A stretch of DNA of 64,000 nt. It comes from a virus. The notes beneath the pieces are model-generated. The model searched no databases. It saw only the letters and a list, made by a program, of their open reading frames with translations, and was not told the origin of the DNA. Below, one piece after another: positions 1 through 64,000 of this stretch. Positions within the stretch are counted from its first letter, which is position 1. Every line of letters begins with the position of its first letter. Both the position numbers and the translations under genes were made by a program. Location of the stretch: IMG/VR virus record IMGVR_UViG_3300024265_000045, positions 1 to 64,000 of that record; one strand, given 5' to 3'.

Positions 1-1313
1 TTTACGAATAATTTTTCTTTGTCAATATCCCAATATGTTCTATTTCGTAATGGAATTATCGGAGCCTCTCGCACCATTCGGAGTCTTAATTCTACAGTTG
101 TTACTCGACTAAAGTTATCCTGAGGATTTAATCCAAACTTTTTGTTCAAAGTAGAACTCCACATTTCAGTACCTTCTTCAAGAACGAGTTTGGTTTCTTT
201 GTTATACCAGAACACTCTACCTTGTTCAGACACTTGAAATATTTTACCACCTTCATCATTTAAGATGCTCCAAATCGTACTACTTGCAAGTCTGACAAGT
301 GTTAGCTTTGGCTGACCTTTTGTATATCTAATATCATCAAGAAGATTTACAGTATCGGGAGCTCGCATCAAAGATACCAACTCTGTCAACTTTCTCATTG
401 CTGTTACTGGAAGGATCTCTCCCAATCCTTGTCGACCTCTGACACTTTTACCTTCTTTGTGGCGAGCAAATGTAGACCTTATAGTTTGAAATCTATTTGC
501 TAAATCATTGTCATGCGTAGCCTCAGCGATTTTACGTATAAGTTCTTTAGATTGATCCGAACCCCAACCTTCGTGAGCTAAGAATCCCGATAAGTATAAA
601 GATAAGTCATGACGTTTTCCTTCAATCCAATATTCAGATAACAAAGCTACTAATTGAAGGTCTGGTGGATGTTCTTCCTGAATTATGCTCATTATATTTT
701 GATAATTAGTTTTACGACTAAGCATAACTATAGGATCCAAAATTGGTCCTTTTTCCCAATTTGCTTCTGGATCTATGAACTTACTAAATTCCCCTGTTTT
801 TGGATGAACTCCAAGCGGAATTTTTAGAAGATTTCCTTTGGGTCTTGACTTGGATAGAGAGTCTTGTTTAGGAAATGTCTCTACATGAGTTGCTCCACTA
901 GACGGCAGGTTCTCGGTTGCTCGAACCCATTCTGCAACCTTTTTCGCGTGTTTAGCTAACATGGGTTCTTCTAGGAAAATTAAAACATGATAGCCTTTAC
1001 CACCTGAATATTCAATAACATGAGGTATATCTTCCAAATAAGCAGTAATCCTGAGTACAATCTCTTTAGCTTTTTCAAGATCAATACTATCGACATCCCA
1101 TCCTAACCACCTAACTGAATTTGATGTTTGTTGGAGTTGATAAGCTCCAGCAATAACATTTCCATCTATATGTTCCTGTAGAATATTTTCAGTGAGAGAT
1201 GCTTCTACCGGAGTATATGCAATATCAGTACCTCTACTTCTAGCAACAGCATGATAAGGATTGTCTCCGAAAATGCGTAGAAGTAGTCGTACGATGTGGT
1301 CATTTTCAGTCAT
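1..1313 (-). CDS. AEP-superfamily primase-polymerase (TOTE/CAPP-like catalytic domain plus PriCT-like region), runs off the window edge
   Basis: Not in the ORF track because it has no stop inside the window. Manual translation from ATG at 1313 (overlaps the polA stop, TAATG): MTENDHIVRLL...RWLGWDVDS (motif I DxD)...EYSGGKGYHV (motif II)...ETFPKQD...GNLLKIPLGVHP. Confidence 0.85.
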   Translation of the reverse strand, partial: MTENDHIVRLLLRIFGDNPYHAVARSRGTDIAYTPVEASLTENILQEHIDGNVIAGAYQLQQTSNSVRWLGWDVDSIDLEKAKEIVLRITAYLEDIPHVIEYSGGKGYHVLIFLEEPMLAKHAKKVAEWVRATENLPSSGATHVETFPKQDSLSKSRPKGNLLKIPLGVHPKTGEFSKFIDPEANWEKGPILDPIVMLSRKTNYQNIMSIIQEEHPPDLQLVALLSEYWIEGKRHDLSLYLSGFLAHEGWGSDQSKELIRKIAEATHDNDLANRFQTIRSTFARHKEGKSVRGRQGLGEILPVTAMRKLTELVSLMRAPDTVNLLDDIRYTKGQPKLTLVRLASSTIWSILNDEGGKIFQVSEQGRVFWYNKETKLVLEEGTEMWSSTLNKKFGLNPQDNFSRVTTVELRLRMVREAPIIPLRNRTYWDIDKEKLFV

Positions 1314-3259
1314 TAATTATTCTCTTGTGCTTGTACTTGTGCTTGTACTTTTTCTTGAGATACTCTACGTTCTTCTGAAGCTATTTCAGATGCTAATAAA
1401 AATGCTTCTAATTCAGACTGCGAAAATTCTTGTTCAGAGGCTATAACTTCTGAATCAAGCGGATAAAGTTCACCATAACTTTTTCCAATTTTAGTATCAG
1501 TTACAAATGGTATGTTGAAAATATCAGGAACTTGCATAAGTTCACTTAGCTTATTAGCAGAACGAACTAAATGTTCATCCGGAATTTCAAAGATTAATTC
1601 ATCATGAACTAAATTTAAAAGATTATGGTCAGTCCCTTGCTTTCTGCACCACTTGGCTGAGCGTATTTCAGCTACAGATAAAATGTCAGCGCACCCTCCT
1701 TGAATCTGTGCATTAGCTCCACGATACATATAGTCTCTATCTTCTTCTCTCCATATTCTCCCACTCCAATATCTAAGATATAAATAATCTTCACATTGAG
1801 CAATTCTCTCAAGAAGCCAGGGTTGAATACGGGGGAATGTTTGATAATATTTTTCTGTTATTTTCTTAGCTTCATATTTTGATTTATTTAATCGATACAT
1901 CAAAGTACCGAGAGTCATTCCATAAATAAGTCCAAAAGAAATAGTTTTACTCCATTCTCTATGAACTTTATCTCTCGTACCCCATACAGCTTCAGCAATA
2001 TCTCCATGAATATCTCTTCCAGCATATAAGGAGGAGAGCATAAATGGGTCTTCGGATAAAATACCGAACATTCGCATCTCCATTTGCTTATAGTCAATTG
2101 CTAATAGTGATTTACCAGGACGGGATATAAATGCTTTTCGAAGATTGTATTCCTCAGTTCGTTCCATACTGCCTGTGTAGACACTTTGAGTGAATCTACC
2201 CCGAACAGAACTAGGAACATTTTGAAGATTAGGTTTGCTTGAACTTAATCTTCCTGTTCTAGTTCCTGTTAGATTGAATGAAGAATGAACTACATTATTT
2301 TCGTCTGATAGAGTAGCCCATCGCTCAAGTGTCTTTGCCAGTTTAGCAGTTTCTCGTAAAGAAGCTATTAGCTCTCCTAAAGGATGCTTTACTTTCTCCA
2401 TAAGAAGGAAGGTACTGGTAGAAGCAGAATTGTACTTTCCTTTATCAGCAAATTTACTGCGATCAACTCCGTCAGCATCAGCAAATGGATTTACAGGTCT
2501 AGCAATTCCGAGACCCTCGTAGATCGCATTACTTAATTGCTTGTGACTGCGCCAATTAAATCTAGCACCGCAAGAATCGTATAAAGCTTCTGCTAATTTT
2601 GACTCAGTTTCTCGTAAAGCATCGTGAGCTCTATGCGTATAAGGTATATTGACTAGAAATCCAGTTTCTTCAACATCTATTAAATCACAAAGATAAAACA
2701 TATCCTTAACAAATACTGGAAGAAGTAAATTCTCTTCCAGTACAGGATATAATTTTTCAGCTAGATCGTAGGTTACAAGAGCATCGTTACAGCAGTATTT
2801 GACGGTAAGGTCTAAATCCCATTCCCAAACTTTATTTTTCTTTCCTCTAGGAGGTTCTTCTTGATATCCTCTTTTACTATCACTTCCAAGATAAATGTGT
2901 TCAGCGTTCGTTAATGCTTTACGAACACGACTATCTACTAAATGAACCATAACTGTCGTATCCCACAGAGTCCATCCAAGTTCTCTGGGTTGTATTCTCA
3001 AAAAGTGACAGTCAAATTTAGCATTATGCATGATGACAGTTGTTTCAGGACTTAACTGTCTCGTAAGATTTTTTAGATCTTCTATTTCTTTATAGTTTTC
3101 CACAGGCATATATCCCCAGACTTCTGCGTCTGGACAATATATTCCCATGCCAATGATTTTATTATCCCAAAATTTTAATCCAGTTGTTTCAAGATCAATG
3201 GCTACTTTCTTTCCGGAACACTCTAGAATTTTGCTCCGTGAAATTATTCCCATTTCCAT
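1313..3259 (-). CDS. polA: Family A DNA polymerase with 3'-5' exonuclease, no 5'-3' exonuclease
   Basis: ExoI DLETTG, HNAKFD, TGRLSSSKPNLQN, motif A DYKQMEMR, motif B KTISFGLIYG (Phe at the 762-equivalent position), motif C VHDELIFE. Confidence 0.97.
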   Translation of the reverse strand: MEMGIISRSKILECSGKKVAIDLETTGLKFWDNKIIGMGIYCPDAEVWGYMPVENYKEIEDLKNLTRQLSPETTVIMHNAKFDCHFLRIQPRELGWTLWDTTVMVHLVDSRVRKALTNAEHIYLGSDSKRGYQEEPPRGKKNKVWEWDLDLTVKYCCNDALVTYDLAEKLYPVLEENLLLPVFVKDMFYLCDLIDVEETGFLVNIPYTHRAHDALRETESKLAEALYDSCGARFNWRSHKQLSNAIYEGLGIARPVNPFADADGVDRSKFADKGKYNSASTSTFLLMEKVKHPLGELIASLRETAKLAKTLERWATLSDENNVVHSSFNLTGTRTGRLSSSKPNLQNVPSSVRGRFTQSVYTGSMERTEEYNLRKAFISRPGKSLLAIDYKQMEMRMFGILSEDPFMLSSLYAGRDIHGDIAEAVWGTRDKVHREWSKTISFGLIYGMTLGTLMYRLNKSKYEAKKITEKYYQTFPRIQPWLLERIAQCEDYLYLRYWSGRIWREEDRDYMYRGANAQIQGGCADILSVAEIRSAKWCRKQGTDHNLLNLVHDELIFEIPDEHLVRSANKLSELMQVPDIFNIPFVTDTKIGKSYGELYPLDSEVIASEQEFSQSELEAFLLASEIASEERRVSQEKVQAQVQAQENN

Positions 3260-3401
3260 CCTTATCCTCCGAAATACTTACAGTAATGAATTGTATGTCA
3301 TAAAACTCATATTCTGCATCACAAGTAGGGCAATAGAAAGTCCAACCCATACGAGTCTCTAAATCAATTTCTGCACACTTTTTGCAAGATGCAACTATCA
3401 T
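3195..3401 (-). CDS. Small zinc-ribbon protein
   Basis: CKKC and CPTC pairs; co-oriented within the operon. Confidence 0.55.
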   Translation of the reverse strand: MIVASCKKCAEIDLETRMGWTFYCPTCDAEYEFYDIQFITVSISEDKDGNGNNFTEQNSRVFRKESSH

Positions 3402-3407
3402 ATCATG

Positions 3408-3764
3408 TTAGTTATCTTTTGCTTGTAACACCCGAGTATCTATAATAGCTGGTTGAAATACAGGCATGAATATGACTAAAATAATTTTCTCTAACTGACT
3501 CACAGGCATATCCGCTACTAGAGTTATTATCATTTGTTGATTTGCCAGTTCAGATGCTCTAGAAGCTAATTCACCAAAAAAATCTGACTGACCTTTATTA
3601 CATAAACTGAACATATAATTAGGATTGACAAACACATAGGATACAGGATCTCCTATAATTATATCCTCAGTTATAAGTAATTTACTCGGAGATACCATTT
3701 TTATCCTTGTATATACAGGGTCTATCAAAACTAGCTTCAAATCCGCATGGCTCGGGATATTCAT
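3408..3764 (-). CDS. Hypothetical protein
   Basis: Co-oriented ORF filling the operon gap; true start may be downstream of 3764. Confidence 0.5.
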   Translation of the reverse strand: MNIPSHADLKLVLIDPVYTRIKMVSPSKLLITEDIIIGDPVSYVFVNPNYMFSLCNKGQSDFFGELASRASELANQQMIITLVADMPVSQLEKIILVIFMPVFQPAIIDTRVLQAKDN

Positions 3765-4455
3765 ACGGAGCTTTTAGAAATGAGGAAATATTAGCTCCCA
3801 AAGTATTATTCGCTAAATCTTTCATCTTTGTCAGAACATCTTGCCACTCTCCCGCTTGAGCTTGACAACACATCCTCTGCTTGTAAATGTTAGCAAGAGT
3901 TGATAAAGCACAACCGAAAAATACAGCGGTAAGAATATTAGTGGGCAATATTCCTCGAGCATCTTGACTAGGAATACCCTTTTTAAGTAGCAGTTCATAC
4001 GTATCTATAGTTAATACACCAACATCTGTATATACTGAGCTACAATCTTTTGAATTAGCTATATTTGTAGCTGTTAAAATAGAATATGTATTTTTCATAC
4101 CCAAGAAACGCATACTTTCTTGAGCGTAAGATGCTCCTACTCTAGTTCTAACTAACTGATGGGTAAAAGCTCTAGACACATCAGTAATTAGCCAAACTAT
4201 ATACATCATTTCAAGGGGGGTTCGTAATTGAGTATTGTGCATATCTTTCACAGCTTTGGTTATAGTTTTATCTGAAACATCCATAGCATCTAAAACTCCA
4301 CTGTAAGTTCCAACGACTTTAGCTAAGGTTTGTTCTGCTCGTTTCATCCAATCGATCAGATAAACCTTAGCGGTTGGGGACTTTACAAATCTTACATTGT
4401 AAGTTGTATTGTCTTTTCTAATCTTTTGAATCTGATGTACAACATTGTTCTCCAT
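3682..4455 (-). CDS. thyX: ThyX-like flavin-dependent thymidylate synthase homolog (divergent)
   Basis: DVSRAFTHQLVRTRVGASYAQESMRF, DARGILP, RMCCQAQ.EW. The canonical RHR is RTR here. Confidence 0.85.
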   Translation of the reverse strand: MENNVVHQIQKIRKDNTTYNVRFVKSPTAKVYLIDWMKRAEQTLAKVVGTYSGVLDAMDVSDKTITKAVKDMHNTQLRTPLEMMYIVWLITDVSRAFTHQLVRTRVGASYAQESMRFLGMKNTYSILTATNIANSKDCSSVYTDVGVLTIDTYELLLKKGIPSQDARGILPTNILTAVFFGCALSTLANIYKQRMCCQAQAGEWQDVLTKMKDLANNTLGANISSFLKAPYEYPEPCGFEASFDRPCIYKDKNGISE

Positions 4456-4801
4456 ATTCGATCTCCTTTACATCTTGTCCTGTCCAATTTCCTAATTCCA
4501 TCATTGCCAATGCAATCATGGAATATATTCCTATGTCCCTAAATATATTGTCAAGAGCATCTGTAGATTTTATACGCTCTTCAGGCGTAGCATTCAGTAC
4601 ATGTGTTCTCAATCTAGCAATTGCTCCTATCAATTCTACACTAGCTCCTAACACTCCAGTTTCAAGAATAGCATCACCGTGTTCTCTATTCTTTCGAACA
4701 AAAAGATTGGTCATTTCAAAAGCATTAGTGCAAATCTGATGTTCACGATCCTCTAATCTTTGCTCTAGCTTCATGTTGTTTGATTGTTGTTCTGACTCCA
4801 T
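4418..4801 (-). CDS. Small helical protein, DUF1599 / nucleotide-modification-associated-domain-like
   Basis: LFVRKNREHGDA...DIGIYSMIAL pattern; GGAGG RBS; sits between thyX and the pyrophosphatase gene. Confidence 0.6.
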   Translation of the reverse strand: MESEQQSNNMKLEQRLEDREHQICTNAFEMTNLFVRKNREHGDAILETGVLGASVELIGAIARLRTHVLNATPEERIKSTDALDNIFRDIGIYSMIALAMMELGNWTGQDVKEIEYGEQCCTSDSKD

Positions 4802-5711
4802 ATTTGGGATCCTCCATAAAATTATCTACAAAAGCTACGTTATTTAATTCTCCCTCCAAAAATTCGTTATACGGAAATCTACGAGCAATAACTGGAATTC
4901 CTGAAGTTGCTGCTCGCATAATCCATACTGGATCATCATCTAAAATAATAACTTTATTGTTGACTGCAAGTTCATCAGCTAACAATATTCTCTTATCTTT
5001 AACAAACAAGAGATATTCAGGATTTAATCCGTGTAAAGACAGCCATGAATATGTGTCAAACCATACACTTTGAATTTCAGGAAATGGTCTAGCTGTAACG
5101 AATATGACTTTGAATCCTATAGATTGTAATTTTTTCACATATTGCGTAGCGTCTTTATATTCCTGAGCAAATACGTACATTCCAGCTTCTTCCAATCCTC
5201 GTTTCATTACTGCATAGTCAGGATATCTCATAGACAATACTTGATCCATCAGTAATGTTGATTGAGGTATGTCTGAAGTATCTTGGTCAGCCCACTCAAT
5301 AATTGTGTCATGTAAATTTACCAAAATTCCATCTAAATCAACAATTAAAATTTGCTCATTTGTAAGAAGTATATTTTCCTGAGTTAACATATGTTCAAGA
5401 AATTTGCTTTTTCTATCAACATATATTTGAATTTGCTCTGCCGAAAATCCCCAGATTTCCCATAGAGATAAAACATATTTAGTAAGATCAGCTAGTTGAT
5501 GTCCTATATTAGTTTCAATAAATTTAATGTCTTGCTTACGATGTCTTTTCCAATGAATAGCATCTAAAACATCATCTATTTCTGAAATCAAACCAAGTAA
5601 ATAAGTAGATGTCCATTCTTCTTTCGACAAAGGATTTGCCGCTCGTATTACGTTGTTATATTTTGACTGCTGTTCTAGCATAAGTTTCAAAATATTTTTA
5701 TCATTGCCCAT
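4743..5711 (-). CDS. All-alpha NTP pyrophosphatase (dUTPase/MazG-like) fused to a HAD-family nucleotidase
   Basis: N-terminal EIDDVLDAIHWKRHR...QLADLTKY; C-terminal HAD motifs LIVDLDG, FVTAR, ILDDDP. Confidence 0.8.
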   Translation of the reverse strand: MGNDKNILKLMLEQQSKYNNVIRAANPLSKEEWTSTYLLGLISEIDDVLDAIHWKRHRKQDIKFIETNIGHQLADLTKYVLSLWEIWGFSAEQIQIYVDRKSKFLEHMLTQENILLTNEQILIVDLDGILVNLHDTIIEWADQDTSDIPQSTLLMDQVLSMRYPDYAVMKRGLEEAGMYVFAQEYKDATQYVKKLQSIGFKVIFVTARPFPEIQSVWFDTYSWLSLHGLNPEYLLFVKDKRILLADELAVNNKVIILDDDPVWIMRAATSGIPVIARRFPYNEFLEGELNNVAFVDNFMEDPKYGVRTTIKQHEARAKIRGS

Positions 5712-6456
5712 TTCGAATGACTTCCTTTACTTTGGTATAAACTTCATGAGCTAATAATTTTCTATTTCCTGTAGCCAAACGTCCAATAGAAAAAACATTT
5801 GTTGGAAAAGTTAGCAACTCTACAGGAATAGTTGGATGAAGATCAAGAAATGTAGATAGCTCTTCCTTAGAATTATACCAAAAAGCATATTCCACAGAGA
5901 GTTTGCCAAATAACATAGACATTCGAACAACGGGATCGTCTCGAAGTCCATTATAGAGAACCAAATTAAATTCGCTTTGACATTTTTTTAGTAATACTGG
6001 AATGTATACAAGACCTTTACACATATTCGAAGTTATCTCTTCTTGAAGCAAGAAGGATTTAAATACAATGTCATAAGATTTTGCCAGTCGAATTATTTCT
6101 TCTGCGGAAGTAAATGTTCTAGCTTTAATCGCATGTAAATTTTGCCACAATGAACCTAAAACAAAATATGGTTCAAATGCAAATTCCATAAAGTATTGAT
6201 ACGAAAAGGATGAAGCTAATGTATCATCTCCCCATTGTTTTCCAACATATCCCAAAGAATCTCCAACTGAAGTTATATGAATTGGAAATTGTTGACTATG
6301 GTCAGACATAGAAGCAGGAAGCCATCTAAGCCAAAAAGCTCCAGACACTTCCATTCGTAAATCCGTAGCAAAAACATCTATATCACATTTTTCCTCTGAT
6401 GCAGCTTGGAAAGCATATGCAGCAGACGGACCCCCTCCTAAAATAGCAACTCGCAT
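5701..6456 (-). CDS. FAD/NAD(P)-binding oxidoreductase-like protein
   Basis: N-terminal Rossmann motif MRVAILGGGPSA; C-terminal NVFSIGRLA resembles the GR motif of UDP-galactopyranose-mutase-like flavoproteins. Confidence 0.7.
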   Translation of the reverse strand: MRVAILGGGPSAAYAFQAASEEKCDIDVFATDLRMEVSGAFWLRWLPASMSDHSQQFPIHITSVGDSLGYVGKQWGDDTLASSFSYQYFMEFAFEPYFVLGSLWQNLHAIKARTFTSAEEIIRLAKSYDIVFKSFLLQEEITSNMCKGLVYIPVLLKKCQSEFNLVLYNGLRDDPVVRMSMLFGKLSVEYAFWYNSKEELSTFLDLHPTIPVELLTFPTNVFSIGRLATGNRKLLAHEVYTKVKEVIRNGQ

Positions 6457-6457
6457 G

Positions 6458-6859
6458 TTATCCTCCGGATTGAAATATTATGTTTGGATCAATGTTACGA
6501 GTAATAAGAAAATGATAGCGTAAAAGATTTAAAGCATCTGATTCATGTTGACTAATATTTTTATATTTCCATTTTCGAGCTTTCGCTATGGGTTTCCAAT
6601 GTCCTGGAAGTATACGAATAAATTTCTTAGTGCCGAATATTTGATCTAAATAACTATATATGGGACTGGTTCTCAAGGGAAATTTTTCTATGATAACTTT
6701 GTCAAACATACTGTCTATCAATGAAAAAATTTGAGGTTCATCCTGACATAATTTGAGAAATATTTCAGAATTATACGAAAATACATCCAAGGAAGTATTC
6801 GTAACAGTAGCGATAGCAACTCCTGTCGTGCGTCCGGGATCAAGACCTAGCCAGAACAT
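6458..6859 (-). CDS. RuvC-like Holliday junction resolvase (phage type)
   Basis: LGLDPGRTTGVA, VIIEKF, HESDA. Confidence 0.8.
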   Translation of the reverse strand: MFWLGLDPGRTTGVAIATVTNTSLDVFSYNSEIFLKLCQDEPQIFSLIDSMFDKVIIEKFPLRTSPIYSYLDQIFGTKKFIRILPGHWKPIAKARKWKYKNISQHESDALNLLRYHFLITRNIDPNIIFQSGG

Positions 6860-6862
6860 AAT

Positions 6863-6903
6863 AAAAAAAACGGCGGGGGAGTACTCCTCGTCCTCCCCCC
6901 GCC
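6863..6903 (-). terminator. Intrinsic terminator after the SSB gene
   Basis: GC-rich stem GGCGGGGG/CCCCCCGCC followed by T8 on the minus strand. Confidence 0.8.
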
Positions 6904-6925
6904 TTACACCAGAAAATAGCTGGAA

Positions 6926-7396
6926 CTACTTCAAAACGTCCGTAGGTATGCCTTCAGGCATCTTAACTTCTGGAACGTTGCTGTCAGATCCAGACATTGT
7001 ATGACTGGACTTGGCTGTCACAACTGGAGAAGTTTTCGCTGCTTTGTCGCTTCGAGCAAATACCTGAACACATTTCTGTCTCATTGTTCCCTGATATTCT
7101 TCATTGGCAATCTTACCACGAATAACCTTGCCAACAAAATCGTGATGATCCATCTCACCGGTTTCCGGAACTCCGCAAGCATTGAAAAATTCTTCGGTTT
7201 TCCAACGAGCATTCGGGGACAAAGATACCATCAGAAGAGTGGTAGCACCCTTCTCCGGAGTATTATCCTGGCAAGTGAGTTGGAACATCCAATACGGAAA
7301 TTCCCCAGTCTGCCGTTCTTCACTTTTGGTGATCTTGAAGAGATGTATCCCTTCAGAGAGCTCAACAATTTCACGCTTCAAATTTACTTTTGTCAT
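6926..7396 (-). CDS. DUF669-like single-stranded DNA-binding protein
   Basis: EGIHLFKITKSEE...ARWK...FFNACG...FVGK...EEYQG; flexible C-terminal tail; follows the Sak4-like gene. Confidence 0.7.
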   Translation of the reverse strand: MTKVNLKREIVELSEGIHLFKITKSEERQTGEFPYWMFQLTCQDNTPEKGATTLLMVSLSPNARWKTEEFFNACGVPETGEMDHHDFVGKVIRGKIANEEYQGTMRQKCVQVFARSDKAAKTSPVVTAKSSHTMSGSDSNVPEVKMPEGIPTDVLK

Positions 7397-7432
7397 ATTT
7401 AATTACTCCTTAATTGTGAACTAAAAAATTGA

Positions 7433-8128
7433 TTACGCCCAAAATGACATGATTTGTTCATATGTGGGACCTTCCATTATTTGAGGCAACGCATCTGAAC
7501 GATCTTTTGTTACTTGTAGTTGACCATCAAATGTCATTACTCGTATAGTCTCTCCTTCTGCATTTTCAGACTTGTCCATAAATCCAACAATATCCATCAT
7601 TCGACAGTAATTTCTGGCAGTCTTTTTACCAACAAGCTGTGGAACGATAGGGTCAGTTTCATATTGTCTAGCTTCAGACTGAGCTACAAATATAACATTC
7701 ATGGGCAAACTCTTCAAATCTCGAACCATTTTGTCGGCTCTATGAAGCATATATCCATAATCTGACTGACTAGGTAGATCTTGATAGGCTCTTCGTATAG
7801 CAGGAAATTTCCTGATTAAATATTCCATACATTTTTCTTGAAGTTCATTAAGAGAATCTACAACAACTGTTTTATAGCCATGCTCGGACTGTTCAATAAA
7901 CTCAAAAGCTTCCTCTAGATCTTCCCATAGTTCAATACCAAATTTACCTACCTTCAACTTAACTGAATCTAAACCTCCATCTATGTCAAGAAATACAACC
8001 TCATCCCAGGTTGAGCCAAATCTGGTCTTACCAACTCCTGACTCACCGTACACTAGCATTTTCACTCTTTTAGTATTAAATACTCCAGAATGAGTTTCTA
8101 ACATTAATCGTCCTTCTTCATCACGCAT
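7433..8128 (-). CDS. Sak4-like (AAA_24) ATPase / recombinase
   Basis: Walker A YGESGVGKT, FLDIDGG, Walker B TVVVDSL, DIVGFM, KDR. Confidence 0.88.
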   Translation of the reverse strand: MRDEEGRLMLETHSGVFNTKRVKMLVYGESGVGKTRFGSTWDEVVFLDIDGGLDSVKLKVGKFGIELWEDLEEAFEFIEQSEHGYKTVVVDSLNELQEKCMEYLIRKFPAIRRAYQDLPSQSDYGYMLHRADKMVRDLKSLPMNVIFVAQSEARQYETDPIVPQLVGKKTARNYCRMMDIVGFMDKSENAEGETIRVMTFDGQLQVTKDRSDALPQIMEGPTYEQIMSFWA

Positions 8129-8139
8129 TTACTTTCTCC

Positions 8140-8964
8140 TTACGCATCTCTAGTAAAATCTCGTTCAAATGATTCTAAAATAATATCAGCATCTCCACAA
8201 TCATTTATGCTTTGACATACGGGAAAGAAAGAACAATCCCAAGCACATTCACGTACAGGAGTTCTATAAATCATATATCCAACATTAGGTACATTTTCAT
8301 GGAAGTCTCGCATTTCGCCTAATTGTTTGGTTATCTCATTCTCGATATATTCCAACCCCTCGATATTTCGAAACAATCGTATCCGTTCAACAGGTTCATT
8401 CGCTGCTTTCCCACCTTTTGTCATCCGTACAATGTTATATAAGACACCATACGGATTAAGACCAATTTTATGCGAAGCTAACATATATAGACTTATTTGA
8501 GCATCCACATCTAAATGTCCAGTAGACACCTGTTTCAGAAATTTATGCTCTAAGATCCAAGTCATATCTTTTATTTTTACTATTCCATCTATATAACCAA
8601 TAACTGGAATTCCAGCTATGTCAATTTCAAATTTAAACTCTGTTTTTTCCACTGTAAAGCTATCGTTATCTCTAGCCCAGTCGAAATATCGCGGTAGAAC
8701 AACTTGTAACAAATCCCACTCCTTGTCCAAGGATGAATCCAAAGTCATCTCTGCATCAGTCAAATGATCCATAGCTATCCGCATAGCTTCTTTATCATCT
8801 GCCGTTCTGTACCATTCATCCATTGCTTTATGGCAAGCAGAACCTTTAATTAGACCAACTCCAGCAACGGGAACATAATTTTTTACATATTTCCAAAAAT
8901 ATCTTTGCTTACATCTGCGCCAAGTTGACATACTTGTATGTGAAAATCTACGTGGTTTCGTCAT
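8140..8964 (-). CDS. PD-(D/E)XK exonuclease (RecB/Cas4-like, probable Fe-S cysteines)
   Basis: SHTSMSTWRRC, GSACH, GYIDGI, ILEHK, QISLY, CAWDCSFFPVC. Confidence 0.88.
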   Translation of the reverse strand: MTKPRRFSHTSMSTWRRCKQRYFWKYVKNYVPVAGVGLIKGSACHKAMDEWYRTADDKEAMRIAMDHLTDAEMTLDSSLDKEWDLLQVVLPRYFDWARDNDSFTVEKTEFKFEIDIAGIPVIGYIDGIVKIKDMTWILEHKFLKQVSTGHLDVDAQISLYMLASHKIGLNPYGVLYNIVRMTKGGKAANEPVERIRLFRNIEGLEYIENEITKQLGEMRDFHENVPNVGYMIYRTPVRECAWDCSFFPVCQSINDCGDADIILESFERDFTRDA

Positions 8965-9295
8965 CTATTTCTCCTACTCGAATTTTAATAAATGAATATT
9001 CTTTATTCTTATACACTCCCATATTTATTTCAGTATCTGGAAATAATTTGCCTAAAACTATTCCAATAATGAAATTCATAAATGTTTTTCCAGCTGGGAG
9101 AAAAGCATCTTTTTCAGGATTGAATTCAGCAAAAGACTCAGCAATAATTTTGATAACAATATCTTGATCATCGAATCCAGAAGTTACATATTTTATTCTG
9201 GAGGTATGCTCAGATAAAGTTGAAAAATCATGTGATGGTTCACATACATAAATTGTATCAAACCAATCGCAATTTAATGAAGGAGCATCCATCAT
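8948..9295 (-). CDS. Hypothetical protein
   Basis: Overlaps both neighbours, consistent with translational coupling. Confidence 0.6.
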   Translation of the reverse strand: MMDAPSLNCDWFDTIYVCEPSHDFSTLSEHTSRIKYVTSGFDDQDIVIKIIAESFAEFNPEKDAFLPAGKTFMNFIIGIVLGKLFPDTEINMGVYKNKEYSFIKIRVGEIDDETT

Positions 9296-11154
9296 TTATC
9301 CTCTGTGAAAAATTCTCGTAATTGTCCAGTTGTCAAAGCAAAACTGTTATTCTTTTTATACTCTAAAACTTTATGAATCACATGATCAATAGTCTGATTT
9401 CCGTCAAAAGTAACGGCAAGGGCGTGGAGTACATGGGGCGAGTGTTCTGTTCCAATACGTCTAATCCTGTGCAGGGATTGATAATAATCATCCCCATTGT
9501 ACCCACGCTCTAAGTATAAGGCAGTTCTAGCAGCCGTCAGAGTAAATCCAAACTTCCCAACAGCTGGATGAGCTATCAAAATATCAAGCTCTCCTGCCTG
9601 AAACTTCGTAACAATTTCTTGTCGTTGAATGGCTTTTGTTTTCCCCGTTAGACTTGCAACTCTAAACTTTTTCTTAGCTAAAATTTCTTCCAAGAAAACA
9701 GCAGTCTTGACAAAGTTAGTCCAAATAATCATCGGTAACTTCACATAACTTATAATCTCAGGAACCGCTTTCCACTTTGCTCCATCGTCCCTGCCGTCTA
9801 CGAGTAATGGATTTGAAGCTATTTGAACTAATCGTAATAGTTGAGTTAATACATTTGGAGCAAGTACAACCTCCCCATCAGGTAGAGTAGCTAAAAACTC
9901 AGTTTCCATTTGCAGATACATTTTAGTCTGAGATTTAGACATTGATATTTCCATATCCTCAATAATCCAATCTGGTAAATCCAAAACTTGATCTTGAGTT
10001 CTAGCCAAATAAATGTCTCTAAGATCGTTTAGTAAGTTTTTATTTGCTCCGGGTTTATTTCCAGTTATTTGATAACCCCATTGATTCTGCAAAACATAAC
10101 AATATCTGCCAGTAAATTTCCAGTATGAAGAAAATCTACGTAAGTCTAGTAAATTTAATTGTGACCAAAAGTCATCTATAAATTTACTAGATGGAGATCC
10201 AGACAATAGCCATACTCTGGATATATGTTTCGCTAAAAGTTTTAGTTTCTTGACTCGTTTAGTTTTCCTATTCTTACAAAGTATAGACTCGTCAATAATC
10301 ATAACATCCCAGTCGTATGATAAATATGAGTCTACATGCCTAACTGCCGTATCATAATTAGTTATTATCCAACGTTCGTCTCTAGTATCCCAAGTTGTTC
10401 TATGCCAGATTTCAGAATCTTCGTTAGTCCATTTTCTTATTTCATTTTGCCATGTACGAACTAGAGATAAAGGACAAATTATCAAAACACTCTTTGCGTT
10501 GACGGCAAGGGCTGCATCGATGGCGCAGCGAGATTTTCCAAGTCCAGGAGCAAGTCCAAGAAGAACTCTATTTCGTTTTACTAGAAAATTTACAGCTTCT
10601 GGCTGAAAATCCAAAAGAGTTGATGAATATTCATCAACTATTTCATTTTTTGCTTCATCTTCTTGTAGCCAAAATTCTACAGACTCACCTAGTGTAATTT
10701 CGTCAAAATTATCCAGAAGAGCATTTAATGAACCTCGATTCATTTTAGCTGTCCAGCAAAATTCTCCTTCTTGCCTTGTACCCCTAAATCCATATTCTTT
10801 GAGAAATGTAGTTGGATATATTTTTGGGAAAAATATCAACTCAGAACCTGATACTATTGCAAGTCCATCAGTCTTTTTCTTTGGAACAAATTCCCTGAGT
10901 TCGGGAATAATTACTTGATAATAATTTTCAAACTGACCATGATATTTCGGAAGAATTCGTTTAGCTATGTCATATTGTTTTGACGAAAGGTCTAATTGTT
11001 TCTCCAAAATTTGTTTAGCAAACGAAGTCATAATTGGAGCATCGATAGTATTAAATCCACGACCATTATCTTCTATGGTTGTGCTGTTTAGTTGCTCTGT
11101 AGATGTTTGTTGATCGTATAAAAAAAGTATCTTTTGTAGAATTTCTCTATCCAT
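9292..11154 (-). CDS. SNF2-family helicase
   Basis: LAPGLGKS, ICPLSL, ITNYD, IIDES, LSGSP, GFTLTAA, QSLHRIRRIG. Confidence 0.93.
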   Translation of the reverse strand: MDREILQKILFLYDQQTSTEQLNSTTIEDNGRGFNTIDAPIMTSFAKQILEKQLDLSSKQYDIAKRILPKYHGQFENYYQVIIPELREFVPKKKTDGLAIVSGSELIFFPKIYPTTFLKEYGFRGTRQEGEFCWTAKMNRGSLNALLDNFDEITLGESVEFWLQEDEAKNEIVDEYSSTLLDFQPEAVNFLVKRNRVLLGLAPGLGKSRCAIDAALAVNAKSVLIICPLSLVRTWQNEIRKWTNEDSEIWHRTTWDTRDERWIITNYDTAVRHVDSYLSYDWDVMIIDESILCKNRKTKRVKKLKLLAKHISRVWLLSGSPSSKFIDDFWSQLNLLDLRRFSSYWKFTGRYCYVLQNQWGYQITGNKPGANKNLLNDLRDIYLARTQDQVLDLPDWIIEDMEISMSKSQTKMYLQMETEFLATLPDGEVVLAPNVLTQLLRLVQIASNPLLVDGRDDGAKWKAVPEIISYVKLPMIIWTNFVKTAVFLEEILAKKKFRVASLTGKTKAIQRQEIVTKFQAGELDILIAHPAVGKFGFTLTAARTALYLERGYNGDDYYQSLHRIRRIGTEHSPHVLHALAVTFDGNQTIDHVIHKVLEYKKNNSFALTTGQLREFFTEDK

Positions 11155-11198
11155 TTTGGTCTCCGTGCATTAGGTCATTCCAACACTACTGCTACTTT

Positions 11199-11243
11199 AT
11201 TATAACCCACTATGCGGTCGTTAACCTGTAAAAAATGTGTAAA
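11199..11243 (-). promoter_or_regulatory. TTTAC-box promoter driving the replication operon
   Basis: Minus strand TTTACA-N5-TTTACA, with TATAAT 28 bp from the second box. Confidence 0.75.
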
Positions 11244-11266
11244 AGGTGCGTCTAAATAATCTCGTA

Positions 11267-11306
11267 GGTGCGGGCTGCACCCCTATTAAATGTAGCAACC
11301 CGCACC
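11267..11306 (-). terminator. Hairpin ending the late/lysis operon
   Basis: GGTGCGGG...CCCGCACC inverted repeat just past the 11319 stop; no clear U-tract. Confidence 0.5.
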
Positions 11307-11318
11307 CCAAAGGGGAAG

Positions 11319-11594
11319 CTATTCGAGCTTTGCTAACAGCTCATGAACAACCTTAGTTCCTCTAGAAATTACAATTCCTGTAAGCACCGAGCCGATATAT
11401 GGAATACTGAACGGCAGGTCCACTAGCTCAAACAGGTCAACGGGCAAGAATACGGCGACAGTGACTGACAGAAGGATGGAAATAATGAGTGGAACATTAA
11501 CTTCCCTTGTTGTTGTGTCATAAATCAGCTTGACGGTATTGATAACTGCCTCCAACAAAATACAAAGTATTAAAATCAACGCAAACGAATTCAT
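11319..11594 (-). CDS. Holin-like membrane protein
   Basis: Three hydrophobic segments; GSVLTGIVISRGTKVVHELL holin-like C-terminus; last gene of the tail module. Confidence 0.75.
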   Translation of the reverse strand: MNSFALILILCILLEAVINTVKLIYDTTTREVNVPLIISILLSVTVAVFLPVDLFELVDLPFSIPYIGSVLTGIVISRGTKVVHELLAKLE

Positions 11595-11606
11595 AATAAA
11601 TCTCCT

Positions 11607-11921
11607 TTAATTTATGAATATATAATAAGCTGTAGAAATCACCAATGTGACTATTGCAGCTATGACAATCCATGCGAATTTATCCCATCTATTCAATGTC
11701 TTATTCACATACTTTATAATGGAGATAACTCCTTCTTCTCCATTTCCATACAGAGTCGTATTGTGCTTCTCTGCTAATTCTACACCTTTTTCTAACAATT
11801 TCATTCTTCCATCCATTTCAGCATGTTCAACTTTATTCTGTGTTCCATCTCTACTCAGCTTATCTACTCCTATTTGAAGAACTGCCATAAGAGATTTTAA
11901 TTCAGCATTTGTAGTCATCAT
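11607..11921 (-). CDS. Coiled-coil protein with C-terminal transmembrane helix (lysis-associated)
   Basis: TLYGNGEEG followed by a single C-terminal TM helix; adjacent to the holin. Confidence 0.6.
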   Translation of the reverse strand: MMTTNAELKSLMAVLQIGVDKLSRDGTQNKVEHAEMDGRMKLLEKGVELAEKHNTTLYGNGEEGVISIIKYVNKTLNRWDKFAWIVIAAIVTLVISTAYYIFIN

Positions 11922-11932
11922 ACTATCCTTAG

Positions 11933-12322
11933 TTATTTGAGGCTATCAGCTCTAATGTGTGGAAATCTGCTATTTCGTAATGCAATAACAATTGAAGCCA
12001 TAGCTTTGAAGAAGTCAATTTCAGCTTTATCGGTAGAACTAAAATTTTTGTCAATTTGATTATGCGCTTCTTCTTCAGAGCATGTTCCCCAAAATTCGAC
12101 AGCTTCGATAGTTTCATCTGCCGACTTTTTAATCTCAACAACAGTTTGCTCTTTATCCTGAGTATATTCTTTAAGAAATCGCTCACAAGCAGATTTTTGC
12201 TTTCGAGTCCAAGGCTTTTCTTTTGGATCAAGAATAATTTCCGGAGGATCACCACTTCTAACAGTAAGATAAGGTATTTCTGCTTTATCTAATTGATCAG
12301 CTAACCATCCAATACTACTCAT
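11933..12322 (-). CDS. Hypothetical protein (tail-fibre associated)
   Basis: Starts 1 nt after the 12324 stop. Confidence 0.6.
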   Translation of the reverse strand: MSSIGWLADQLDKAEIPYLTVRSGDPPEIILDPKEKPWTRKQKSACERFLKEYTQDKEQTVVEIKKSADETIEAVEFWGTCSEEEAHNQIDKNFSSTDKAEIDFFKAMASIVIALRNSRFPHIRADSLK

Positions 12323-12323
12323 T

Positions 12324-13916
12324 TTACACCTCTATCCAACCTGACATGTTTGTTGCATACGGATCATCTATAGGAGCTCCTGGAGAATCTGCATAAATCG
12401 TTGCATTATTTCCTGCAGAAGTCCTACCGACCATTCGAGCATTATGATATCCTTGTCCAGGAAAATTTCTTCCGCTAACACTAAAAGATTTCATGTTTAC
12501 ACCAGAAAATGCAAATTGAGCATATCTCGGAAGAGTAATTCCATCAAAACCAATACCTGCATAAAAATCATCAGTTGCTTGTTCCCACGTTACATCCAAT
12601 TGAAGTGAAACAAACCAGTTTTGAAATGGAGCTAGATAATGTAATTTATTGTCCGTACCTCCATTAAAATCAACATACGGAACACTACCTAAAACATATG
12701 ATGTACTTGCTCCGTCTTTATTAAATGCTGGACATACAAACAATCTTTTTAAAATTCGATTGTACATATTGACAACATATCTGTAAACCTCAGTATCGAT
12801 TATCTGACCTAGAGTAGATGTTGTACGAATAGATCCGAGATATCTCCGTGAGGGACTTCCGCTCTTCAAAAGAACCCCATCGTAAGCTCCAGTTCGAATG
12901 ACCTCTGTTGTTCTTAGAGTAGAATGTGCCCAAGAAGCTACTTCCAAAACTTTATCTTCAGTAATAAATACGTCAAAATTTGTACCTGCTGCAAAAAGAG
13001 TTATGTCCAACATAAGAGCATCATCAGGAACTCTTAATCTATTCCAGCCATATTGAGTATCCTTGACATCTACTCCATCTCCATTATATCTAGTATAGTA
13101 TATAGCTCCAGAATATAAAGTGTTAGGTTCAATATTACCGGTAAGATTAACTTTATTCAAGTTCCGTTTAGCGTCTGATAAATTATTATGGAACGAATAG
13201 GTGAGATTATCAGCAGTTCTAACATAATAAATTTGATTTTGAGTCAATCCATTTCCTGTAGCTGAAACTTGAATAGCCTGACCAGTATTGTATAATCTAG
13301 CCACAGCGAAAGTAACTGTATCAGTCACAGCATGGTCAGTACTGGCAGGAGCAACAGCGTCAAGATCATCTCTTGTATCGGGATTATCCCATAAAAGAGA
13401 TAATCTACCTTGAGCTAGTCCAATTGAATTTAGTGGAGAAGTCACAAAATTATAGTCATCATATAGAGTGATATTTCCTGCCACATCAATATATACCTGC
13501 CAAAGTGGATCCTCCCAGTTTGCTAAATCAGTTTGATCCAGGGCAGGTGCAACAGGAACTGCTGCCTCAGCTCCTGGTGAACGCACAAGTCTAACAGTTT
13601 GAGTGGTTGGATTTTTAAGTAAAACAATCCTGTCCATTCTTGGATTACCAATAGGATTTGGAATAACTATATTTTCCGAAGCATCACTTTCATGTATTGT
13701 CCCATCAACTAATGATGCTCCAGTATCAATTGCAATTGGTGAAGTTGTATTTGTTGCTGCAAATTGATTCAAAAATCCACGAATAGGTCCTCCCTTCTCT
13801 CTATTCGCAGATAACAAATATCTGTAAATCTTAGACTGCCATTCAGCCGAAGAATATGGAGCTTCAGTAGCATCTCCAAGAACTTGCCCATCCCAAGGAT
13901 ATGATCTTTGAGCCAT
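12324..13916 (-). CDS. Minor tail / receptor-binding protein
   Basis: N-terminal NPRMDRIVL...WEDPLWQV tail-anchor-like domain; position at the end of the tail module. Confidence 0.75.
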   Translation of the reverse strand: MAQRSYPWDGQVLGDATEAPYSSAEWQSKIYRYLLSANREKGGPIRGFLNQFAATNTTSPIAIDTGASLVDGTIHESDASENIVIPNPIGNPRMDRIVLLKNPTTQTVRLVRSPGAEAAVPVAPALDQTDLANWEDPLWQVYIDVAGNITLYDDYNFVTSPLNSIGLAQGRLSLLWDNPDTRDDLDAVAPASTDHAVTDTVTFAVARLYNTGQAIQVSATGNGLTQNQIYYVRTADNLTYSFHNNLSDAKRNLNKVNLTGNIEPNTLYSGAIYYTRYNGDGVDVKDTQYGWNRLRVPDDALMLDITLFAAGTNFDVFITEDKVLEVASWAHSTLRTTEVIRTGAYDGVLLKSGSPSRRYLGSIRTTSTLGQIIDTEVYRYVVNMYNRILKRLFVCPAFNKDGASTSYVLGSVPYVDFNGGTDNKLHYLAPFQNWFVSLQLDVTWEQATDDFYAGIGFDGITLPRYAQFAFSGVNMKSFSVSGRNFPGQGYHNARMVGRTSAGNNATIYADSPGAPIDDPYATNMSGWIEV

Positions 13917-13925
13917 AATAATCTC

Positions 13926-14387
13926 CTATACAAAATAACCAAAAATATCAACACTAACTGTAGCGACTGCTCCTTGAACTATCGCACATTTTAATCCTAA
14001 ATTGCCTCCGCCAACTCCAACTAAAGCTGCATCATGTTCATCTACATAAATATTCGTGTAAAGTGTCGGTCCTGTAAGTTCAGCGTGAACGGCAGAAGGC
14101 ATTACGTCGTTAGCGAGAGCATTATATCCGAATCCAAAAGAAGCTGTATCCATGTTGATAGAAGCATTGCGAACAATTATTTGAGTTATAATACAATTAG
14201 CTGACAAGGGTACTAAAAATAAAGTCTGTTTCGTAACTATATTTAGATTTACATCGTCTGTAGACGATAGTAAAATCTCCTGTAAAACTCCTTGATTAGT
14301 ATCATGTTCCAATTGAGATAATCTTAAGGAAAGTTCAATGGTAGCTTGAACAACTTCCATAATACTTCTATGTATATCGTTGCTCAT
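13926..14387 (-). CDS. Minor tail protein
   Basis: Beta-rich; ends VSVDIFGYFV; inside the tail module. Confidence 0.6.
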   Translation of the reverse strand: MSNDIHRSIMEVVQATIELSLRLSQLEHDTNQGVLQEILLSSTDDVNLNIVTKQTLFLVPLSANCIITQIIVRNASINMDTASFGFGYNALANDVMPSAVHAELTGPTLYTNIYVDEHDAALVGVGGGNLGLKCAIVQGAVATVSVDIFGYFV

Positions 14388-15580
14388 AAGTCAGCAAATG
14401 CAAGAGCTAGGGCTTCTCCATCTTCATCGATAGTTCCACTAGCTCCAACTATCCTTTTATTTTTTGATAGTATTCCAGCCTTACCAGTTATTTTATCACC
14501 AAACCAAAAGTCATAACCGTATACACTGGACCTCTGTAACAGAGGAATAAAATCCATTCCTTCTTTAGCAGAATTCTCCGCTAGAATGACATCTCCGGCT
14601 GTCTCCATTTCTGAAGTATATCCATTTTTATTTCGTGATGATTCCATTCGATTCCATGGAGAGTCAGCTCTAGCAGATATATCCGTTCGAGAAATAACCT
14701 TTTTTGTAGCTCCTTTGCCTTGACCTAAAATGAAAATCGTATTTATTTCTTTTGCTCTACGTTTGTAATAAGTCATTGAGCGTATATTTGCATAACCGAC
14801 AGAAAATATGACAGGAGCATTTCCAGCAGCATTGAGACCAGTAGTAGAATCCAAACCTACTATAGTTCTATCTTCGCCAAGTTGATCTATATATGTATTG
14901 AATACAAAATTAGCTCCATCAAATGTGACGTCAAAATCGATGGTTGCAAATATGGCAATATCAAATAAAACATCTAATAATCTACTGTATCCTTCTTCTC
15001 CAGTCCAAATAACTCCTGCTCCAGTGGAAGCTGTAATAGTAAAATTAGGTAGAATACCCTCCTCTTTCCTACCATTGGCAATCGTAGCTTGATCTCCACA
15101 ATTTTCAATCACATATTCTTTCATTGCTGTTTCTGATACATCTGATTTATATGCTTGAATTGTTCCATCCGGATAAGCAATTTTTGTTCTACCGAGTAAA
15201 TGATTTAGGCAAAGACCCGATGAAATATATACAGTGTCTCCAGTTTCATCGGTGTCAATGTCGAAATCTCTATGTAGTCCTACAAACTCTGTATACCAGG
15301 AGTTTGATCTAGATCTGACACGTCTTCGTAATACAATCATACTATCCAGTTCAAAATCTTCAACATAAGTATCTTGATAGTTTATTATGAGAACATAATC
15401 TCCTTGACCATCCAATACTTTCTTATATGTAAATAGTCTAAATGATGTAAATATATGGATAGGCTCGAAATTTTGATTGTAAACAATTATCATATGCTCC
15501 GGTAAAGATACCGTCGGTGCAAATGCTTCAGGACCATAATAATCTAAACCGTATTCATCAACGCCATATCCACGGGACAT
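14384..15580 (-). CDS. Siphovirus Gp37-like baseplate hub / minor tail protein
   Basis: ILGQGKGA, YGYDFWFGDKIT; follows the distal tail gene. Confidence 0.8.
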   Translation of the reverse strand: MSRGYGVDEYGLDYYGPEAFAPTVSLPEHMIIVYNQNFEPIHIFTSFRLFTYKKVLDGQGDYVLIINYQDTYVEDFELDSMIVLRRRVRSRSNSWYTEFVGLHRDFDIDTDETGDTVYISSGLCLNHLLGRTKIAYPDGTIQAYKSDVSETAMKEYVIENCGDQATIANGRKEEGILPNFTITASTGAGVIWTGEEGYSRLLDVLFDIAIFATIDFDVTFDGANFVFNTYIDQLGEDRTIVGLDSTTGLNAAGNAPVIFSVGYANIRSMTYYKRRAKEINTIFILGQGKGATKKVISRTDISARADSPWNRMESSRNKNGYTSEMETAGDVILAENSAKEGMDFIPLLQRSSVYGYDFWFGDKITGKAGILSKNKRIVGASGTIDEDGEALALAFADL

Positions 15581-15589
15581 TTTTACATC

Positions 15590-16525
15590 CTAAAACCCAT
15601 AGAATCTAGGATAGAAAGATAATGAAATAGATGTAACTCCAGCTACAGCTCCTGATGCAGTAACATTAATCACATTATCTCCATCAGCGACGGCGGGGGC
15701 TACTTCGATACGGAACGTGGCTAGATCGCTTTCATCAAGATCTACTGTCCCTAACAAGTTGACTGAGAGTTGATTGTACACAAGTTTTTCTTCCGGAGTT
15801 AATTCTATAGTTACTGTTTCTCCAGTAGAAACAGCATAGTTTAATTTTATAGACTCATCTATATCTTGATTAGTAATCAGAGGTGAATTACACGGTCCTT
15901 GCATGACTATTTTAGGATAACTTTCCCAAGTTCCAGGATTTCGAACTGTTATATCAGAATTAATTATAGTGGATCCAAAAATAATAGGAAATGTAATTGG
16001 AAATATTAGGTCATCAGTTGGAGTTAGAACCCACGTAGATGTATTTAGAGTAGGAGATAATGCAATAGGATCATCAGCTCTATATCTTATCGTATCCGTA
16101 AATCCAAATTCATCCCATTTGCGTGGATCTCTAGGAGCGAAAGCTGGTCCTTGCTCCACAAAAACTGCCAGATCATATACTACTCCTCCTGGAAGTCTTT
16201 TCCTTAGCGTAGCTGGTAGAACTTGCCCAGCCGGATGTCTGTTTGGACGAATAGCATCGAGAAGCTCCGCTCGTTTAGTCCAATAATCTTCTCTATCGCA
16301 AGCATCATATCTAACAATTTGCTGTATAATTCTAGGTCTGAGTCTATAATCTAATACAGTATCTCCGTGTTGTAAAGGTCCGCTCTGAGTTATAAACTCA
16401 ATTGGAGGAGCTCCAAACCCTGTTTCCGAAACAACAAACTTGTACCAGTCATCAAATTTATATACTGTTCCATCAGCCCCTATGAGCTCAGTATAATCCT
16501 CAAAATAACTTTGCTTCTTACCCAT
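15590..16525 (-). CDS. Distal tail protein (Dit-like)
   Basis: Directly after the tape measure gene; LIFPITFPIIFG, NPGTWESYPKI, GDNVI. Confidence 0.8.
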   Translation of the reverse strand: MGKKQSYFEDYTELIGADGTVYKFDDWYKFVVSETGFGAPPIEFITQSGPLQHGDTVLDYRLRPRIIQQIVRYDACDREDYWTKRAELLDAIRPNRHPAGQVLPATLRKRLPGGVVYDLAVFVEQGPAFAPRDPRKWDEFGFTDTIRYRADDPIALSPTLNTSTWVLTPTDDLIFPITFPIIFGSTIINSDITVRNPGTWESYPKIVMQGPCNSPLITNQDIDESIKLNYAVSTGETVTIELTPEEKLVYNQLSVNLLGTVDLDESDLATFRIEVAPAVADGDNVINVTASGAVAGVTSISLSFYPRFYGF

Positions 16526-19500
16526 TATTTTCTCACAGCAGCTAGGGCAGCTTGAACATCATAGTATATACTTGCAGAAGACTGTACATTTTTATATGTT
16601 GGATTTATTTCGAGTTGAGTGCGCTGATCAAAGGTTTGGGTAGTCTGACTTTGATCAAGATCCAGTCTTGGAGACGGTGGGAGAAATCCTGGTGCTGAAA
16701 TTTGAGGAGCGGCTTGAGCAAATACAGGCTGACTGATCTGAGTACTCAAAGCATCTTCGGCTAAGAATAGCATAGACCTCATTGTCTGCCGTATCATAGT
16801 TTCTAATAGAGGAGCTGTTTTCTCCATTCCTTGAACCATACCTGTGATCCAGTCAGATGATAGAGTAGCAAATTTCTTAGACGGAGATCTTGAACCAGTA
16901 ATTTGAGCGACAAGATCAAGAGCTTGAAATATAAGCTCCCGAAGAAAATCCAAAATTAGATAGGCTTTATCGTATATACCTTGAAGAATGCCAAGCATAA
17001 GATTCCTACCCATCTGCTTGAAGGTTTCTTGATATTCTCCAAATATTTTTATGAGACGATCGATAAACATGATGAATTCCCATAACTGTTCTCCAGCAAA
17101 ATTAAGGATTGCTCTGCCAATCTGTTGAATTAATGAACCTGTTACATCATACATTTTAGGTTCATTATTACTTATCCCGTCAATCCAAACTTGCATCCAG
17201 TCATCAAACCATTCTCCTAATGCGAACATTCCTTCTATAAAAGATCGTAATAATTCTTTAGCAAACTCTGTAAAAAGATCTAGTATAGAGTCTAATCCAT
17301 CAGAGATAATTTCAATTAATGATCCAAGTATATCAGGATATTCGTCTAACCTTTTCAATTGTTTCTCAAAATTTTTCATGGCAAGTCCAACAAGAATAAA
17401 TGGAGTCAATAGGAAGAACATAGCTGTTGCTACTGAACCAATCGCAGTTGTCAAGAGAGGAGATACTGTAAAGGCTTTTCGAAGTAAGAAAATAGCTCCA
17501 ACAACTTTTAAAATTGTTGGAAGATTTTCTAAAAGTATCGTAATGAACTTCTCGAATAATTCTCCACCGTCAGTCTCAAGCCAGTCTGTAAAATCATTCA
17601 ATGCAGGTATTATATCTTCTGTCAAAGTTTCACTAAAGTCTTCCAGGAATGAAATTATATTAGGTCCACTTGCTAAAAGTTTTTCAGATAAACCAACTAT
17701 TAGCTCTCCTACAATATCCAACAAAGAACCTGTTGTATCAACACCAACTCCTAATAAAGCTTCAGAGGCAATTCCAGCTATTTCCTTCAGTAATCTTGTA
17801 ATGTCAGGTCCATACAGCTCCCAAAATTCCAACAAATTTCCCCAAGCTTCTTTCAAATCTTCTACAAATTCATCCCATGCTCCAGAAATTTTTGTATACC
17901 AGTCTGACTCAACGATATCAGCTACTAACTCATCTATGTTACCAAATAAATCAAGCTTCTCAATGTCTTCACCGAATTTATTCCAATCTTCAAAAAAAGT
18001 TCCAAATAATTCTTCAAAAGACGGCAAGGAGGCTGTAAATTCCGCCCACATATCATCCATTTCTCTACCGATAATTTCGGACAGTCCTACAATAGTTTCT
18101 TGTAACGATGCGTCTAAATCAGCCCCCAGATCGTCGAAAGATGATGGATCAAACTCAAATCCCATAAATTCTAAGTCAGTTTTTTCTCCCTCAATTGTTC
18201 TAATCATTTGTTTTCGTATTTCATTCTGAGCTATAAGTATGTCAAGTAAAGATTTCTCACCAGTAACTCTTGAGCTAAGAATATCTTGTTCAGTTTTAGC
18301 AATAGAAAGAGCAGCATTCTTCAAAGCCATTTGTTCATCTTTAGCAGCTTTTAGCTTATTTTTCGCAGAGGCTATAGCCACGCCCCGCTCTACTTTTGTC
18401 TGCCGTATCTGTCTCTGAAGTATAATGTCACGTTTTTCTAACTCAAGAGTTGTTCGTTCTTCATCTGTAAGTCTTAAAGTAGTTAGAGCTTGCTCTATTT
18501 CTTGAAGTCTGGTATTTTCTTCAAAAACCTTCCTGTTATCGCCTAATTGATTTTCTAAACTCTGTAAAATATCATCATAATACCGAGTTGTATCATTCAA
18601 TTCATCCTGAGCTTTCGTCACTTGTCCAGTGATTATAGCGTAATCTCTCATAATGGGTAGAAGTCTAGAATTAAATCTTTCTGAAACATCTATCAGGTTC
18701 TGAACGTTTTGAATAGCTTCTCCAAAAACAACTACAGTCTGTTCTCCAGTAAAGCTCAATGCTCTTTGAACCATAGTCAGAGTATTAGTCGCTTTAGTGA
18801 GTAATACTGTATTTCTTGTATATCGAGCAAATAAATTGGAAGCTTCTCCAATCTTATCAGATAAGTCTTCAAACGCATCTTTAGCTACATCTCCAGTTTC
18901 TCCAAAAGCAATTATGACTACTTTTAATTGTTCTAAACTGGCAATGGCTATATCTCCAGAGGCAGCTAACGCAATCTCATCTATAGCTGTTGATCGTAAG
19001 AAAGATCTAAATGTTCCAATTAATGCTTCAAGTGGTCCAAAATCAACTCCAACCCATCCATCTAAATATACTTGAGCTGCTGCTTGACCCCATGCTGCAA
19101 GTTCTGGAAGAAACTTTGGAGGACTTCCAGGCTTTAACCATTCAGTCAATACTCTAGTCAAAAAGGATAGAGCAGAAATAACCCCGGAAGCTCCTGTCAC
19201 AATTCCTTGTGCGAAAGACATAGTAAAGTCTATGCCCCACCCGAAAGTCTTACTAGACAATATTTTGAAGAAATTTTCAAATGTTTTATCCGGAGCAAGA
19301 AATTCCTGAAAAGCTGTAATACCTCGAGCTAAAAATTGAATTAGATTACGAACAAAGTGAACTACAGTAAGAACGGCTCTGGCAACATCTAAAGTCGTCG
19401 GTGCTGCAAGTCCCAAATAAGTTAGAAAAATTTGCATTGCTGGTATCAAATCATTTATTAAAGCCTGATAAATTTCATCAAAAGCAATGGCTATTGTATG

Positions 19501-20559
19501 TCCAGCGGCGGAAAATACTCTAAGCATTTCTGGTTGGAATAATTTATCTAAAGCTTCTGAAAATTTTACTCCTAACTTATCTACTAAAGGACCAAGTAAC
19601 TCTAAACCAAAAGCTGTGGATATAAAGTCCTTTATATTCTGTATAACTCCAGGAAGAGTTCTAGACATTCTCTCCATAGATTCTGGAAAGTCTTTATCTG
19701 CCATTTGTGAGAAAGTATTAATGAAGTCCATACCAGTCACGATACCTTCTTCCATTTGTTTCCGTACTTCAGAAAACGACACACCCGCCGTGTCAGCCAA
19801 TTTTTGAATGATTGTATTGACAGGTACAAATGAAGTTGCAAGGTCTCGTAAGTCCCTGCCCATGATACGAGTGGATGAAATCATTTGACCAAAGTTATAA
19901 ATAATTCTAGTTAAATGGTCGTCAGTGAGTCCCATCCCTGCTGTAAAGTTACCAACAGAAACAATCAACTTTTTCAATTTAGTTGTTGTAAATCCATACG
20001 AGTTAGCCATAGAAACTGCATTAGCTAGAGACTGAACACTGAATGGAGTGGTAACGGCGAGCCGACGGATCCAGTTCATCAGTGATCTGACTTGACCTTC
20101 AACCGAGGACATTGCGTCAGCGACTGAACCTCCAAATGCTCTAGCAAAGTCTCTACCAACAAGACCCTCTAAACGTATCTGCAGAGTTTGGAACTGACCA
20201 GCAGCTTCCCACGCTAATTCCCCTACTTCTCGTAGCCCCCGCTTGAAAGCTCTAAATACATCAGCCACAAAAACTGCTCGAATAACCCAAAGCATACTTT
20301 GAAATTCTCCGAGTAATTTTTGTAACGAAGTTTTAGCCAGAGTCTGTACGGCTCCAACTAATTTAGCGACGGCAGCTTGGACTTGAGTTGAGATCGTTTT
20401 CCCCATATTACCGACTGACTTCTCGATCTTCTCTAAATTAGCGTTGTTCAAGTCAGCTATTGATTTATTGATAGCAAACAATCCACCGACCAATATTTTC
20501 ACATAAGGAGTGAATTCAGCTAAGTTTAGAACCGCAGCTATTCCAACAGGAACGGGCAT
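16525..20559 (-). CDS. Tape measure protein
   Basis: 1344 aa helical protein; AVTTPFSV tape-measure domain; SRSPSKKF motif. Confidence 0.93.
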   Translation of the reverse strand: MPVPVGIAAVLNLAEFTPYVKILVGGLFAINKSIADLNNANLEKIEKSVGNMGKTISTQVQAAVAKLVGAVQTLAKTSLQKLLGEFQSMLWVIRAVFVADVFRAFKRGLREVGELAWEAAGQFQTLQIRLEGLVGRDFARAFGGSVADAMSSVEGQVRSLMNWIRRLAVTTPFSVQSLANAVSMANSYGFTTTKLKKLIVSVGNFTAGMGLTDDHLTRIIYNFGQMISSTRIMGRDLRDLATSFVPVNTIIQKLADTAGVSFSEVRKQMEEGIVTGMDFINTFSQMADKDFPESMERMSRTLPGVIQNIKDFISTAFGLELLGPLVDKLGVKFSEALDKLFQPEMLRVFSAAGHTIAIAFDEIYQALINDLIPAMQIFLTYLGLAAPTTLDVARAVLTVVHFVRNLIQFLARGITAFQEFLAPDKTFENFFKILSSKTFGWGIDFTMSFAQGIVTGASGVISALSFLTRVLTEWLKPGSPPKFLPELAAWGQAAAQVYLDGWVGVDFGPLEALIGTFRSFLRSTAIDEIALAASGDIAIASLEQLKVVIIAFGETGDVAKDAFEDLSDKIGEASNLFARYTRNTVLLTKATNTLTMVQRALSFTGEQTVVVFGEAIQNVQNLIDVSERFNSRLLPIMRDYAIITGQVTKAQDELNDTTRYYDDILQSLENQLGDNRKVFEENTRLQEIEQALTTLRLTDEERTTLELEKRDIILQRQIRQTKVERGVAIASAKNKLKAAKDEQMALKNAALSIAKTEQDILSSRVTGEKSLLDILIAQNEIRKQMIRTIEGEKTDLEFMGFEFDPSSFDDLGADLDASLQETIVGLSEIIGREMDDMWAEFTASLPSFEELFGTFFEDWNKFGEDIEKLDLFGNIDELVADIVESDWYTKISGAWDEFVEDLKEAWGNLLEFWELYGPDITRLLKEIAGIASEALLGVGVDTTGSLLDIVGELIVGLSEKLLASGPNIISFLEDFSETLTEDIIPALNDFTDWLETDGGELFEKFITILLENLPTILKVVGAIFLLRKAFTVSPLLTTAIGSVATAMFFLLTPFILVGLAMKNFEKQLKRLDEYPDILGSLIEIISDGLDSILDLFTEFAKELLRSFIEGMFALGEWFDDWMQVWIDGISNNEPKMYDVTGSLIQQIGRAILNFAGEQLWEFIMFIDRLIKIFGEYQETFKQMGRNLMLGILQGIYDKAYLILDFLRELIFQALDLVAQITGSRSPSKKFATLSSDWITGMVQGMEKTAPLLETMIRQTMRSMLFLAEDALSTQISQPVFAQAAPQISAPGFLPPSPRLDLDQSQTTQTFDQRTQLEINPTYKNVQSSASIYYDVQAALAAVRK

Positions 20560-20799
20560 TTATTTGATATCCTTATTCTCGAACGCCATCATCTCACTTT
20601 TTGCTATCACGAATGCTATCATTGCAGCTCTAGTTGAGGACGGCAAGTCCCAATAATCGTCGAGATTCATATTCCATTCATTCGCAGTAAGTACATCTCT
20701 ATAAATTGAACCGACTTCCCAGTTCCCCAATGGAATTTTAAGTTTCTGTAGTGGTATCCCCTCGTCCGTCTGATGCGTCGGGTTCCACTTGATCTGGAA
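20560..20799 (-). CDS. Tail assembly chaperone C-terminal (T) segment, reached by frameshift
   Basis: Open +1 frame with no convincing start (FQIKWNPTHQ...DDYWDLPSSTRAAMIAF...KDIK*); its stop abuts the tape measure ATG. Confidence 0.65.
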   Translation of the reverse strand, partial: FQIKWNPTHQTDEGIPLQKLKIPLGNWEVGSIYRDVLTANEWNMNLDDYWDLPSSTRAAMIAFVIAKSEMMAFENKDIK

Positions 20800-21373
20800 A
20801 GGATTCCTTTGCTTCGTCTAGGACCTCCTTGGAAACTCCAGTCAGCTCCATAACTAGTTCAAGTAAATTGGTAGCATCAGTTGAATGCTTTACAACATAA
20901 GCTGTTTTGAAAGCCAGTTCCACAGAATCTGCGTCATCATTACCATTCTCATCTTTAGGAAATTCTACCCCCTTAAGCTTCTGCCTGGATATCCATCTAG
21001 ACATTGGTATGGGAAGTTCTTCTGGCAAAGTAACTCCATCCAAAAGAACAGTGTTGATAACTTTTTCTGTAACCAGAATCCCAGCTTCGGTTTGTTTTTC
21101 TTCATACGCTGCCCATAATTTTTCAGCTTCAGGATCGCCTTTTATGGACTCCTCATCATGATATAGAGTTTCAATTCCTCCTCCAGCCAACTCTGCATCG
21201 TACGTGGGTTTCTCAGGTTGTTCAACAGAATTTATCACTGCCTGGATATCGAGAGGAGCCAATCCACCTAAAATAACTGTAAATCCATCTGAATTTGTAA
21301 ATTCAATTTCTTCAAATTCATTTTCATCACGTACATCAAACTTACGACGTTTCTTACTTTTTCTTTTTGCCAT
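20738..21373 (-). CDS. Tail assembly chaperone (G)
   Basis: Acidic protein between the tail tube and tape measure genes. Confidence 0.7.
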   Translation of the reverse strand: MAKRKSKKRRKFDVRDENEFEEIEFTNSDGFTVILGGLAPLDIQAVINSVEQPEKPTYDAELAGGGIETLYHDEESIKGDPEAEKLWAAYEEKQTEAGILVTEKVINTVLLDGVTLPEELPIPMSRWISRQKLKGVEFPKDENGNDDADSVELAFKTAYVVKHSTDATNLLELVMELTGVSKEVLDEAKESFPDQVEPDASDGRGDTTTET

Positions 21374-21379
21374 TACAGT

Positions 21380-21443
21380 ACTCCCTGTGTCCTAGACTCG
21401 ATGTTGGCAGGGAGTTACCAATCCCCCCCATCAAGTCTAGGAC
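21380..21443 (-). promoter_or_regulatory. Intergenic hairpin whose loop is complementary to the chaperone RBS
   Basis: 15-bp stem 21389-21403/21429-21443; loop ACUCCCUG is complementary to the RBS CAGGGAGU. Confidence 0.55.
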
Positions 21444-21469
21444 AACATATAAAATCTGCACTCCCAGAA

Positions 21470-22927
21470 TTACGCAACAGGTGAAATCAAAGCCATCATG
21501 CCAGATGTACCACTAGCGTTTCCAACAACATAGGAACGTTTCGGACTGACAATTCTGACATCGTTATAGCCAGCATTTGTGATTATTGGTATAGCATTCC
21601 AGTCATATCCACCATTGATTGTTATATAAATGTTACCGGAAGCAGCAGAACCAACAGCAATACCGAACAAACCATCCTTCCAAAATTCAACTGCTCCAAT
21701 AACAGAAGCATTGCGAACTTCCCAGGTTAGTCCACCATCATGGGTATATTCCATCCCATCTCCAACTGCCCAACCGAAGTATGCCGTGATCATATAGATA
21801 TCTCGTGCGGCTGCAAGAGTAGTTGAAGTTACAGCACTCCAGGTTGTTCCACCATCAGTTGTATTGGCGACCTCTCCAGCAGTCCAAATAGCAAAACCAG
21901 TTGTACTGGAAACAAAGTCGATACCCATGATGTCAGAAGCAGAAATTCCAGCATCTTCTTGAATGGTCCAAGTAAGACCACCATCACTGGAGAAGTAAAT
22001 CCGTCCACCGTCTGTCCCGAGCCATATATTGTACTGGTCAAGAGCAAATAGAGCATGATTACTGGCGACATACGCACCATTCGCAGCTCCATAATCAACA
22101 TTTGTCCAGGTTACTCCACCATCATCACTGTAAGCTATTTCACCTTCAACACCAGCATCTGTTGTTCCACGAGCAACAAGTATTCTTGTTACAGTCCTAC
22201 TAAGCTGAAAACAAACAATACCCTGAACATCTTCTCCGGCAGCAAAAGGATCTCCGACTGTTCCTGCCCACACAGCTTCATTTTGTGATGTCAAAATATT
22301 GGCTACATTAGCTGCGGACGCAGCTAAATGTTTCGTAGCTGCATACAAAGAATCCCAAGGATTAGTAGTAGGACCACAATCTCCAGCACAAACTTCTTCA
22401 CCGCAGATAGCAAATCCAGTTATATCCTCAGTTTCAGTCAAAGTAATACGATTGGCTTCAAGACTGAAGTACCTGGATAAAGTCTCTGCAGACATATCAA
22501 AACTTTGCGTAGATTCATTTTCATCCGCAGGTTGCCTGGAAGCTGTGTTACCCAAAGTTCTCTGAGTAACTTTTGTTCTCGCCATAGCAAATGAACGATC
22601 GTAATTAGCGAAAACATCTCTTCGACCGCACAGAACTTTATGGATATAAACTGGAACTAAACAAGTTTCAAGTTCTTCCAAGAAATCTGCGGTAGTGTGC
22701 ATCACGGATTCGATAGTAGTTGTAGGAACTCCAGGGTCTCCGGAATAGCTGTTCTTCACTTCATACTTACCAGACGCTGCTTTGTCTGCACAATAAGTCA
22801 GAGTCAAATCACCTTTTGGCTCGGTCAGATCACCAATACTGTGACAACCAAGATATTCTGGTTTGGTATTGGGTCCGTTAGGCTGAACCCAGATAGATGC
22901 TTGACCTGCAAGTAACGGACTAGACAT
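21470..22927 (-). CDS. Major tail (tube) protein with C-terminal Asp-box/BNR beta-propeller
   Basis: Position upstream of the chaperone; repeats YSDDGGVTW, FSSDGGLTW, TTDGGTTW, YTHDGGLTW, TINGGYDW. Confidence 0.7.
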   Translation of the reverse strand: MSSPLLAGQASIWVQPNGPNTKPEYLGCHSIGDLTEPKGDLTLTYCADKAASGKYEVKNSYSGDPGVPTTTIESVMHTTADFLEELETCLVPVYIHKVLCGRRDVFANYDRSFAMARTKVTQRTLGNTASRQPADENESTQSFDMSAETLSRYFSLEANRITLTETEDITGFAICGEEVCAGDCGPTTNPWDSLYAATKHLAASAANVANILTSQNEAVWAGTVGDPFAAGEDVQGIVCFQLSRTVTRILVARGTTDAGVEGEIAYSDDGGVTWTNVDYGAANGAYVASNHALFALDQYNIWLGTDGGRIYFSSDGGLTWTIQEDAGISASDIMGIDFVSSTTGFAIWTAGEVANTTDGGTTWSAVTSTTLAAARDIYMITAYFGWAVGDGMEYTHDGGLTWEVRNASVIGAVEFWKDGLFGIAVGSAASGNIYITINGGYDWNAIPIITNAGYNDVRIVSPKRSYVVGNASGTSGMMALISPVA

Positions 22928-22929
22928 AT

Positions 22930-23307
22930 TTATACCTCCTTTGCCGATTTGGCAATTGATACAATATCACGGGCACAAATTCCAATAGCCTCCGCTAAAG
23001 CACTTTGGATAGCTCCTGGCTTACTTTGTATATCTGCGTATGTCCATAGTCCAACTTTTCGCAAACATCCCGCTAAACACTCTGCGGTAATCTCCCTATT
23101 CGGTAGGGCGATTTCCCAAGGAATACCATAAGGCTGACCACGTTCTAGCTCATTCAAGGTCATTTCAATGAGCTTGGTATGAGGTATCTCTTCCGGCATT
23201 GCATCTGCAGGAAGAATCACCCTATTAGGAATACCTTCAACATTATATTCAAGTAAAAAAGCCATGTTCTTATGCCTAATAACTTTTACTTCAATTTTTT
23301 TATCCAT
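22930..23307 (-). CDS. Hypothetical head-tail region protein
   Basis: GAGG RBS; position in the structural operon. Confidence 0.6.
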   Translation of the reverse strand: MDKKIEVKVIRHKNMAFLLEYNVEGIPNRVILPADAMPEEIPHTKLIEMTLNELERGQPYGIPWEIALPNREITAECLAGCLRKVGLWTYADIQSKPGAIQSALAEAIGICARDIVSIAKSAKEV

Positions 23308-23316
23308 ACGCCTCCT

Positions 23317-23856
23317 TTACAGCGACTGCCTCATGGACAGAGCTTCAGTAAAAATTTCAACTAGAATATCTTCAAACATTTCTTCAATTTCATCTTCTCT
23401 ATTTTCGGCAGTGACTTGATCCCAATTTCTAGCCCTTACTCCCCAATTCAGAACAATTTTAGCATGAACATTTCCTTCCCCGTCAATTCGTTCTGCATTA
23501 GCGGTCAGCGCATTAGGGTCAGTTTTAGACTGTCTAAATTCATCAAATACAAGATATTCTGTTTTCTCAGGATCTTTAGGTTCTATTACGTATTTCCCTT
23601 TTTCAACTCCCTTGCAAATGACATTATATAAAAAATCTTCTGTCCATACAGTAAATCCAATATTGACTTTATTGAATATTTTATTAGCTTCTATTTTTGG
23701 ACGTTTATCCCAAGTAAGTGTAGGAGCTTGCAAATCTTTCTTTATCAAAGCAATCATCTTACTCAATCTGGTCAAAACTGTAAGTCTCCAAGAACCTTTA
23801 CTTAGATTCCTGTAAGCTTCCAAATCAAAACCAGTTTTTGCAAAAGTTATTTCCAT
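23317..23856 (-). CDS. Putative neck / tail completion protein
   Basis: YVIEPK...LVF...AKIVLNWGVRARNW resembles HK97-gp10-like neck proteins; position. Confidence 0.55.
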   Translation of the reverse strand: MEITFAKTGFDLEAYRNLSKGSWRLTVLTRLSKMIALIKKDLQAPTLTWDKRPKIEANKIFNKVNIGFTVWTEDFLYNVICKGVEKGKYVIEPKDPEKTEYLVFDEFRQSKTDPNALTANAERIDGEGNVHAKIVLNWGVRARNWDQVTAENREDEIEEMFEDILVEIFTEALSMRQSL

Positions 23857-24914
23857 TATCTACCTGCAGGAAAAGCCATTGCGCCCATTTTATATTGAAT
23901 AAGACTAGTTGCGAACTGCCATGCCATCCAAGCCCCATCAGACAATCCGAAGTTACATTCCAATCTAGCTCGGCTCAAGTTTTTAGGTATATTTCTATCA
24001 GATCTCCAACGCTGAACTAATGGATCACAACCACAAGGAGCAATACTCATAAGAGAATGAGCTAAACGTACAATCGCCATTTCCATTTTCCTTGTGACTA
24101 CAGGAGCTCCAGCAGCATAATTAATAAACATCCTATAAGGACTACCACATATTGACGTATTTCTAGTCCAAACTCCGCCACTATAAGTCGCAACACTAAT
24201 TTTTATACTTCCAGAATATCCTTTCCTTAAAAGTCCGCATATAGTAGCTGTAGAATGATCACATGGAGTAGAATCGCAACCACAGACATTATTAGTATAA
24301 TGAATTTCTCCATGATCTGAAGTATTTGTATAAAATCTTTTGACATCTATAGTAGTCTGAAAATTAGCATTATCACTATATAGCCAACCTTCTGTAGGAT
24401 TATCCAACTGATCATAATCAACCATACGGCAGCGAGGGATCGAGATAACAAAGTTGGCTCCAACAATCTCAATTGAAGATGGTTCTATTCTATAGTCTAC
24501 ATCTGGGTAGAAAATAAAAATTTCTGACGTATCAGTAAGCCCTCCGGTAGGAACAGTAAATACAAGTGGATCAGTGGAAATATCAGCAACAGCAACATCG
24601 TCTCCAACACTTGCTTCACCCCTGGATCCTAGCTCAAGAACTTTTGACCAGTCAGTTGTAACCAAGCAAGAATATTTATGTTCCTCATCTTCGAACCATG
24701 ATTTAGTTAGAGGATATCCAGCTTGATCTTCTATCATTTCTTGAGCTTCCAAAAGATAAAACATTAAATCTGAGCGTTGCTGTTCATTCCATAATTCACG
24801 GCAGGCGTAAACAGGGTTATCTTCATTGGACACACCAAAAAAAGCACATTCAAAATATCCGATCAATTTGGCATATCGGGCTGGAGAAATAGCTCTGTAA
24901 GGAAGGTCTTCCAT
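23856..24914 (-). CDS. Putative head-tail adaptor
   Basis: EAQEMIEDQAGY...INYAAG...MAIVRLA adaptor-like layout; Cys-rich. Confidence 0.6.
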   Translation of the reverse strand: MEDLPYRAISPARYAKLIGYFECAFFGVSNEDNPVYACRELWNEQQRSDLMFYLLEAQEMIEDQAGYPLTKSWFEDEEHKYSCLVTTDWSKVLELGSRGEASVGDDVAVADISTDPLVFTVPTGGLTDTSEIFIFYPDVDYRIEPSSIEIVGANFVISIPRCRMVDYDQLDNPTEGWLYSDNANFQTTIDVKRFYTNTSDHGEIHYTNNVCGCDSTPCDHSTATICGLLRKGYSGSIKISVATYSGGVWTRNTSICGSPYRMFINYAAGAPVVTRKMEMAIVRLAHSLMSIAPCGCDPLVQRWRSDRNIPKNLSRARLECNFGLSDGAWMAWQFATSLIQYKMGAMAFPAGR

Positions 24915-25023
24915 ATTTTTGCCTTATTATGTACTAATGTAAGTTCGTTTTACTAAACAGCACTTCTAAATACGTCTAAAACATATCCAATTTACGTAAC
25001 TGGTAGTTTACTACCAGCCTATT

Positions 25024-25368
25024 TTATCGATTATTCCGTGGATGTAATTTATCGATACCTGACTGAATTATATCTTGCACTCCACTAATTCCAAAAACCA
25101 AGACTATATACTCTGACCAATGAGGTGCTAAACTCCAAACATAAACAAGTAATCCTGAAAGCCATATACCGATACAAAAAGGACAATTGACAAACTCAGC
25201 TAAACTGAGGGTAAAAATATTTCTCTTATTTGCAGCTAATTTTTGTATCCAAAATCTGAAACTTTTAATAAGTCCCACAGGTCCATCTTCATCTGCTATC
25301 ACTCGAGCTATGCGATAACAAGCCAAAGAGTAAATTACGAACCTTAGAAACTCATTCAGAATAATCAA
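25024..25368 (-). CDS. DUF1360-family membrane protein
   Basis: LACYRIARVIADEDGP...FVNCPFCIGIW. Confidence 0.8.
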   Translation of the reverse strand: MIILNEFLRFVIYSLACYRIARVIADEDGPVGLIKSFRFWIQKLAANKRNIFTLSLAEFVNCPFCIGIWLSGLLVYVWSLAPHWSEYIVLVFGISGVQDIIQSGIDKLHPRNNR

Positions 25369-26632
25369 AAGAGTCCTCTACTAAAGCAGGAACTTTGTCG
25401 AGTGTTATGTTTAATAGCTCAGCCAAGTTTTCCTCAGGAGTATCTCTAAATTGCTCAAAAGTATGAATCCCTGCTTTCCGCAAGGTTTGAGCTTTTGATT
25501 TTCCAACACCTTTCAGTTGAGTGAAGTCATCAAATAACTCAGGTACGATGTCTGAGGCAGGTTCTACTTCCACCACCTTTTCTGCTGGAGCAGGAACAGG
25601 TTCTTGAACTTGCTTCTGAATAAAAACCTGTTTACCCCTATCATGAAGCTGTAGTAGACCTTGCTTATTCTCCGTCCATACATCTCTTTTGTCAACGAAG
25701 CCCTGCCGTCGTTTTGCACTGAATCTATACGCAACACCAGTCACAGGTCCGAAATATGTTTCTGAGCCAAAATTACCGCCTTGATATTCTATTAAAATCA
25801 TACCACTAGCTCCTACTAATTGTTCTGAACCAACACCTTTTACGGAAGGTGTTGCCATTGCTCTGTTACGACCTCCACAGCAAGCCATATAATCGCCTCC
25901 ATATAAGTCAGGAAAAACTTTTTCCATCTGTTTAGCATATTTCATCTGCCATTCAGAAGAGTTATTTTTTAAAGATCTATTTTGCCCAAATCTTCTGTAG
26001 ATATATCCAGGATAATCAATCTTTACTCCTGGAATATTATTCAAACCTAATGCTACATTGAAAGCCCAGTCGTCTCGACCATTTGCCATTTCATCTGGAT
26101 ATCCCTTGCATTTTACCCAAGAGGTTTTCCAAAACATAATTCCAGAATGAATTGTATTTTTGCATTTAAGTTTATAAAAATCATATTCAGCTAATTCCCA
26201 GATTTTATCTTGCAGACCATTTGGAGTTAGAAGTCTAATATTATCATAAACAAATACTTCTTCATGTTCGAGCAATTCTCTATACATTCTTTCAAATGAT
26301 TCTTCAGCTCGCATATCGTCTGCATCAATTCTGGTTATAACTTCATATTTTGCCTTATCTATTGCTATGTTACAAGAAATTGCTGTTCCGAATGTTCGTA
26401 AATTCTTGATATAATGAACTTTTAAACTTTCTTCCTCATTATATAATTGACTTTGTTCTTTGATAATGTTAGCTGTATTGTCATCTGAATTATCATCAAC
26501 TATTATAACCTCAGCGGGAAGTAACGTTTGAGGTTTTAAAACTCCAAGACTAGACTCACCACCATATATAGAACTGAGTAAATCTGGAATATATTTTCCA
26601 TGATTATAACATGGAACTATAACTGAAATCAT
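25352..26632 (-). CDS. GT2 glycosyltransferase fused to a C-terminal protein with a helix-hairpin-helix domain
   Basis: ISVIVPCYN, IVDDNSDD, IDADD, GRDDW; C-terminal LKGVGKSKAQTLRKAGI; internal GGAGG+ATG at 25888. Confidence 0.85.
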   Translation of the reverse strand: MISVIVPCYNHGKYIPDLLSSIYGGESSLGVLKPQTLLPAEVIIVDDNSDDNTANIIKEQSQLYNEEESLKVHYIKNLRTFGTAISCNIAIDKAKYEVITRIDADDMRAEESFERMYRELLEHEEVFVYDNIRLLTPNGLQDKIWELAEYDFYKLKCKNTIHSGIMFWKTSWVKCKGYPDEMANGRDDWAFNVALGLNNIPGVKIDYPGYIYRRFGQNRSLKNNSSEWQMKYAKQMEKVFPDLYGGDYMACCGGRNRAMATPSVKGVGSEQLVGASGMILIEYQGGNFGSETYFGPVTGVAYRFSAKRRQGFVDKRDVWTENKQGLLQLHDRGKQVFIQKQVQEPVPAPAEKVVEVEPASDIVPELFDDFTQLKGVGKSKAQTLRKAGIHTFEQFRDTPEENLAELLNITLDKVPALVEDSFDYSE

Positions 26633-26640
26633 AATTACAG

Positions 26641-26671
26641 GGGAGGTGGGCGAAAACGAAACCCACCTCCC
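26641..26671 (-). terminator. Hairpin after the major capsid gene
   Basis: GGGAGGTGGG/CCCACCTCCC 10-bp stem; no U-tract. Confidence 0.5.
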
Positions 26672-26695
26672 AAAATAAGGAGAACTAAATCGAGC

Positions 26696-28006
26696 TTACG
26701 GACAAGCAGGAATACAGAAGCTTGATTCAGGGAAGAAGCTCGTTTCCCAAGGATCAGGACTGAGAACGCCTCCAGGGGTATTGCATTCAATATCTTGGAA
26801 TCTTGCTTGCGCCCATGGAGCCCACATCAGAAGACGTGGTTGAAACTCCACTTCACGCTGCATACAAGTCTGATCCTGATTTGACCAGGTCAGCAACCGT
26901 CCGCCGTCAGTATATGAATATGTAGCTTTCGGATACGTCGGAGGAACTTTACGCATATCAAGCATCTGTCCAGATATCATCTGCACCGAACCAACCTTTC
27001 CAGTTAGTAGATACGCATCAGCGTCGCCGGTAACATTGTTGGTCAGTGACCAGTTGTAAGCTAACATGGGAATCTCAAAACCATCTATGAAAATCTTGCC
27101 CATGTTGAATAGACCGCCATCTAAGCCACGCCGGAAAGTCCTGGCTTCATATGACTGAATTGCTACTTCATTATACTGACTACCTTCACAAACACTCCAG
27201 CAAGTATAATGGTCGAGCAAACAACGAATAACATGAGTCGGAGCAACAAAAACCATATCTCCGGGTAGCATAGGCTGTGAAGCAAGGGGCGGAGCCATGT
27301 CAATGCGATCTTTAATCCGCCGAACAACAGCTTGCAAAACATCAACGAAATTGTACGTCGCTGCGATTGCTGCACCGTTCCAAGTCATCCCAGCTCCACC
27401 AGCCATTTGATTACTGTTCCAATCAATGACAATACTGTCCATAATGTCACAATTATAGCCGGTTGAATCTGTATAACCTGTTTTAACAAGACGCTGAAGC
27501 CCATCGAACTGACCTGCTGTTGTAGCGTTGCCAGTTATGATAGCACGTTTCAAGTCTTGGACAATAGCCTCAGTAGCGACACGCATATCATATTCATCGT
27601 CATTGACAATACGACTACCGTCGAGTCGATACATAGGCTGTTGTTCACAATATTTAGTATTTATTCTGGTAGCATCACGAACAGGTCCGTGTCTACGATA
27701 TCTTCCCCAATCTTCCAGGACAAAGTCACACTTTCCCCATTCTGCACCGTTGGACTCACCACAAGGGTCTGATATGTATCCAGGAGTTGCAACTCCCTGA
27801 GTACGTTCTGCACGAACATACGTGATGAAATTTTTCTTGATCAGACACACACTGGTAAGTTCCCATCCGATCCAGTCGAGAAACTTGTTAGCTCCCTCCA
27901 TGGAAAGAGACATAAGGTCGTTGTCAGTACACATGTCAAACAATCCACAACAACCGTAGATTGTAGCAACATCACTGACTTCAAACCGTTCAACTTGTTT
28001 AAGCAT
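26696..28006 (-). CDS. Major capsid protein
   Basis: Follows the protease/scaffold gene; IITGNATTAGQFDGLQRL HK97-fold signature; strong RBS; downstream hairpin. Confidence 0.82.
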   Translation of the reverse strand: MLKQVERFEVSDVATIYGCCGLFDMCTDNDLMSLSMEGANKFLDWIGWELTSVCLIKKNFITYVRAERTQGVATPGYISDPCGESNGAEWGKCDFVLEDWGRYRRHGPVRDATRINTKYCEQQPMYRLDGSRIVNDDEYDMRVATEAIVQDLKRAIITGNATTAGQFDGLQRLVKTGYTDSTGYNCDIMDSIVIDWNSNQMAGGAGMTWNGAAIAATYNFVDVLQAVVRRIKDRIDMAPPLASQPMLPGDMVFVAPTHVIRCLLDHYTCWSVCEGSQYNEVAIQSYEARTFRRGLDGGLFNMGKIFIDGFEIPMLAYNWSLTNNVTGDADAYLLTGKVGSVQMISGQMLDMRKVPPTYPKATYSYTDGGRLLTWSNQDQTCMQREVEFQPRLLMWAPWAQARFQDIECNTPGGVLSPDPWETSFFPESSFCIPACP

Positions 28007-28021
28007 ATTTATACTCCTTCT

Positions 28022-29440
28022 TTAGTATCCTCGAATGATATTGGAAGCAGTCTCTTCAGCTATCTCACTGAAGGAGGGCTCACCGTCAGGAGTTTCCTCC
28101 TGTTCACTCGGTCTGAAAATAAATCTTGTTCGCTGGTCATTGCGAGAGAGATCATTTGACCAATCCTCATGCTTTTCAGTATCTTCCTTAACCAGCTCTG
28201 ACACACTTGCCTGTAGATTCCGAATCTGATCAAATTGAGTTCGATATTTCTCGTTATAATCAGTCTGAATTGTTTCCACTGTTTGAACAATTTCTGTGAC
28301 AGCTTCCTGCACAGAGTCAACAAGTCCATCCAAGTGTCCACCCTTCACGATGGCATTTGATATAGCTGAGATCGCCGACTCATCAAGAACGAATTCACGA
28401 TCAGATGTATCTTCCTCATCGTTTTCTTCCTCTCTGTCAGACATCTCAGTATTTTCGTCAGTAGGATCTTCCTGATCAGTAGAAGTTTCTTCCTGATCTT
28501 CCTGGTCTTCCTGTTCTTCATCATCTTCGGAAGTATCGGCAACAGTTTCAGAGCCATCTGCTTCCCTGGAAATTAAGTCTTCCTCTTTGATCTGACGATT
28601 AACACCATCTACGGCATCTACGAATTTCTGGGCAAGCTCTTCATCATCCTCGGCAAGCCGAAGAAGTTCTTTCTTTGTTCTTTCGTCCATATTTTGAACC
28701 TCCTGAACTCGTAAATTAGTAAATAATGAGCAAGCAATTTCTTCAGCTAACACTGAAATTTCCACAAGAGTCCCATCTGTGTAGACAGGTATAGAAATTC
28801 CGGAAATAACTTCAAGTGACTCTGGTTCTGCCAATTCTCTGAAACTAATTGAAAGACCCCAATCAACAGAACCGCTCTCGAATGTCCGGAGTAATGCTTC
28901 TGTAAATATATTCTCTGCCAGCACTCCCGAGGCTAACAGTGTTTTTTCTTCTCGAACCAAATAATCAACCGTACCCATCAAACCCTCTTCTTGAATATGA
29001 AGATAAGTAAGATATGGGTATCCAGATTTATCGGCTCGTTTGATAAAATTATCAAACAATTGCGTGGAATCGATTTGAGCCGTTCTGTTCAAAACAGAAG
29101 TAGCTGCGATACCAAACCAACGGACACTTCCATCTTTCTGTCTGGAAATGAAAAAAGATGATCTTGCTGTTGAAGAAAGATCAATCTTTTCAGGTTCTCC
29201 AAGAGTAATTTCTTCATCCTCCATAGAGACGGCAACTCTGTAGAGATATCCAGAATTCGAGACAACAGCAAAAATGGAATTATCCGATTCCTTAATATAA
29301 AAATCAATTATCCAAACATAAGAATCAAATGTAGAGTATAATTGATCATAAACAGAAATATATAATTTCTCAAACGGAATTTCCCGAGATATAGAAAATC
29401 GTTTGAAAAGTTTTCTCAAAATTTTAAACGAAATAGGCAT
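28022..29440 (-). CDS. Prohead protease fused to an acidic scaffold domain
   Basis: WFGIAAT, YLH, GLSISF, EISVL protease-like motifs; acidic coiled-coil C-terminus. Confidence 0.72.
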   Translation of the reverse strand: MPISFKILRKLFKRFSISREIPFEKLYISVYDQLYSTFDSYVWIIDFYIKESDNSIFAVVSNSGYLYRVAVSMEDEEITLGEPEKIDLSSTARSSFFISRQKDGSVRWFGIAATSVLNRTAQIDSTQLFDNFIKRADKSGYPYLTYLHIQEEGLMGTVDYLVREEKTLLASGVLAENIFTEALLRTFESGSVDWGLSISFRELAEPESLEVISGISIPVYTDGTLVEISVLAEEIACSLFTNLRVQEVQNMDERTKKELLRLAEDDEELAQKFVDAVDGVNRQIKEEDLISREADGSETVADTSEDDEEQEDQEDQEETSTDQEDPTDENTEMSDREEENDEEDTSDREFVLDESAISAISNAIVKGGHLDGLVDSVQEAVTEIVQTVETIQTDYNEKYRTQFDQIRNLQASVSELVKEDTEKHEDWSNDLSRNDQRTRFIFRPSEQEETPDGEPSFSEIAEETASNIIRGY

Positions 29441-29458
29441 TTATGACTCCTTATGCTA

Positions 29459-29487
29459 ATATTACCATAGTTTTCTTCTATTACCAA
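29459..29487 (-). promoter_or_regulatory. Sigma70-like promoter upstream of the protease/capsid genes
   Basis: TTGGTA-N17-TAATAT with the CTATGG extension shared by the promoters at 38659, 46940 and 47749. Confidence 0.55.
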
Positions 29488-29494
29488 GTTGAAT

Positions 29495-30034
29495 TTAACA
29501 TGGAGGATATGGATGTCCTCCCCAATAAAATCCAATTGTAGCATTATCTGTAGCATTTTTAGCTTGAACCCACATTTTAATTCCTACTGTATGTTTACCA
29601 GCTTGAACTTTAAATGGAATTCCAGCACTTTGTTGTGGATTTAGAGCATCAAACTTTACCATTTCTTCAGAATATTGTTCTGCTATAATTGCATTTGCCA
29701 TTGTTCCAGTACCGTAAACAAATCGAAGCTTAAATTCAGTATTCACGGAAACGGCAACAATGAGTAGTTGATGAAGATCAAAATGGGTATCTCCAATGAT
29801 CCAGGGAGTATCGGCAGAGCCGACTATTTTGGCTTCATCGTCAGCATCAGCTCCATAAACTCCATTTCCGGATATTGCTTGAAACGGAGTTAAAGTATCT
29901 GCTGCCCAATCGTTCCCACTCTGATCAGCAGACTTACCAAACCATCGACCATCGCTATGCAAATGAATCTCAGTTTCTGTAGTTAAGTGTTTTATTTCTT
30001 CTAAAGTATCAATTCCATTTAGTACAAGACCCAT
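29495..30034 (-). CDS. Hypothetical virion protein
   Basis: AGGAG RBS; beta-rich; head module. Confidence 0.6.
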   Translation of the reverse strand: MGLVLNGIDTLEEIKHLTTETEIHLHSDGRWFGKSADQSGNDWAADTLTPFQAISGNGVYGADADDEAKIVGSADTPWIIGDTHFDLHQLLIVAVSVNTEFKLRFVYGTGTMANAIIAEQYSEEMVKFDALNPQQSAGIPFKVQAGKHTVGIKMWVQAKNATDNATIGFYWGGHPYPPC

Positions 30035-30048
30035 GCTAATCTCCTAAA

Positions 30049-30330
30049 TTATGTATCTGAAGCTCTTAATACATGCTGAACTTCAGCTCGTACAAGTGTA
30101 GATCCGTCGCCAACTTGAACGGAAACTGTAACGGCGACGTTCATTATATTATAGCGGTCGTTTAACTCTCGTAACTCTTTCCTGTAATTGTCAAACAACT
30201 CCTGTTGAGATACAGTCATCTGTTGATTTGGAACAACTTGTAATTCCTTCTGTTCCTGACCATTATCTTTTTTTTCTGCTACTCTTTTTGCTGCTGCCCT
30301 CTTTTGAGCTGCTGTTCTTTTTGCTGTCAT
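30049..30330 (-). CDS. Hypothetical protein
   Basis: Coupled to the upstream gene; basic N-terminus. Confidence 0.55.
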   Translation of the reverse strand: MTAKRTAAQKRAAAKRVAEKKDNGQEQKELQVVPNQQMTVSQQELFDNYRKELRELNDRYNIMNVAVTVSVQVGDGSTLVRAEVQHVLRASDT

Positions 30331-30611
30331 GATATTGAAAACTCCTCTCTCACTAATTCGAATGCCTCTCGCGCAGATTGACTAGCTTGTTTCACATAAT
30401 TTGCTTTATAAGCTGCAATTTCTCCTGTCGCTATCCTTGCCTTGAGATAATCCAGCTTGCTTTGAGGATTAGGTACTTCCACTTGCTCATCATCTACCAT
30501 TTTGTATATCATTTCTGGATAGTTCCGCTCCTGAGCAACTCCATTTACAAACTGTTCTTCAGTAATTTCCTCGGGTGTTGTAATGGTTATTTCAAAAATT
30601 ATTGTTGGCAT
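30327..30611 (-). CDS. Hypothetical protein
   Basis: Coupled ORF; EVPNPQSK motif of small fibre-associated proteins. Confidence 0.55.
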   Translation of the reverse strand: MPTIIFEITITTPEEITEEQFVNGVAQERNYPEMIYKMVDDEQVEVPNPQSKLDYLKARIATGEIAAYKANYVKQASQSAREAFELVREEFSIS

Positions 30612-30817
30612 TTTTCCATCCTTTCAATTTTTTCTAATTTATCTATAAACCACATCCAAAATTCGTTCCAATCTACAAATTCTCTTCCACATGTCTTTAC
30701 AATTCCCTCCATATCTAAAACTAATAAGTCTTCTCCAGTATTTTTCACAACACTAAATAAATTCTCTATTTTAACATCCCCTATTTTTATGGGATCAGTT
30801 ATTTCTGTGCAATCCAT
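30599..30817 (-). CDS. Hypothetical protein
   Basis: Co-oriented ORF filling the operon gap. Confidence 0.5.
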   Translation of the reverse strand: MDCTEITDPIKIGDVKIENLFSVVKNTGEDLLVLDMEGIVKTCGREFVDWNEFWMWFIDKLEKIERMEKCQQ

Positions 30818-30826
30818 TTTTCTTTC

Positions 30827-32761
30827 CTAACTTGTAGGTGCATCGTAATAAGGCATCCAAAAGAAAGCACCGTTGATACCTACTCTAACGAATCCTTGAA
30901 TTGTATTTCCAGTTGTCCAAGTTGTTATTGGATTAACGACGCTTGCTGCTGAAACTCCAATATAATCAACAAAATCTTCAGATACATCTCCTTGATCAAG
31001 TTTCAACACAGCGATTGCTCCTGAAGCATCTGCTTGATCAATATGTACTTGACCACCGACTGGAGTAATCCCGATACCTACTTGTCCATTGGAGTCAATG
31101 ATTACTCTTGCTGACCCTGTAGTTGTTACAGTATCAGCAGCAGTATACAACGTTATTCTGGTTGCAGCATTTCCTGTCGCAGTGCCACCTCCAATATTCA
31201 CATTATTAGTAGCTACTACGTTAGAGCAATAAATAGCCCATACAGGCTCTTCATCTGTATCAAAATGAGTTGCTCCAAATCTTAATAGCTTATCTGTATC
31301 ATCTACTTTGGAGTCAGTCATTGTCAACATTCCATTAGTAACTGTAAGATTAGCTCTCCCACCGCTAAGATCGAAGACCATATTCGAAGCAGAACCAGTT
31401 CTACTTATTTTCAAAGCATCTGCTGCCCCGGCTGCCATAACTTCAAGCCGTGCATCAGGATCAGAGACACCTATACCAACATTCCCAACAAATGTAGATT
31501 GTCCACCACTTGGAGTTATACTAAGATAACCATCTGTATCTACTGCAAATGTAACGTTGTCTACATTATCAAATACGAGCTTAAGCTGAGTAGTTGGACT
31601 ACGATAAGTTAAAATTCCTGAATCAACATAGAGAAATCCACCTCCCGCTGGATCACCAGTAGGAGCTGTGGTCATATTTCCAATAAACAATCCCCTGTCC
31701 ATTGTCTGCCAGTTTGGGGCGGCGGCTGCGAGGAGGGCTATATTTTCAGTTGTTGGAGTTGCGTCTGTAAAAAATAAATGACTTATAGAGCCACCTTCAA
31801 CTTGAAAATCTATGTCATTACTATTATTTTCATTAATAAGGAAATTGCCATTGATTACGGAAAATATCAATAAATTAGCGCCAGAAAGCAGCGCACGAAA
31901 TTGCAATGCTCCCGATTCGGAGCCAGCAACATTAGACCGTATTTGCCCTCTTATAGTTCCATACGTAGTTACTGCTCCTGCATCATTATCTGCTTCAAAT
32001 ACCAATCCTATTGAATCGAAATTGGTATTGGTATCCCTATGTATTCTCAGCACATTTCCCTCTGTGCTTGAGATACGTACCTGCCCATCAGCTTCGACTA
32101 CGAACCAATCGTAGCCGTCACTTGCTTCTCCTACGATTAAATCCGCCGTCTGTCCTGCAACGCCCTGTACAGCAAACTGGATGCGGTCACGCTGACCGTC
32201 TATGCCGAGGTAGGCGAGGTTTTCGAGGGAGCCGATAGTGATTGCGTTGTTTCCGGCGTCCGCATAGAAGAGGCTGGTATCAGTGTCACCCCGGATAAAA
32301 GTATTCGTGTCTAATAGTCCTGGGTTTATAACTATAGCTGGTGCGCTTATCGTCAAAAAACTTGTCACGGTTGCACCAAAGAAATTGGCGTGAATTTGTA
32401 TTTCCCCTTGTTCTCCACCGTCTATACTGTTTACTATTCTGTTTACAATCGCACCGTATGTATGTACATTTCCTACACTATCATCAGCCTGGAATAACAG
32501 ATCAATTGTGTCTGTATTGGTATTCGTATCCCTATGCAGCTCCAGCACAGTCTGTGAAGTAGTTGAAATTCCAGTCGGTGCTGTAGCATTATCGTTGAAA
32601 ATCCCTAGCCGAACAACATTAGCAAGATCAACTCCCAAAGCTGTCTCAATAGCAACAACCTCATCTTGAAGTGAATTGACATGTTCTGCCCAGATCCACT
32701 GACCTGGACCGTCAACTTTCGGAGTAAATACTTTTACTGCTCCTGGATATGAAGCTGCCAT
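30827..32761 (-). CDS. Fibre-like virion protein (head fibre / decoration candidate)
   Basis: AEHVNSLQDEVVAIETALG anchor; GNVGIG and GQVGIG fibre repeats; internal duplication of HRDTNTN. Confidence 0.7.
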   Translation of the reverse strand: MAASYPGAVKVFTPKVDGPGQWIWAEHVNSLQDEVVAIETALGVDLANVVRLGIFNDNATAPTGISTTSQTVLELHRDTNTNTDTIDLLFQADDSVGNVHTYGAIVNRIVNSIDGGEQGEIQIHANFFGATVTSFLTISAPAIVINPGLLDTNTFIRGDTDTSLFYADAGNNAITIGSLENLAYLGIDGQRDRIQFAVQGVAGQTADLIVGEASDGYDWFVVEADGQVRISSTEGNVLRIHRDTNTNFDSIGLVFEADNDAGAVTTYGTIRGQIRSNVAGSESGALQFRALLSGANLLIFSVINGNFLINENNSNDIDFQVEGGSISHLFFTDATPTTENIALLAAAAPNWQTMDRGLFIGNMTTAPTGDPAGGGFLYVDSGILTYRSPTTQLKLVFDNVDNVTFAVDTDGYLSITPSGGQSTFVGNVGIGVSDPDARLEVMAAGAADALKISRTGSASNMVFDLSGGRANLTVTNGMLTMTDSKVDDTDKLLRFGATHFDTDEEPVWAIYCSNVVATNNVNIGGGTATGNAATRITLYTAADTVTTTGSARVIIDSNGQVGIGITPVGGQVHIDQADASGAIAVLKLDQGDVSEDFVDYIGVSAASVVNPITTWTTGNTIQGFVRVGINGAFFWMPYYDAPTS

Positions 32762-32763
32762 AA

Positions 32764-33135
32764 TTAGTGTACCTCTTCTAGAGTAACCTCAAGACCATAT
32801 CGGATAGTGTCAGCATTAGTGTATGTAATCAAGAGAGCATCTCCGGGGAAAAGCCAATATTTTTCATCCGGAAACCATACTAGATCAACAACACTGAGCG
32901 CAGACAAATCTTGTCTAAGCAAAACAGTGTCGTAGCCTGAATCCAATCTTGAATTTAAGGTCACCAAAAAGTCTTGAGATGTAGTTGGAATTGCTGCCAA
33001 ATGTAAAGTAAGACTGGATATTAAAGTCAATTTTATAATCGGAACAGCAAAAGCCATCAATACTGCTGCATTCTCAAAATCTTTCCGTATTACTTTTTGT
33101 CCATCCTTTATATCATAACGTGCAATTGCCATCAT
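32764..33135 (-). CDS. Hypothetical virion protein
   Basis: Coupled to the glycosyltransferase gene; beta-rich. Confidence 0.55.
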   Translation of the reverse strand: MMAIARYDIKDGQKVIRKDFENAAVLMAFAVPIIKLTLISSLTLHLAAIPTTSQDFLVTLNSRLDSGYDTVLLRQDLSALSVVDLVWFPDEKYWLFPGDALLITYTNADTIRYGLEVTLEEVH

Positions 33136-34805
33136 AACTCCTTAGGTAACATCTTAACTAACTGCTTGACACGACTATGAAACGAATGATACTTATGCAC
33201 AAAGTCCTGTCCAGCTTTCGCTATAATTTCTCGCTCTTCAGGATGATCAAGCCAGTATATAATTTTTCTTTTCAAATCATCAAGTCCATCCCATTGGACA
33301 AAATGTTTTCCATCTACAAAACCCATATATTTTTCTACTTCAGGTATTTGTTCCTGCAACAAAAATGTTCCAGCATGTAATACTTGAAATAATCTATTAG
33401 ACACATATGCAATTGAAGTTTTGTATTGATTGTCACTAATAGCAATCTTACCAGAACGATACAATTGCGCTCCCTTAGCAAAATCATACAGAGTAAAACC
33501 ATCTGCCTTTACTTTCCTCCGCCACGTACCAAACAGCCCTGTTTTAAATGGTAGGGAACGAAGAAAATAGCCTAACTCGATTCTCGCAGAAGTATATCCA
33601 CTACCTTGAAATATAATGTCATATGTATCTGGATAAGGCTCCAACCATTCATGTTCTTCAAATGAAACTTGCCAATACATCGAGTTTAAACTTCTTTGAC
33701 GATAATAATTTACTACGTCTCCGGACACAAAAGTAATAAGATCAAACATTTCAAGTATTCTTTGATATCTAGGAGAGTATAATGACTGTCCATAGTCTCC
33801 ATTCCAATTTACAAATGTAGCATCTGGAAATTCTCCCTTAAGAGCTTTCAAAACTTGTACACTCTCCTCAGAAGCATCCTGAAATTGAAATAAAAATACA
33901 TGTGGTCTAAATAACAGAGATGTATACCAAAGATCTTCAATACTTTTTCTATAATCTACTTCAGTAACTGAAAAATTAAGCTTCAAAGCATCTCTTAATC
34001 CATACTTACTTTTCTTCTGAATAGCAGCATATTTCTGCTCATAAATTGGAGCGTAGACCATACGAATATTTGTTCCAATTGGATTTTTCACAGTAGGTAT
34101 ATCAATAACATGTGGACCAAGTCTATCTTTATTATCAGTCCACTTCTTCACCCAAGCTATGCTGTCAGGATGACCTTTCTTACCATTAGGATTATTAATT
34201 TCTCTCAATTCATCTGCACAAACTTTATCATTAATACAAGCGTATGGTATAGGTTCAACAGTATAACCCAGCTCATAAACATTACAGCTCAACTCATTAT
34301 CGCCACCATATGTATGAAGATAATTTCCCCACCACCCAACCTTATCTCCTAACCATCTAGGAACCATACATATTTGACCATAATATTTAGATGCTTTCTT
34401 GCCTTTGATAACAACAGGCATCTCAGCTACCGTATAATCATCATTATATCTATTTTGGGCAAAACATCCAATTCCTATATGTGGATTATCCTGCATAAAA
34501 GCGAAACCAGCTTGAATACCCTCATATAGAAATTCAATGTCATCATTGGCTAAAATAACATAAAGACCAGCAGAAACCTCACATCCAGCATTAAAAGCCT
34601 TAACCGCTCCTAAAAGCTCACCTTGTTCAATAAGAATTACATCTTCCTGTTTTCTACACCAAGTAAGAGTTCCATCCGTACTTCCACCATCAACAATGAT
34701 AAACTCATAATCTAACCCTACACCCGCTGAACGTCTAGCACTATCTATCATTTCGATTAGCAAATCTTTTCGATTATAAGTACCGGAAACTATTGATACA
34801 TCCAT
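33132..34805 (-). CDS. Bifunctional glycosyltransferase (GT2 plus CgeB/GT-B-like domain)
   Basis: VSIVSGTYNR, IVDGGSTDGT, ANDD; C-terminal YVSNRLFQ...IAKAGQDFV...HSFHSRV. Confidence 0.88.
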   Translation of the reverse strand: MDVSIVSGTYNRKDLLIEMIDSARRSAGVGLDYEFIIVDGGSTDGTLTWCRKQEDVILIEQGELLGAVKAFNAGCEVSAGLYVILANDDIEFLYEGIQAGFAFMQDNPHIGIGCFAQNRYNDDYTVAEMPVVIKGKKASKYYGQICMVPRWLGDKVGWWGNYLHTYGGDNELSCNVYELGYTVEPIPYACINDKVCADELREINNPNGKKGHPDSIAWVKKWTDNKDRLGPHVIDIPTVKNPIGTNIRMVYAPIYEQKYAAIQKKSKYGLRDALKLNFSVTEVDYRKSIEDLWYTSLLFRPHVFLFQFQDASEESVQVLKALKGEFPDATFVNWNGDYGQSLYSPRYQRILEMFDLITFVSGDVVNYYRQRSLNSMYWQVSFEEHEWLEPYPDTYDIIFQGSGYTSARIELGYFLRSLPFKTGLFGTWRRKVKADGFTLYDFAKGAQLYRSGKIAISDNQYKTSIAYVSNRLFQVLHAGTFLLQEQIPEVEKYMGFVDGKHFVQWDGLDDLKRKIIYWLDHPEEREIIAKAGQDFVHKYHSFHSRVKQLVKMLPKEL

Positions 34806-34813
34806 ATATTATG

Positions 34814-35356
34814 TCACTTTGCCATGATTATATCATTAGGATAGCTAATACTATCATGAATGGTTATTTCCAATTCGGGTATCTTCAACAATTTCTCCAA
34901 CACTTTTTCCTTGGATACATCTTCCCAATTCCCGCTACCCATCAACCTACAATCATCAACAAGAATTATTGAACCAGGAACGAAATATTTTGCAACTACG
35001 TCAATCTCCGAGAGGAGAGGTACAAGTTCGGAACCATTGGTTGGAGCATTTCCAGCATGAGCGTCGAGCCAAAAGGTCATAGGAGAAGTCAGTGTAGGTA
35101 AAAGGCGACTCAACATAGCTGTAGATTCTCCATGATAAAGATATATGTAATCTAAGTCTGAGAACATCTTGCAGCAATTCTCATAACATCCTCTATCAAC
35201 TTCAACAGAATGAATCTCAGGAAATCCTGTGTCAACGGCGAGCTGGATGCCTCCGCCGTCCCACGAGCCTGTCTCGACAAATATGAATGTGAGACAGTCA
35301 GCTAGAAGATCAACAGGAAGAGTACTCACAAGTTGTATCCTTACATACCTCGCCAA
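34814..35356 (-). CDS. SAM-dependent methyltransferase-like protein
   Basis: FVETGSWDGG, IHSVE, FWLDAH, IILVDDCR. Confidence 0.7.
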   Translation of the reverse strand: MARYVRIQLVSTLPVDLLADCLTFIFVETGSWDGGGIQLAVDTGFPEIHSVEVDRGCYENCCKMFSDLDYIYLYHGESTAMLSRLLPTLTSPMTFWLDAHAGNAPTNGSELVPLLSEIDVVAKYFVPGSIILVDDCRLMGSGNWEDVSKEKVLEKLLKIPELEITIHDSISYPNDIIMAK

Positions 35357-36930
35357 ACTTTAGGAGCATAAACTTCATCTGCACGCTCCCAAAGAACAAT
35401 CAGTCTATTATCAGGAAAAGAATATTGTATGATAGGCTCTGCAGGAAACCGCATTGCAGCGTGATGAATGGAAGCAGTCTCTCGAAGTTCTGCCCTGTAT
35501 TTATCCAAAGAAGATTTGATATCATAATTTCGTTCACTTACTACTTCAACTTCAGCAGTATCCTCTGTTTCCAATTCTTCTGCAGCTTCAGCTTCAGACT
35601 CAATATCCGTAGCACTCGACACATCTACTTCAGGAACCCACTCATGAGGAATAACTTCATGCCTAGCTAACAATGCTCTAGCTTCTTCTCTAGATATCAA
35701 AGACTCATATTCTTTACCTTCTCTAGCTATAGCTGGTTTTGCTTCATAGAGAGATATAGCTACGTTCGCCCATGCTTGATCAACCGAAGCACTTACAAGA
35801 TCACCTTGCTCGTCACGTTGATCAAAAACAAAGCTAAGTGATGTGGGAAGAAATTCCTGAAGTTGTTCTTGAAAACCAAGTGCAAACTCAAGACGACCTT
35901 TACCGGTAGCTTTTTCATGTTGAATTTCTACTTCCGAGCCTCTACCTAAAGCACCATATTGAACAGGATAAAATTCCGAAGCATCATATCCAAAGCACAA
36001 AGCATATGTATACATCAACATATCTGACCATACTTTAGCATCAAACCCAGCAGGTAGTTGAGATAGAGCGATTAACTTTGCGTCAATAGGAGCTCCAGAA
36101 GAAGCCAGAACGGCAAGTGCGCCGTAGTATTCATAACCGATGGCATCCAAATTTTCTTCCCTAGAACCCATTGCATCGAGCCATTGTTTCTCCCGTATCC
36201 CCTGGAGTAATAACAACCCTCTTGGAGCTCTTGCATCAAGCTGCTCTTGATCATGTGCAGCCATAGCTATGAACAATTTAGCAACATCGACACAACGACT
36301 AACGGCAGAGAGACCAAGTCCGTTGAACTTACGAATGATTGAGGGCATAGACATGACTCGAATATAATCTTTCGGTCTCCAGTTTATCTTTTTCCCATTT
36401 ATAGTATAGTAAGTCAAAGGTTTAGCAGAATTTCCAGTAAGAATACATTCAGTTGGATCAACACAATATAACTTCCGTATTGGTCCATTTCTTCCTTCCC
36501 TGCCAAGCTCGGTAACTGACCCCATATCAGTTCCCCAAAATGATGTTGAGGACATAGAAATTGCAGGTCTCCACCCATACACTCCCGGAGCAGCCTCAAA
36601 ATTATGAAGCATATTTGAATACCGAAGCACTTGATTCCTACCCCCTACTAATCTCCAACCACGATTCTTATCAATACTAACGGCAGAGCTAAGGATTCCA
36701 CTGAGGTGTGGCTCTTTATGAACTAGCTCCTGCAGCCACTTATCTCGCTCCCTACTACTAGGACTGTATACGGGTTCATTATCTTCAGCATCTGTAGTCC
36801 AATTCATTATCTGTACAAAGAAATCCTGTGGAGAGACATTGACTTTAAATCTATCCTGATCCGAATAGTTTTTAGTGTCTCTAGTACGCTCTACAGGTTT
36901 CGTTTCAATTGCAAAATCATCAAATCCCAT
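35341..36930 (-). CDS. Portal protein
   Basis: Directly after TerL; GLGLSAV, PRGLL; 529 aa. Confidence 0.75.
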   Translation of the reverse strand: MGFDDFAIETKPVERTRDTKNYSDQDRFKVNVSPQDFFVQIMNWTTDAEDNEPVYSPSSRERDKWLQELVHKEPHLSGILSSAVSIDKNRGWRLVGGRNQVLRYSNMLHNFEAAPGVYGWRPAISMSSTSFWGTDMGSVTELGREGRNGPIRKLYCVDPTECILTGNSAKPLTYYTINGKKINWRPKDYIRVMSMPSIIRKFNGLGLSAVSRCVDVAKLFIAMAAHDQEQLDARAPRGLLLLQGIREKQWLDAMGSREENLDAIGYEYYGALAVLASSGAPIDAKLIALSQLPAGFDAKVWSDMLMYTYALCFGYDASEFYPVQYGALGRGSEVEIQHEKATGKGRLEFALGFQEQLQEFLPTSLSFVFDQRDEQGDLVSASVDQAWANVAISLYEAKPAIAREGKEYESLISREEARALLARHEVIPHEWVPEVDVSSATDIESEAEAAEELETEDTAEVEVVSERNYDIKSSLDKYRAELRETASIHHAAMRFPAEPIIQYSFPDNRLIVLWERADEVYAPKVWRGM

Positions 36931-36940
36931 AACTCATCTC

Positions 36941-38287
36941 CTATCGTGCTGCTCCCATTGCCCATCCACCACGTGAGAAATCAAGCCAGTTGCAGAAATA
37001 TCTAGCAGTATCCATGCCATGATCATTTGCCTTCAAAGGCTGTTCTTTCAGTTTATGGTCTTTCCAAATATATCCATCATATTCTTGTTCACTACAAACT
37101 GGAAGAGATGCTTCTGCTAATTCTGGATCTACATTTAAAACACTGTCTCTAATATAGACTATCTCTGGAGCTGTATTTTTTCCTTTAGGTTTTAGTCGAA
37201 CTTTAACTTGCTCAATACCATCCAAAACATTCTTGATAGCAGCTTCAGTACCCATTTTCAAATGTCTTTCTAATGTAGCTCGTCCCTCTGCATCCCAATC
37301 ACAAATTATTGTACTCGGAGTAGGTTCATGATTGGCTTCCTTCCAAGATAAAATCTGTCGAGCTGCATCTTCTACTAATAGCTGTGTTTGATAAATCTCA
37401 GCTATCCTATAAGCTACGTCATTCGGAGAAATCGCCCAACATTGCCAGACGAATGGGTTTATAAATCCAAAGTCTACTACCCATACCCTCTCCCAATCTG
37501 ACCTAACTTGTACTTCATTACGATTTAGCAAATGAAGAGTTGGATCCCACTCATTATAAATTAATCCCTCTGCTGCTGCCCAAATTCCCTTGTACAGTCT
37601 CAGTTTTCTTACCCCCGTGAGTCTCTGTAGTTTCAACATATACTGGTTCCCTTTTTCTGTCCACTCTTTTGTTACCTGATCAAACAGAACTGGATTATGT
37701 TGATGTTTTGAATAAATCATTTTCAAAAACCCTTTGTTCTCTCTGGCTTTAATCCAATGCCAAGGAACATCGGGGTTGCAGCAGCCGACTACCTGATTAT
37801 ATGATACTCGTCCGAAACGGCAGCGAGTCGTAAGTGCTTCCCAATCAGTCTCTGTCAACTCAGTAGCCTCCATAGCGTAGATTAAATCATACTCTGTTGA
37901 CATGATTTTGCTCCACTTATCCATCCCTGCTACAACTATTTTACTTCCATTTACATATCTGAATTCCTGTTCTGCTGTCCGCCACTTTACAGTCTCATCT
38001 ACCGGTAGTACAAATTCTCTAAAAGTTACCAGCCCTGATTGAGTAAGAGATTCTCTTGTCTTACGGATTAACAATGACCGCATTCCATCATACTTTGAAC
38101 TCATGAGGTGCATTTTTTCTAGCCATGATCTAGATTTCCCAGTACCACTAGGTCCCTCCACCATGACTTCTGGTTCTCTATTATAGAAAGCTTCAAGAGC
38201 AGAACCATAAGGCTGATAAGGTCTGCATCTTTTATCAATCTCAGCGAGATTTATGTTCTCAGTTAATACTTCAACTTGACCGGTCAT
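36941..38287 (-). CDS. terL: Terminase large subunit
   Basis: EGPSGTGKS, YAMEATE, CCNP, VDFGFINP, NDHGMDTARY. Confidence 0.95.
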   Translation of the reverse strand: MTGQVEVLTENINLAEIDKRCRPYQPYGSALEAFYNREPEVMVEGPSGTGKSRSWLEKMHLMSSKYDGMRSLLIRKTRESLTQSGLVTFREFVLPVDETVKWRTAEQEFRYVNGSKIVVAGMDKWSKIMSTEYDLIYAMEATELTETDWEALTTRCRFGRVSYNQVVGCCNPDVPWHWIKARENKGFLKMIYSKHQHNPVLFDQVTKEWTEKGNQYMLKLQRLTGVRKLRLYKGIWAAAEGLIYNEWDPTLHLLNRNEVQVRSDWERVWVVDFGFINPFVWQCWAISPNDVAYRIAEIYQTQLLVEDAARQILSWKEANHEPTPSTIICDWDAEGRATLERHLKMGTEAAIKNVLDGIEQVKVRLKPKGKNTAPEIVYIRDSVLNVDPELAEASLPVCSEQEYDGYIWKDHKLKEQPLKANDHGMDTARYFCNWLDFSRGGWAMGAAR

Positions 38288-38652
38288 TATATCATTTCTT
38301 GATCAAATCCTGCATACACTTTGACAATATTAATTTGACCAAAGTTAGTAAGCTCATTTTGAGCTCCTCCATCAATGTGATGACCCATAAACTTCACTAC
38401 TTCAAGCCATTGTTTGACATTTCCTTCTTCTATCATTAATTTTGTCCCATCAGCGAAGTAAGCTTCTCCTCCGGTGACTAAATCCCATAACATAATAGCA
38501 AGATACTCACTGAACAGCATCTTTTTCCCGCCCATTGCATCAACGTAAATTTCCTTCTCATGTCCAACATCTCTGATGTGCTTCGCTATGAGACGTCGGG
38601 GAGATTCGGTTTTGACTTTTGTGGGAACAGGAATAATTTCAACGTTGTTCAT
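38287..38652 (-). CDS. Putative terminase small subunit
   Basis: Immediately upstream of terL with overlapping stop/start; suitable size. Confidence 0.6.
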   Translation of the reverse strand: MNNVEIIPVPTKVKTESPRRLIAKHIRDVGHEKEIYVDAMGGKKMLFSEYLAIMLWDLVTGGEAYFADGTKLMIEEGNVKQWLEVVKFMGHHIDGGAQNELTNFGQINIVKVYAGFDQEMI

Positions 38653-38658
38653 ATTTAT

Positions 38659-38687
38659 ATTATACCATAGAATGGGTCGGGTCGCTA
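38659..38687 (-). promoter_or_regulatory. Late promoter, probably giving a leaderless transcript
   Basis: CTATGG-TATAAT, then 6 nt, then the ATG at 38652; no SD sequence. Confidence 0.65.
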
Positions 38688-38810
38688 AGTTGGTGAGAGG
38701 GCGTGAGAGATCTTGACAATGAGGACATAGGCAATGTGCGTCAGAAGGCTGTGCAAATTCGTCCAGAATTTTCGGGGTGGAGGCTCTGCATCCCCGGGGG
38801 CTGTAGCCTG

Positions 38811-38876
38811 TTTACGCCAATTTTACGTAACGTTTACGCTGAGTTTACGGTATTGCGTATTGCAATTTGTTACACT
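38811..38876 (+). promoter_or_regulatory. TTTAC-box promoter with four tandem boxes
   Basis: TTTAC at 38811, 38822, 38833 and 38844; TGnTACACT with the hexamer at 38871 (27 bp from the last box). Confidence 0.7.
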
Positions 38877-39024
38877 GTTATTGTGTGTTGCACGTTAACA
38901 ATTTAGCGCAAGCCCATGTACATGTGGTTAGGGTATTGTAGGCAAGTTAGGGAGATGCTTACTGGCTGTAATCGTAGGGTCGTGTACAAAGTTTGCCCTA
39001 ATACAAACTATAGGAGTAAACAAA

Positions 39025-39690
39025 GTGACCACAAGTAAAAGTAAGACAGCAACAAGGCTTGAGAAAGCCACAGCAGAGGTACAGGGAATTAAGTATGTTG
39101 CAATCAAAGAGTATGCAAGTGTACTAACACCTGAACAGCTTGTACAGGTAGACACCATTAAAGCAATGGGTAACGTTCCCAGTGTTGTCAAGTGTATAAG
39201 GTGTGGTAAGTTCACTGTACGTGACAGCGCACGGGCACGCTTGACCGGTGATCTGTGCCATGCACATCTGCTGAAAGGCAGGGGTAAAGACGCAACCGCC
39301 GCACACAAGGCGGAGATGACAAGGGAACGTGTAGCAGACAGTGTGCTGATACCCACAATGCATAATGTATGCTTGCGACTACAAATACCAGTAGGCGCAA
39401 TGGTGCGTGCTACTGGTGGGGATGGTTTATTCGACCCTCCTGCAACTAGCAAGTTGCAAACGTATTTCGGAACAAAGCCAAAAACCCGCCATGTTGTAAA
39501 CGGGAAATTTGCTACCAGTGCGCAGGGCTTGTTAGCTATAAGCCAATGTGCAAAGCGCACAATAACCCGCTCCCCAAGTGTGCAAAAAGATTGGGACAAC
39601 GTGCAGACAGGCAAGGCTGTAGTCAAGATAGCAGGGGAAGGGCGCAAGGCTGTAATCACAGTAGTACCAGTGAAAGCTAATGCCAAGTAA
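39025..39690 (+). CDS. Basic zinc-finger protein, paralog of 58365-58868
   Basis: AGGAG RBS with GTG start; CIRCGK...GDLC; IPVGAMVRATGGD...PP. Confidence 0.75.
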   Translation: MTTSKSKTATRLEKATAEVQGIKYVAIKEYASVLTPEQLVQVDTIKAMGNVPSVVKCIRCGKFTVRDSARARLTGDLCHAHLLKGRGKDATAAHKAEMTRERVADSVLIPTMHNVCLRLQIPVGAMVRATGGDGLFDPPATSKLQTYFGTKPKTRHVVNGKFATSAQGLLAISQCAKRTITRSPSVQKDWDNVQTGKAVVKIAGEGRKAVITVVPVKANAK

Positions 39691-39938
39691 GCAAATATTG
39701 TACCAGTTCGACAACCTGTTGGGCAAGCTTGAACACTACGAGTACATGTTAGCATGGGCAAAAAAGTATAGTGACTACCAAACACAATACACTTACGCTT
39801 TACAAATTGCCCAAACTTGGGCAAGCATACGCCAAACAGCAAGCAGGATAAGATAACCTACAACGTGCAACATACAAGGCAACCCACTGGCAACAGTGGG
39901 TTGTTTGCGTTATACAACCCAAGCAAGCCCTAGACCCA

Positions 39939-40060
39939 CCCTAGTTTATGACGCAAACCAGTTTACGACCCCAACCAAATGGGTCTGCAAACTGGTTTAT
40001 CTTCCAAACTGGTTTGTCTCGCAAACTAGTCTATCTCGCCAACAAGTCGTGTTTCAACCT
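39939..40060. repeat. Degenerate 17-bp tandem repeat with AAACYRGTTT palindromic core
   Basis: Cores at 39955, 39989, 40006 and 40023 (spacings 34, 17, 17), with weaker units in phase. Confidence 0.65.
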
Positions 40061-40097
40061 TCCATCTCGCAGCCAACAAATCGCCAAATAAATACTC

Positions 40098-40345
40098 TCG
40101 CGTATGATTTGTCGTTTCAAAATAAATAAACTCGCGTACGATTAACTAAATAACTCGCGTACGATCTACCCATCTCAAAATAAATCTCCGCGTACGACTA
40201 ATAAAAATTCTCGCGTACGACTTATCATTTTAAAATAAATAAGTTCATGTACGATTTATTATTTTAAAATAAATAAGTTCATGTATGACTAATAAAAATT
40301 CTCGCGTATGATTAGGCATATCATTTAAGAAATCCTTGCGTATCA
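40098..40345. repeat. Array 1 of TCRYRTAYGA boxes with A/T-tract spacers
   Basis: Boxes at 40098, 40132, 40155, 40188, 40211, 40245, 40279, 40302 and a degenerate one at 40336. Confidence 0.9.
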
Positions 40346-40353
40346 TCAAAACG

Positions 40354-40397
40354 TTTACGTAGGATTTATTACCCCAGGACTTAGTTTGGGGTATACT
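40354..40397 (+). promoter_or_regulatory. TTTAC-box promoter
   Basis: TTTAC 40354, TTTAT 40365, TATACT 40392. Confidence 0.8.
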
Positions 40398-40455
40398 ATA
40401 GTTAGGAAATAAATTAGTTTTATGAAATGGGTAAAATGCCCGAAAGGTAAAAATT

Positions 40456-40716
40456 ATGGAAACACTTTATGTAGCAAGTCCTAGTAAATGGGTTGCCGAA
40501 ATTACGGCGGTTACAAAACGCGAACTTGTAAACCACTACGGCGAAAACCCTGCCACCCTAAACAACGCCGAAGTTGCCTTATGCTTATACGACAACCCCA
40601 ACCACAATTGGGACACGGTACTAGGCTTTATCCAAGAAGACCCTGCCAAATACAAAGTTTTCACAATTGGTTTTCTCGGGTTAGTATGGTTGTCATTTAT
40701 GGCAGCTTGGTCGTAA
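40456..40716 (+). CDS. Early hypothetical protein, weakly similar to 41378-41719
   Basis: GAAAGG RBS after a leader hairpin; followed by a hairpin. Confidence 0.75.
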   Translation: METLYVASPSKWVAEITAVTKRELVNHYGENPATLNNAEVALCLYDNPNHNWDTVLGFIQEDPAKYKVFTIGFLGLVWLSFMAAWS

Positions 40717-40727
40717 AACCAACCAAC

Positions 40728-40756
40728 GGCAGGGTTTACGAAATGTAAGCCCTGCC
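40728..40756 (+). other. Intergenic hairpin
   Basis: GGCAGGGTTTAC-GAAAT-GTAAGCCCTGCC. Confidence 0.6.
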
Positions 40757-40782
40757 CAATAATTTCTTAGAGGAGATGCAAA

Positions 40783-40854
40783 ATGCAAGCTGAAATGGCT
40801 TTTCTCGTAAGTGTAGTGTATATTTCATATATGCTGCTACAATTCATAGGGTAA
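40783..40854 (+). CDS. 23-aa hydrophobic peptide
   Basis: GAGGAG RBS; MQAEMAFLVSVVYISYMLLQFIG. Confidence 0.45.
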   Translation: MQAEMAFLVSVVYISYMLLQFIG

Positions 40855-40857
40855 ATC

Positions 40858-40983
40858 ATGATTGAAATACACATAAATGGTATCACGTTTTGGTTCAACA
40901 ATGAAAATTGGCTACCAGTATCGTTTATACGTATCTGGTTAAACAGGGCTGACGACACCCCACAATTTCCTCCACGAAACTAA
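40858..40983 (+). CDS. 41-aa hypothetical protein
   Basis: Starts 3 nt after the previous stop and ends before the terminator. Confidence 0.45.
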   Translation: MIEIHINGITFWFNNENWLPVSFIRIWLNRADDTPQFPPRN

Positions 40984-40994
40984 GCCCCAATCTC

Positions 40995-41031
40995 AGGCAA
41001 GCCACTCAGGAAATGGCTTGCCTCTCTTTTT
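40995..41031 (+). terminator. Intrinsic terminator
   Basis: AGGCAAGCCA/TGGCTTGCCT stem followed by CTCTTTTT. Confidence 0.7.
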
Positions 41032-41042
41032 GCCTACCAGTT

Positions 41043-41264
41043 TCGTGAATGACCACTGAGGGTAATTCATGAATGACTAAATTCCTCACGTACGATTTTC
41101 CAAATCTACTTTGAAATAAATTCTCACGTATGATCAACAATTCACGTACGATCAAACATTCGTGTACGATTAAAAGTTCACGTACGACTGAAAATTTTAC
41201 AAAAAAAATCTTCGCGTATGACTGGCATTCATATATGATTAGGAACTCATATACGAGCGTACGA
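41043..41264. repeat. Array 2 of TCRYRTAYGA boxes
   Basis: Boxes at 41086, 41124, 41142, 41160, 41178, 41212, 41229, 41247; variants at 41043 and 41067. Confidence 0.88.
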
Positions 41265-41276
41265 CTCGTCCAGGCT

Positions 41277-41320
41277 TTTACGTAGGATTTATTACTACAG
41301 GACCCAATAGGGGCTATAAT
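41277..41320 (+). promoter_or_regulatory. TTTAC-box promoter
   Basis: TTTAC 41277, TTTAT 41288, TATAAT 41315. Confidence 0.8.
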
Positions 41321-41377
41321 ATAAATAAGACTAAATTTATTTTATGAGTTGGGCAAAAAAGCCCGAAAGGTAAAAAA

Positions 41378-41719
41378 ATGTATCACGAAGTACACGCATG
41401 TTTCAACAAAGGTAGCAAAATCGCGTTAGTACAAGTTATTCTCACAAATAACAAATACATTCGCGAACAGCAGTGGCATCTCGAGAAGCCCATTAAAATC
41501 ACAACAGAAATGGTAAAAGACGACCTGTACAATTGCGCAGGGTCGCACAGCTGGCAGGTCTTTGAAAAATTCATATATGACTTCACAGCCCCGTACCCTT
41601 TCAACAAGCCTTACGACCCCAAAAGCAAGTGGATCATAAAGCTACTTGGTATTTTCGGGCTATGGGTTTCAATTGTGTTGGTCACCGACGACGCCACACA
41701 GTACGAACCCATAAAGTAA
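41378..41719 (+). CDS. Early hypothetical protein
   Basis: GAAAGG RBS; the stop abuts hairpin repeat 1. Confidence 0.8.
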   Translation: MYHEVHACFNKGSKIALVQVILTNNKYIREQQWHLEKPIKITTEMVKDDLYNCAGSHSWQVFEKFIYDFTAPYPFNKPYDPKSKWIIKLLGIFGLWVSIVLVTDDATQYEPIK

Positions 41720-41778
41720 GTCTTGGTAGGGGGTACAAGCCAATTTCGCGGAAGTTGGTTTGTAGGGTCTACCAAGAC
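41720..41778 (+). repeat. Intergenic hairpin repeat, copy 1
   Basis: GTCTTGGTAGG-GGG-TACAAG...TTTGTA-GGG-TCTACCAAGAC. Confidence 0.9.
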
Positions 41779-41803
41779 CACAAAATCATAAAGGAGTTCA
41801 AAA

Positions 41804-42229
41804 ATGAACGGCAAGGTCATAAAAATACAGTTCGGTGATTGGCTCGAGGACGTGCTAAACAGCAATCTCGAAGCCAATTGTGTCAAGGTGGGGCATACGT
41901 CCCACACAGGCACAAACGAACTCTACGTTGAGTTTGGGTTAAGTGACCCTAACTACATGAAGTTTGTAGCAAAAGGTTCGTGGGACGAAATACGTGTACA
42001 GCTCGCAGAGGAATTCGGCTACGAATTCACTGGTGTTCAGGACTGGGTACTACCCAATCTTGAGGTTTACATTGAAACTGGCGTACAGGTAAACGTCACA
42101 GTAAACTGGCATGGTACGAAGCATGTACACCGTGGTCAGGAAACGTACAACTACGAGATCATGGTAAACGAAGGCTACGGGGTCCACTACTGTAACAAGC
42201 TCAACGACTGGGCAACAATTCGCAAATAA
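41804..42229 (+). CDS. Early hypothetical protein
   Basis: AAGGAG RBS; bounded by hairpin repeats. Confidence 0.8.
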   Translation: MNGKVIKIQFGDWLEDVLNSNLEANCVKVGHTSHTGTNELYVEFGLSDPNYMKFVAKGSWDEIRVQLAEEFGYEFTGVQDWVLPNLEVYIETGVQVNVTVNWHGTKHVHRGQETYNYEIMVNEGYGVHYCNKLNDWATIRK

Positions 42230-42230
42230 A

Positions 42231-42290
42231 GTCTTGAAAGGGGGTACAAGCCCAGGTCGTGAGAGCTGGTCTTGTGTAGCCTTTCAAGGC
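42231..42290 (+). repeat. Intergenic hairpin repeat, copy 2
   Basis: GTCTTGAAAGG-GGG-TACAAG...CTTGTG-TAG-CCTTTCAAGGC. Confidence 0.9.
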
Positions 42291-42316
42291 TAAAATCAAA
42301 TATGAAGGAGTAAATC

Positions 42317-42523
42317 ATGTTAGCCCAACTCAAACGTGAAATTAAGTACGGGGTCGGTGCAAAAATTCGGTGCTGGCTGCTCAGTCATGACTGGCGTCTC
42401 GATGACTACTGGGACGAAGGCATGTTCAATCACATGTGCGCTCGCTGCGAAAAGTCAGCATACTTTGAATCGCAGCAAGACGACCCAGGTCCGGGATACA
42501 AACGCTGGTACGAAGGTATGTAA
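42317..42523 (+). CDS. Small Cys/His protein (DUF1660-like)
   Basis: IRCWLLSHDW...CARC; AAGGAG RBS. Confidence 0.7.
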   Translation: MLAQLKREIKYGVGAKIRCWLLSHDWRLDDYWDEGMFNHMCARCEKSAYFESQQDDPGPGYKRWYEGM

Positions 42524-42524
42524 G

Positions 42525-42583
42525 GTCTTGAAGGGGGGTACAAGGTAATTTCATTGAAGTTATCTTGTATAGCCTTTCAAGGT
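42525..42583 (+). repeat. Intergenic hairpin repeat, copy 3
   Basis: GTCTTGAAGGG-GGG-TACAAG...CTTGTA-TAG-CCTTTCAAGGT. Confidence 0.9.
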
Positions 42584-42607
42584 TAAATAATCTAAAAGGA
42601 GATTATC

Positions 42608-42754
42608 ATGAAATGCCCACGTACAAAATTCTGTAACGGAAACGGCAAGCACATAACCACGCTCACAACTGATTACAACTTAGTGACAAAATTGTACAGG
42701 TGTGAGAACTGCAAGTTCCGCTTTGCCAAGTCCTCGTACCCCGAACGCTCGTAG
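42608..42754 (+). CDS. 48-aa zinc-ribbon protein (below the ORF track cutoff)
   Basis: AAGGAG RBS; MKCPRTKFC...YRCENCKFRF. Confidence 0.75.
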   Translation: MKCPRTKFCNGNGKHITTLTTDYNLVTKLYRCENCKFRFAKSSYPERS

Positions 42755-42774
42755 CACATGAGCTCGTACCCTTA

Positions 42775-42818
42775 TTAACTCACAGTTTATTGTGGTACGA
42801 ACCTATATGGGGTATACT
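42775..42818 (+). promoter_or_regulatory. TTTAC-box promoter (variant first box)
   Basis: TTAAC 42775, TTTAT 42786, TATACT 42813; GGGGTATACTATAGTTAGGAA identical to the 40354 promoter. Confidence 0.75.
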
Positions 42819-42876
42819 ATAGTTAGGAAGTTAATTAGTTTAGGAAATGCCCAAAATGGGCGAAGGAGTAAACGAA

Positions 42877-43377
42877 ATGTCTAAGCAAGACCCCCTATAC
42901 ACTCTGGATATGGGTATGGCAAGTGATGCAACAGGCGATGCAATGCACCCTGTCATCTACCTGTACCCACACGAAGACCCCCACAGAATCCAAGTTGAAG
43001 CCAAGCTGTGGGAAGGCACAGGGCTATACCACCAAGACGAAAAGGTGTTCGCCCTACTGCTGGTAAGTCAAGAAAGGTTGGAGATCGCAAAGTTTGCTTG
43101 CCGTAATATTCTCCGTATAATACACTTCTATGCGGAAAATGGCGTATTCGTAGAACCCAAAAATTTCACAGCAATTGTGAACTTTGGTTCACGACAAGGG
43201 TACGAGGTCAACGATTTCGCGGATTTTGTACTCCTCACCATAATGCTTTTCACCCAACACCCCGACGCTTGCAAAGCTAATGTTCACGAGGCAGTTGGCA
43301 AGGCGACCTTATTATGGGAAACCCGCATATGCGATCCTTGTGCAAGTTTTGAGAAGTTAGGCACAGCGAGCTTCTAA
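42877..43377 (+). CDS. Early hypothetical protein
   Basis: Start moved to ATG 42877, which follows AAGGAG; the stop abuts hairpin copy 4. Confidence 0.8.
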   Translation: MSKQDPLYTLDMGMASDATGDAMHPVIYLYPHEDPHRIQVEAKLWEGTGLYHQDEKVFALLLVSQERLEIAKFACRNILRIIHFYAENGVFVEPKNFTAIVNFGSRQGYEVNDFADFVLLTIMLFTQHPDACKANVHEAVGKATLLWETRICDPCASFEKLGTASF

Positions 43378-43436
43378 ATCTTGAAGGGGGGTACAAGGCA
43401 ATCTCGTAGAGGTTGTCTTGTATAGCCTTTCAAGGC
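43378..43436 (+). repeat. Intergenic hairpin repeat, copy 4
   Basis: ATCTTGAAGGG-GGG-TACAAG...CTTGTA-TAG-CCTTTCAAGGC. Confidence 0.9.
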
Positions 43437-43461
43437 TAAAACTAAAATAAGGAGAATTACA

Positions 43462-43932
43462 ATGTCAGAACAAGAAATACCCCCGTACCAAATCCCAGAC
43501 TACCTTGCCAAGTGGGTCGGAAATGACCCTGTCCATGAAATTGTTAGCGAAAAAGCAACTATGAAATACTATTGTGAAGACGGGCAAATTTTGGACGACT
43601 CAGGCTATCAGTCTGGTGGTCTCATAGTAGTACAGTTACCTAACCAGACTCCAGGTGGCTATTTCTACTGCCGGTATCCTGAAACAGCAGTTTCATGGAT
43701 GCTTACCCATAAGCTCGTGGATAACCACGACATTTGCTTTTACCACGCCGACGACCCGTATGATTTCAGCTTATTAGGCGACGACGGTATTAGTGGAAAA
43801 GCCTACATAGTCTTAAGCCACCTTCACGATGGGATTTCATCAATGTTGTGGCACGACCACTTACGGGAGGCACACCTAACTTCCGAACAGGCAAAGTTCA
43901 TTAGCGAGTGGGTAGGGTATCAATACGCATAA
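43462..43932 (+). CDS. Early hypothetical protein
   Basis: AAGGAG RBS; bounded by hairpin repeats. Confidence 0.8.
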   Translation: MSEQEIPPYQIPDYLAKWVGNDPVHEIVSEKATMKYYCEDGQILDDSGYQSGGLIVVQLPNQTPGGYFYCRYPETAVSWMLTHKLVDNHDICFYHADDPYDFSLLGDDGISGKAYIVLSHLHDGISSMLWHDHLREAHLTSEQAKFISEWVGYQYA

Positions 43933-43991
43933 GTCTTGAAAGGGGGTACAGGCAAAGATCACAGATCTTTTCCTGTATAGCCTTTCAAGGC
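43933..43991 (+). repeat. Intergenic hairpin repeat, copy 5
   Basis: GTCTTGAAAGG-GGG-TACAGG...CCTGTA-TAG-CCTTTCAAGGC. Confidence 0.9.
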
Positions 43992-44017
43992 AAAAACTAG
44001 AAAGGAGGTATCAAACA

Positions 44018-44233
44018 ATGGAATCGCAAAAACCCAAAGAAGTTACACTCGACGAAGCCCTGGCAAAAGCCGAGGCGAACCAGCCGGTATATCTCATTAA
44101 AAACCCGATGAAGATACGGCAAGAACCCACAGCAGATCTCGGTAGCCATGTCGAAAGCGAAGCTATCCAGAAAGCCAAAAAGAAGAAGCGCAAAGTCGCG
44201 AAGAAATCTCGTAAGAAGAATCGGCGTAAGTAA
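44018..44233 (+). CDS. Small protein with a Lys/Arg-rich C-terminus
   Basis: AAGGAGG RBS; KAKKKKRKVAKKSRKKNRRK. Confidence 0.75.
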   Translation: MESQKPKEVTLDEALAKAEANQPVYLIKNPMKIRQEPTADLGSHVESEAIQKAKKKKRKVAKKSRKKNRRK

Positions 44234-44251
44234 TCAACAACGGAGGATCAA

Positions 44252-44536
44252 ATGACAGCAATTTATAACATTCCGACACATGGCGGGGAAGGACACACAA
44301 CCTACGAAGAAAGCCCCATGTGTCAGACCTGCCTATTGAGTTTCGTAGGCGGAGACGAAGATAAGCTCGTAGCCTGGTGGGTTCGTGACACAAACGAGCC
44401 TTGCATAAATGAAGATAAACCTACTTGTAAGGACTATGATGCTGACCGCAGATTACGAGAAAGTGGGGCTTACACAATCAATAGAGGAGGTTGTCAAGTA
44501 CGCAAGAGACGTAAAGGTCCTCCCTGTAAGTTATAA
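44252..44536 (+). CDS. Cys-rich hypothetical protein
   Basis: GGAGG RBS; CQTC motif. Confidence 0.65.
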   Translation: MTAIYNIPTHGGEGHTTYEESPMCQTCLLSFVGGDEDKLVAWWVRDTNEPCINEDKPTCKDYDADRRLRESGAYTINRGGCQVRKRRKGPPCKL

Positions 44537-44630
44537 ATCATGCAGAGAGCTCGTACGGTATGATCACTCGTACGGTTACAGGCTCGTATGACCTCTCGCA
44601 TGACGGAACATAAACTCACTCGTACAAATG

Positions 44631-44674
44631 TTTACGTAGGATTTATAGTTCTAAGATCCGAACTAAGGTATAAT
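44631..44674 (+). promoter_or_regulatory. TTTAC-box promoter preceded by CTCGTAY repeats
   Basis: TTTAC 44631, TTTAT 44642, TATAAT 44669. Confidence 0.8.
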
Positions 44675-44709
44675 GTAATCAGAATAAACTATAGCAAAAG
44701 GAGAATATA

Positions 44710-45003
44710 ATGTCAGGACCAATTAATTTCACACCTGGAAATCAAGAGGCTCACATTGAGCAATTTCCGACAGGAAAGCCCGACGAACCTGCAATCGCAG
44801 CTTTTGGAGCTTTCAAAGGTCGCCCATATTTCGAAGTACACAAGCTCTACAGCAGGGATGACGGCAGCGTCCATTACGGCAAACAACTTTGTCGAGTGGA
44901 CGTGTCCTGCGCCCGCAAGATGGCAGAGGCAATCCTGCGTAGCGTTGAGAGCTGGGAAGAGGCTATCCAACCCGTTCCAGAACCATTTGATTCAAGCAAG
45001 TAA
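44710..45003 (+). CDS. PC4/YdbC-like ssDNA-binding protein
   Basis: FGAFKGRPYFEVHKLYSRDDGSVHYGKQ resembles the PC4 pattern FxGxxYxDxRxxY...GxxxPxK. Confidence 0.55.
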   Translation: MSGPINFTPGNQEAHIEQFPTGKPDEPAIAAFGAFKGRPYFEVHKLYSRDDGSVHYGKQLCRVDVSCARKMAEAILRSVESWEEAIQPVPEPFDSSK

Positions 45004-45083
45004 TTTGAAAAGCATGGGGGGATTTAGCTGAAAGTCTATGAATAATCGTGGGCTTTTAACTAAATAACAAAAGGAGAAAATAA

Positions 45084-45233
45084 ATGAAACAAAACATTAT
45101 AATCAAAATATCCAGGAAGCTTCGTATGAAAAATCTGAAAATACGATGTTCTGGATGTGGGAAATATAGGTCTCGAGAGCAATTGGCAATACGCTCGTAC
45201 GGTTTTATCTGTGGAGACTGCTGGTACGCATGA
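45084..45233 (+). CDS. 49-aa zinc-finger protein (below the ORF track cutoff)
   Basis: AAGGAG RBS; CSGC...ICGDC. Confidence 0.7.
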   Translation: MKQNIIIKISRKLRMKNLKIRCSGCGKYRSREQLAIRSYGFICGDCWYA

Positions 45234-45495
45234 CGCCTTAAAATAGGTCCGTGAGCCGTTACTACTGTTTACTACTTTTTAAATACTGTGTTTTTAGGGT
45301 CAAGTTTATGATATACTACTATGATACTGCCCAGCCTAGTCAAGGGGTAAAAGCGATACGGCTTACGGTACTAGGTTATAGCGTCATGCAACCATGTAAA
45401 TGACGCCATAAAGTGGTCCTGTGCTCCCTATAAAACACAGTATTTAAAAACAGGTAAACACTACTAACGGCTCACGGACCTAGCTTATGGCGTCA
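45231..45495. repeat. Long imperfect inverted repeat (~70-bp arms) enclosing two inner hairpins
   Basis: Arms 45231-45299 and 45426-45495 share TAGGTCCGTGAGCCGTTA and TTTTTAAATACTGTGTTTT in inverted orientation. Confidence 0.9.
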
Positions 45496-45626
45496 CCCAA
45501 CATTACGCTTATGAAGACCTTTTCCACCACCATTCCCATACAGACGTCCCCATACCCCACCGCTTCGCGGGAGGCATTTCCAAATCTCTCAACTACCTTA
45601 CAATCACCACCTATAGGAGAAACATT

Positions 45627-45839
45627 ATGTCAGATGAACACAGAATATCTTTAGAGGACCTCAGTAGAAAATTGGCAAGAAAAAAAGGAACCATTGGGCT
45701 CGTAGGAAAAATATTGGAGACACAAAACAGTACGATTAAGCTACTTCTAGTTGTGCAGGAAGCAAATGTCGCTTCAATTAAAGAATTAGAAGAAAGGATT
45801 ACGTTTATCGAGAAAACCTCGTTCCCGTACGTGCCGTAA
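45627..45839 (+). CDS. Small coiled-coil protein
   Basis: TATAGGAGAAACAT RBS. Confidence 0.7.
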   Translation: MSDEHRISLEDLSRKLARKKGTIGLVGKILETQNSTIKLLLVVQEANVASIKELEERITFIEKTSFPYVP

Positions 45840-45862
45840 GTTCCCACCCATAGGAGAAACAT

Positions 45863-46051
45863 ATGCTAAAAGAATATAAAAGAAGGAAGCAGGCACTTCT
45901 CGGCGACATTATCAATTTGGAGGATCGGATTAAGGAGAAAAGGACTAATCTGATTGCGCTTGAGGTTTTAATCAAACACTATACGAAAAGAAAAACTGCT
46001 AAGGAACCTCACACTTGCCGTACCTGTGGAGAACGTTGTGATTATTGTTAG
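45863..46051 (+). CDS. Small coiled-coil protein with C-terminal Cys cluster
   Basis: ATAGGAGAAACAT RBS; CRTCGERCDYC. Confidence 0.7.
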   Translation: MLKEYKRRKQALLGDIINLEDRIKEKRTNLIALEVLIKHYTKRKTAKEPHTCRTCGERCDYC

Positions 46052-46111
46052 CAGAAATATCCTCGACCCTCGCTCTGCGAGTCTTAAGATCACCATCCAT
46101 AGGAGAACAAT

Positions 46112-46306
46112 ATGTCTGAACTAGAAAGAAAAATAGAAGAGACGCAAACTAAAATTTCAAGGCTGAATAGAGATATATCTGGGGCTTTGGGGACATTACA
46201 TAGGCTCATGTGTACAAAGGATACACTTACTCTGAAAATGTATAAGTTGAAGAGTCAAAGAGAGTGGATGCCTGGATGTAATAGACCATACCCTACCTCA
46301 ACCTGA
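46112..46306 (+). CDS. Small coiled-coil protein
   Basis: ATAGGAGAACAAT RBS. Confidence 0.7.
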   Translation: MSELERKIEETQTKISRLNRDISGALGTLHRLMCTKDTLTLKMYKLKSQREWMPGCNRPYPTST

Positions 46307-46376
46307 GCCTTACCCACTCACTCCCTAGCATTTGGAGCCACAAGATCACTACTGTTCGTACCCTATAGGAGATAAA

Positions 46377-46550
46377 ATGAAGATACAATTTATAACTGAT
46401 GCAGGAACTATTGTTCAAGAGATGGAAGATATACAGGACTGGGAACTGTCCAAAAGTATAGCTCGAGCGTTCTTTACATCTGAGGTCGAAGAAGCGATTG
46501 CAAAGACGCTCAAAGAAGAGCAGATTGAGAAAGAGCAAGGAATTGTTTGA
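46377..46550 (+). CDS. Small hypothetical protein
   Basis: Start moved to the ATG after TATAGGAG. Confidence 0.65.
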   Translation: MKIQFITDAGTIVQEMEDIQDWELSKSIARAFFTSEVEEAIAKTLKEEQIEKEQGIV

Positions 46551-46581
46551 AATATACTCGTATCCCCAAAAGGAGAATATT

Positions 46582-46755
46582 ATGTCAGAACAGCTGATTC
46601 AGATTCAATTAGACATACTGGAGAAAGCTATCGAGGAAAAGCAGGAACGATTAGATGAAATAGATGTTGAGATGTGGGACATGCTCTTGGAAAAGACTAA
46701 GATTAAAAGTGATTTGATCACGCTTTGCCGTAAGCACGAAGAAATACGTAAGTAA
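46582..46755 (+). CDS. Coiled-coil protein, paralog of 47003-47197
   Basis: AAGGAG RBS; MSEQ...LEKAIE...KSDL.TL.RKHEE.R. Confidence 0.75.
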   Translation: MSEQLIQIQLDILEKAIEEKQERLDEIDVEMWDMLLEKTKIKSDLITLCRKHEEIRK

Positions 46756-46765
46756 GGAGTTTCAA

Positions 46766-46914
46766 ATGATAGTACATAGACTTTGGATAACAGATGTTAA
46801 GGTCAGACAAACCAAGCTCGGTAACAGGAAGAAGACTGAGTGGACTGGTTGGTTCTGTTTGGATTTATTCCTCTGTTCATTAAGACTATTAGCGTCGAGT
46901 ACAGGTACTTGTAG
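46766..46914 (+). pseudogene. Small gene with an apparent 1-nt frameshift near 46855
   Basis: WTGWF continues in the -1 frame as LFGFIPLFIKTISVEYRYL*; the unshifted frame runs through the downstream promoter. Confidence 0.5.
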
Positions 46915-46939
46915 TTCGTATCGTTCCAAAATGAGATCC

Positions 46940-46968
46940 TTGCATAATGAATTGATCTATGGTATAAT
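46940..46968 (+). promoter_or_regulatory. Sigma70-type promoter
   Basis: TTGCAT-N17-TATAAT with extended -10 TG. Confidence 0.8.
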
Positions 46969-47002
46969 AGTAGTGGAAAAATAAAAAGTAAAGGAGAGTA
47001 AT

Positions 47003-47197
47003 ATGTCCGAACAAGATATACAAGTTCTGTTAGATGTACTTGAGAAAGCTATTGAAGACAAGCGGAAGCGTCTTTTACGAGTAAATCAACGTCTTTTCCA
47101 AATAGATCAAGAAGTGTTCGATCTACTGATTGAACAGACGACGTTGAAGAGCGATCTGACAACGCTCCGTCGCAAGCACGAGGAATTACGTAGATAA
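47003..47197 (+). CDS. Coiled-coil protein, paralog of 46582-46755
   Basis: AAGGAG RBS; sequence similarity to the paralog. Confidence 0.75.
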   Translation: MSEQDIQVLLDVLEKAIEDKRKRLLRVNQRLFQIDQEVFDLLIEQTTLKSDLTTLRRKHEELRR

Positions 47198-47207
47198 GGA
47201 GAGTAAT

Positions 47208-47459
47208 ATGTCATTGGCAAAGCAATTAGAGCTAACCACTAACAGACGACGTCAGCAAGAATTACGTAAAGAAATACAGATGCTTGAGCTGATAATTAAG
47301 AAGTTATGTTATCAGTCTAATGCTGCTAACTGCGAGCTTGATGTTGTGATCGAGTTGAATCTTAAAATTCAAGCTCAGAGAAAGCTGATAAGTCGAAAAG
47401 ACAAAATGATACGGAGGTTAGTTAGTCGAGAAGGAATTCTTCTGAGGATGAAGGTATGA
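47208..47459 (+). CDS. Basic coiled-coil protein
   Basis: AAGGAG RBS. Confidence 0.65.
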   Translation: MSLAKQLELTTNRRRQQELRKEIQMLELIIKKLCYQSNAANCELDVVIELNLKIQAQRKLISRKDKMIRRLVSREGILLRMKV

Positions 47460-47743
47460 GGATTCATTTAGAAAAATCTGACTATGCAAAAAGTGTAGCA
47501 GAGATAGAAATGGAGATTATTTTAATTCTAAATCGAAATAACGTAATTTGTCCTCGCTGCCATACCTTTGATCATGGGGGTTGGTCAATTATTATTAGGG
47601 ATGAACTATTAGCTTCGGAGGATATCCTTCAAAGTAAAGGATATTGGTTAGTTTGGTGTAGATGCTTCCATGTATTTAGATATAGTCCACAAGCAAATCT
47701 TACTTTAAGAATATCCGGAGGAAAGATATGTACAAATCTGTGA
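47456..47743 (+). CDS. Zinc-binding hypothetical protein
   Basis: CPRC...WCRC; ATGA overlap with the upstream gene. Confidence 0.6.
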   Translation: MRIHLEKSDYAKSVAEIEMEIILILNRNNVICPRCHTFDHGGWSIIIRDELLASEDILQSKGYWLVWCRCFHVFRYSPQANLTLRISGGKICTNL

Positions 47744-47748
47744 AGCAC

Positions 47749-47777
47749 TTGCATAATGACTTGATCTATGGTATAAT
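47749..47777 (+). promoter_or_regulatory. Sigma70-type promoter, near-identical to the one at 46940
   Basis: TTGCATAATGACTTGATCTATGGTATAAT. Confidence 0.8.
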
Positions 47778-47810
47778 AGTATTAGAAGAATAAAAGCAAA
47801 GGAGAACAAT

Positions 47811-48068
47811 ATGGAGAACAAAATAATTTTGGAACCAGTTGAATGCACGAATGGTTTATACTCCGTTCAGGTTGTGGAGTATCGAGACCAGTACAGGGAG
47901 AGACCGTATAATGTTCAGTGTTTATCTTCTTCGAATAATAAGATAGTATCATATAGTTGGGAGCTGTCTTTGCAGGACGCGGTTGAGAAGTTCAACAAAC
48001 TCGTTCATAGACCAGCTACACCGCAATCAATAGTTATGCTTGCCGTTCGGGATGAAAATGCAGTTTGA
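47811..48068 (+). CDS. Hypothetical protein
   Basis: AAGGAG RBS after the promoter. Confidence 0.7.
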   Translation: MENKIILEPVECTNGLYSVQVVEYRDQYRERPYNVQCLSSSNNKIVSYSWELSLQDAVEKFNKLVHRPATPQSIVMLAVRDENAV

Positions 48069-48147
48069 AATTTGGGACGAGTCAGAAGAATTTACTCGAG
48101 AGATATGGAACAAACTAATAGATAGGGTAAGAAAAAAGGAGAAACAA

Positions 48148-48468
48148 ATGTCAGATATAAAATATGTAAAGGATTTCCCAATTAAGCTGGAATCAAAGAA
48201 TCAAGCAATTTACTATGATACGGTAAAATTACTCAAAGTTTGTATCCGTCACACAGCCCATATGTTCCCTGATAGTTATGTAGCTCATTTTAACTCTCTG
48301 GAAAAGTTGGAAGATAATGTTGCTGACAATCTTAACGGTTCGGGATATGAACTGCATGGAGAGCTAACTTTGTATAGACAATGCACAAAATGTGAGGAAT
48401 GGAATTTGATTGAGTGGCTCTATTGGTTTGCTTCTGGGGAACTTTGTAACGATTGTGTTGATGCCTGA
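48148..48468 (+). CDS. Hypothetical protein with C-terminal zinc finger
   Basis: CTKC...CNDC; AAGGAG before 48148, though upstream in-frame ATGs exist. Confidence 0.65.
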   Translation: MSDIKYVKDFPIKLESKNQAIYYDTVKLLKVCIRHTAHMFPDSYVAHFNSLEKLEDNVADNLNGSGYELHGELTLYRQCTKCEEWNLIEWLYWFASGELCNDCVDA

Positions 48469-48652
48469 TTCCGCCCTTACCCAACTCGAGCATGACCTTG
48501 CCCAATGTCTCCAATCTATCAAAGAGACTCAGCTTCTAATAACTTATGGTCGCAGCTTGCAGACATATTCGGGTTTGAAGACTCGACTGCAAGATCTACA
48601 CAAAGTCAGAGTTGCCATTTTGGATAGATTAAATAAGGAGAAACATGTATAA
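48461..48652 (+). CDS. Small coiled-coil protein
   Basis: Overlaps both neighbours. Confidence 0.55.
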   Translation: MPDSALTQLEHDLAQCLQSIKETQLLITYGRSLQTYSGLKTRLQDLHKVRVAILDRLNKEKHV

Positions 48653-48929
48653 TATGAAGATTCCGCTTATGGAAGATACGCATAGAGAGCAATCGGACAG
48701 ACTTATTACGGAGAAACTTACTGAAATAGTTTTTGATTTGACTAAGAAATATACGGAAGTCCTTCGAAAGTATCGTATTGCAGGATTCAAGTGTAGTTGT
48801 TCCAAAGAAGAGTGGGCTGAAGTACTGAACGACAAAATTGTTCTTGAAGATGCTATAATATATTTCAAAGCTACTCTACGATATATGCAAAGATCAGTAA
48901 ACAGGATTGACCCAGCTGAAGGAGACTAA
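48645..48929 (+). CDS. Hypothetical protein
   Basis: AAGGAG RBS. Confidence 0.65.
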   Translation: MYNMKIPLMEDTHREQSDRLITEKLTEIVFDLTKKYTEVLRKYRIAGFKCSCSKEEWAEVLNDKIVLEDAIIYFKATLRYMQRSVNRIDPAEGD

Positions 48930-48934
48930 ATAGT

Positions 48935-49240
48935 ATGACTCCAACAAAGAATGTTTTTGAGCTGGGAGAACCTCACGGAAAAGCTCAATTAAAAGCGATA
49001 AAGGATTCAGTTGAGTTCTTATATGAACTTATGGATGATTGCGCTAAAAATATCGACTATTTGGTAGCGAAACTTGCAGATAATTCAATGATAGTTCCAG
49101 AACGAGTAATATTACTCAAATTTCTGCTTAATAGACGGTTGATGCAAGAAGCTTTAGTGGACGGAGCAAAGCAGTCTTTAAAAGTATATCGAAGAATGCT
49201 AAAAAGAAATGAACTATTGAAACGTTCGGAGGAAGAATAG
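48935..49240 (+). CDS. Hypothetical protein
   Basis: AAGGAG RBS. Confidence 0.65.
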   Translation: MTPTKNVFELGEPHGKAQLKAIKDSVEFLYELMDDCAKNIDYLVAKLADNSMIVPERVILLKFLLNRRLMQEALVDGAKQSLKVYRRMLKRNELLKRSEEE

Positions 49241-49241
49241 T

Positions 49242-49472
49242 ATGTATGATAAAATGAAACAAAGAGATGAACTTATAGACCTTCTAGATCAAACTATTAG
49301 GAATATAGGCATTCAGAAATTCCTTTTGAGTATATGCTCAAAGGACGATTGCTCAAATTGTTCAAGTGGTGAAGAAAAAAACCTGGAAGACTTTCTGGAA
49401 GACTACCTAGAATTAGCTCAAAGATTGACAAATGAGATAGAAGAAATTGATAAACTAGTTAAGTGTAACTGA
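49242..49472 (+). CDS. Hypothetical protein
   Basis: GGAGG RBS; coupled to neighbours. Confidence 0.6.
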   Translation: MYDKMKQRDELIDLLDQTIRNIGIQKFLLSICSKDDCSNCSSGEEKNLEDFLEDYLELAQRLTNEIEEIDKLVKCN

Positions 49473-49750
49473 TGTATGGGATTACTAATTCTCAAAAGTT
49501 AGCTTTGATTCAGCGTATTAAAGTTCGCATACGAATGCTTATAGATTTAGATGGAGAGCATTTGAATTCGTGTTTTACAAGTGATGATAATGGCAGAAAT
49601 ATAAATCTTTGGCTTGAAGCTAAAGATATAGACTTAAGGAAAGGAGATATTGTAACTCTAGCAGGTATTGGCTTCTATGGAGAATACGAAGTTCTAAGTA
49701 AAGACTTAGGTGACGGAATTAATTTGAAATTACGTAAGATCATTTTATAA
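49472..49750 (+). CDS. Hypothetical protein
   Basis: TGATG stop/start overlap. Confidence 0.6.
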   Translation: MYGITNSQKLALIQRIKVRIRMLIDLDGEHLNSCFTSDDNGRNINLWLEAKDIDLRKGDIVTLAGIGFYGEYEVLSKDLGDGINLKLRKIIL

Positions 49751-49769
49751 AAGATAAAGGAGAAAATTG

Positions 49770-50024
49770 ATGTCTATAGTGAATTTTTATACAGCAACGG
49801 AAGTAAAGCCTGACACCGTATTTGTCTCAACTATAACTTGCCACATAAACCACGTAGATTATGAAACCAGTACGGTCTGGATACGTTTGTATCGCTGCCC
49901 TTATCCCAATCCACAAATAAGTAGTGATGGAGTACCTCAAGGTGACCATTGCGGAAATGATGTTGAAGTTGCCAAAACACTCTATCCTATTCTACGTAAT
50001 TTTGAAAATATCAAGGTTATGTAA
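49770..50024 (+). CDS. Hypothetical protein
   Basis: AAGGAG RBS. Confidence 0.65.
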   Translation: MSIVNFYTATEVKPDTVFVSTITCHINHVDYETSTVWIRLYRCPYPNPQISSDGVPQGDHCGNDVEVAKTLYPILRNFENIKVM

Positions 50025-50035
50025 AGGAGAACAAA

Positions 50036-50509
50036 ATGAACGATAAGAATTTATGGCTTGATGATCCAGGAGTTTTGGCGAAGAAATATCTTAAGACATG
50101 TATCCCTAAACTCCAAGAGCAAATGGTAGTTTTAGAAACTATACAGAATGAAATAAAAGCTAATTATGCGGAAGAGATTGGATATTTAAGGTGGACTATC
50201 GGACTTAATCATACTCTACTAGAATGTCTAATAAATATCCTAAGAGTAAAAATCTCTAACCCTACCGTTGCTGAGCTACGAGAGCATCTAATGGATCTAC
50301 ACACTCAACTAAATCTCTCGGACACAGTTTATGATACACGAATACGGATTCGAGCACATATTGCAAGACATGTTAGGGACTTGAACAAGCTAACAGAGTT
50401 GGATCACGAAGGAACGGAAGTAGAACCAGGTCTTTTGGACAGTCTGGTCGAGGAAGGTATTTTAGAAGAAGGTTGGGACGAAGAACCTGATTTCTTGGAT
50501 GGTACATAA
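50036..50509 (+). CDS. Hypothetical protein with acidic C-terminus
   Basis: AAGGAG RBS. Confidence 0.7.
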   Translation: MNDKNLWLDDPGVLAKKYLKTCIPKLQEQMVVLETIQNEIKANYAEEIGYLRWTIGLNHTLLECLINILRVKISNPTVAELREHLMDLHTQLNLSDTVYDTRIRIRAHIARHVRDLNKLTELDHEGTEVEPGLLDSLVEEGILEEGWDEEPDFLDGT

Positions 50510-50796
50510 TGACTGACTGGACTCGAGCTGACTGGAAAAGAGTAGCACAAATACGATTGTCGAGAATTTCAGAGCTTGAAAAAGAAAAGTCTGAGCTACT
50601 CGAGAAATTAGATGAGGCGGAGGCAAGGATCAGGATAGAACTTGAACCTAGAATAGAAAGAGAAGAGAAAATGTACGACATTGATGCTCTAGAAGGTTTT
50701 GGGGATCCTTGTTTCAAACATGGAATGGCTGGAAATTGCGGACCAGACTGTGAAGCTTACGGAGATAAAGAGGAGTGTAAAAATGGAGAAGAATAA
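50509..50796 (+). CDS. Coiled-coil protein with C-terminal Cys cluster
   Basis: TAATG overlap; CFKHGMAGNCGPDC. Confidence 0.65.
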   Translation: MTDWTRADWKRVAQIRLSRISELEKEKSELLEKLDEAEARIRIELEPRIEREEKMYDIDALEGFGDPCFKHGMAGNCGPDCEAYGDKEECKNGEE

Positions 50797-51004
50797 TGAA
50801 GGTTTACATGATATTTGTAAGAAGTGTGGTTTCTACGAAACTTGTGAAGCAGAAGGATGTTTCATTATTGATCATATAAACAGCCTGGAGCAAAAGGTTG
50901 AGTGGTTGAAGAGTGAACTGGAAAGTTACAAACTTCAAAATAACATGCTACAAAGTCTTGTTCGAGCAACCTCTTCTGATCTGACCGAAAAACAGGAAAA
51001 ATAA
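50783..51004 (+). CDS. Cys-cluster plus coiled-coil protein
   Basis: GAGGAG RBS; CKKC...C....C. Confidence 0.65.
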   Translation: MEKNNEGLHDICKKCGFYETCEAEGCFIIDHINSLEQKVEWLKSELESYKLQNNMLQSLVRATSSDLTEKQEK

Positions 51005-51016
51005 TTCGTCCAGCCT

Positions 51017-51060
51017 TTTACACAAACTTTACGTACATATGACCTTGTATATGGTAGAAT
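51017..51060 (+). promoter_or_regulatory. TTTAC-box promoter
   Basis: TTTAC 51017, TTTAC 51028, TAGAAT 51055. Confidence 0.78.
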
Positions 51061-51100
51061 AAATTAAGTGGAAAAATTCCACTGGAAGGAATTATCCGAA

Positions 51101-52810
51101 ATGGAAACAGAACATATTACAGTCACGGCAAGTCCAGAATTATTAAAACTGATGAGCCGTACCCTGTACTCAATGGATCACCCAACAATTTGGGTGCGAG
51201 AAATTGGGCTGCAGAATGCCGTAGATGCGGCGAAAGCTGCTGGCAGAGAGCCAAAGATCAGGATAAAAATAGAGCGTGTAGAAGATACATTGTTTATGGA
51301 GGTTCAGGATAATGGTTGCGGGATGGATATCCCAACTCTTCGCGACGCTTATTTCTGTCTAGGGGCTACAGCTAAAGGAGAGCTTGACGACTCCGGGGGT
51401 TTTGGAGTCGCTGCTGCCGTTGAGCTATCTGGTAATGATTGGAGTGTACGAACAAATGATCTATACTACACTCGAGCTATGATGGAGAAAGGCAAGCCTG
51501 TTGAGCAAGTTGAGCTCCAGAAAGGAACGACAGTAACTTGTGTTACAGACTCATTTGACAAATGGAGCTGGGAAGATCAAATTATCAGATTGATATATTC
51601 CAGTGAAGTAGATATCCATCTTATTCTTATTGGTGGGGATGGAACGATATTACTGGATGATCCACATGCAGGAACGGGAAGATTTCCTAAGCTATCCCGT
51701 ACCCCCCTGCTCGCTACTGAGAATGGTAAGGATGAGAATGGTAATCTTTGGGAAGCTTCTGGTTCACAGAAGATGACAGCTCCTTTGAGCAATAGTCTTA
51801 CTGGATATGCTTTCTTTCGTCTTAATGGTCTTACTCAATTCTGGAAATATTCCAGTGTTAGAACTACGGTACTTTGGTTTGATATAACAGCTAAGAATCG
51901 TCCAGGAGAGGATTATCCTTTTACCATGCCTCGAGAATCGTTGCAAGGCTCAATGAAAGATTTCCTCACCAAAGTTCTTGAACGACATACAATTGATCAC
52001 AAAACAAGTGAACGACATATTGTGAGTCCTCATAAACCTTCAAAAGAAGTTCGAGCAGGAGCGTTTCTTCGCTCAAAGCGACACCATGAGGGAAGATTAT
52101 ATAATAATGATCCAGACCTTCAAAACTTTGGTATTGAGTTAGATAAAGATGAAATAATTGAGCAAGTTAAGGAGATGATGGAGCAATTCCCCAAGCACAA
52201 TCAAGATAAAGCCTCAGAGGTTATTCACAGAAAGATCATTGATAATCCTGAAACCGAAGAGCCTGAAAATATTCCTGATGCTCCCCCTACCACACTCGAT
52301 GGTCTAGCCCAGGTTCTCGTGCATGCTCCTGCAAAACAAGTTGAAACTATTCGTGACGAACTTGTTGATGCTCTAACAGAATATATGATTTTCTTAGACT
52401 GTTACGACACGGACAATCAAGCAGAGCTGGCTTTCGATGCAGAAGTACTCGATCTGTGGAAAGAGCTCATGTGGATTACGGCAGAGCCAGAGGAAATCTT
52501 TGGTGTTGGTCTCGTGCATAAGTACGGGGTTACAGCCACCAGAGGTTACGAAATGAATACTCCGGTTTATCAGCTCAATCCTGAAGTATTTCGGAGAATA
52601 ATGCCTGGAACGGCAATGGGAGTAATCCTGACCATGTGGTCAATGGCTTGCCACGAAGCTGCACATTTTCGAAGCAGTACTCATGATGAAGCTTTCTCGG
52701 ATGCAGAGTTCATAGCTAACTGTGAATCTGCCCATCTGTTAGAGTTGAATTGGAAATTATTGATACAAATTGCAAAAAAGATTGTACGTTTAGAAAAGAA
52801 AATTGTATAG
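51101..52810 (+). CDS. GHKL (HSP90/MORC-like) ATPase with a C-terminal HExxH metallopeptidase-like motif
   Basis: REIGLQNAVDA, VQDNGCGM, GGFGVA, GTTV; C-terminal CHEAAHFRSSTHDEAF. Alternative GTG start at 51068. Confidence 0.82.
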   Translation: METEHITVTASPELLKLMSRTLYSMDHPTIWVREIGLQNAVDAAKAAGREPKIRIKIERVEDTLFMEVQDNGCGMDIPTLRDAYFCLGATAKGELDDSGGFGVAAAVELSGNDWSVRTNDLYYTRAMMEKGKPVEQVELQKGTTVTCVTDSFDKWSWEDQIIRLIYSSEVDIHLILIGGDGTILLDDPHAGTGRFPKLSRTPLLATENGKDENGNLWEASGSQKMTAPLSNSLTGYAFFRLNGLTQFWKYSSVRTTVLWFDITAKNRPGEDYPFTMPRESLQGSMKDFLTKVLERHTIDHKTSERHIVSPHKPSKEVRAGAFLRSKRHHEGRLYNNDPDLQNFGIELDKDEIIEQVKEMMEQFPKHNQDKASEVIHRKIIDNPETEEPENIPDAPPTTLDGLAQVLVHAPAKQVETIRDELVDALTEYMIFLDCYDTDNQAELAFDAEVLDLWKELMWITAEPEEIFGVGLVHKYGVTATRGYEMNTPVYQLNPEVFRRIMPGTAMGVILTMWSMACHEAAHFRSSTHDEAFSDAEFIANCESAHLLELNWKLLIQIAKKIVRLEKKIV

Positions 52811-52829
52811 GAAAATAATTGGAGAGGTA

Positions 52830-52982
52830 ATGAAAATCATAAATAGATTATTATGTAGATTTGGGATACACTCGTATACAAAATGGGATAACTGTTTCAT
52901 TACAATGCAAGTACGATTCTGTATTCGATGTAATATTCGTAGAATTCGGTCAGTTAGTTTTAGAGGAGAACAAAATGAGTAG
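52830..52982 (+). CDS. 50-aa DUF1660-like Cys/His protein (below the ORF track cutoff)
   Basis: GGAG RBS; RLLCRFGIHSY...CIRC. Confidence 0.65.
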   Translation: MKIINRLLCRFGIHSYTKWDNCFITMQVRFCIRCNIRRIRSVSFRGEQNE

Positions 52983-53331
52983 CATAGATCTAGAAGAAGC
53001 AATTAAAGATATTGAAGCTGGGGATCAAGTAATACGAGAGCATGAGGAAAGTCCTGGGGATTACTATCAACGCTCTATAGCTTGTTCCCTCGCCGTCATC
53101 GCCGAGGAGTTGAGGATTATGAATCAGAACTCCGCCAGTACCCTTGTCGAACCTGAGCCTACTACTCACATTGCGTCCATAATGGACGACGCTGATGAAG
53201 TAGCTAAGGATTTATTGGATGAGAGCTACGCAGATTTGACTCCTGAGGGACAACGTAGAGTACGAGAAAGAATGTATGAGCTAGGATACGGAACTCGGAA
53301 TATACCTCCTGTATTCGGTTTAGGAGAATAA
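52975..53331 (+). CDS. Hypothetical protein
   Basis: Start moved to the ATG after GAGGAG. Confidence 0.7.
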   Translation: MSSIDLEEAIKDIEAGDQVIREHEESPGDYYQRSIACSLAVIAEELRIMNQNSASTLVEPEPTTHIASIMDDADEVAKDLLDESYADLTPEGQRRVRERMYELGYGTRNIPPVFGLGE

Positions 53332-53333
53332 TC

Positions 53334-53591
53334 ATGAGAATAGTTGAGGCAATAAAAGCTCAAATAAAAGCTCAAATGGCTTGCTCAAAAGCAAAACGAA
53401 TGGTCAGATTGAGCGAGCGAAAAGTGAAGGAGCTTCGAAAGCTACGAAGAAAAGTAGAAAGACCTGGACAGGGTTGGGGACCTTGGTCTCGGGAAATAAA
53501 AGCTGCAGAGTGGACTAAAATGTATTTTGAACGAGAATACATACAAGCTCAGAAAGAACTTAAAGAGAGGATATATGGGAAAAATAGCTGA
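53334..53591 (+). CDS. Basic hypothetical protein
   Basis: AGGAG RBS. Confidence 0.65.
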   Translation: MRIVEAIKAQIKAQMACSKAKRMVRLSERKVKELRKLRRKVERPGQGWGPWSREIKAAEWTKMYFEREYIQAQKELKERIYGKNS

Positions 53592-54099
53592 TTTACGTTG
53601 TGATTTATTTGAATTGACCAGAAGAGTATCTTGTTTGGAGGATGAAGTAGAAAATTTATCTACAGGGAGTATCTCCGGTTTAAAATCAGCAATATCCGAA
53701 TTGCAAAGTGCAAATGCAGACCTAGAAAGAAACTTGGAGTCAGTGACGAAAGAATTGGAGAAAGCAAAAGAAACTGTCTTATTCTCTCAAACATCTTTTG
53801 CTAAATTATTTCAAGCTGTTCTTGAAGATTTTCCTGACTGGAGTAAAAAATGGAGATTCGCTCCAGTAATAGAAAAAGATAGGCAAGAAGAACATACAGT
53901 CATATGTAGTTTATGTACTATGCAGTCAGAGATAAATTTTTCACATAAAATTGAGTCATATACATGGGAGACTGGTAAAGATCCTACGGCAAGAGAAGAG
54001 GGATGGACAGTGAGTCGTTTTTACAGGGATGCTTTTCCTGCTAAATGTCATATATGGGTATGTCCGAAGTGTACGGCGGTAGAAGCAAGTAGGCAGTAA
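53575..54099 (+). CDS. Coiled-coil protein with zinc finger
   Basis: Heptad repeat, then CSLC...CPKC. Confidence 0.7.
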   Translation: MGKIADLRCDLFELTRRVSCLEDEVENLSTGSISGLKSAISELQSANADLERNLESVTKELEKAKETVLFSQTSFAKLFQAVLEDFPDWSKKWRFAPVIEKDRQEEHTVICSLCTMQSEINFSHKIESYTWETGKDPTAREEGWTVSRFYRDAFPAKCHIWVCPKCTAVEASRQ

Positions 54100-54137
54100 A
54101 TTATAAAGATAATAGTTGTAACCAGAAGGAGTTTGGA

Positions 54138-54410
54138 ATGAGAACTAAAAAGAGATATGTGTGTGAAATTTGCGGTTACGAGTCTAGCGATGATGCTAGA
54201 GTTTTGGAATGTGAGGAAGCTCATATCCTACCCGTTAAGATTTTGGAAACTGAAGGCTATCAAGAAGGTATTCGTCATGGTGATACACCTCCAGCTCAAG
54301 TGGTTGTGAAATTTTCAAATGAGTCAAAATATTACTATGCTCTAACTGATCGCAAATATGCTAGAACGGAAGAGCTGGATATGTTTCCGGACGATAAAGG
54401 GATAGATTAA
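54138..54410 (+). CDS. Zinc-finger protein
   Basis: YVCEICG...CEEAH. Confidence 0.7.
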   Translation: MRTKKRYVCEICGYESSDDARVLECEEAHILPVKILETEGYQEGIRHGDTPPAQVVVKFSNESKYYYALTDRKYARTEELDMFPDDKGID

Positions 54411-54411
54411 A

Positions 54412-54822
54412 ATGAAAGATAGACCCACCAAGGAAAATATCGAAAAAGAAATAGCTCAGAAGAAAAGTAAATTTTTAAAAGTAAGAGCCAAACGTGAGAT
54501 AATGGATATAGAGCTGGCTAAAATGCTCGAACTGGAGCATTCTTTGGTAGACGATTTACAAGAGTTAGCTCTTGAACTAGATAAATTGAACTATCCATTT
54601 AGCAAATCTGTATTGTATAGACAAGCTAGACGATCTCTTGAACGCTGTGGTTCATTTGTAATTACAGAAAGAGTTATTAGAGAGATTTTTAGTGAACTCA
54701 CAGTTCACAATGATTTTATAGCTCGAGTAATAGAAAGTCTAACTATTGCTTCATATAAGGTATATGTACGATATGATAAAAATGCTAGAGAATTTGTAAT
54801 GGAAATGGAGGAGAAAAAATGA
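54412..54822 (+). CDS. Hypothetical protein
   Basis: Coupled ORF with coiled-coil N-terminus. Confidence 0.65.
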   Translation: MKDRPTKENIEKEIAQKKSKFLKVRAKREIMDIELAKMLELEHSLVDDLQELALELDKLNYPFSKSVLYRQARRSLERCGSFVITERVIREIFSELTVHNDFIARVIESLTIASYKVYVRYDKNAREFVMEMEEKK

Positions 54823-55223
54823 AGGGAATAAAGAAAGCATTGAAAATGGCAGTAGATGTTGAAATAAATACTATTTTCACTTCAAAAGAGTCCAAGCAAA
54901 TTTTGGATTATATTCTTCAACAAGAGAAAACTTCAGAGCTTCTGGAACAACATGCTCAGATTACAAAGCTCCTAGATAACTCTAACTGTAAATTGGAACT
55001 TAAGGTTCATACAAAGTGTAAGACCACACCTTTCACACTTATTCCTGGAGGAGCATGGCAGAATTTGATTCACGTGGTCAGAGACGCTATGAACTATATC
55101 TTTGAGCAACTCGGAGAGCATGAAGATAATTGCGAATGCGATGAATGTACCCTGTACGATCGTGTAGATTTCATTTACCATATGGTAGTAGATCGTTCTG
55201 ACGAGCTTTGTGATGGCAGATAG
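54819..55223 (+). CDS. Hypothetical protein
   Basis: GGAGG RBS; HEDNCECDEC. Confidence 0.65.
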   Translation: MKGIKKALKMAVDVEINTIFTSKESKQILDYILQQEKTSELLEQHAQITKLLDNSNCKLELKVHTKCKTTPFTLIPGGAWQNLIHVVRDAMNYIFEQLGEHEDNCECDECTLYDRVDFIYHMVVDRSDELCDGR

Positions 55224-55698
55224 AGACGATCTAAGCGATAGACAGCTTGTAGTTGATCTTGAGGGTTTGAAGGAGAAGACTGAATTTGGTATTGAAGCAT
55301 GTAGTCTTCACATACGTCTTGGTTTTACACTGCTGTCGAGATTATCCATGGAGCTTCCTTGGATGTATCACGAATGGAAAGAATGGATGGAATCTTGTGA
55401 AGAAAAGAAACGATTGGAAGCTTTGCTTGAAATTATTGAAGATTTGATTAGGAGATTAAATATGGATAGAAAAAGACCAATGAAGAAGCAGCAATGTGAA
55501 AATGGAAAATGTCAGAATGTGTTCAGACATGAATTTATCCAAATCGGTATGGATTTATTCTGTATCAATTGTTCTGAACGATATATACTAAAATTGCATA
55601 AAAAAATTAAAGGTCTTACAGAGCAGATACGTAGATTGAATGCTCTTCGAGAGGAATTTCCACCTCCGACTTCTATGCAAGGAAATAATAATGGATGA
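55213..55698 (+). CDS. Hypothetical protein with zinc finger
   Basis: CENGKC...CINC. Confidence 0.65.
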   Translation: MADRDDLSDRQLVVDLEGLKEKTEFGIEACSLHIRLGFTLLSRLSMELPWMYHEWKEWMESCEEKKRLEALLEIIEDLIRRLNMDRKRPMKKQQCENGKCQNVFRHEFIQIGMDLFCINCSERYILKLHKKIKGLTEQIRRLNALREEFPPPTSMQGNNNG

Positions 55699-55906
55699 AA
55701 AAGAATTTAAGTTTCGTGCAGAATCAGAGCAAATGGAGTCTGTAGTGGCTGTAGTAGCTGATATTGTATCTGCATATTATATGGCTTTACGAATGAATAA
55801 AGTATCTGAAGAACTTTCACAGAAACTTGTCATTGATTATGCACATATAATGTGGGTCAATGCTATGGGTACTCCTAAGACTTACGATGATAAAGAAAAA
55901 GAATAA
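55691..55906 (+). CDS. Hypothetical protein
   Basis: AAGGA RBS; overlaps neighbours. Confidence 0.6.
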   Translation: MDEKEFKFRAESEQMESVVAVVADIVSAYYMALRMNKVSEELSQKLVIDYAHIMWVNAMGTPKTYDDKEKE

Positions 55907-56310
55907 TGGATAAGACATTTAAAATTGTTAGAGCAACTATAGATAGTGACGATAAATTTGTAAGTTTCTTTTCTGGACCTCATAAGTTAATTTATTCTAC
56001 AGAATTTTACACATTTCCTAAAATTGGATACGTTTTTACTTTTTCCTCCAGAGACTTTGCTGTTCAATTTTTGAAAGAGCAAGTACCTTTACCAGAAATA
56101 GGCTCTCTTTATTCGATATGGTTGTGTCAAGGAACTAAAGTAGAGGATTGCTCTGTGTTCCAAAGAGCTATATCTAGAGTAGATTACGAGATATTTTGGG
56201 AAGACTTTGCTCAAGGAGTTCTGCAGAAAGATGTACGTGTCAATTTCGATTTTGCTCCACTTGGAACAGAGTGGTTCAAAAATTTAAAATTGCTTGAGAG
56301 GATTGAATGA
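55906..56310 (+). CDS. Hypothetical protein
   Basis: TAATG overlap. Confidence 0.65.
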   Translation: MDKTFKIVRATIDSDDKFVSFFSGPHKLIYSTEFYTFPKIGYVFTFSSRDFAVQFLKEQVPLPEIGSLYSIWLCQGTKVEDCSVFQRAISRVDYEIFWEDFAQGVLQKDVRVNFDFAPLGTEWFKNLKLLERIE

Positions 56311-56696
56311 AAAAGAAAAATGTAATTGTGTATAATGAAGAAGTTATTGTTTGTGATAATCATGAAGTATACGGTAATATTCTGGATGATAGAGATAAGG
56401 TAATTTTCTTGGAGATGGCTGTTCTTCAAGATTGGTTGAATTCTCGCCTTCCCAATACCTTTGCTCTCTCTGACATTGCCATGTTGGGAGAAGTTCAAAT
56501 TTATGCGAAAATATTGGCAGAGTCTTATCCAACTTATCAAGTTGCAATTATTTGGAATTGTTCTGTTGAACAGTCAGCTTTATACAAAGATGATTGGGGT
56601 GAAGCTATAGATCAAATTGACTGTGAATTTTCTAGAACTTTCGTAGAAAGAATTCCAAGAATGATAGAGTTGGAACAACTTGTGGAGAAAGAATAA
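56307..56696 (+). CDS. Hypothetical protein
   Basis: ATGA overlap. Confidence 0.65.
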   Translation: MKKKNVIVYNEEVIVCDNHEVYGNILDDRDKVIFLEMAVLQDWLNSRLPNTFALSDIAMLGEVQIYAKILAESYPTYQVAIIWNCSVEQSALYKDDWGEAIDQIDCEFSRTFVERIPRMIELEQLVEKE

Positions 56697-56923
56697 TGAC
56701 TGATAAAAAAGGTTTATACGAAAAATATGAAGTTTTCAAAAATAGAAAACCTGTCAAAGGAGCATTTGTGCTTCTTCCAGAGAAAGACATTCATGCTTTA
56801 TTTGCTTTACGGATGTATGCTGTGGAAGTCAGACATAGTAATCCTATTCTTGCCTCAGATATAGAAGACTGGATAGGTAGATTAATTGCGGAGGAAATTC
56901 GTGACAGTAGTGATGAGGTGTAA
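56696..56923 (+). CDS. Small phage protein
   Basis: GLYEKYEV...FVLLPEKDIHALFALRMYA, a pattern recurrent in phage small proteins. Confidence 0.7.
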   Translation: MTDKKGLYEKYEVFKNRKPVKGAFVLLPEKDIHALFALRMYAVEVRHSNPILASDIEDWIGRLIAEEIRDSSDEV

Positions 56924-57152
56924 TAAATGTAGACGAGAGTCTTTAAATGGAGCTAAACTAGGAAACGATTGGATTGAAATAAAAGTAACAATCAATCACT
57001 GGCATGATCAGGGTAAAGACTACCATGAAAATGAAACCTGGAATGAGCTTGAAGTAATAACGAGACATCTATGTTTGGATTGCGCTGTTGAGATAAGCGG
57101 TCCATTGCAAGCTCTTTGGGATGCTGTATATTGTCGAAAAGGAGGTGAATAG
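56913..57152 (+). CDS. Zinc-finger protein
   Basis: CNKC...HLCLDC. Confidence 0.65.
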   Translation: MRCNKCRRESLNGAKLGNDWIEIKVTINHWHDQGKDYHENETWNELEVITRHLCLDCAVEISGPLQALWDAVYCRKGGE

Positions 57153-57201
57153 AATTACAGACTTTTGAATTAAGTTCATAATTATATAAGGAGAACATAT
57201 A

Positions 57202-57648
57202 ATGAAAAGAACAAAAGTAAAAATCATTTTATCTATACTCATAATATTGGTAGTATTGACAATGACGGCTTCAAGTTGTCAACCATCCTCAGATCAGATC
57301 GTTAATTGGGTAGCTCTTCACACCTGGTTTTTCATTGATAGTACCGAAACTGCCATCAATGGATTTGCTCTGCTTGGTCCGTATGGGATGTCGGCGCAGA
57401 TATCTGTCATCGGAGCTCAAGTTCATGTTAGTCTAACTCAAATGACTCCGGAACATATATTCGGGAATACCTTATGGTACACTCAGCAAGGGTGGGCTAG
57501 ATTTACGTATTGGGGTCTTCCGCTTGCCGTTCAGGAAGCTTTAATTACGGAGATTACATTTTCTATCCCTCTTTATGCTGAAGGAATTTGGTTCATTCCC
57601 TATTTTGAGGGAATGCTTGATTTTGGTCCGGTAGTAACTGACGTGTAA
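57202..57648 (+). CDS. Putative lipoprotein
   Basis: Basic N-terminus, hydrophobic core, TASSC lipobox-like site; followed by a UUCG hairpin. Confidence 0.65.
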   Translation: MKRTKVKIILSILIILVVLTMTASSCQPSSDQIVNWVALHTWFFIDSTETAINGFALLGPYGMSAQISVIGAQVHVSLTQMTPEHIFGNTLWYTQQGWARFTYWGLPLAVQEALITEITFSIPLYAEGIWFIPYFEGMLDFGPVVTDV

Positions 57649-57651
57649 GTA

Positions 57652-57689
57652 CCATTTGAGCTGCTAATTTCGGTTAGCAGTTCAGATGG
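57652..57689 (+). terminator. 17-bp hairpin with UUCG tetraloop
   Basis: CCATTTGAGCTGCTAAT-TTCG-GTTAGCAGTTCAGATGG directly after a stop codon. Confidence 0.6.
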
Positions 57690-57691
57690 AG

Positions 57692-57735
57692 TTTACACAA
57701 AGTTTATGTGTCCAAGACTAGATATTTGTTATAAT
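57692..57735 (+). promoter_or_regulatory. TTTAC-box promoter
   Basis: TTTAC 57692, TTTAT 57703, TATAAT 57730. Confidence 0.78.
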
Positions 57736-57794
57736 AAGTTAGATGGAGTTATAAATGGTAATTCAAGTCAAATGGTTTACAATTGAGGTGAAAG

Positions 57795-58001
57795 ATGACT
57801 AAATTAATGATCATTAATTTTGCTATTCAACAATGTCCGAGTTGTGGCAAGAGACTAATGTATGATAGAGCGGAATATATTAATCATACGAGTCATTCTT
57901 GTGATTGTGGTGTTCGCTTTATTTATGCTGAAAAGGAAGCGATGCTTAAATTGGCTGACAGTATAGAAAGTGATATGAGACATTATGAGGAAAAAGTTTA
58001 A
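57795..58001 (+). CDS. Zinc-ribbon protein
   Basis: CPSCGK...CDCG; GAGGTG RBS. Confidence 0.7.
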   Translation: MTKLMIINFAIQQCPSCGKRLMYDRAEYINHTSHSCDCGVRFIYAEKEAMLKLADSIESDMRHYEEKV

Positions 58002-58003
58002 TT

Positions 58004-58267
58004 ATGAAGACAATATCAATAGATGATAAATGGATTGCTCTTATTGATGAACCTAATCCGTGGGGATCTATAACTAATATGCGTTCTAAGAAAACATATG
58101 CTTGGAAGGCTTATCAACATAAAACTGAAGCGGGAGTTATTTGGATGGAAATCCTGGATGAAAAATTAGAAAAAGCTGGATTATCTGAAAATATAGTGAT
58201 AAAACTTCTTGAGATTGCTAAAAATTGTTTCAAAACTATGGAGGGAGGTGATGGAACTTTTACGTAA
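58004..58267 (+). CDS. Hypothetical protein
   Basis: Coupled ORF. Confidence 0.6.
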   Translation: MKTISIDDKWIALIDEPNPWGSITNMRSKKTYAWKAYQHKTEAGVIWMEILDEKLEKAGLSENIVIKLLEIAKNCFKTMEGGDGTFT

Positions 58268-58303
58268 AGTTTACGGTAATTTGAAGCAGAACCGTGGTAT
58301 ACT
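58259..58303 (+). promoter_or_regulatory. TTTAC-box promoter
   Basis: TTTAC 58259, TTTAC 58270, TATACT 58298. Confidence 0.78.
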
Positions 58304-58364
58304 ATAAATATCCAAAGATGGATTAATTACCAAGATATATTCAAAATGAAAAGGAGATTTAAAA

Positions 58365-58868
58365 ATGGCAACATTGAACAGACTCAAGAATGAGTCAACG
58401 AAAGAACCAAAATCTAAGAAAGAACCAAAGCCCAAGAAAGATCTGGGACCCTGCTGCAAGATTTGTGGGAAGCCTATTAGCGATCCGGTGTCTTTGAAAG
58501 CTGGCGTCGGTCCGCTCTGCCGGTCACGTAATATGACCAAAGAGCAACTCGCTGCAAAACGGCAGGAGCTAACAGTTGAGGAACCGCCCGCAGGGTGGAT
58601 AACAGTTGCTGAGGCAAGCAACTGGTGTCGGAGTGAAGGTATTCCAGTATCCCGCCTGGTTCGTGCTTTTGGCGGAGATCGCTGTGACAAGCCTCCAGTC
58701 AATCCCGACTTCAAGTTAGTCTACTCTGGTCGTTCCCGCTGGATCAGCCCCACTTTCAAGAAATACCGCAATCTTCTGGAAGACCAGTATCTTGGTCAGC
58801 CTAAGCCTGAACGGAAGAAGAAAGCCAAGAAAGAGGGCGACGTTGCAAAAGTGAAGGTGAGTGCGTAA
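58365..58868 (+). CDS. DUF6011-like zinc-finger protein, paralog of 39025-39690
   Basis: CKICGKPISDPVSLKAGVGPLC; IPVSRLVRAFGGD...PP. Confidence 0.8.
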   Translation: MATLNRLKNESTKEPKSKKEPKPKKDLGPCCKICGKPISDPVSLKAGVGPLCRSRNMTKEQLAAKRQELTVEEPPAGWITVAEASNWCRSEGIPVSRLVRAFGGDRCDKPPVNPDFKLVYSGRSRWISPTFKKYRNLLEDQYLGQPKPERKKKAKKEGDVAKVKVSA

Positions 58869-58890
58869 GCTCATCTGATCCTCCGATAAA

Positions 58891-58930
58891 AGTGGGGGAG
58901 CTAGTTTGTGGTCATGCTGGCTTCCCCACT
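58891..58930 (+). other. Intergenic hairpin between stop codon and RBS
   Basis: AGTGGGGGAGCTAGT...GCTGGCTTCCCCACT. Confidence 0.6.
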
Positions 58931-58953
58931 GATATAAAAACAAGGAGTTCAAA

Positions 58954-59187
58954 ATGAACTTCAGAGAAGAAGCAGAAACTGCTTTTAGAATAGTACAAGA
59001 TAACACGGATTTTGATCTGAATAGACTAATTCGTGCAAAACAAATGATACTGAACAAAGTCGAGAGACCGTATAAAACAACACTTGACTTTTGTTCTTGT
59101 TTAGACTTTTACCATAGGAAAGAAGTATGCAAGCATATCCTAGCTTTGACGATGTCCAACATTATGAAGTCTCGTCAGACTGTATGA
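58954..59187 (+). CDS. SWIM zinc-finger protein
   Basis: CSCLDFYHRKEVCKHILAL. Confidence 0.8.
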   Translation: MNFREEAETAFRIVQDNTDFDLNRLIRAKQMILNKVERPYKTTLDFCSCLDFYHRKEVCKHILALTMSNIMKSRQTV

Positions 59188-59417
59188 ATTGGCGAGAAAT
59201 TTCATTTGTGGATACAATTGGATTATTCCTTCAAATGGCTAGTTCGTACGAAGGTCCTCCTGATGGACTAGCTTTCAAAATAATCCATATGGGAATTATC
59301 CTAAAATTATCAAGCAGGATTTTTGTCAGATGTTTGCTAAAATCTCCGGAGCAGGTATTGCCTCCGGAGATTCTAGCAGACATTTGTCTGACTAATTCAA
59401 AAAGGAGAATCAAATGA
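59184..59417 (+). CDS. Hypothetical protein
   Basis: ATGA overlaps on both sides. Confidence 0.55.
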   Translation: MNWREISFVDTIGLFLQMASSYEGPPDGLAFKIIHMGIILKLSSRIFVRCLLKSPEQVLPPEILADICLTNSKRRIK

Positions 59418-59833
59418 GTACTCCCAAATTGACTTCACTGTATTGGGACTGTAATTGTACTGAAAATTATATACATCTACAAGACGTGCGAAGATGTAAA
59501 AAGTGTGGAGCTATTGGAGGTCCAGACTCTCATGCTAAAGAAGTTGAGAGATTTATCAATCCAACCACTACGACTAATGCGTTGAAAAAAGGAGTTCAAA
59601 TTCAACGTAGAGATGGCTGTATGGTTAAGATGATGGACAATAAACGTGGAAATCTCAGGGTTATTAAAATTATGGAGCATCCAGCAAATGCAAACACGGT
59701 AGTTGGAGATATGGGTGCAAATTATGCTCATGATTTTATAAAAGCTCTGATCGAGAATGTCTGGCATACTATAGTTCTAACTGCTAAACAGCAAGATATT
59801 CGTAAAATTGTATCACAGGCTTTGGAGTGGTAA
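59414..59833 (+). CDS. Hypothetical protein with N-terminal Cys cluster
   Basis: AAGGAG RBS; WDCNC...CKKC. Confidence 0.7.
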   Translation: MSTPKLTSLYWDCNCTENYIHLQDVRRCKKCGAIGGPDSHAKEVERFINPTTTTNALKKGVQIQRRDGCMVKMMDNKRGNLRVIKIMEHPANANTVVGDMGANYAHDFIKALIENVWHTIVLTAKQQDIRKIVSQALEW

Positions 59834-59834
59834 T

Positions 59835-60284
59835 ATGAAATTATCTCAAGATGAGCTACTTTTATTAATTGATGCTCTTGCTGCATTGCAGAGAACAAGT
59901 AGGGACGCTAGATCACTAAGAGATAAAATAATCCAGGAGACTGTAGAGTGTAAATTTGATTTGGATTCTACAGTAGATAAAAGAGTGATCAATAGTACAA
60001 GATATGATGAGGAAACAACTTGTGCCAGAACTACTCTGCAGATACGGCAGAGCAATCTACCTGAAGAAATAGAGTTTCGCTCTATGTCAGATAAATTACT
60101 ATTTACTCTTTATACTACTCACTATTTGGGACTGGATGGAATGATTAAAATTGTGATGGGAGATGAATTCTTTTTCTGTTACACGGATGGTGATTTGAAT
60201 AAAAGTCAAAGAACAATGCCATTTCGGAGAGAAATTAATTCAGTTCCTTCTCCAAAACTAAACTTTAACTTTGACGTTAAATAA
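59835..60284 (+). CDS. Hypothetical protein
   Basis: GGAG RBS; starts 1 nt after the previous stop. Confidence 0.65.
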   Translation: MKLSQDELLLLIDALAALQRTSRDARSLRDKIIQETVECKFDLDSTVDKRVINSTRYDEETTCARTTLQIRQSNLPEEIEFRSMSDKLLFTLYTTHYLGLDGMIKIVMGDEFFFCYTDGDLNKSQRTMPFRREINSVPSPKLNFNFDVK

Positions 60285-60286
60285 TT

Positions 60287-60679
60287 ATGAAAAAACCAAT
60301 CGTTATTTATTTTATCATATGTGTCGGATTGATTTTACTAGCCTGCTCAAGTTCTGTAGCTGAAATAACCTTGACAAAAACGGTAACTCTAACAAAGACC
60401 AATACGCCGACACTGACAATGATGCCAACAGCAACGATGATATGTATAACGAAGACATTATCCTCTGAAGGAGCTTGGTTGAAAAATATGGCTGAGCAAG
60501 CATTGGACGAGGCAGTTATTCTTACTCCTGAATGGCATAGAGAATTTTATCTTGGGGCTACGGAACTACCAATTGATTTGGTAGATCCGTTCTACACGAT
60601 ACGGTTAGGAATTGAATTTTTGGATAAGAAAACTATACTGGAAGGAATACAAATGTTGGAGGAACCAATATGCCAATAG
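60287..60679 (+). CDS. Putative lipoprotein with Thr/Pro-rich linker
   Basis: Signal peptide, LLAC lipobox, TLTKTVTLTKTNTPTLTMMPTAT. Confidence 0.7.
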   Translation: MKKPIVIYFIICVGLILLACSSSVAEITLTKTVTLTKTNTPTLTMMPTATMICITKTLSSEGAWLKNMAEQALDEAVILTPEWHREFYLGATELPIDLVDPFYTIRLGIEFLDKKTILEGIQMLEEPICQ

Positions 60680-60879
60680 CTAAATCCAAAGAAGAATATT
60701 TCCATGATTTTTATCTTGTTCCAAACAAACCATTTTTGAAGTTTGGTAACTTATGTTTCACCGCTGTTCCTGGAAAAAGACTTCATTGTAGAACTACAAT
60801 GGATACTTATGGACATGTCAAACATTTGACTATTATATTTGACGAAAATACTAAAATGGAGGAGTGCAATGCAAGTTGA
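60670..60879 (+). CDS. Hypothetical protein
   Basis: GGAGG RBS. Confidence 0.6.
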   Translation: MPIAKSKEEYFHDFYLVPNKPFLKFGNLCFTAVPGKRLHCRTTMDTYGHVKHLTIIFDENTKMEECNAS

Positions 60880-61180
60880 TTTTAAACTGTTCAGACAAAT
60901 AAGGGTTAATGCGGAGCAAATAGATCCAGAAGATTTAGCTTATAATCGACATCTATTGACTGATGGAGTTTGTGGAGTAAAATGTGTTGAAGCTGGTCGG
61001 ATAGATTTATTAACACCAGACCAAGCTGGAGAAGCTCAGAGTATGCTGGAGGAAATAATAATAAATGGAAATATTTTTCAAGGTTCTGTGGAAATATATG
61101 AAAATGGAGCAGTAAACATTTTCGTTCGGAGGCATGGTCTTGGTCATGCTATTGGAGTTATTAGATTACGAAAGGAGTAA
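60869..61180 (+). CDS. Hypothetical protein
   Basis: GGAGGAG RBS. Confidence 0.65.
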   Translation: MQVDFKLFRQIRVNAEQIDPEDLAYNRHLLTDGVCGVKCVEAGRIDLLTPDQAGEAQSMLEEIIINGNIFQGSVEIYENGAVNIFVRRHGLGHAIGVIRLRKE

Positions 61181-61186
61181 AACTAA

Positions 61187-61513
61187 ATGACGGATGAACT
61201 TGAACCTAAACTTAAATTTGAAATGGAGTTTACAGACGATGCGCCACCCATATCATTTCGTGGACACAATCCAGATTACGATGTCATACGAGAAATGCTA
61301 GACAAACTTCCAGACGGTAAGTGGCTAAAAGTCGGAGTTGACAATACTACAGAAGATCGTACTCTTCGGAGTGTCGTAGAAAGTGTTAGAAATACAGCAA
61401 AATCCTGGTTGAAAAAGCAAGAGGAGTTGAAGGAAACTCACAAAATTCAATCAACATCTCAAACCGTAACCATGACTACAGCTTTGATTTGGCTTTCTGT
61501 AATTCCGAAGTAA
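61187..61513 (+). CDS. Hypothetical protein, last gene of the plus-strand block
   Basis: AAGGAG RBS; converges on the minus-strand block. Confidence 0.7.
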   Translation: MTDELEPKLKFEMEFTDDAPPISFRGHNPDYDVIREMLDKLPDGKWLKVGVDNTTEDRTLRSVVESVRNTAKSWLKKQEELKETHKIQSTSQTVTMTTALIWLSVIPK

Positions 61514-61514
61514 G

Positions 61515-62027
61515 TTAAACCGGAAGATTATAAATTTCCGGCAACCATCTATGAAGACCTCTCCTTTTATGGAAGGTCTTCAATTTTTGTATATAGAGGG
61601 AAATAGTTCTGGGGGACAAATTAAGAGTTTCATCAATATCCCCCAAACCCTGTAGAAACTGTAAAGCTATCGGAGCACAATTATGAACTTCACATGTACA
61701 TGGTGGATAAGCTGAGATATCATTACTCCAACAAGTATTGTCACAGGGTTTACCTGATCTGAAATCTGTTAAAGCTGATACAATAACATGTAGAAGTATA
61801 GTACCGGCAGAGTCAATAGATGCCTCTGATAATAATTTTGACTTTTTATACGGAGAAATTACTTTATTCAAATACCATTGGTCAGCACGAAGACAAATGG
61901 TAGTATATGAATTAGAAACAATGTTATTTTCATATAAAAATTTTATGATCTCCTCTTCCGGAAAAGTTGAGTTCATATAAAGTTCTACATAATCTAAGCG
62001 TATATATTTCTTATCCTGATTAGTCAT
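61515..62027 (-). CDS. Hypothetical protein with Cys cluster
   Basis: Convergent stop 1 nt from the 61513 stop. Confidence 0.6.
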   Translation of the reverse strand: MTNQDKKYIRLDYVELYMNSTFPEEEIIKFLYENNIVSNSYTTICLRADQWYLNKVISPYKKSKLLSEASIDSAGTILLHVIVSALTDFRSGKPCDNTCWSNDISAYPPCTCEVHNCAPIALQFLQGLGDIDETLNLSPRTISLYIQKLKTFHKRRGLHRWLPEIYNLPV

Positions 62028-62149
62028 TTTTGCTCTGTACCAGTGTCTAAAAGTAAATTAGTGCTGTAGTACCTGGTTTGCCAATGCGTGTAAATTTGAG
62101 CAAGTTTAGTGCCTTTTTGACCGTATTTTAGGGCTGTGGTGGTGTACAT
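62024..62149 (-). CDS. 41-aa coupled ORF (below the ORF track cutoff)
   Basis: ATG directly after the upstream TAA; its TGA overlaps the next ATG; MYTTTALKYGQKGTKLAQIYTHWQ... Confidence 0.45.
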   Translation of the reverse strand: MYTTTALKYGQKGTKLAQIYTHWQTRYYSTNLLLDTGTEQK

Positions 62150-62872
62150 TTACAATATGTCGTCTAACTTTACTCTTGGATACAATTCTAGCTTTCCGCC
62201 TACAGTAGCATTGAAAATCTTTATTCCAAGTTTTTCAGCCCAATAGATGGTTATTCTGTGAGCAGCTAGGAAGTTTTGAACAGCGACTTCAGGAGAAAAT
62301 GGTATTGCCTGATAGCCAGGATCAAAATGGTTTGGATCAGGTTCATCAGAGGTATAATCGTGTGGAACAATATCTATGTCTGTTCCAACTAGATATAATT
62401 TATAAAATCCCATATAGAATGCTATCTGGAAAACTGTAAGTATACTCGAAGCAAATTTTGAAACTCTACGAGAGATATCATTTGACCAACATTCAATCCC
62501 TGGAATTTCCTCGTACTCTGTAACATCTTTTCCATCACAGTTCATAGGAAACACATGATCATATGGATTGTCGGACCAGTTAAGTTTATTGACAAATGAA
62601 ATTGTTCCAGGATATAAGATCGCATCCATAAATACTTTTCTAGAGGTCACATCTTCAAACTCACTGGCAACGCAGACATAGTAATTCGGTCTCCACGTAG
62701 TTTGAGAATAGATCAGAGATATTTTATTCATAGCAAAGGAACAATCACTAGTCAATTTTTCAAGCGGAGTCTTAAGTAAACTCTTGCCGTTCCCAACTAT
62801 GAATGCTCTTTCTCCACGATGGACATTTCTAAATTTCTGAAGTCTAGGATATATCATAACGTATCTCCCCAA
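62150..62872 (-). CDS. DUF115/Maf-like (MptE-like, sialyltransferase-like) protein
   Basis: RAFIVGNGKSL, WRPNYY, QIAFYMGFYKLYLVGTD, NHF, IFNATVGGKLELYPR. Confidence 0.82.
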   Translation of the reverse strand: MGRYVMIYPRLQKFRNVHRGERAFIVGNGKSLLKTPLEKLTSDCSFAMNKISLIYSQTTWRPNYYVCVASEFEDVTSRKVFMDAILYPGTISFVNKLNWSDNPYDHVFPMNCDGKDVTEYEEIPGIECWSNDISRRVSKFASSILTVFQIAFYMGFYKLYLVGTDIDIVPHDYTSDEPDPNHFDPGYQAIPFSPEVAVQNFLAAHRITIYWAEKLGIKIFNATVGGKLELYPRVKLDDIL

Positions 62873-63564
62873 TATTTACCACTAGCTATAATCGTAGCAT
62901 GAGATGTCCAATCGTAACTGTCGTATGGTTCAACAGTCAAGTTCTCTCTATTTACAAGCAATACTTCGAAATCCCTTTGTAGAAAATGACGAATAATATC
63001 ATCAGGATTACCTGCAGAAGGATGAATTTCTACTATCCAATATCTTACTTCACACATAGAGTTCAATGCTTCAGGAAATAATTCAAATTCTGTACCCTCA
63101 ATGTCAATTTTGATGACATAGATAGGTTTCTCTGCAGCCCAAGAAATACTCTTGAGCCAAGACATCGTTCGAAATCTTCCTGGTTGTTCTCCACACCCCT
63201 GTAGTCGAGAAAGATGTTGCTTCTCCCCCTCGATGAAGCACTCCTGCATAAAATATGGTCTGCCGTATCTACGGAGATTATCAGAGGTATACGTCAAAGC
63301 TATTTTATTACAATCTATCGCAAGTACGGTAGCTCCACACGAAGTGAATACAACAGAATAGTTACCTTGATGACATCCTATATCAATAACCAATCTATCT
63401 TTCATATTGATATTATTTATAACCCATTCATACTCAAGTTTAGTATATGGTTTCAAAGGATAAAACCAGTCAATTGCTTCTTGCGTGAAATATTTATATA
63501 TTATGTCTTTTCCGTCTCTATTGGTAATATCCAAAGATGCAATAAAAGGTAATTGTTCATTCAT
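62854..63564 (-). CDS. FkbM-like SAM-dependent methyltransferase
   Basis: VIDIGCHQG, VIKIDIEGTE, IVEIH. Confidence 0.85.
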   Translation of the reverse strand: MNEQLPFIASLDITNRDGKDIIYKYFTQEAIDWFYPLKPYTKLEYEWVINNINMKDRLVIDIGCHQGNYSVVFTSCGATVLAIDCNKIALTYTSDNLRRYGRPYFMQECFIEGEKQHLSRLQGCGEQPGRFRTMSWLKSISWAAEKPIYVIKIDIEGTEFELFPEALNSMCEVRYWIVEIHPSAGNPDDIIRHFLQRDFEVLLVNRENLTVEPYDSYDWTSHATIIASGKYWGDTL

Positions 63565-63731
63565 CTTTTCCTATCCATTGCTTGAGAAACATTAGCGAAT
63601 AGCATAAGGAAAACGGCAACAAGCAGAAAAGCCCACCATGAAGATTTGTCATGGTAGGTAAGGAATCCTGCCCACATAATACAGCAGATACTAGGAAGTA
63701 GTCGTATCGTCGTTTTTATTATCTCTTTCAT
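63561..63731 (-). CDS. Small two-TM membrane protein
   Basis: Probable start MKEIIK after GGAG; two hydrophobic segments. Confidence 0.55.
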   Translation of the reverse strand: MKEIIKTTIRLLPSICCIMWAGFLTYHDKSSWWAFLLVAVFLMLFANVSQAMDRKR

Positions 63732-63933
63732 CTTTATCTCCTTCGTCGTATATTGAGTCCATAATTTGAACAATACGACTGATAACTAAGTTCATGAAAT
63801 TTTGATCCATAGTAACATTGATCGGAATTCCTTCCATCCAATTTATACCTTCATATATTATTTTTAGATGTTCAATCCCAGCAGCGTCTTTATACCTTAC
63901 AGTCTCTACAGGATCAAAATTGTATGCTTTCAT
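63691..63933 (-). CDS. Hypothetical protein
   Basis: AAGGAG RBS. Confidence 0.6.
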   Translation of the reverse strand: MKAYNFDPVETVRYKDAAGIEHLKIIYEGINWMEGIPINVTMDQNFMNLVISRIVQIMDSIYDEGDKDERDNKNDDTTTS

Positions 63934-64000
63934 CTTAAAATCTCCTTATAAAATATATCGATATCTGAATTGATTGAAATTATTGTTCCAACAAGTTGTA

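Follow-up and report, generated by a model that had tools for sequence, protein, structure and literature searches.

The window is a 64,000-nt stretch of the 72-kb genome of an uncultured phage, AT-rich at about 38% G+C. On its minus strand, four overlapping genes form a tightly packed block (6456-3682) 5′ of the gene for a family A DNA polymerase, polA (Table 1), an arrangement that an earlier reading made from the letters alone (the sequence-only reading) had described and that the ORF coordinates bear out. Assuming first start codons, successive ORFs of the block overlap by 11, 59, and 38 nt. The polymerase matches DNA_pol_A (E=4e-71) and DNA_pol_A_exo1 (E=1e-8) in Pfam and is separated from the block by two small ORFs. 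The first of these (118 aa) had no match in Pfam or PHROG and no blastp homolog at 1e-4 across 15 related loci; the second (68 aa) had a homolog in only one of the 15 (L008). The spacer position held by the 118-aa ORF contains different inserts in relatives.

Table 1. Features of the block and its polA-side flank
Feature	Positions	Strand	Basis
Ross251, mini FAD-binding protein, 251 aa	5701..6456	-	GGGPSA N-terminus, AF2 model, structure matches
NTP-pyrophosphatase-like/HAD fusion, 322 aa	4743..5711	-	Pfam NT5C, PDB profile search, invariant residues
Helical protein, divergent DUF1599 / 'nucleotide modification associated domain 1' candidate, 127 aa	4418..4801	-	Alignment, Atlas neighbours
ThyX-family protein, His-less virus-specific clade, 257 aa	3682..4455	-	Pfam Thy1, AF2 fold, tree
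118-aa ORF, variable spacer between ThyX and polA	3408..3764	-	No family match
68-aa ORF, two CxxC pairs, zinc-ribbon-like	3195..3401	-	Translation
Family A DNA polymerase (polA) with 3′-5′ exonuclease domain, downstream of block	1313..3259	-	Pfam

We compared the block with 15 related viral contigs, about 12 of them distinct. The fusion and polA were present in all 15 loci and the 127-aa protein in 14; the flavoprotein was also found in 14, with a contig end cutting the remaining locus. Since gene order is kept in these 15 contigs, the arrangement exceeds chance.

Proteins encoded alongside the ThyX homolog

Ross251 begins VAILGGGPSA, and its AF2 model (pLDDT 91) has a two-domain fold of the UDP-galactopyranose mutase (UGM)/amine-oxidase type, confirming the Rossmann flavoprotein of the sequence-only reading. 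The best solved match was UGM itself (E. coli UGM, 1i8t; Z 14.9 over 240 residues, rmsd 3.4, VIA-align with residues 1-251), which Foldseek recovered at E=7e-10. No Pfam family matched Ross251, GLF (PF03275) included. We rejected its identification as a mutase, as only the FAD and beta-sheet domains of the three-domain architecture align and the GLF match is missing. The mutases (Glf) are 367-510 aa long with a helical substrate domain that the 251-aa protein lacks, and at 12-19% identity the common fold implies no common function. A C-terminal GR...W/Y..R motif occurs in both. The nearest ESM Atlas clusters of Ross251 are about 96-100% viral.

The fusion protein combines two domains. Residues about 117-300 are a HAD phosphatase resembling 5′(3′)-deoxyribonucleotidases, matching Pfam NT5C (PF06941) at E=3.4e-7 (30.8 bits, cut-off 24.8) and cdN/mdN 5′(3′)-deoxyribonucleotidase chains at E about 0.002 in a PDB profile search. 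In an alignment of relatives, D125 and D127 of the DxD motif, T206, and D259 are invariant, as are E44 and D75 of the N-terminal half. That half (residues about 8-105) is all-alpha and gave weak matches to the NTP-pyrophosphatases (the MazG/DCTPP1/dimeric dUTPase superfamily): dUTPase_2 at E=0.022, under the Pfam cut-off, and, in the profile search, chains of MazG-like, DCTPP1, and dimeric dUTPase proteins with E values from 0.007 to 0.56. The proposed dUTPase/MazG-like plus HAD fusion thus stands firmly for its HAD half, on NT5C and the DxD motif, and weakly for its N-terminal half.

For the 127-aa protein, a DUF1599-like assignment is plausible from sequence comparisons. The window protein had no Pfam match, PF07659 (DUF1599) included, and one of 12 relatives matched PF07659 (E=0.0025). 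DUF1599 was present in 18 of its nearest 30 ESM Atlas clusters, and gp61 of phage PBI1 matched its profile (E=7e-4). Since conservation in the alignment starts near residue 17, translation may actually begin downstream of 4801. The Pfam name for DUF1599 is 'Nucleotide modification associated domain 1'.

The ThyX homolog and its active-site residues

ThyX, an antibiotic target, is defined by the RHRx7S motif. The window protein matched Pfam Thy1 (PF02511) at E=3.9e-25 (89.2 bits, cut-off 24.8 bits). Its AF2 model (pLDDT 91) has the ThyX fold, and the top Foldseek matches were all ThyX or PolB (E about 1e-11, TM 0.62-0.67 by query). The motifs are altered. Residues 103-114 read RTRVGASYAQES, one residue more than in the M. 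tuberculosis and T. maritima enzymes, giving RTR(x8)S (R103-T-R105) in place of RHRx7S. At residues 77-83, LRTPLEM stands in place of the HETPFEH of T. maritima ThyX, and the histidine of the N-terminal GH.S/T..EH pattern, T. maritima His53, is replaced by Leu (L78). The ThyX call and both altered motifs of the sequence-only reading were therefore confirmed, and the comparison it had proposed with the T. maritima active site revealed a conserved fold with replaced signature histidines.

To place these changes, we mapped the window protein onto T. maritima ThyX and computed column statistics for its 120 nearest homologs. The middle position of RHR was Tyr in 80, Thr in 38, Lys in one, Ser in one, and His in none, while the His53-equivalent position was Leu in 119 and Phe in one. 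The equivalents of Gln75, Arg78, Arg80, Ser88, Arg90, Arg147, and Arg174, the dUMP-binding residues, were invariant in 118-120 of the 120, the Thr and Glu of the TPxE motif were nearly invariant, and four Cys of the window protein (196, 197, 237, 247) were invariant. Compared with canonical ThyX (T. maritima TM0449, M. tuberculosis), the window protein thus keeps these residues together with Ser83 and the TPxE segment. It differs at His53 (Leu), His59 (Met), His79 (Thr, or Tyr in homologs), Glu86 (Gln), Tyr91 (Phe), and His178 (Gln), and adds the extra residue in the RHRx7S segment, the four Cys, and a C-terminal extension. In the T. maritima enzyme, His53, His79, and His178 touch the folate and the adenosine moiety of FAD, with His53 stacking on the folate pterin.

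A tree split these proteins from canonical ThyX with 100/99 support. By sequence, the window protein falls in a distinct, virus-specific (almost purely viral) clade of over a thousand metagenomic proteins, all 120 examined being His-less; RHR is kept in 62 of 68 ThyX genes from cellular genomes. A literature search found no paper describing this clade or assaying its enzymes.

The structural and sequence matches included PolB (4p5a/4p5b), a UMP/dUMP methylase, so the fold can switch substrate. With the cofactor-side residues also changed, the ThyX-like protein could act on UMP, dCMP, or nucleic acid instead of free dUMP, or be non-catalytic. We regard this as very improbable: strict conservation of the dUMP-binding residues over 120 homologs points to a working nucleotide site, the gene lies in a replication/nucleotide module beside the polymerase in all lineages, and avoidance of GGCC (see below) disfavors blanket cytosine modification.

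The module in cultured phages and signals in phage DNA

All 12 cultured phages checked (among them PB1, Wifcevirus Bas98, XcP1, Kyle, PBI1, MoiGyank, Wollypog, Dryad, and TM61) encode a His-less ThyX, with RTR, RQR, RNR, or RSR. A small UGM-like flavoprotein is encoded with it in 11 (four of the Ross type, seven of a roughly 320-aa type), the match in TM61 being weak only. HAD phosphatases often accompany the enzyme, and an SDR reductase does so in Bas98, XcP1, Kyle, and PBI1. The gene adjoins the polymerase, in a replication/nucleotide module, in all lineages examined; in Rhizobium phage TM61 (203 kb), it lies beside dUTPase and ribonucleotide reductase genes. The actinophage oxidoreductase/ThyX/pyrophosphatase neighborhoods mentioned in the sequence-only reading are real: Ross251 homologs occur in Wollypog, PBI1, MoiGyank, and Dryad (E 1e-18 to 1e-23) and HAD homologs in Wollypog and PBI1, both actinophages examined for HAD. 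Actinophage neighborhood genes are tabulated in PMC11385102.

The neighborhood survey that had been suggested thus found the module in related viral contigs and cultured phages alike. Pbunavirus PB1 ORF59, Wifcevirus Bas98_0051, Xanthomonas XcP1_049, Pantoea Kyle gp75, Mycobacterium PBI1 gp65, and Gordonia MoiGyank gp86 belong to the same clade; the cultured-phage proteins are 25-35% identical to the window protein, and their genes have a small FAD protein, a HAD phosphatase, and a replicative polymerase nearby. Unlike the window phage, the proteobacterial phages carry the roughly 320-aa flavoprotein with a PNKP-type HAD and often a FabG-like SDR, and the polymerase in cultured phages is of the DnaE type instead of PolA. 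The recurrence of this enzyme set across many cultured phages marks it as a real pathway, one that would yield either thymidylate by an unusual route or a modified pyrimidine.

The pairing with a flavoprotein, which distinguishes these enzymes from canonical ThyX, raises the possibility that dTMP is made with a one-carbon unit or reduced flavin supplied by that partner, for example from an oxidized N-methyl compound or formaldehyde, replacing methylene-tetrahydrofolate and NADPH. Such a scheme would fit the loss of the His53 equivalent, the company of an amine-oxidase/UGM-fold protein in 11 of 12 cultured phages and 14 of 15 loci, and the presence among structural matches of ThyX entries whose titles describe a formaldehyde-derived flavin adduct (7ndw, 7ndz). 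As Leu could still pack against the pterin and a substrate for the flavoprotein cannot be named, we find it improbable.

We asked which other relevant genes these phages carry. The His-less ThyX is the sole thymidylate-synthase-family gene in the complete genome of the window phage, which also encodes a dCMP deaminase. ThyA was absent from all seven cultured phages checked (Wollypog, XcP1, PB1, MoiGyank, Bas98, PBI1, and TM61), and XcP1, PB1, Bas98, PBI1, and TM61 each gave exactly one Thy1 match. Known phage base-replacement systems of the hmU, hmC, or dZ type combine a synthase for the modified nucleotide and an enzyme that eliminates the canonical dNTP with a dNMP kinase or post-replicative transferases. 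Of such a set, the window phage encodes a synthase homolog and a dNTPase/dNMPase-like fusion; dNMP kinase, 5-hmdU DNA kinase (5-HMUDK), aGPT-Pplase, and glycosyltransferase were not found in the 71 Pfam-scanned ORFs, which lie outside the structural region at 12-38 kb. In the ORFs covered by the Pfam and PHROG scans, no known hypermodification or post-replicative modification family appeared.

The DNA itself avoids palindromes (4-mer mean z -3.2), including T-containing ones; TTAA has z -9, and GGCC has 0 sites against about 60-91 expected. This avoidance indicates that the DNA remains exposed to restriction. Since the absence of GGCC fits restriction of unprotected cytosine sites, cytosine modification is disfavored, and with it the earlier suggestion that virion DNA may carry a modified C.

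A modified U or T is harder to dismiss. The enzyme could place a methylene on dUMP without flavin hydride transfer, the exocyclic-methylene intermediate being captured by water or another nucleophile to give 5-hydroxymethyl-dUMP or another 5-substituted dUMP. The fusion would destroy dTTP and dTMP, the flavoprotein would keep flavin reduced or process the product, and the phage polymerase would incorporate the non-canonical nucleotide. The clade-wide loss of histidines is compatible with this, as are the flavoprotein, HAD, and SDR genes kept with the enzyme in distant phages and the Pfam name of DUF1599. The classical hydroxymethyl-uracil phage set comprises a dNTP pyrophosphatase, a deoxynucleotidase, and a dCMP deaminase, which the pyrophosphatase-like, deoxynucleotidase, and deaminase genes here mirror. 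According to the discussion in PMC8989533, nucleophiles can attack the exocyclic methylene that arises in ThyX catalysis, in related systems. Wifcevirus has published restriction insensitivity with no known protection mechanism, although this phenotype is non-specific, as N4-like and Gordonclarkvirinae phages show it in the same paper. Also weighing against base replacement are the kinases and transferases missing from the scanned ORFs, the retained nucleotide-binding residues of ThyX, and the avoidance of T-containing palindromes. Nor did any phage checked carry a second, canonical thymidylate synthase, which would have set the function apart as visibly non-redundant. For the widely studied PB1-type phages, our search found no modified base in the literature, which is an absence of report only. 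On balance, we consider base replacement unlikely, yet a serious contender.

Proposed function and relation to known systems

Our preferred explanation, at roughly even odds (probability about 0.5), sees in the block a conserved nucleotide-pool module of phages, built around a virus-specific ThyX clade that synthesizes dTMP with altered cofactor handling. The ThyX-like enzyme would bind dUMP via the retained residues listed above, would hold flavin via the Thr55 and Glu58 equivalents, and would add a one-carbon unit at C5, most likely yielding dTMP to feed the AT-rich genome. The cofactor side would be altered through replacement of His53, His79, and His178 by Leu, Thr/Tyr, and Gln, and the four Cys would form a probable metal site linking the helix that carries the Arg174 equivalent with the C-terminal tail. 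The UGM-like mini flavoprotein may be a redox or flavin partner of ThyX; the pyrophosphatase-like domain of the fusion may convert dUTP or dCTP to the monophosphate, and the HAD deoxynucleotidase and DUF1599-like protein may trim the nucleotide pool.

Synthesis of dTMP is supported by the ThyX family and fold, the conserved dUMP-binding residues, and the status of the enzyme as sole thymidylate synthase. It is also supported by the ordinary dNTP context in TM61, the dCMP deaminase, the lack of extra modification machinery in the scanned ORFs, the palindrome avoidance, the thymidylate reading of an Asgard-virus block (below), and the flavoprotein pairing in 11 of 12 phages. Against plain dTMP synthesis, the clade-wide loss of signature histidines, set beside RHR in 62 of 68 cellular ThyX genes, points to a genuine shift in chemistry or in cofactor use. 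The flavoprotein, HAD phosphatase, pyrophosphatase, and SDR would be unneeded, yet co-occur across very distant phages, and a pyrimidine-type 5′-deoxynucleotidase beside a dTMP synthase looks counter-productive. Of the proposal that histidine loss suggests chemistry other than dUMP methylation, the loss itself is confirmed as fixed clade-wide; the retained dUMP-binding residues and the lack of another thymidylate synthase speak against it.

A large clade without the signature histidines, with a four-Cys site and an obligate-looking flavoprotein neighbor, would represent either a new mode of flavin-dependent methylation or a new product. A non-canonical DNA pyrimidine made through ThyX would be a first; that the His-less ThyX and UGM-like flavoprotein form such a route is doubtful. 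If they do, a thymidine modification has gone unnoticed in the widely used Pbunavirus, Wifcevirus, and cluster D mycobacteriophages and would account for their unexplained restriction insensitivity. The module is present in easily grown phages used in therapy or reference collections (PB1-type, BASEL Bas98-101, and SEA-PHAGES cluster D). Genes of the clade are routinely annotated 'thymidylate synthase' unqualified; the motif differences justify the label 'ThyX-like' until they are assayed.

A viral trio of pyrophosphatase, ThyX, and DUF1599, comparable to the candidate set here, occurs in the 'wyrdviruses' of Asgard archaea, where the authors read the dUTPase-ThyX-DUF1599 block as thymidylate synthesis (bioRxiv 10.1101/2021.07.29.453957). 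A flavoprotein and a HAD protein go unmentioned in the passage on that block, and the likeness is one of gene content. Pathways of the SPO1, ViI, M6, and PaMx11 type, for hydroxymethyl-uracil and hypermodified thymidine, rely on ThyA-family dUMP hydroxymethylases together with a P-loop 5-hmdU DNA kinase and aGPT-Pplase transferases; the scanned ORFs here revealed no such enzyme. As proposed for the module described here, SPO1, ViI, M6, and PaMx11 combine a thymidylate-synthase homolog acting on dUMP with pool-shaping enzymes, and PaMx11 also uses a FAD-dependent enzyme, according to PMC8989533.

Layout and conservation of the block

CheckV rates the underlying virus record, 72,576 bp long, as complete; the window covers 64 kb of it. 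The primase-helicase gene, ~840 aa in relatives, lies in two pieces at the record ends, so the linear record is a circular permutation of the complete genome. The sequence-only reading had described four overlapping genes upstream of polA, and this arrangement holds: the ORFs are tightly packed, successive members overlap by 11, 59, and 38 nt, and the polymerase gene lies downstream. On the 5′ side, our reading of the ORFs and of synteny suggests an SNF2 helicase, a PD-(D/E)XK-type nuclease, a Sak4-like ATPase, and small replication proteins; polymerase aside, Pfam and PHROG scanning of the flanking genes covered the 133-aa and 156-aa proteins only. At the DNA level, positions 1313-9300 had no match in cultured phages, and the polymerase is at most ~28% identical to cultured-phage polymerases. 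Among sequencing datasets, one of DNA, stored as contigs and perhaps the source sample itself, is recorded as carrying the sequence, and none of RNA.

Features of the block and of the remaining genome (L030, the locus with the rest of the island)
Feature	Position	Strand	Length	Remark
Primase-helicase, first piece	window 3-1313	minus	437 aa	split across record ends
Family A DNA polymerase	window 3259..1313	minus		after block and two small ORFs
ThyX homolog	window 4455..3682	minus	257 aa	ORF listing
127-aa protein	window 4801..4418	minus	127 aa	ORF listing
Fusion	window 5711..4743	minus	322 aa	ORF listing
Flavoprotein	window 6456..5701	minus	251 aa	ORF listing
580-aa protein	window 51068-52810	plus	580 aa
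Accessory island	genome 61515-71246 (window 61515-64000 and L030 515-10246)	minus		3′ of primase-helicase
dCMP deaminase	genome 66014-66481	minus		in accessory island
Primase-helicase, second piece	genome 71243-72520	minus	425 aa	split across record ends

The block is conserved across related viral contigs. A ThyX 39-50% identical to that of the window is encoded on 15 contigs, about 12 of them distinct, as three pairs have identical hit statistics. Their common gene order is SNF2, a small protein, nuclease, ATPase, two small proteins, flavoprotein, fusion, 127-aa protein, a variable insert, ThyX, another variable insert, polA, and primase-helicase. The fusion occurs in all 15 loci and the 127-aa protein in 14 (blastp); the flavoprotein is also present in 14, the exception being a locus cut by the contig end.

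The first gene product was correctly named a Rossmann flavoprotein. The 251-aa protein had no match in Pfam; it carries a GGGPSA dinucleotide-binding motif at its N-terminus, and its AF2 model (pLDDT 91) aligns over its full length with UDP-galactopyranose mutase (UGM; Z 14.9, 240 residues, rmsd 3.4), followed at Z ~12.5 by protoporphyrinogen oxidase, renalase, and flavin monooxygenases. Unlike UGM, the phage protein lacks the helical domain. The ESM Atlas clusters closest to it are 96-100% viral.

For the next two proteins, the earlier assignments stood in part. From its domain matches, the 322-aa protein is a two-domain fusion, as proposed. A HAD phosphatase of 5′(3′)-deoxyribonucleotidase type (Pfam NT5C, E = 3.4e-7; cdN and mdN chains, E ~0.002), with an invariant DxD, makes up its C-terminal half. 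For the proposed dUTPase/MazG-like half, the N-terminal ~100 residues, the matches are weak but agree in pointing to all-alpha NTP pyrophosphatases (dUTPase_2, E = 0.022; MazG-like, DCTPP1, and dimeric dUTPase chains, E 0.007-0.56). The 127-aa protein, called DUF1599-like, is itself unmatched in Pfam, and a profile search of solved structures gave chance-level matches only. However, DUF1599 ('Nucleotide modification associated domain 1') is matched by one of 12 relatives (E = 0.0025) and carried by 18 of the 30 nearest ESM Atlas clusters, making this protein a candidate divergent DUF1599. The Nmad names are said to originate with Iyer et al. in 2013. An hhalign comparison of the 127-aa family with the fusion's N-terminal domain was not significant (probability 0.1%) and so gives no basis for paralogy.

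Elsewhere in the genome, the minus-strand accessory island encodes a DEDDh exonuclease, two FkbM-type methyltransferases, a family-2 sulfotransferase, two MptE-like proteins (PF01973), a dCMP deaminase, and a GH25 lysozyme; from this content it looks like glycan-modifying cargo. We rejected the MptE-like, sulfotransferase, FkbM, and dCMP deaminase genes as core pathway genes: MptE-like and dCMP deaminase genes were each found in one of five related genomes and in neither of the two complete ones. The 580-aa protein, probably the source of HATPase_c and RIIA-like matches (PHROG 'RIIA lysis inhibitor'), is surrounded by ~60 small plus-strand ORFs, almost all without a family match.

Active site and clade of the ThyX homolog

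The 257-aa protein belongs to the ThyX family (Pfam Thy1, E = 3.9e-25), and the top solved matches of its AF2 model (pLDDT 91) are all ThyX or PolB. Alignment of the family profile with T. maritima ThyX shows which positions differ. Six residues are replaced (His53 by Leu, His59 by Met, His79 by Thr, Glu86 by Gln, Tyr91 by Phe, and His178 by Gln), and Asp176/Ser177 correspond to Cys196/Cys197. Gln75, Arg78, Arg80, Ser83, Ser88, Arg90, Arg147, and Arg174 are kept, a set that binds dUMP in ThyX. In the T. maritima enzyme, His53 stacks on folate, and His79 and His178 contact FAD.

This comparison confirms that the ThyX is atypical and lacks the conserved histidines, and extends the observation to its clade. 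Among the best 120 of 1,296 homologs, 119 have Leu and one has Phe in place of His53, whereas His79 is replaced by Tyr (80), Thr (38), Lys (one), or Ser (one); in the same 120, cysteines 196, 197, 237, and 247 and every residue on the dUMP side vary little or not at all. Judged from these alignments, the clade is under purifying selection on an altered active site, not in decay.

We built a maximum-likelihood tree of 47 rows, comprising every third row of alignment A1 (12), five cultured-phage proteins, and 30 of 68 hits from cellular genomes, for which at least 150 aligned residues were required (38 dropped). All His53-less sequences (20 rows) split from canonical ThyX (27 rows) with support 100/99. 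A search of 185,579 species genomes gave nearest relatives with no more than 41% identity, located on MAG contigs, and 62 of the 68 ThyX hits from species genomes keep RHR.

A regex scan found no four-Cys pattern in the sequences from the cultured phages Ss1, Ralstonia PY059, TM61, and Dryad. A structural metal site, which the four cysteines of the clade probably form, therefore seems likelier than a role as essential catalytic nucleophile or Fe-S centre. Some canonical RHR/GH-type ThyX proteins on bacterial MAG contigs (Deferribacteraceae, Lawsonia, and Ruminococcaceae; loci L035, L054, and L070) have R-C-C-x-R-A-Q after the Arg174 equivalent and 7-9 cysteines. Thus, a Cys-rich variant is present among otherwise canonical enzymes too. 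Complex prediction of two ThyX copies with the flavoprotein, run without controls, gave ipSAE values of 0.00 and 0.01 that speak neither for nor against binding.

The same enzyme set in cultured phages

Neither the motif histidine nor the GH..EH segment is present in any of the 12 cultured-phage ThyX-like proteins examined. The motif reads RTR in PB1, XcP1, Bas98, Kyle, Ralstonia PY059, and Salmonella PCSE1; RQR in PBI1, MoiGyank, and Wollypog; RNR in Cronobacter Ss1 and Rhizobium TM61; and RSR in Dryad. In 11 of the 12 phages, this His-less ThyX is paired with a small UGM-like flavoprotein; the TM61 flavoprotein match is weak (E = 0.038).

The oxidoreductase/ThyX neighbourhoods that the sequence-only reading mentioned for some actinophages do exist. 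Wollypog (gp52), PBI1 (gp58), MoiGyank, and Dryad encode full-length homologs of the 251-aa flavoprotein (E 1e-18 to 6e-23), with HAD homologs beside or near it in Wollypog (gp54) and PBI1 (gp59). In the table of the Xenia2 genome announcement (PMC11385102), four families (oxidoreductase, phosphatase, FabG-like reductase, and ThyX-like) share their distribution across clusters D, DV, and EF.

In seven proteobacterial phages (L100, L018, L019, L103, L104, L106, and L107 among our loci), a protein of ~300-333 aa (~320 aa) is encoded upstream of the ThyX-like gene, either directly or one to two small genes away in six, and ~1.2 kb away with five small genes between in PB1. Annotated as 'oxidoreductase' in Kyle and 'hypothetical' in the other six, it has an N-terminal GxGxxG (GAGLAGL) and a C-terminal GRFATWRN(I/L)LLDDV, and probably represents another type of UGM-like flavoprotein that partners the ThyX. 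We rejected a single family for the two types: hhalign joined them through the C-terminal motif only (probability 55%, E 1.2e-4), so we regard them as distant cousins. The ~320-aa gene is followed by a PNKP-type HAD, in many cases by a small pyrophosphatase and a FabG-like SDR as well, and by the replicative polymerase. The SDR was rejected as a core part in the window phage, from whose genome it is missing, although it is adjacent in Bas98, XcP1, Kyle, and PBI1; that of Bas98 resembles generic FabG, not pteridine reductase.

Likely product of the block

Because the nucleotide site is kept, the gene sits in the replication module, and no other thymidylate synthase was found, the ThyX homolog probably transfers a one-carbon unit to C5 of dUMP. 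We found no ThyA in the window genome, which has one Thy1 match, and none in seven cultured phages, five of which (XcP1, PB1, Bas98, PBI1, and TM61) have a single Thy1 match each. In TM61 the ThyX-like gene is grouped with dUTPase and ribonucleotide reductase, an ordinary dNTP-supply context, and the window phage also encodes a dCMP deaminase. On these grounds, we consider dTMP the likeliest product, with a probability of about one half; the changed histidines and partner flavoprotein would then reflect a different handling of flavin, reductant, or one-carbon donor.

The sequence-only reading had instead proposed that the block makes a modified U or C for virion DNA. A plain thymidylate synthase would have no need of the flavoprotein, phosphatase, and pyrophosphatase that are conserved alongside the enzyme, or of the SDR seen in some phages, and fusing a dNTP pyrophosphatase to a pyrimidine-type deoxynucleotidase would suit the clearing of a canonical nucleotide. 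The unexplained restriction insensitivity published for Wifcevirus (PMC11990801) also speaks for modification. The paper does not mention the ThyX-like gene, however, and reports N4-like and Gordonclarkvirinae phages as similarly resistant without explanation; the phenotype is therefore not specific. Of the machinery that would support modification, no nucleotide kinase, glycosyltransferase, 5-hmdU kinase, or aGPT-Pplase was found among the 71 ORFs scanned with Pfam or among those scanned with PHROG, which lie outside the structural-gene region (12-38 kb).

The base composition of the genome bears on the same proposal. GGCC is absent from all 72.6 kb, where a Markov model expects ~60 sites, and from the window, where dinucleotide shuffles expect 91 ± 10. 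The 16 four-base palindromes are depleted (mean z -3.2), T-containing ones as well (TTAA, z -9; ACGT and CATG, z -4.7). Together these are a strong sign of restriction avoidance and suggest that the host has a GGCC-specific system; the degree of GGCC avoidance varies among relatives, as host-specific restriction pressure would give. Such avoidance disfavours cytosine modification and, mildly, a protective thymine modification. Since hydroxymethyl-uracil phages avoid sites too, the argument is not decisive. The C part of the proposal fared worse than the U/T part, and we regard a modified pyrimidine made for DNA as a less likely though serious alternative to dTMP.

A full-text literature search returned no description of the His-less clade or of the function of the module. 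The nearest printed statement is a passage on an Asgard virus dUTPase-ThyX-DUF1599 block, which it interprets as thymidylate synthesis (bioRxiv 10.1101/2021.07.29.453957). Beside that block, what appears new here is a lineage of ThyX specific to viruses, in which the cofactor side has changed, four cysteines probably form a metal site, and the flavoprotein partner looks obligate.
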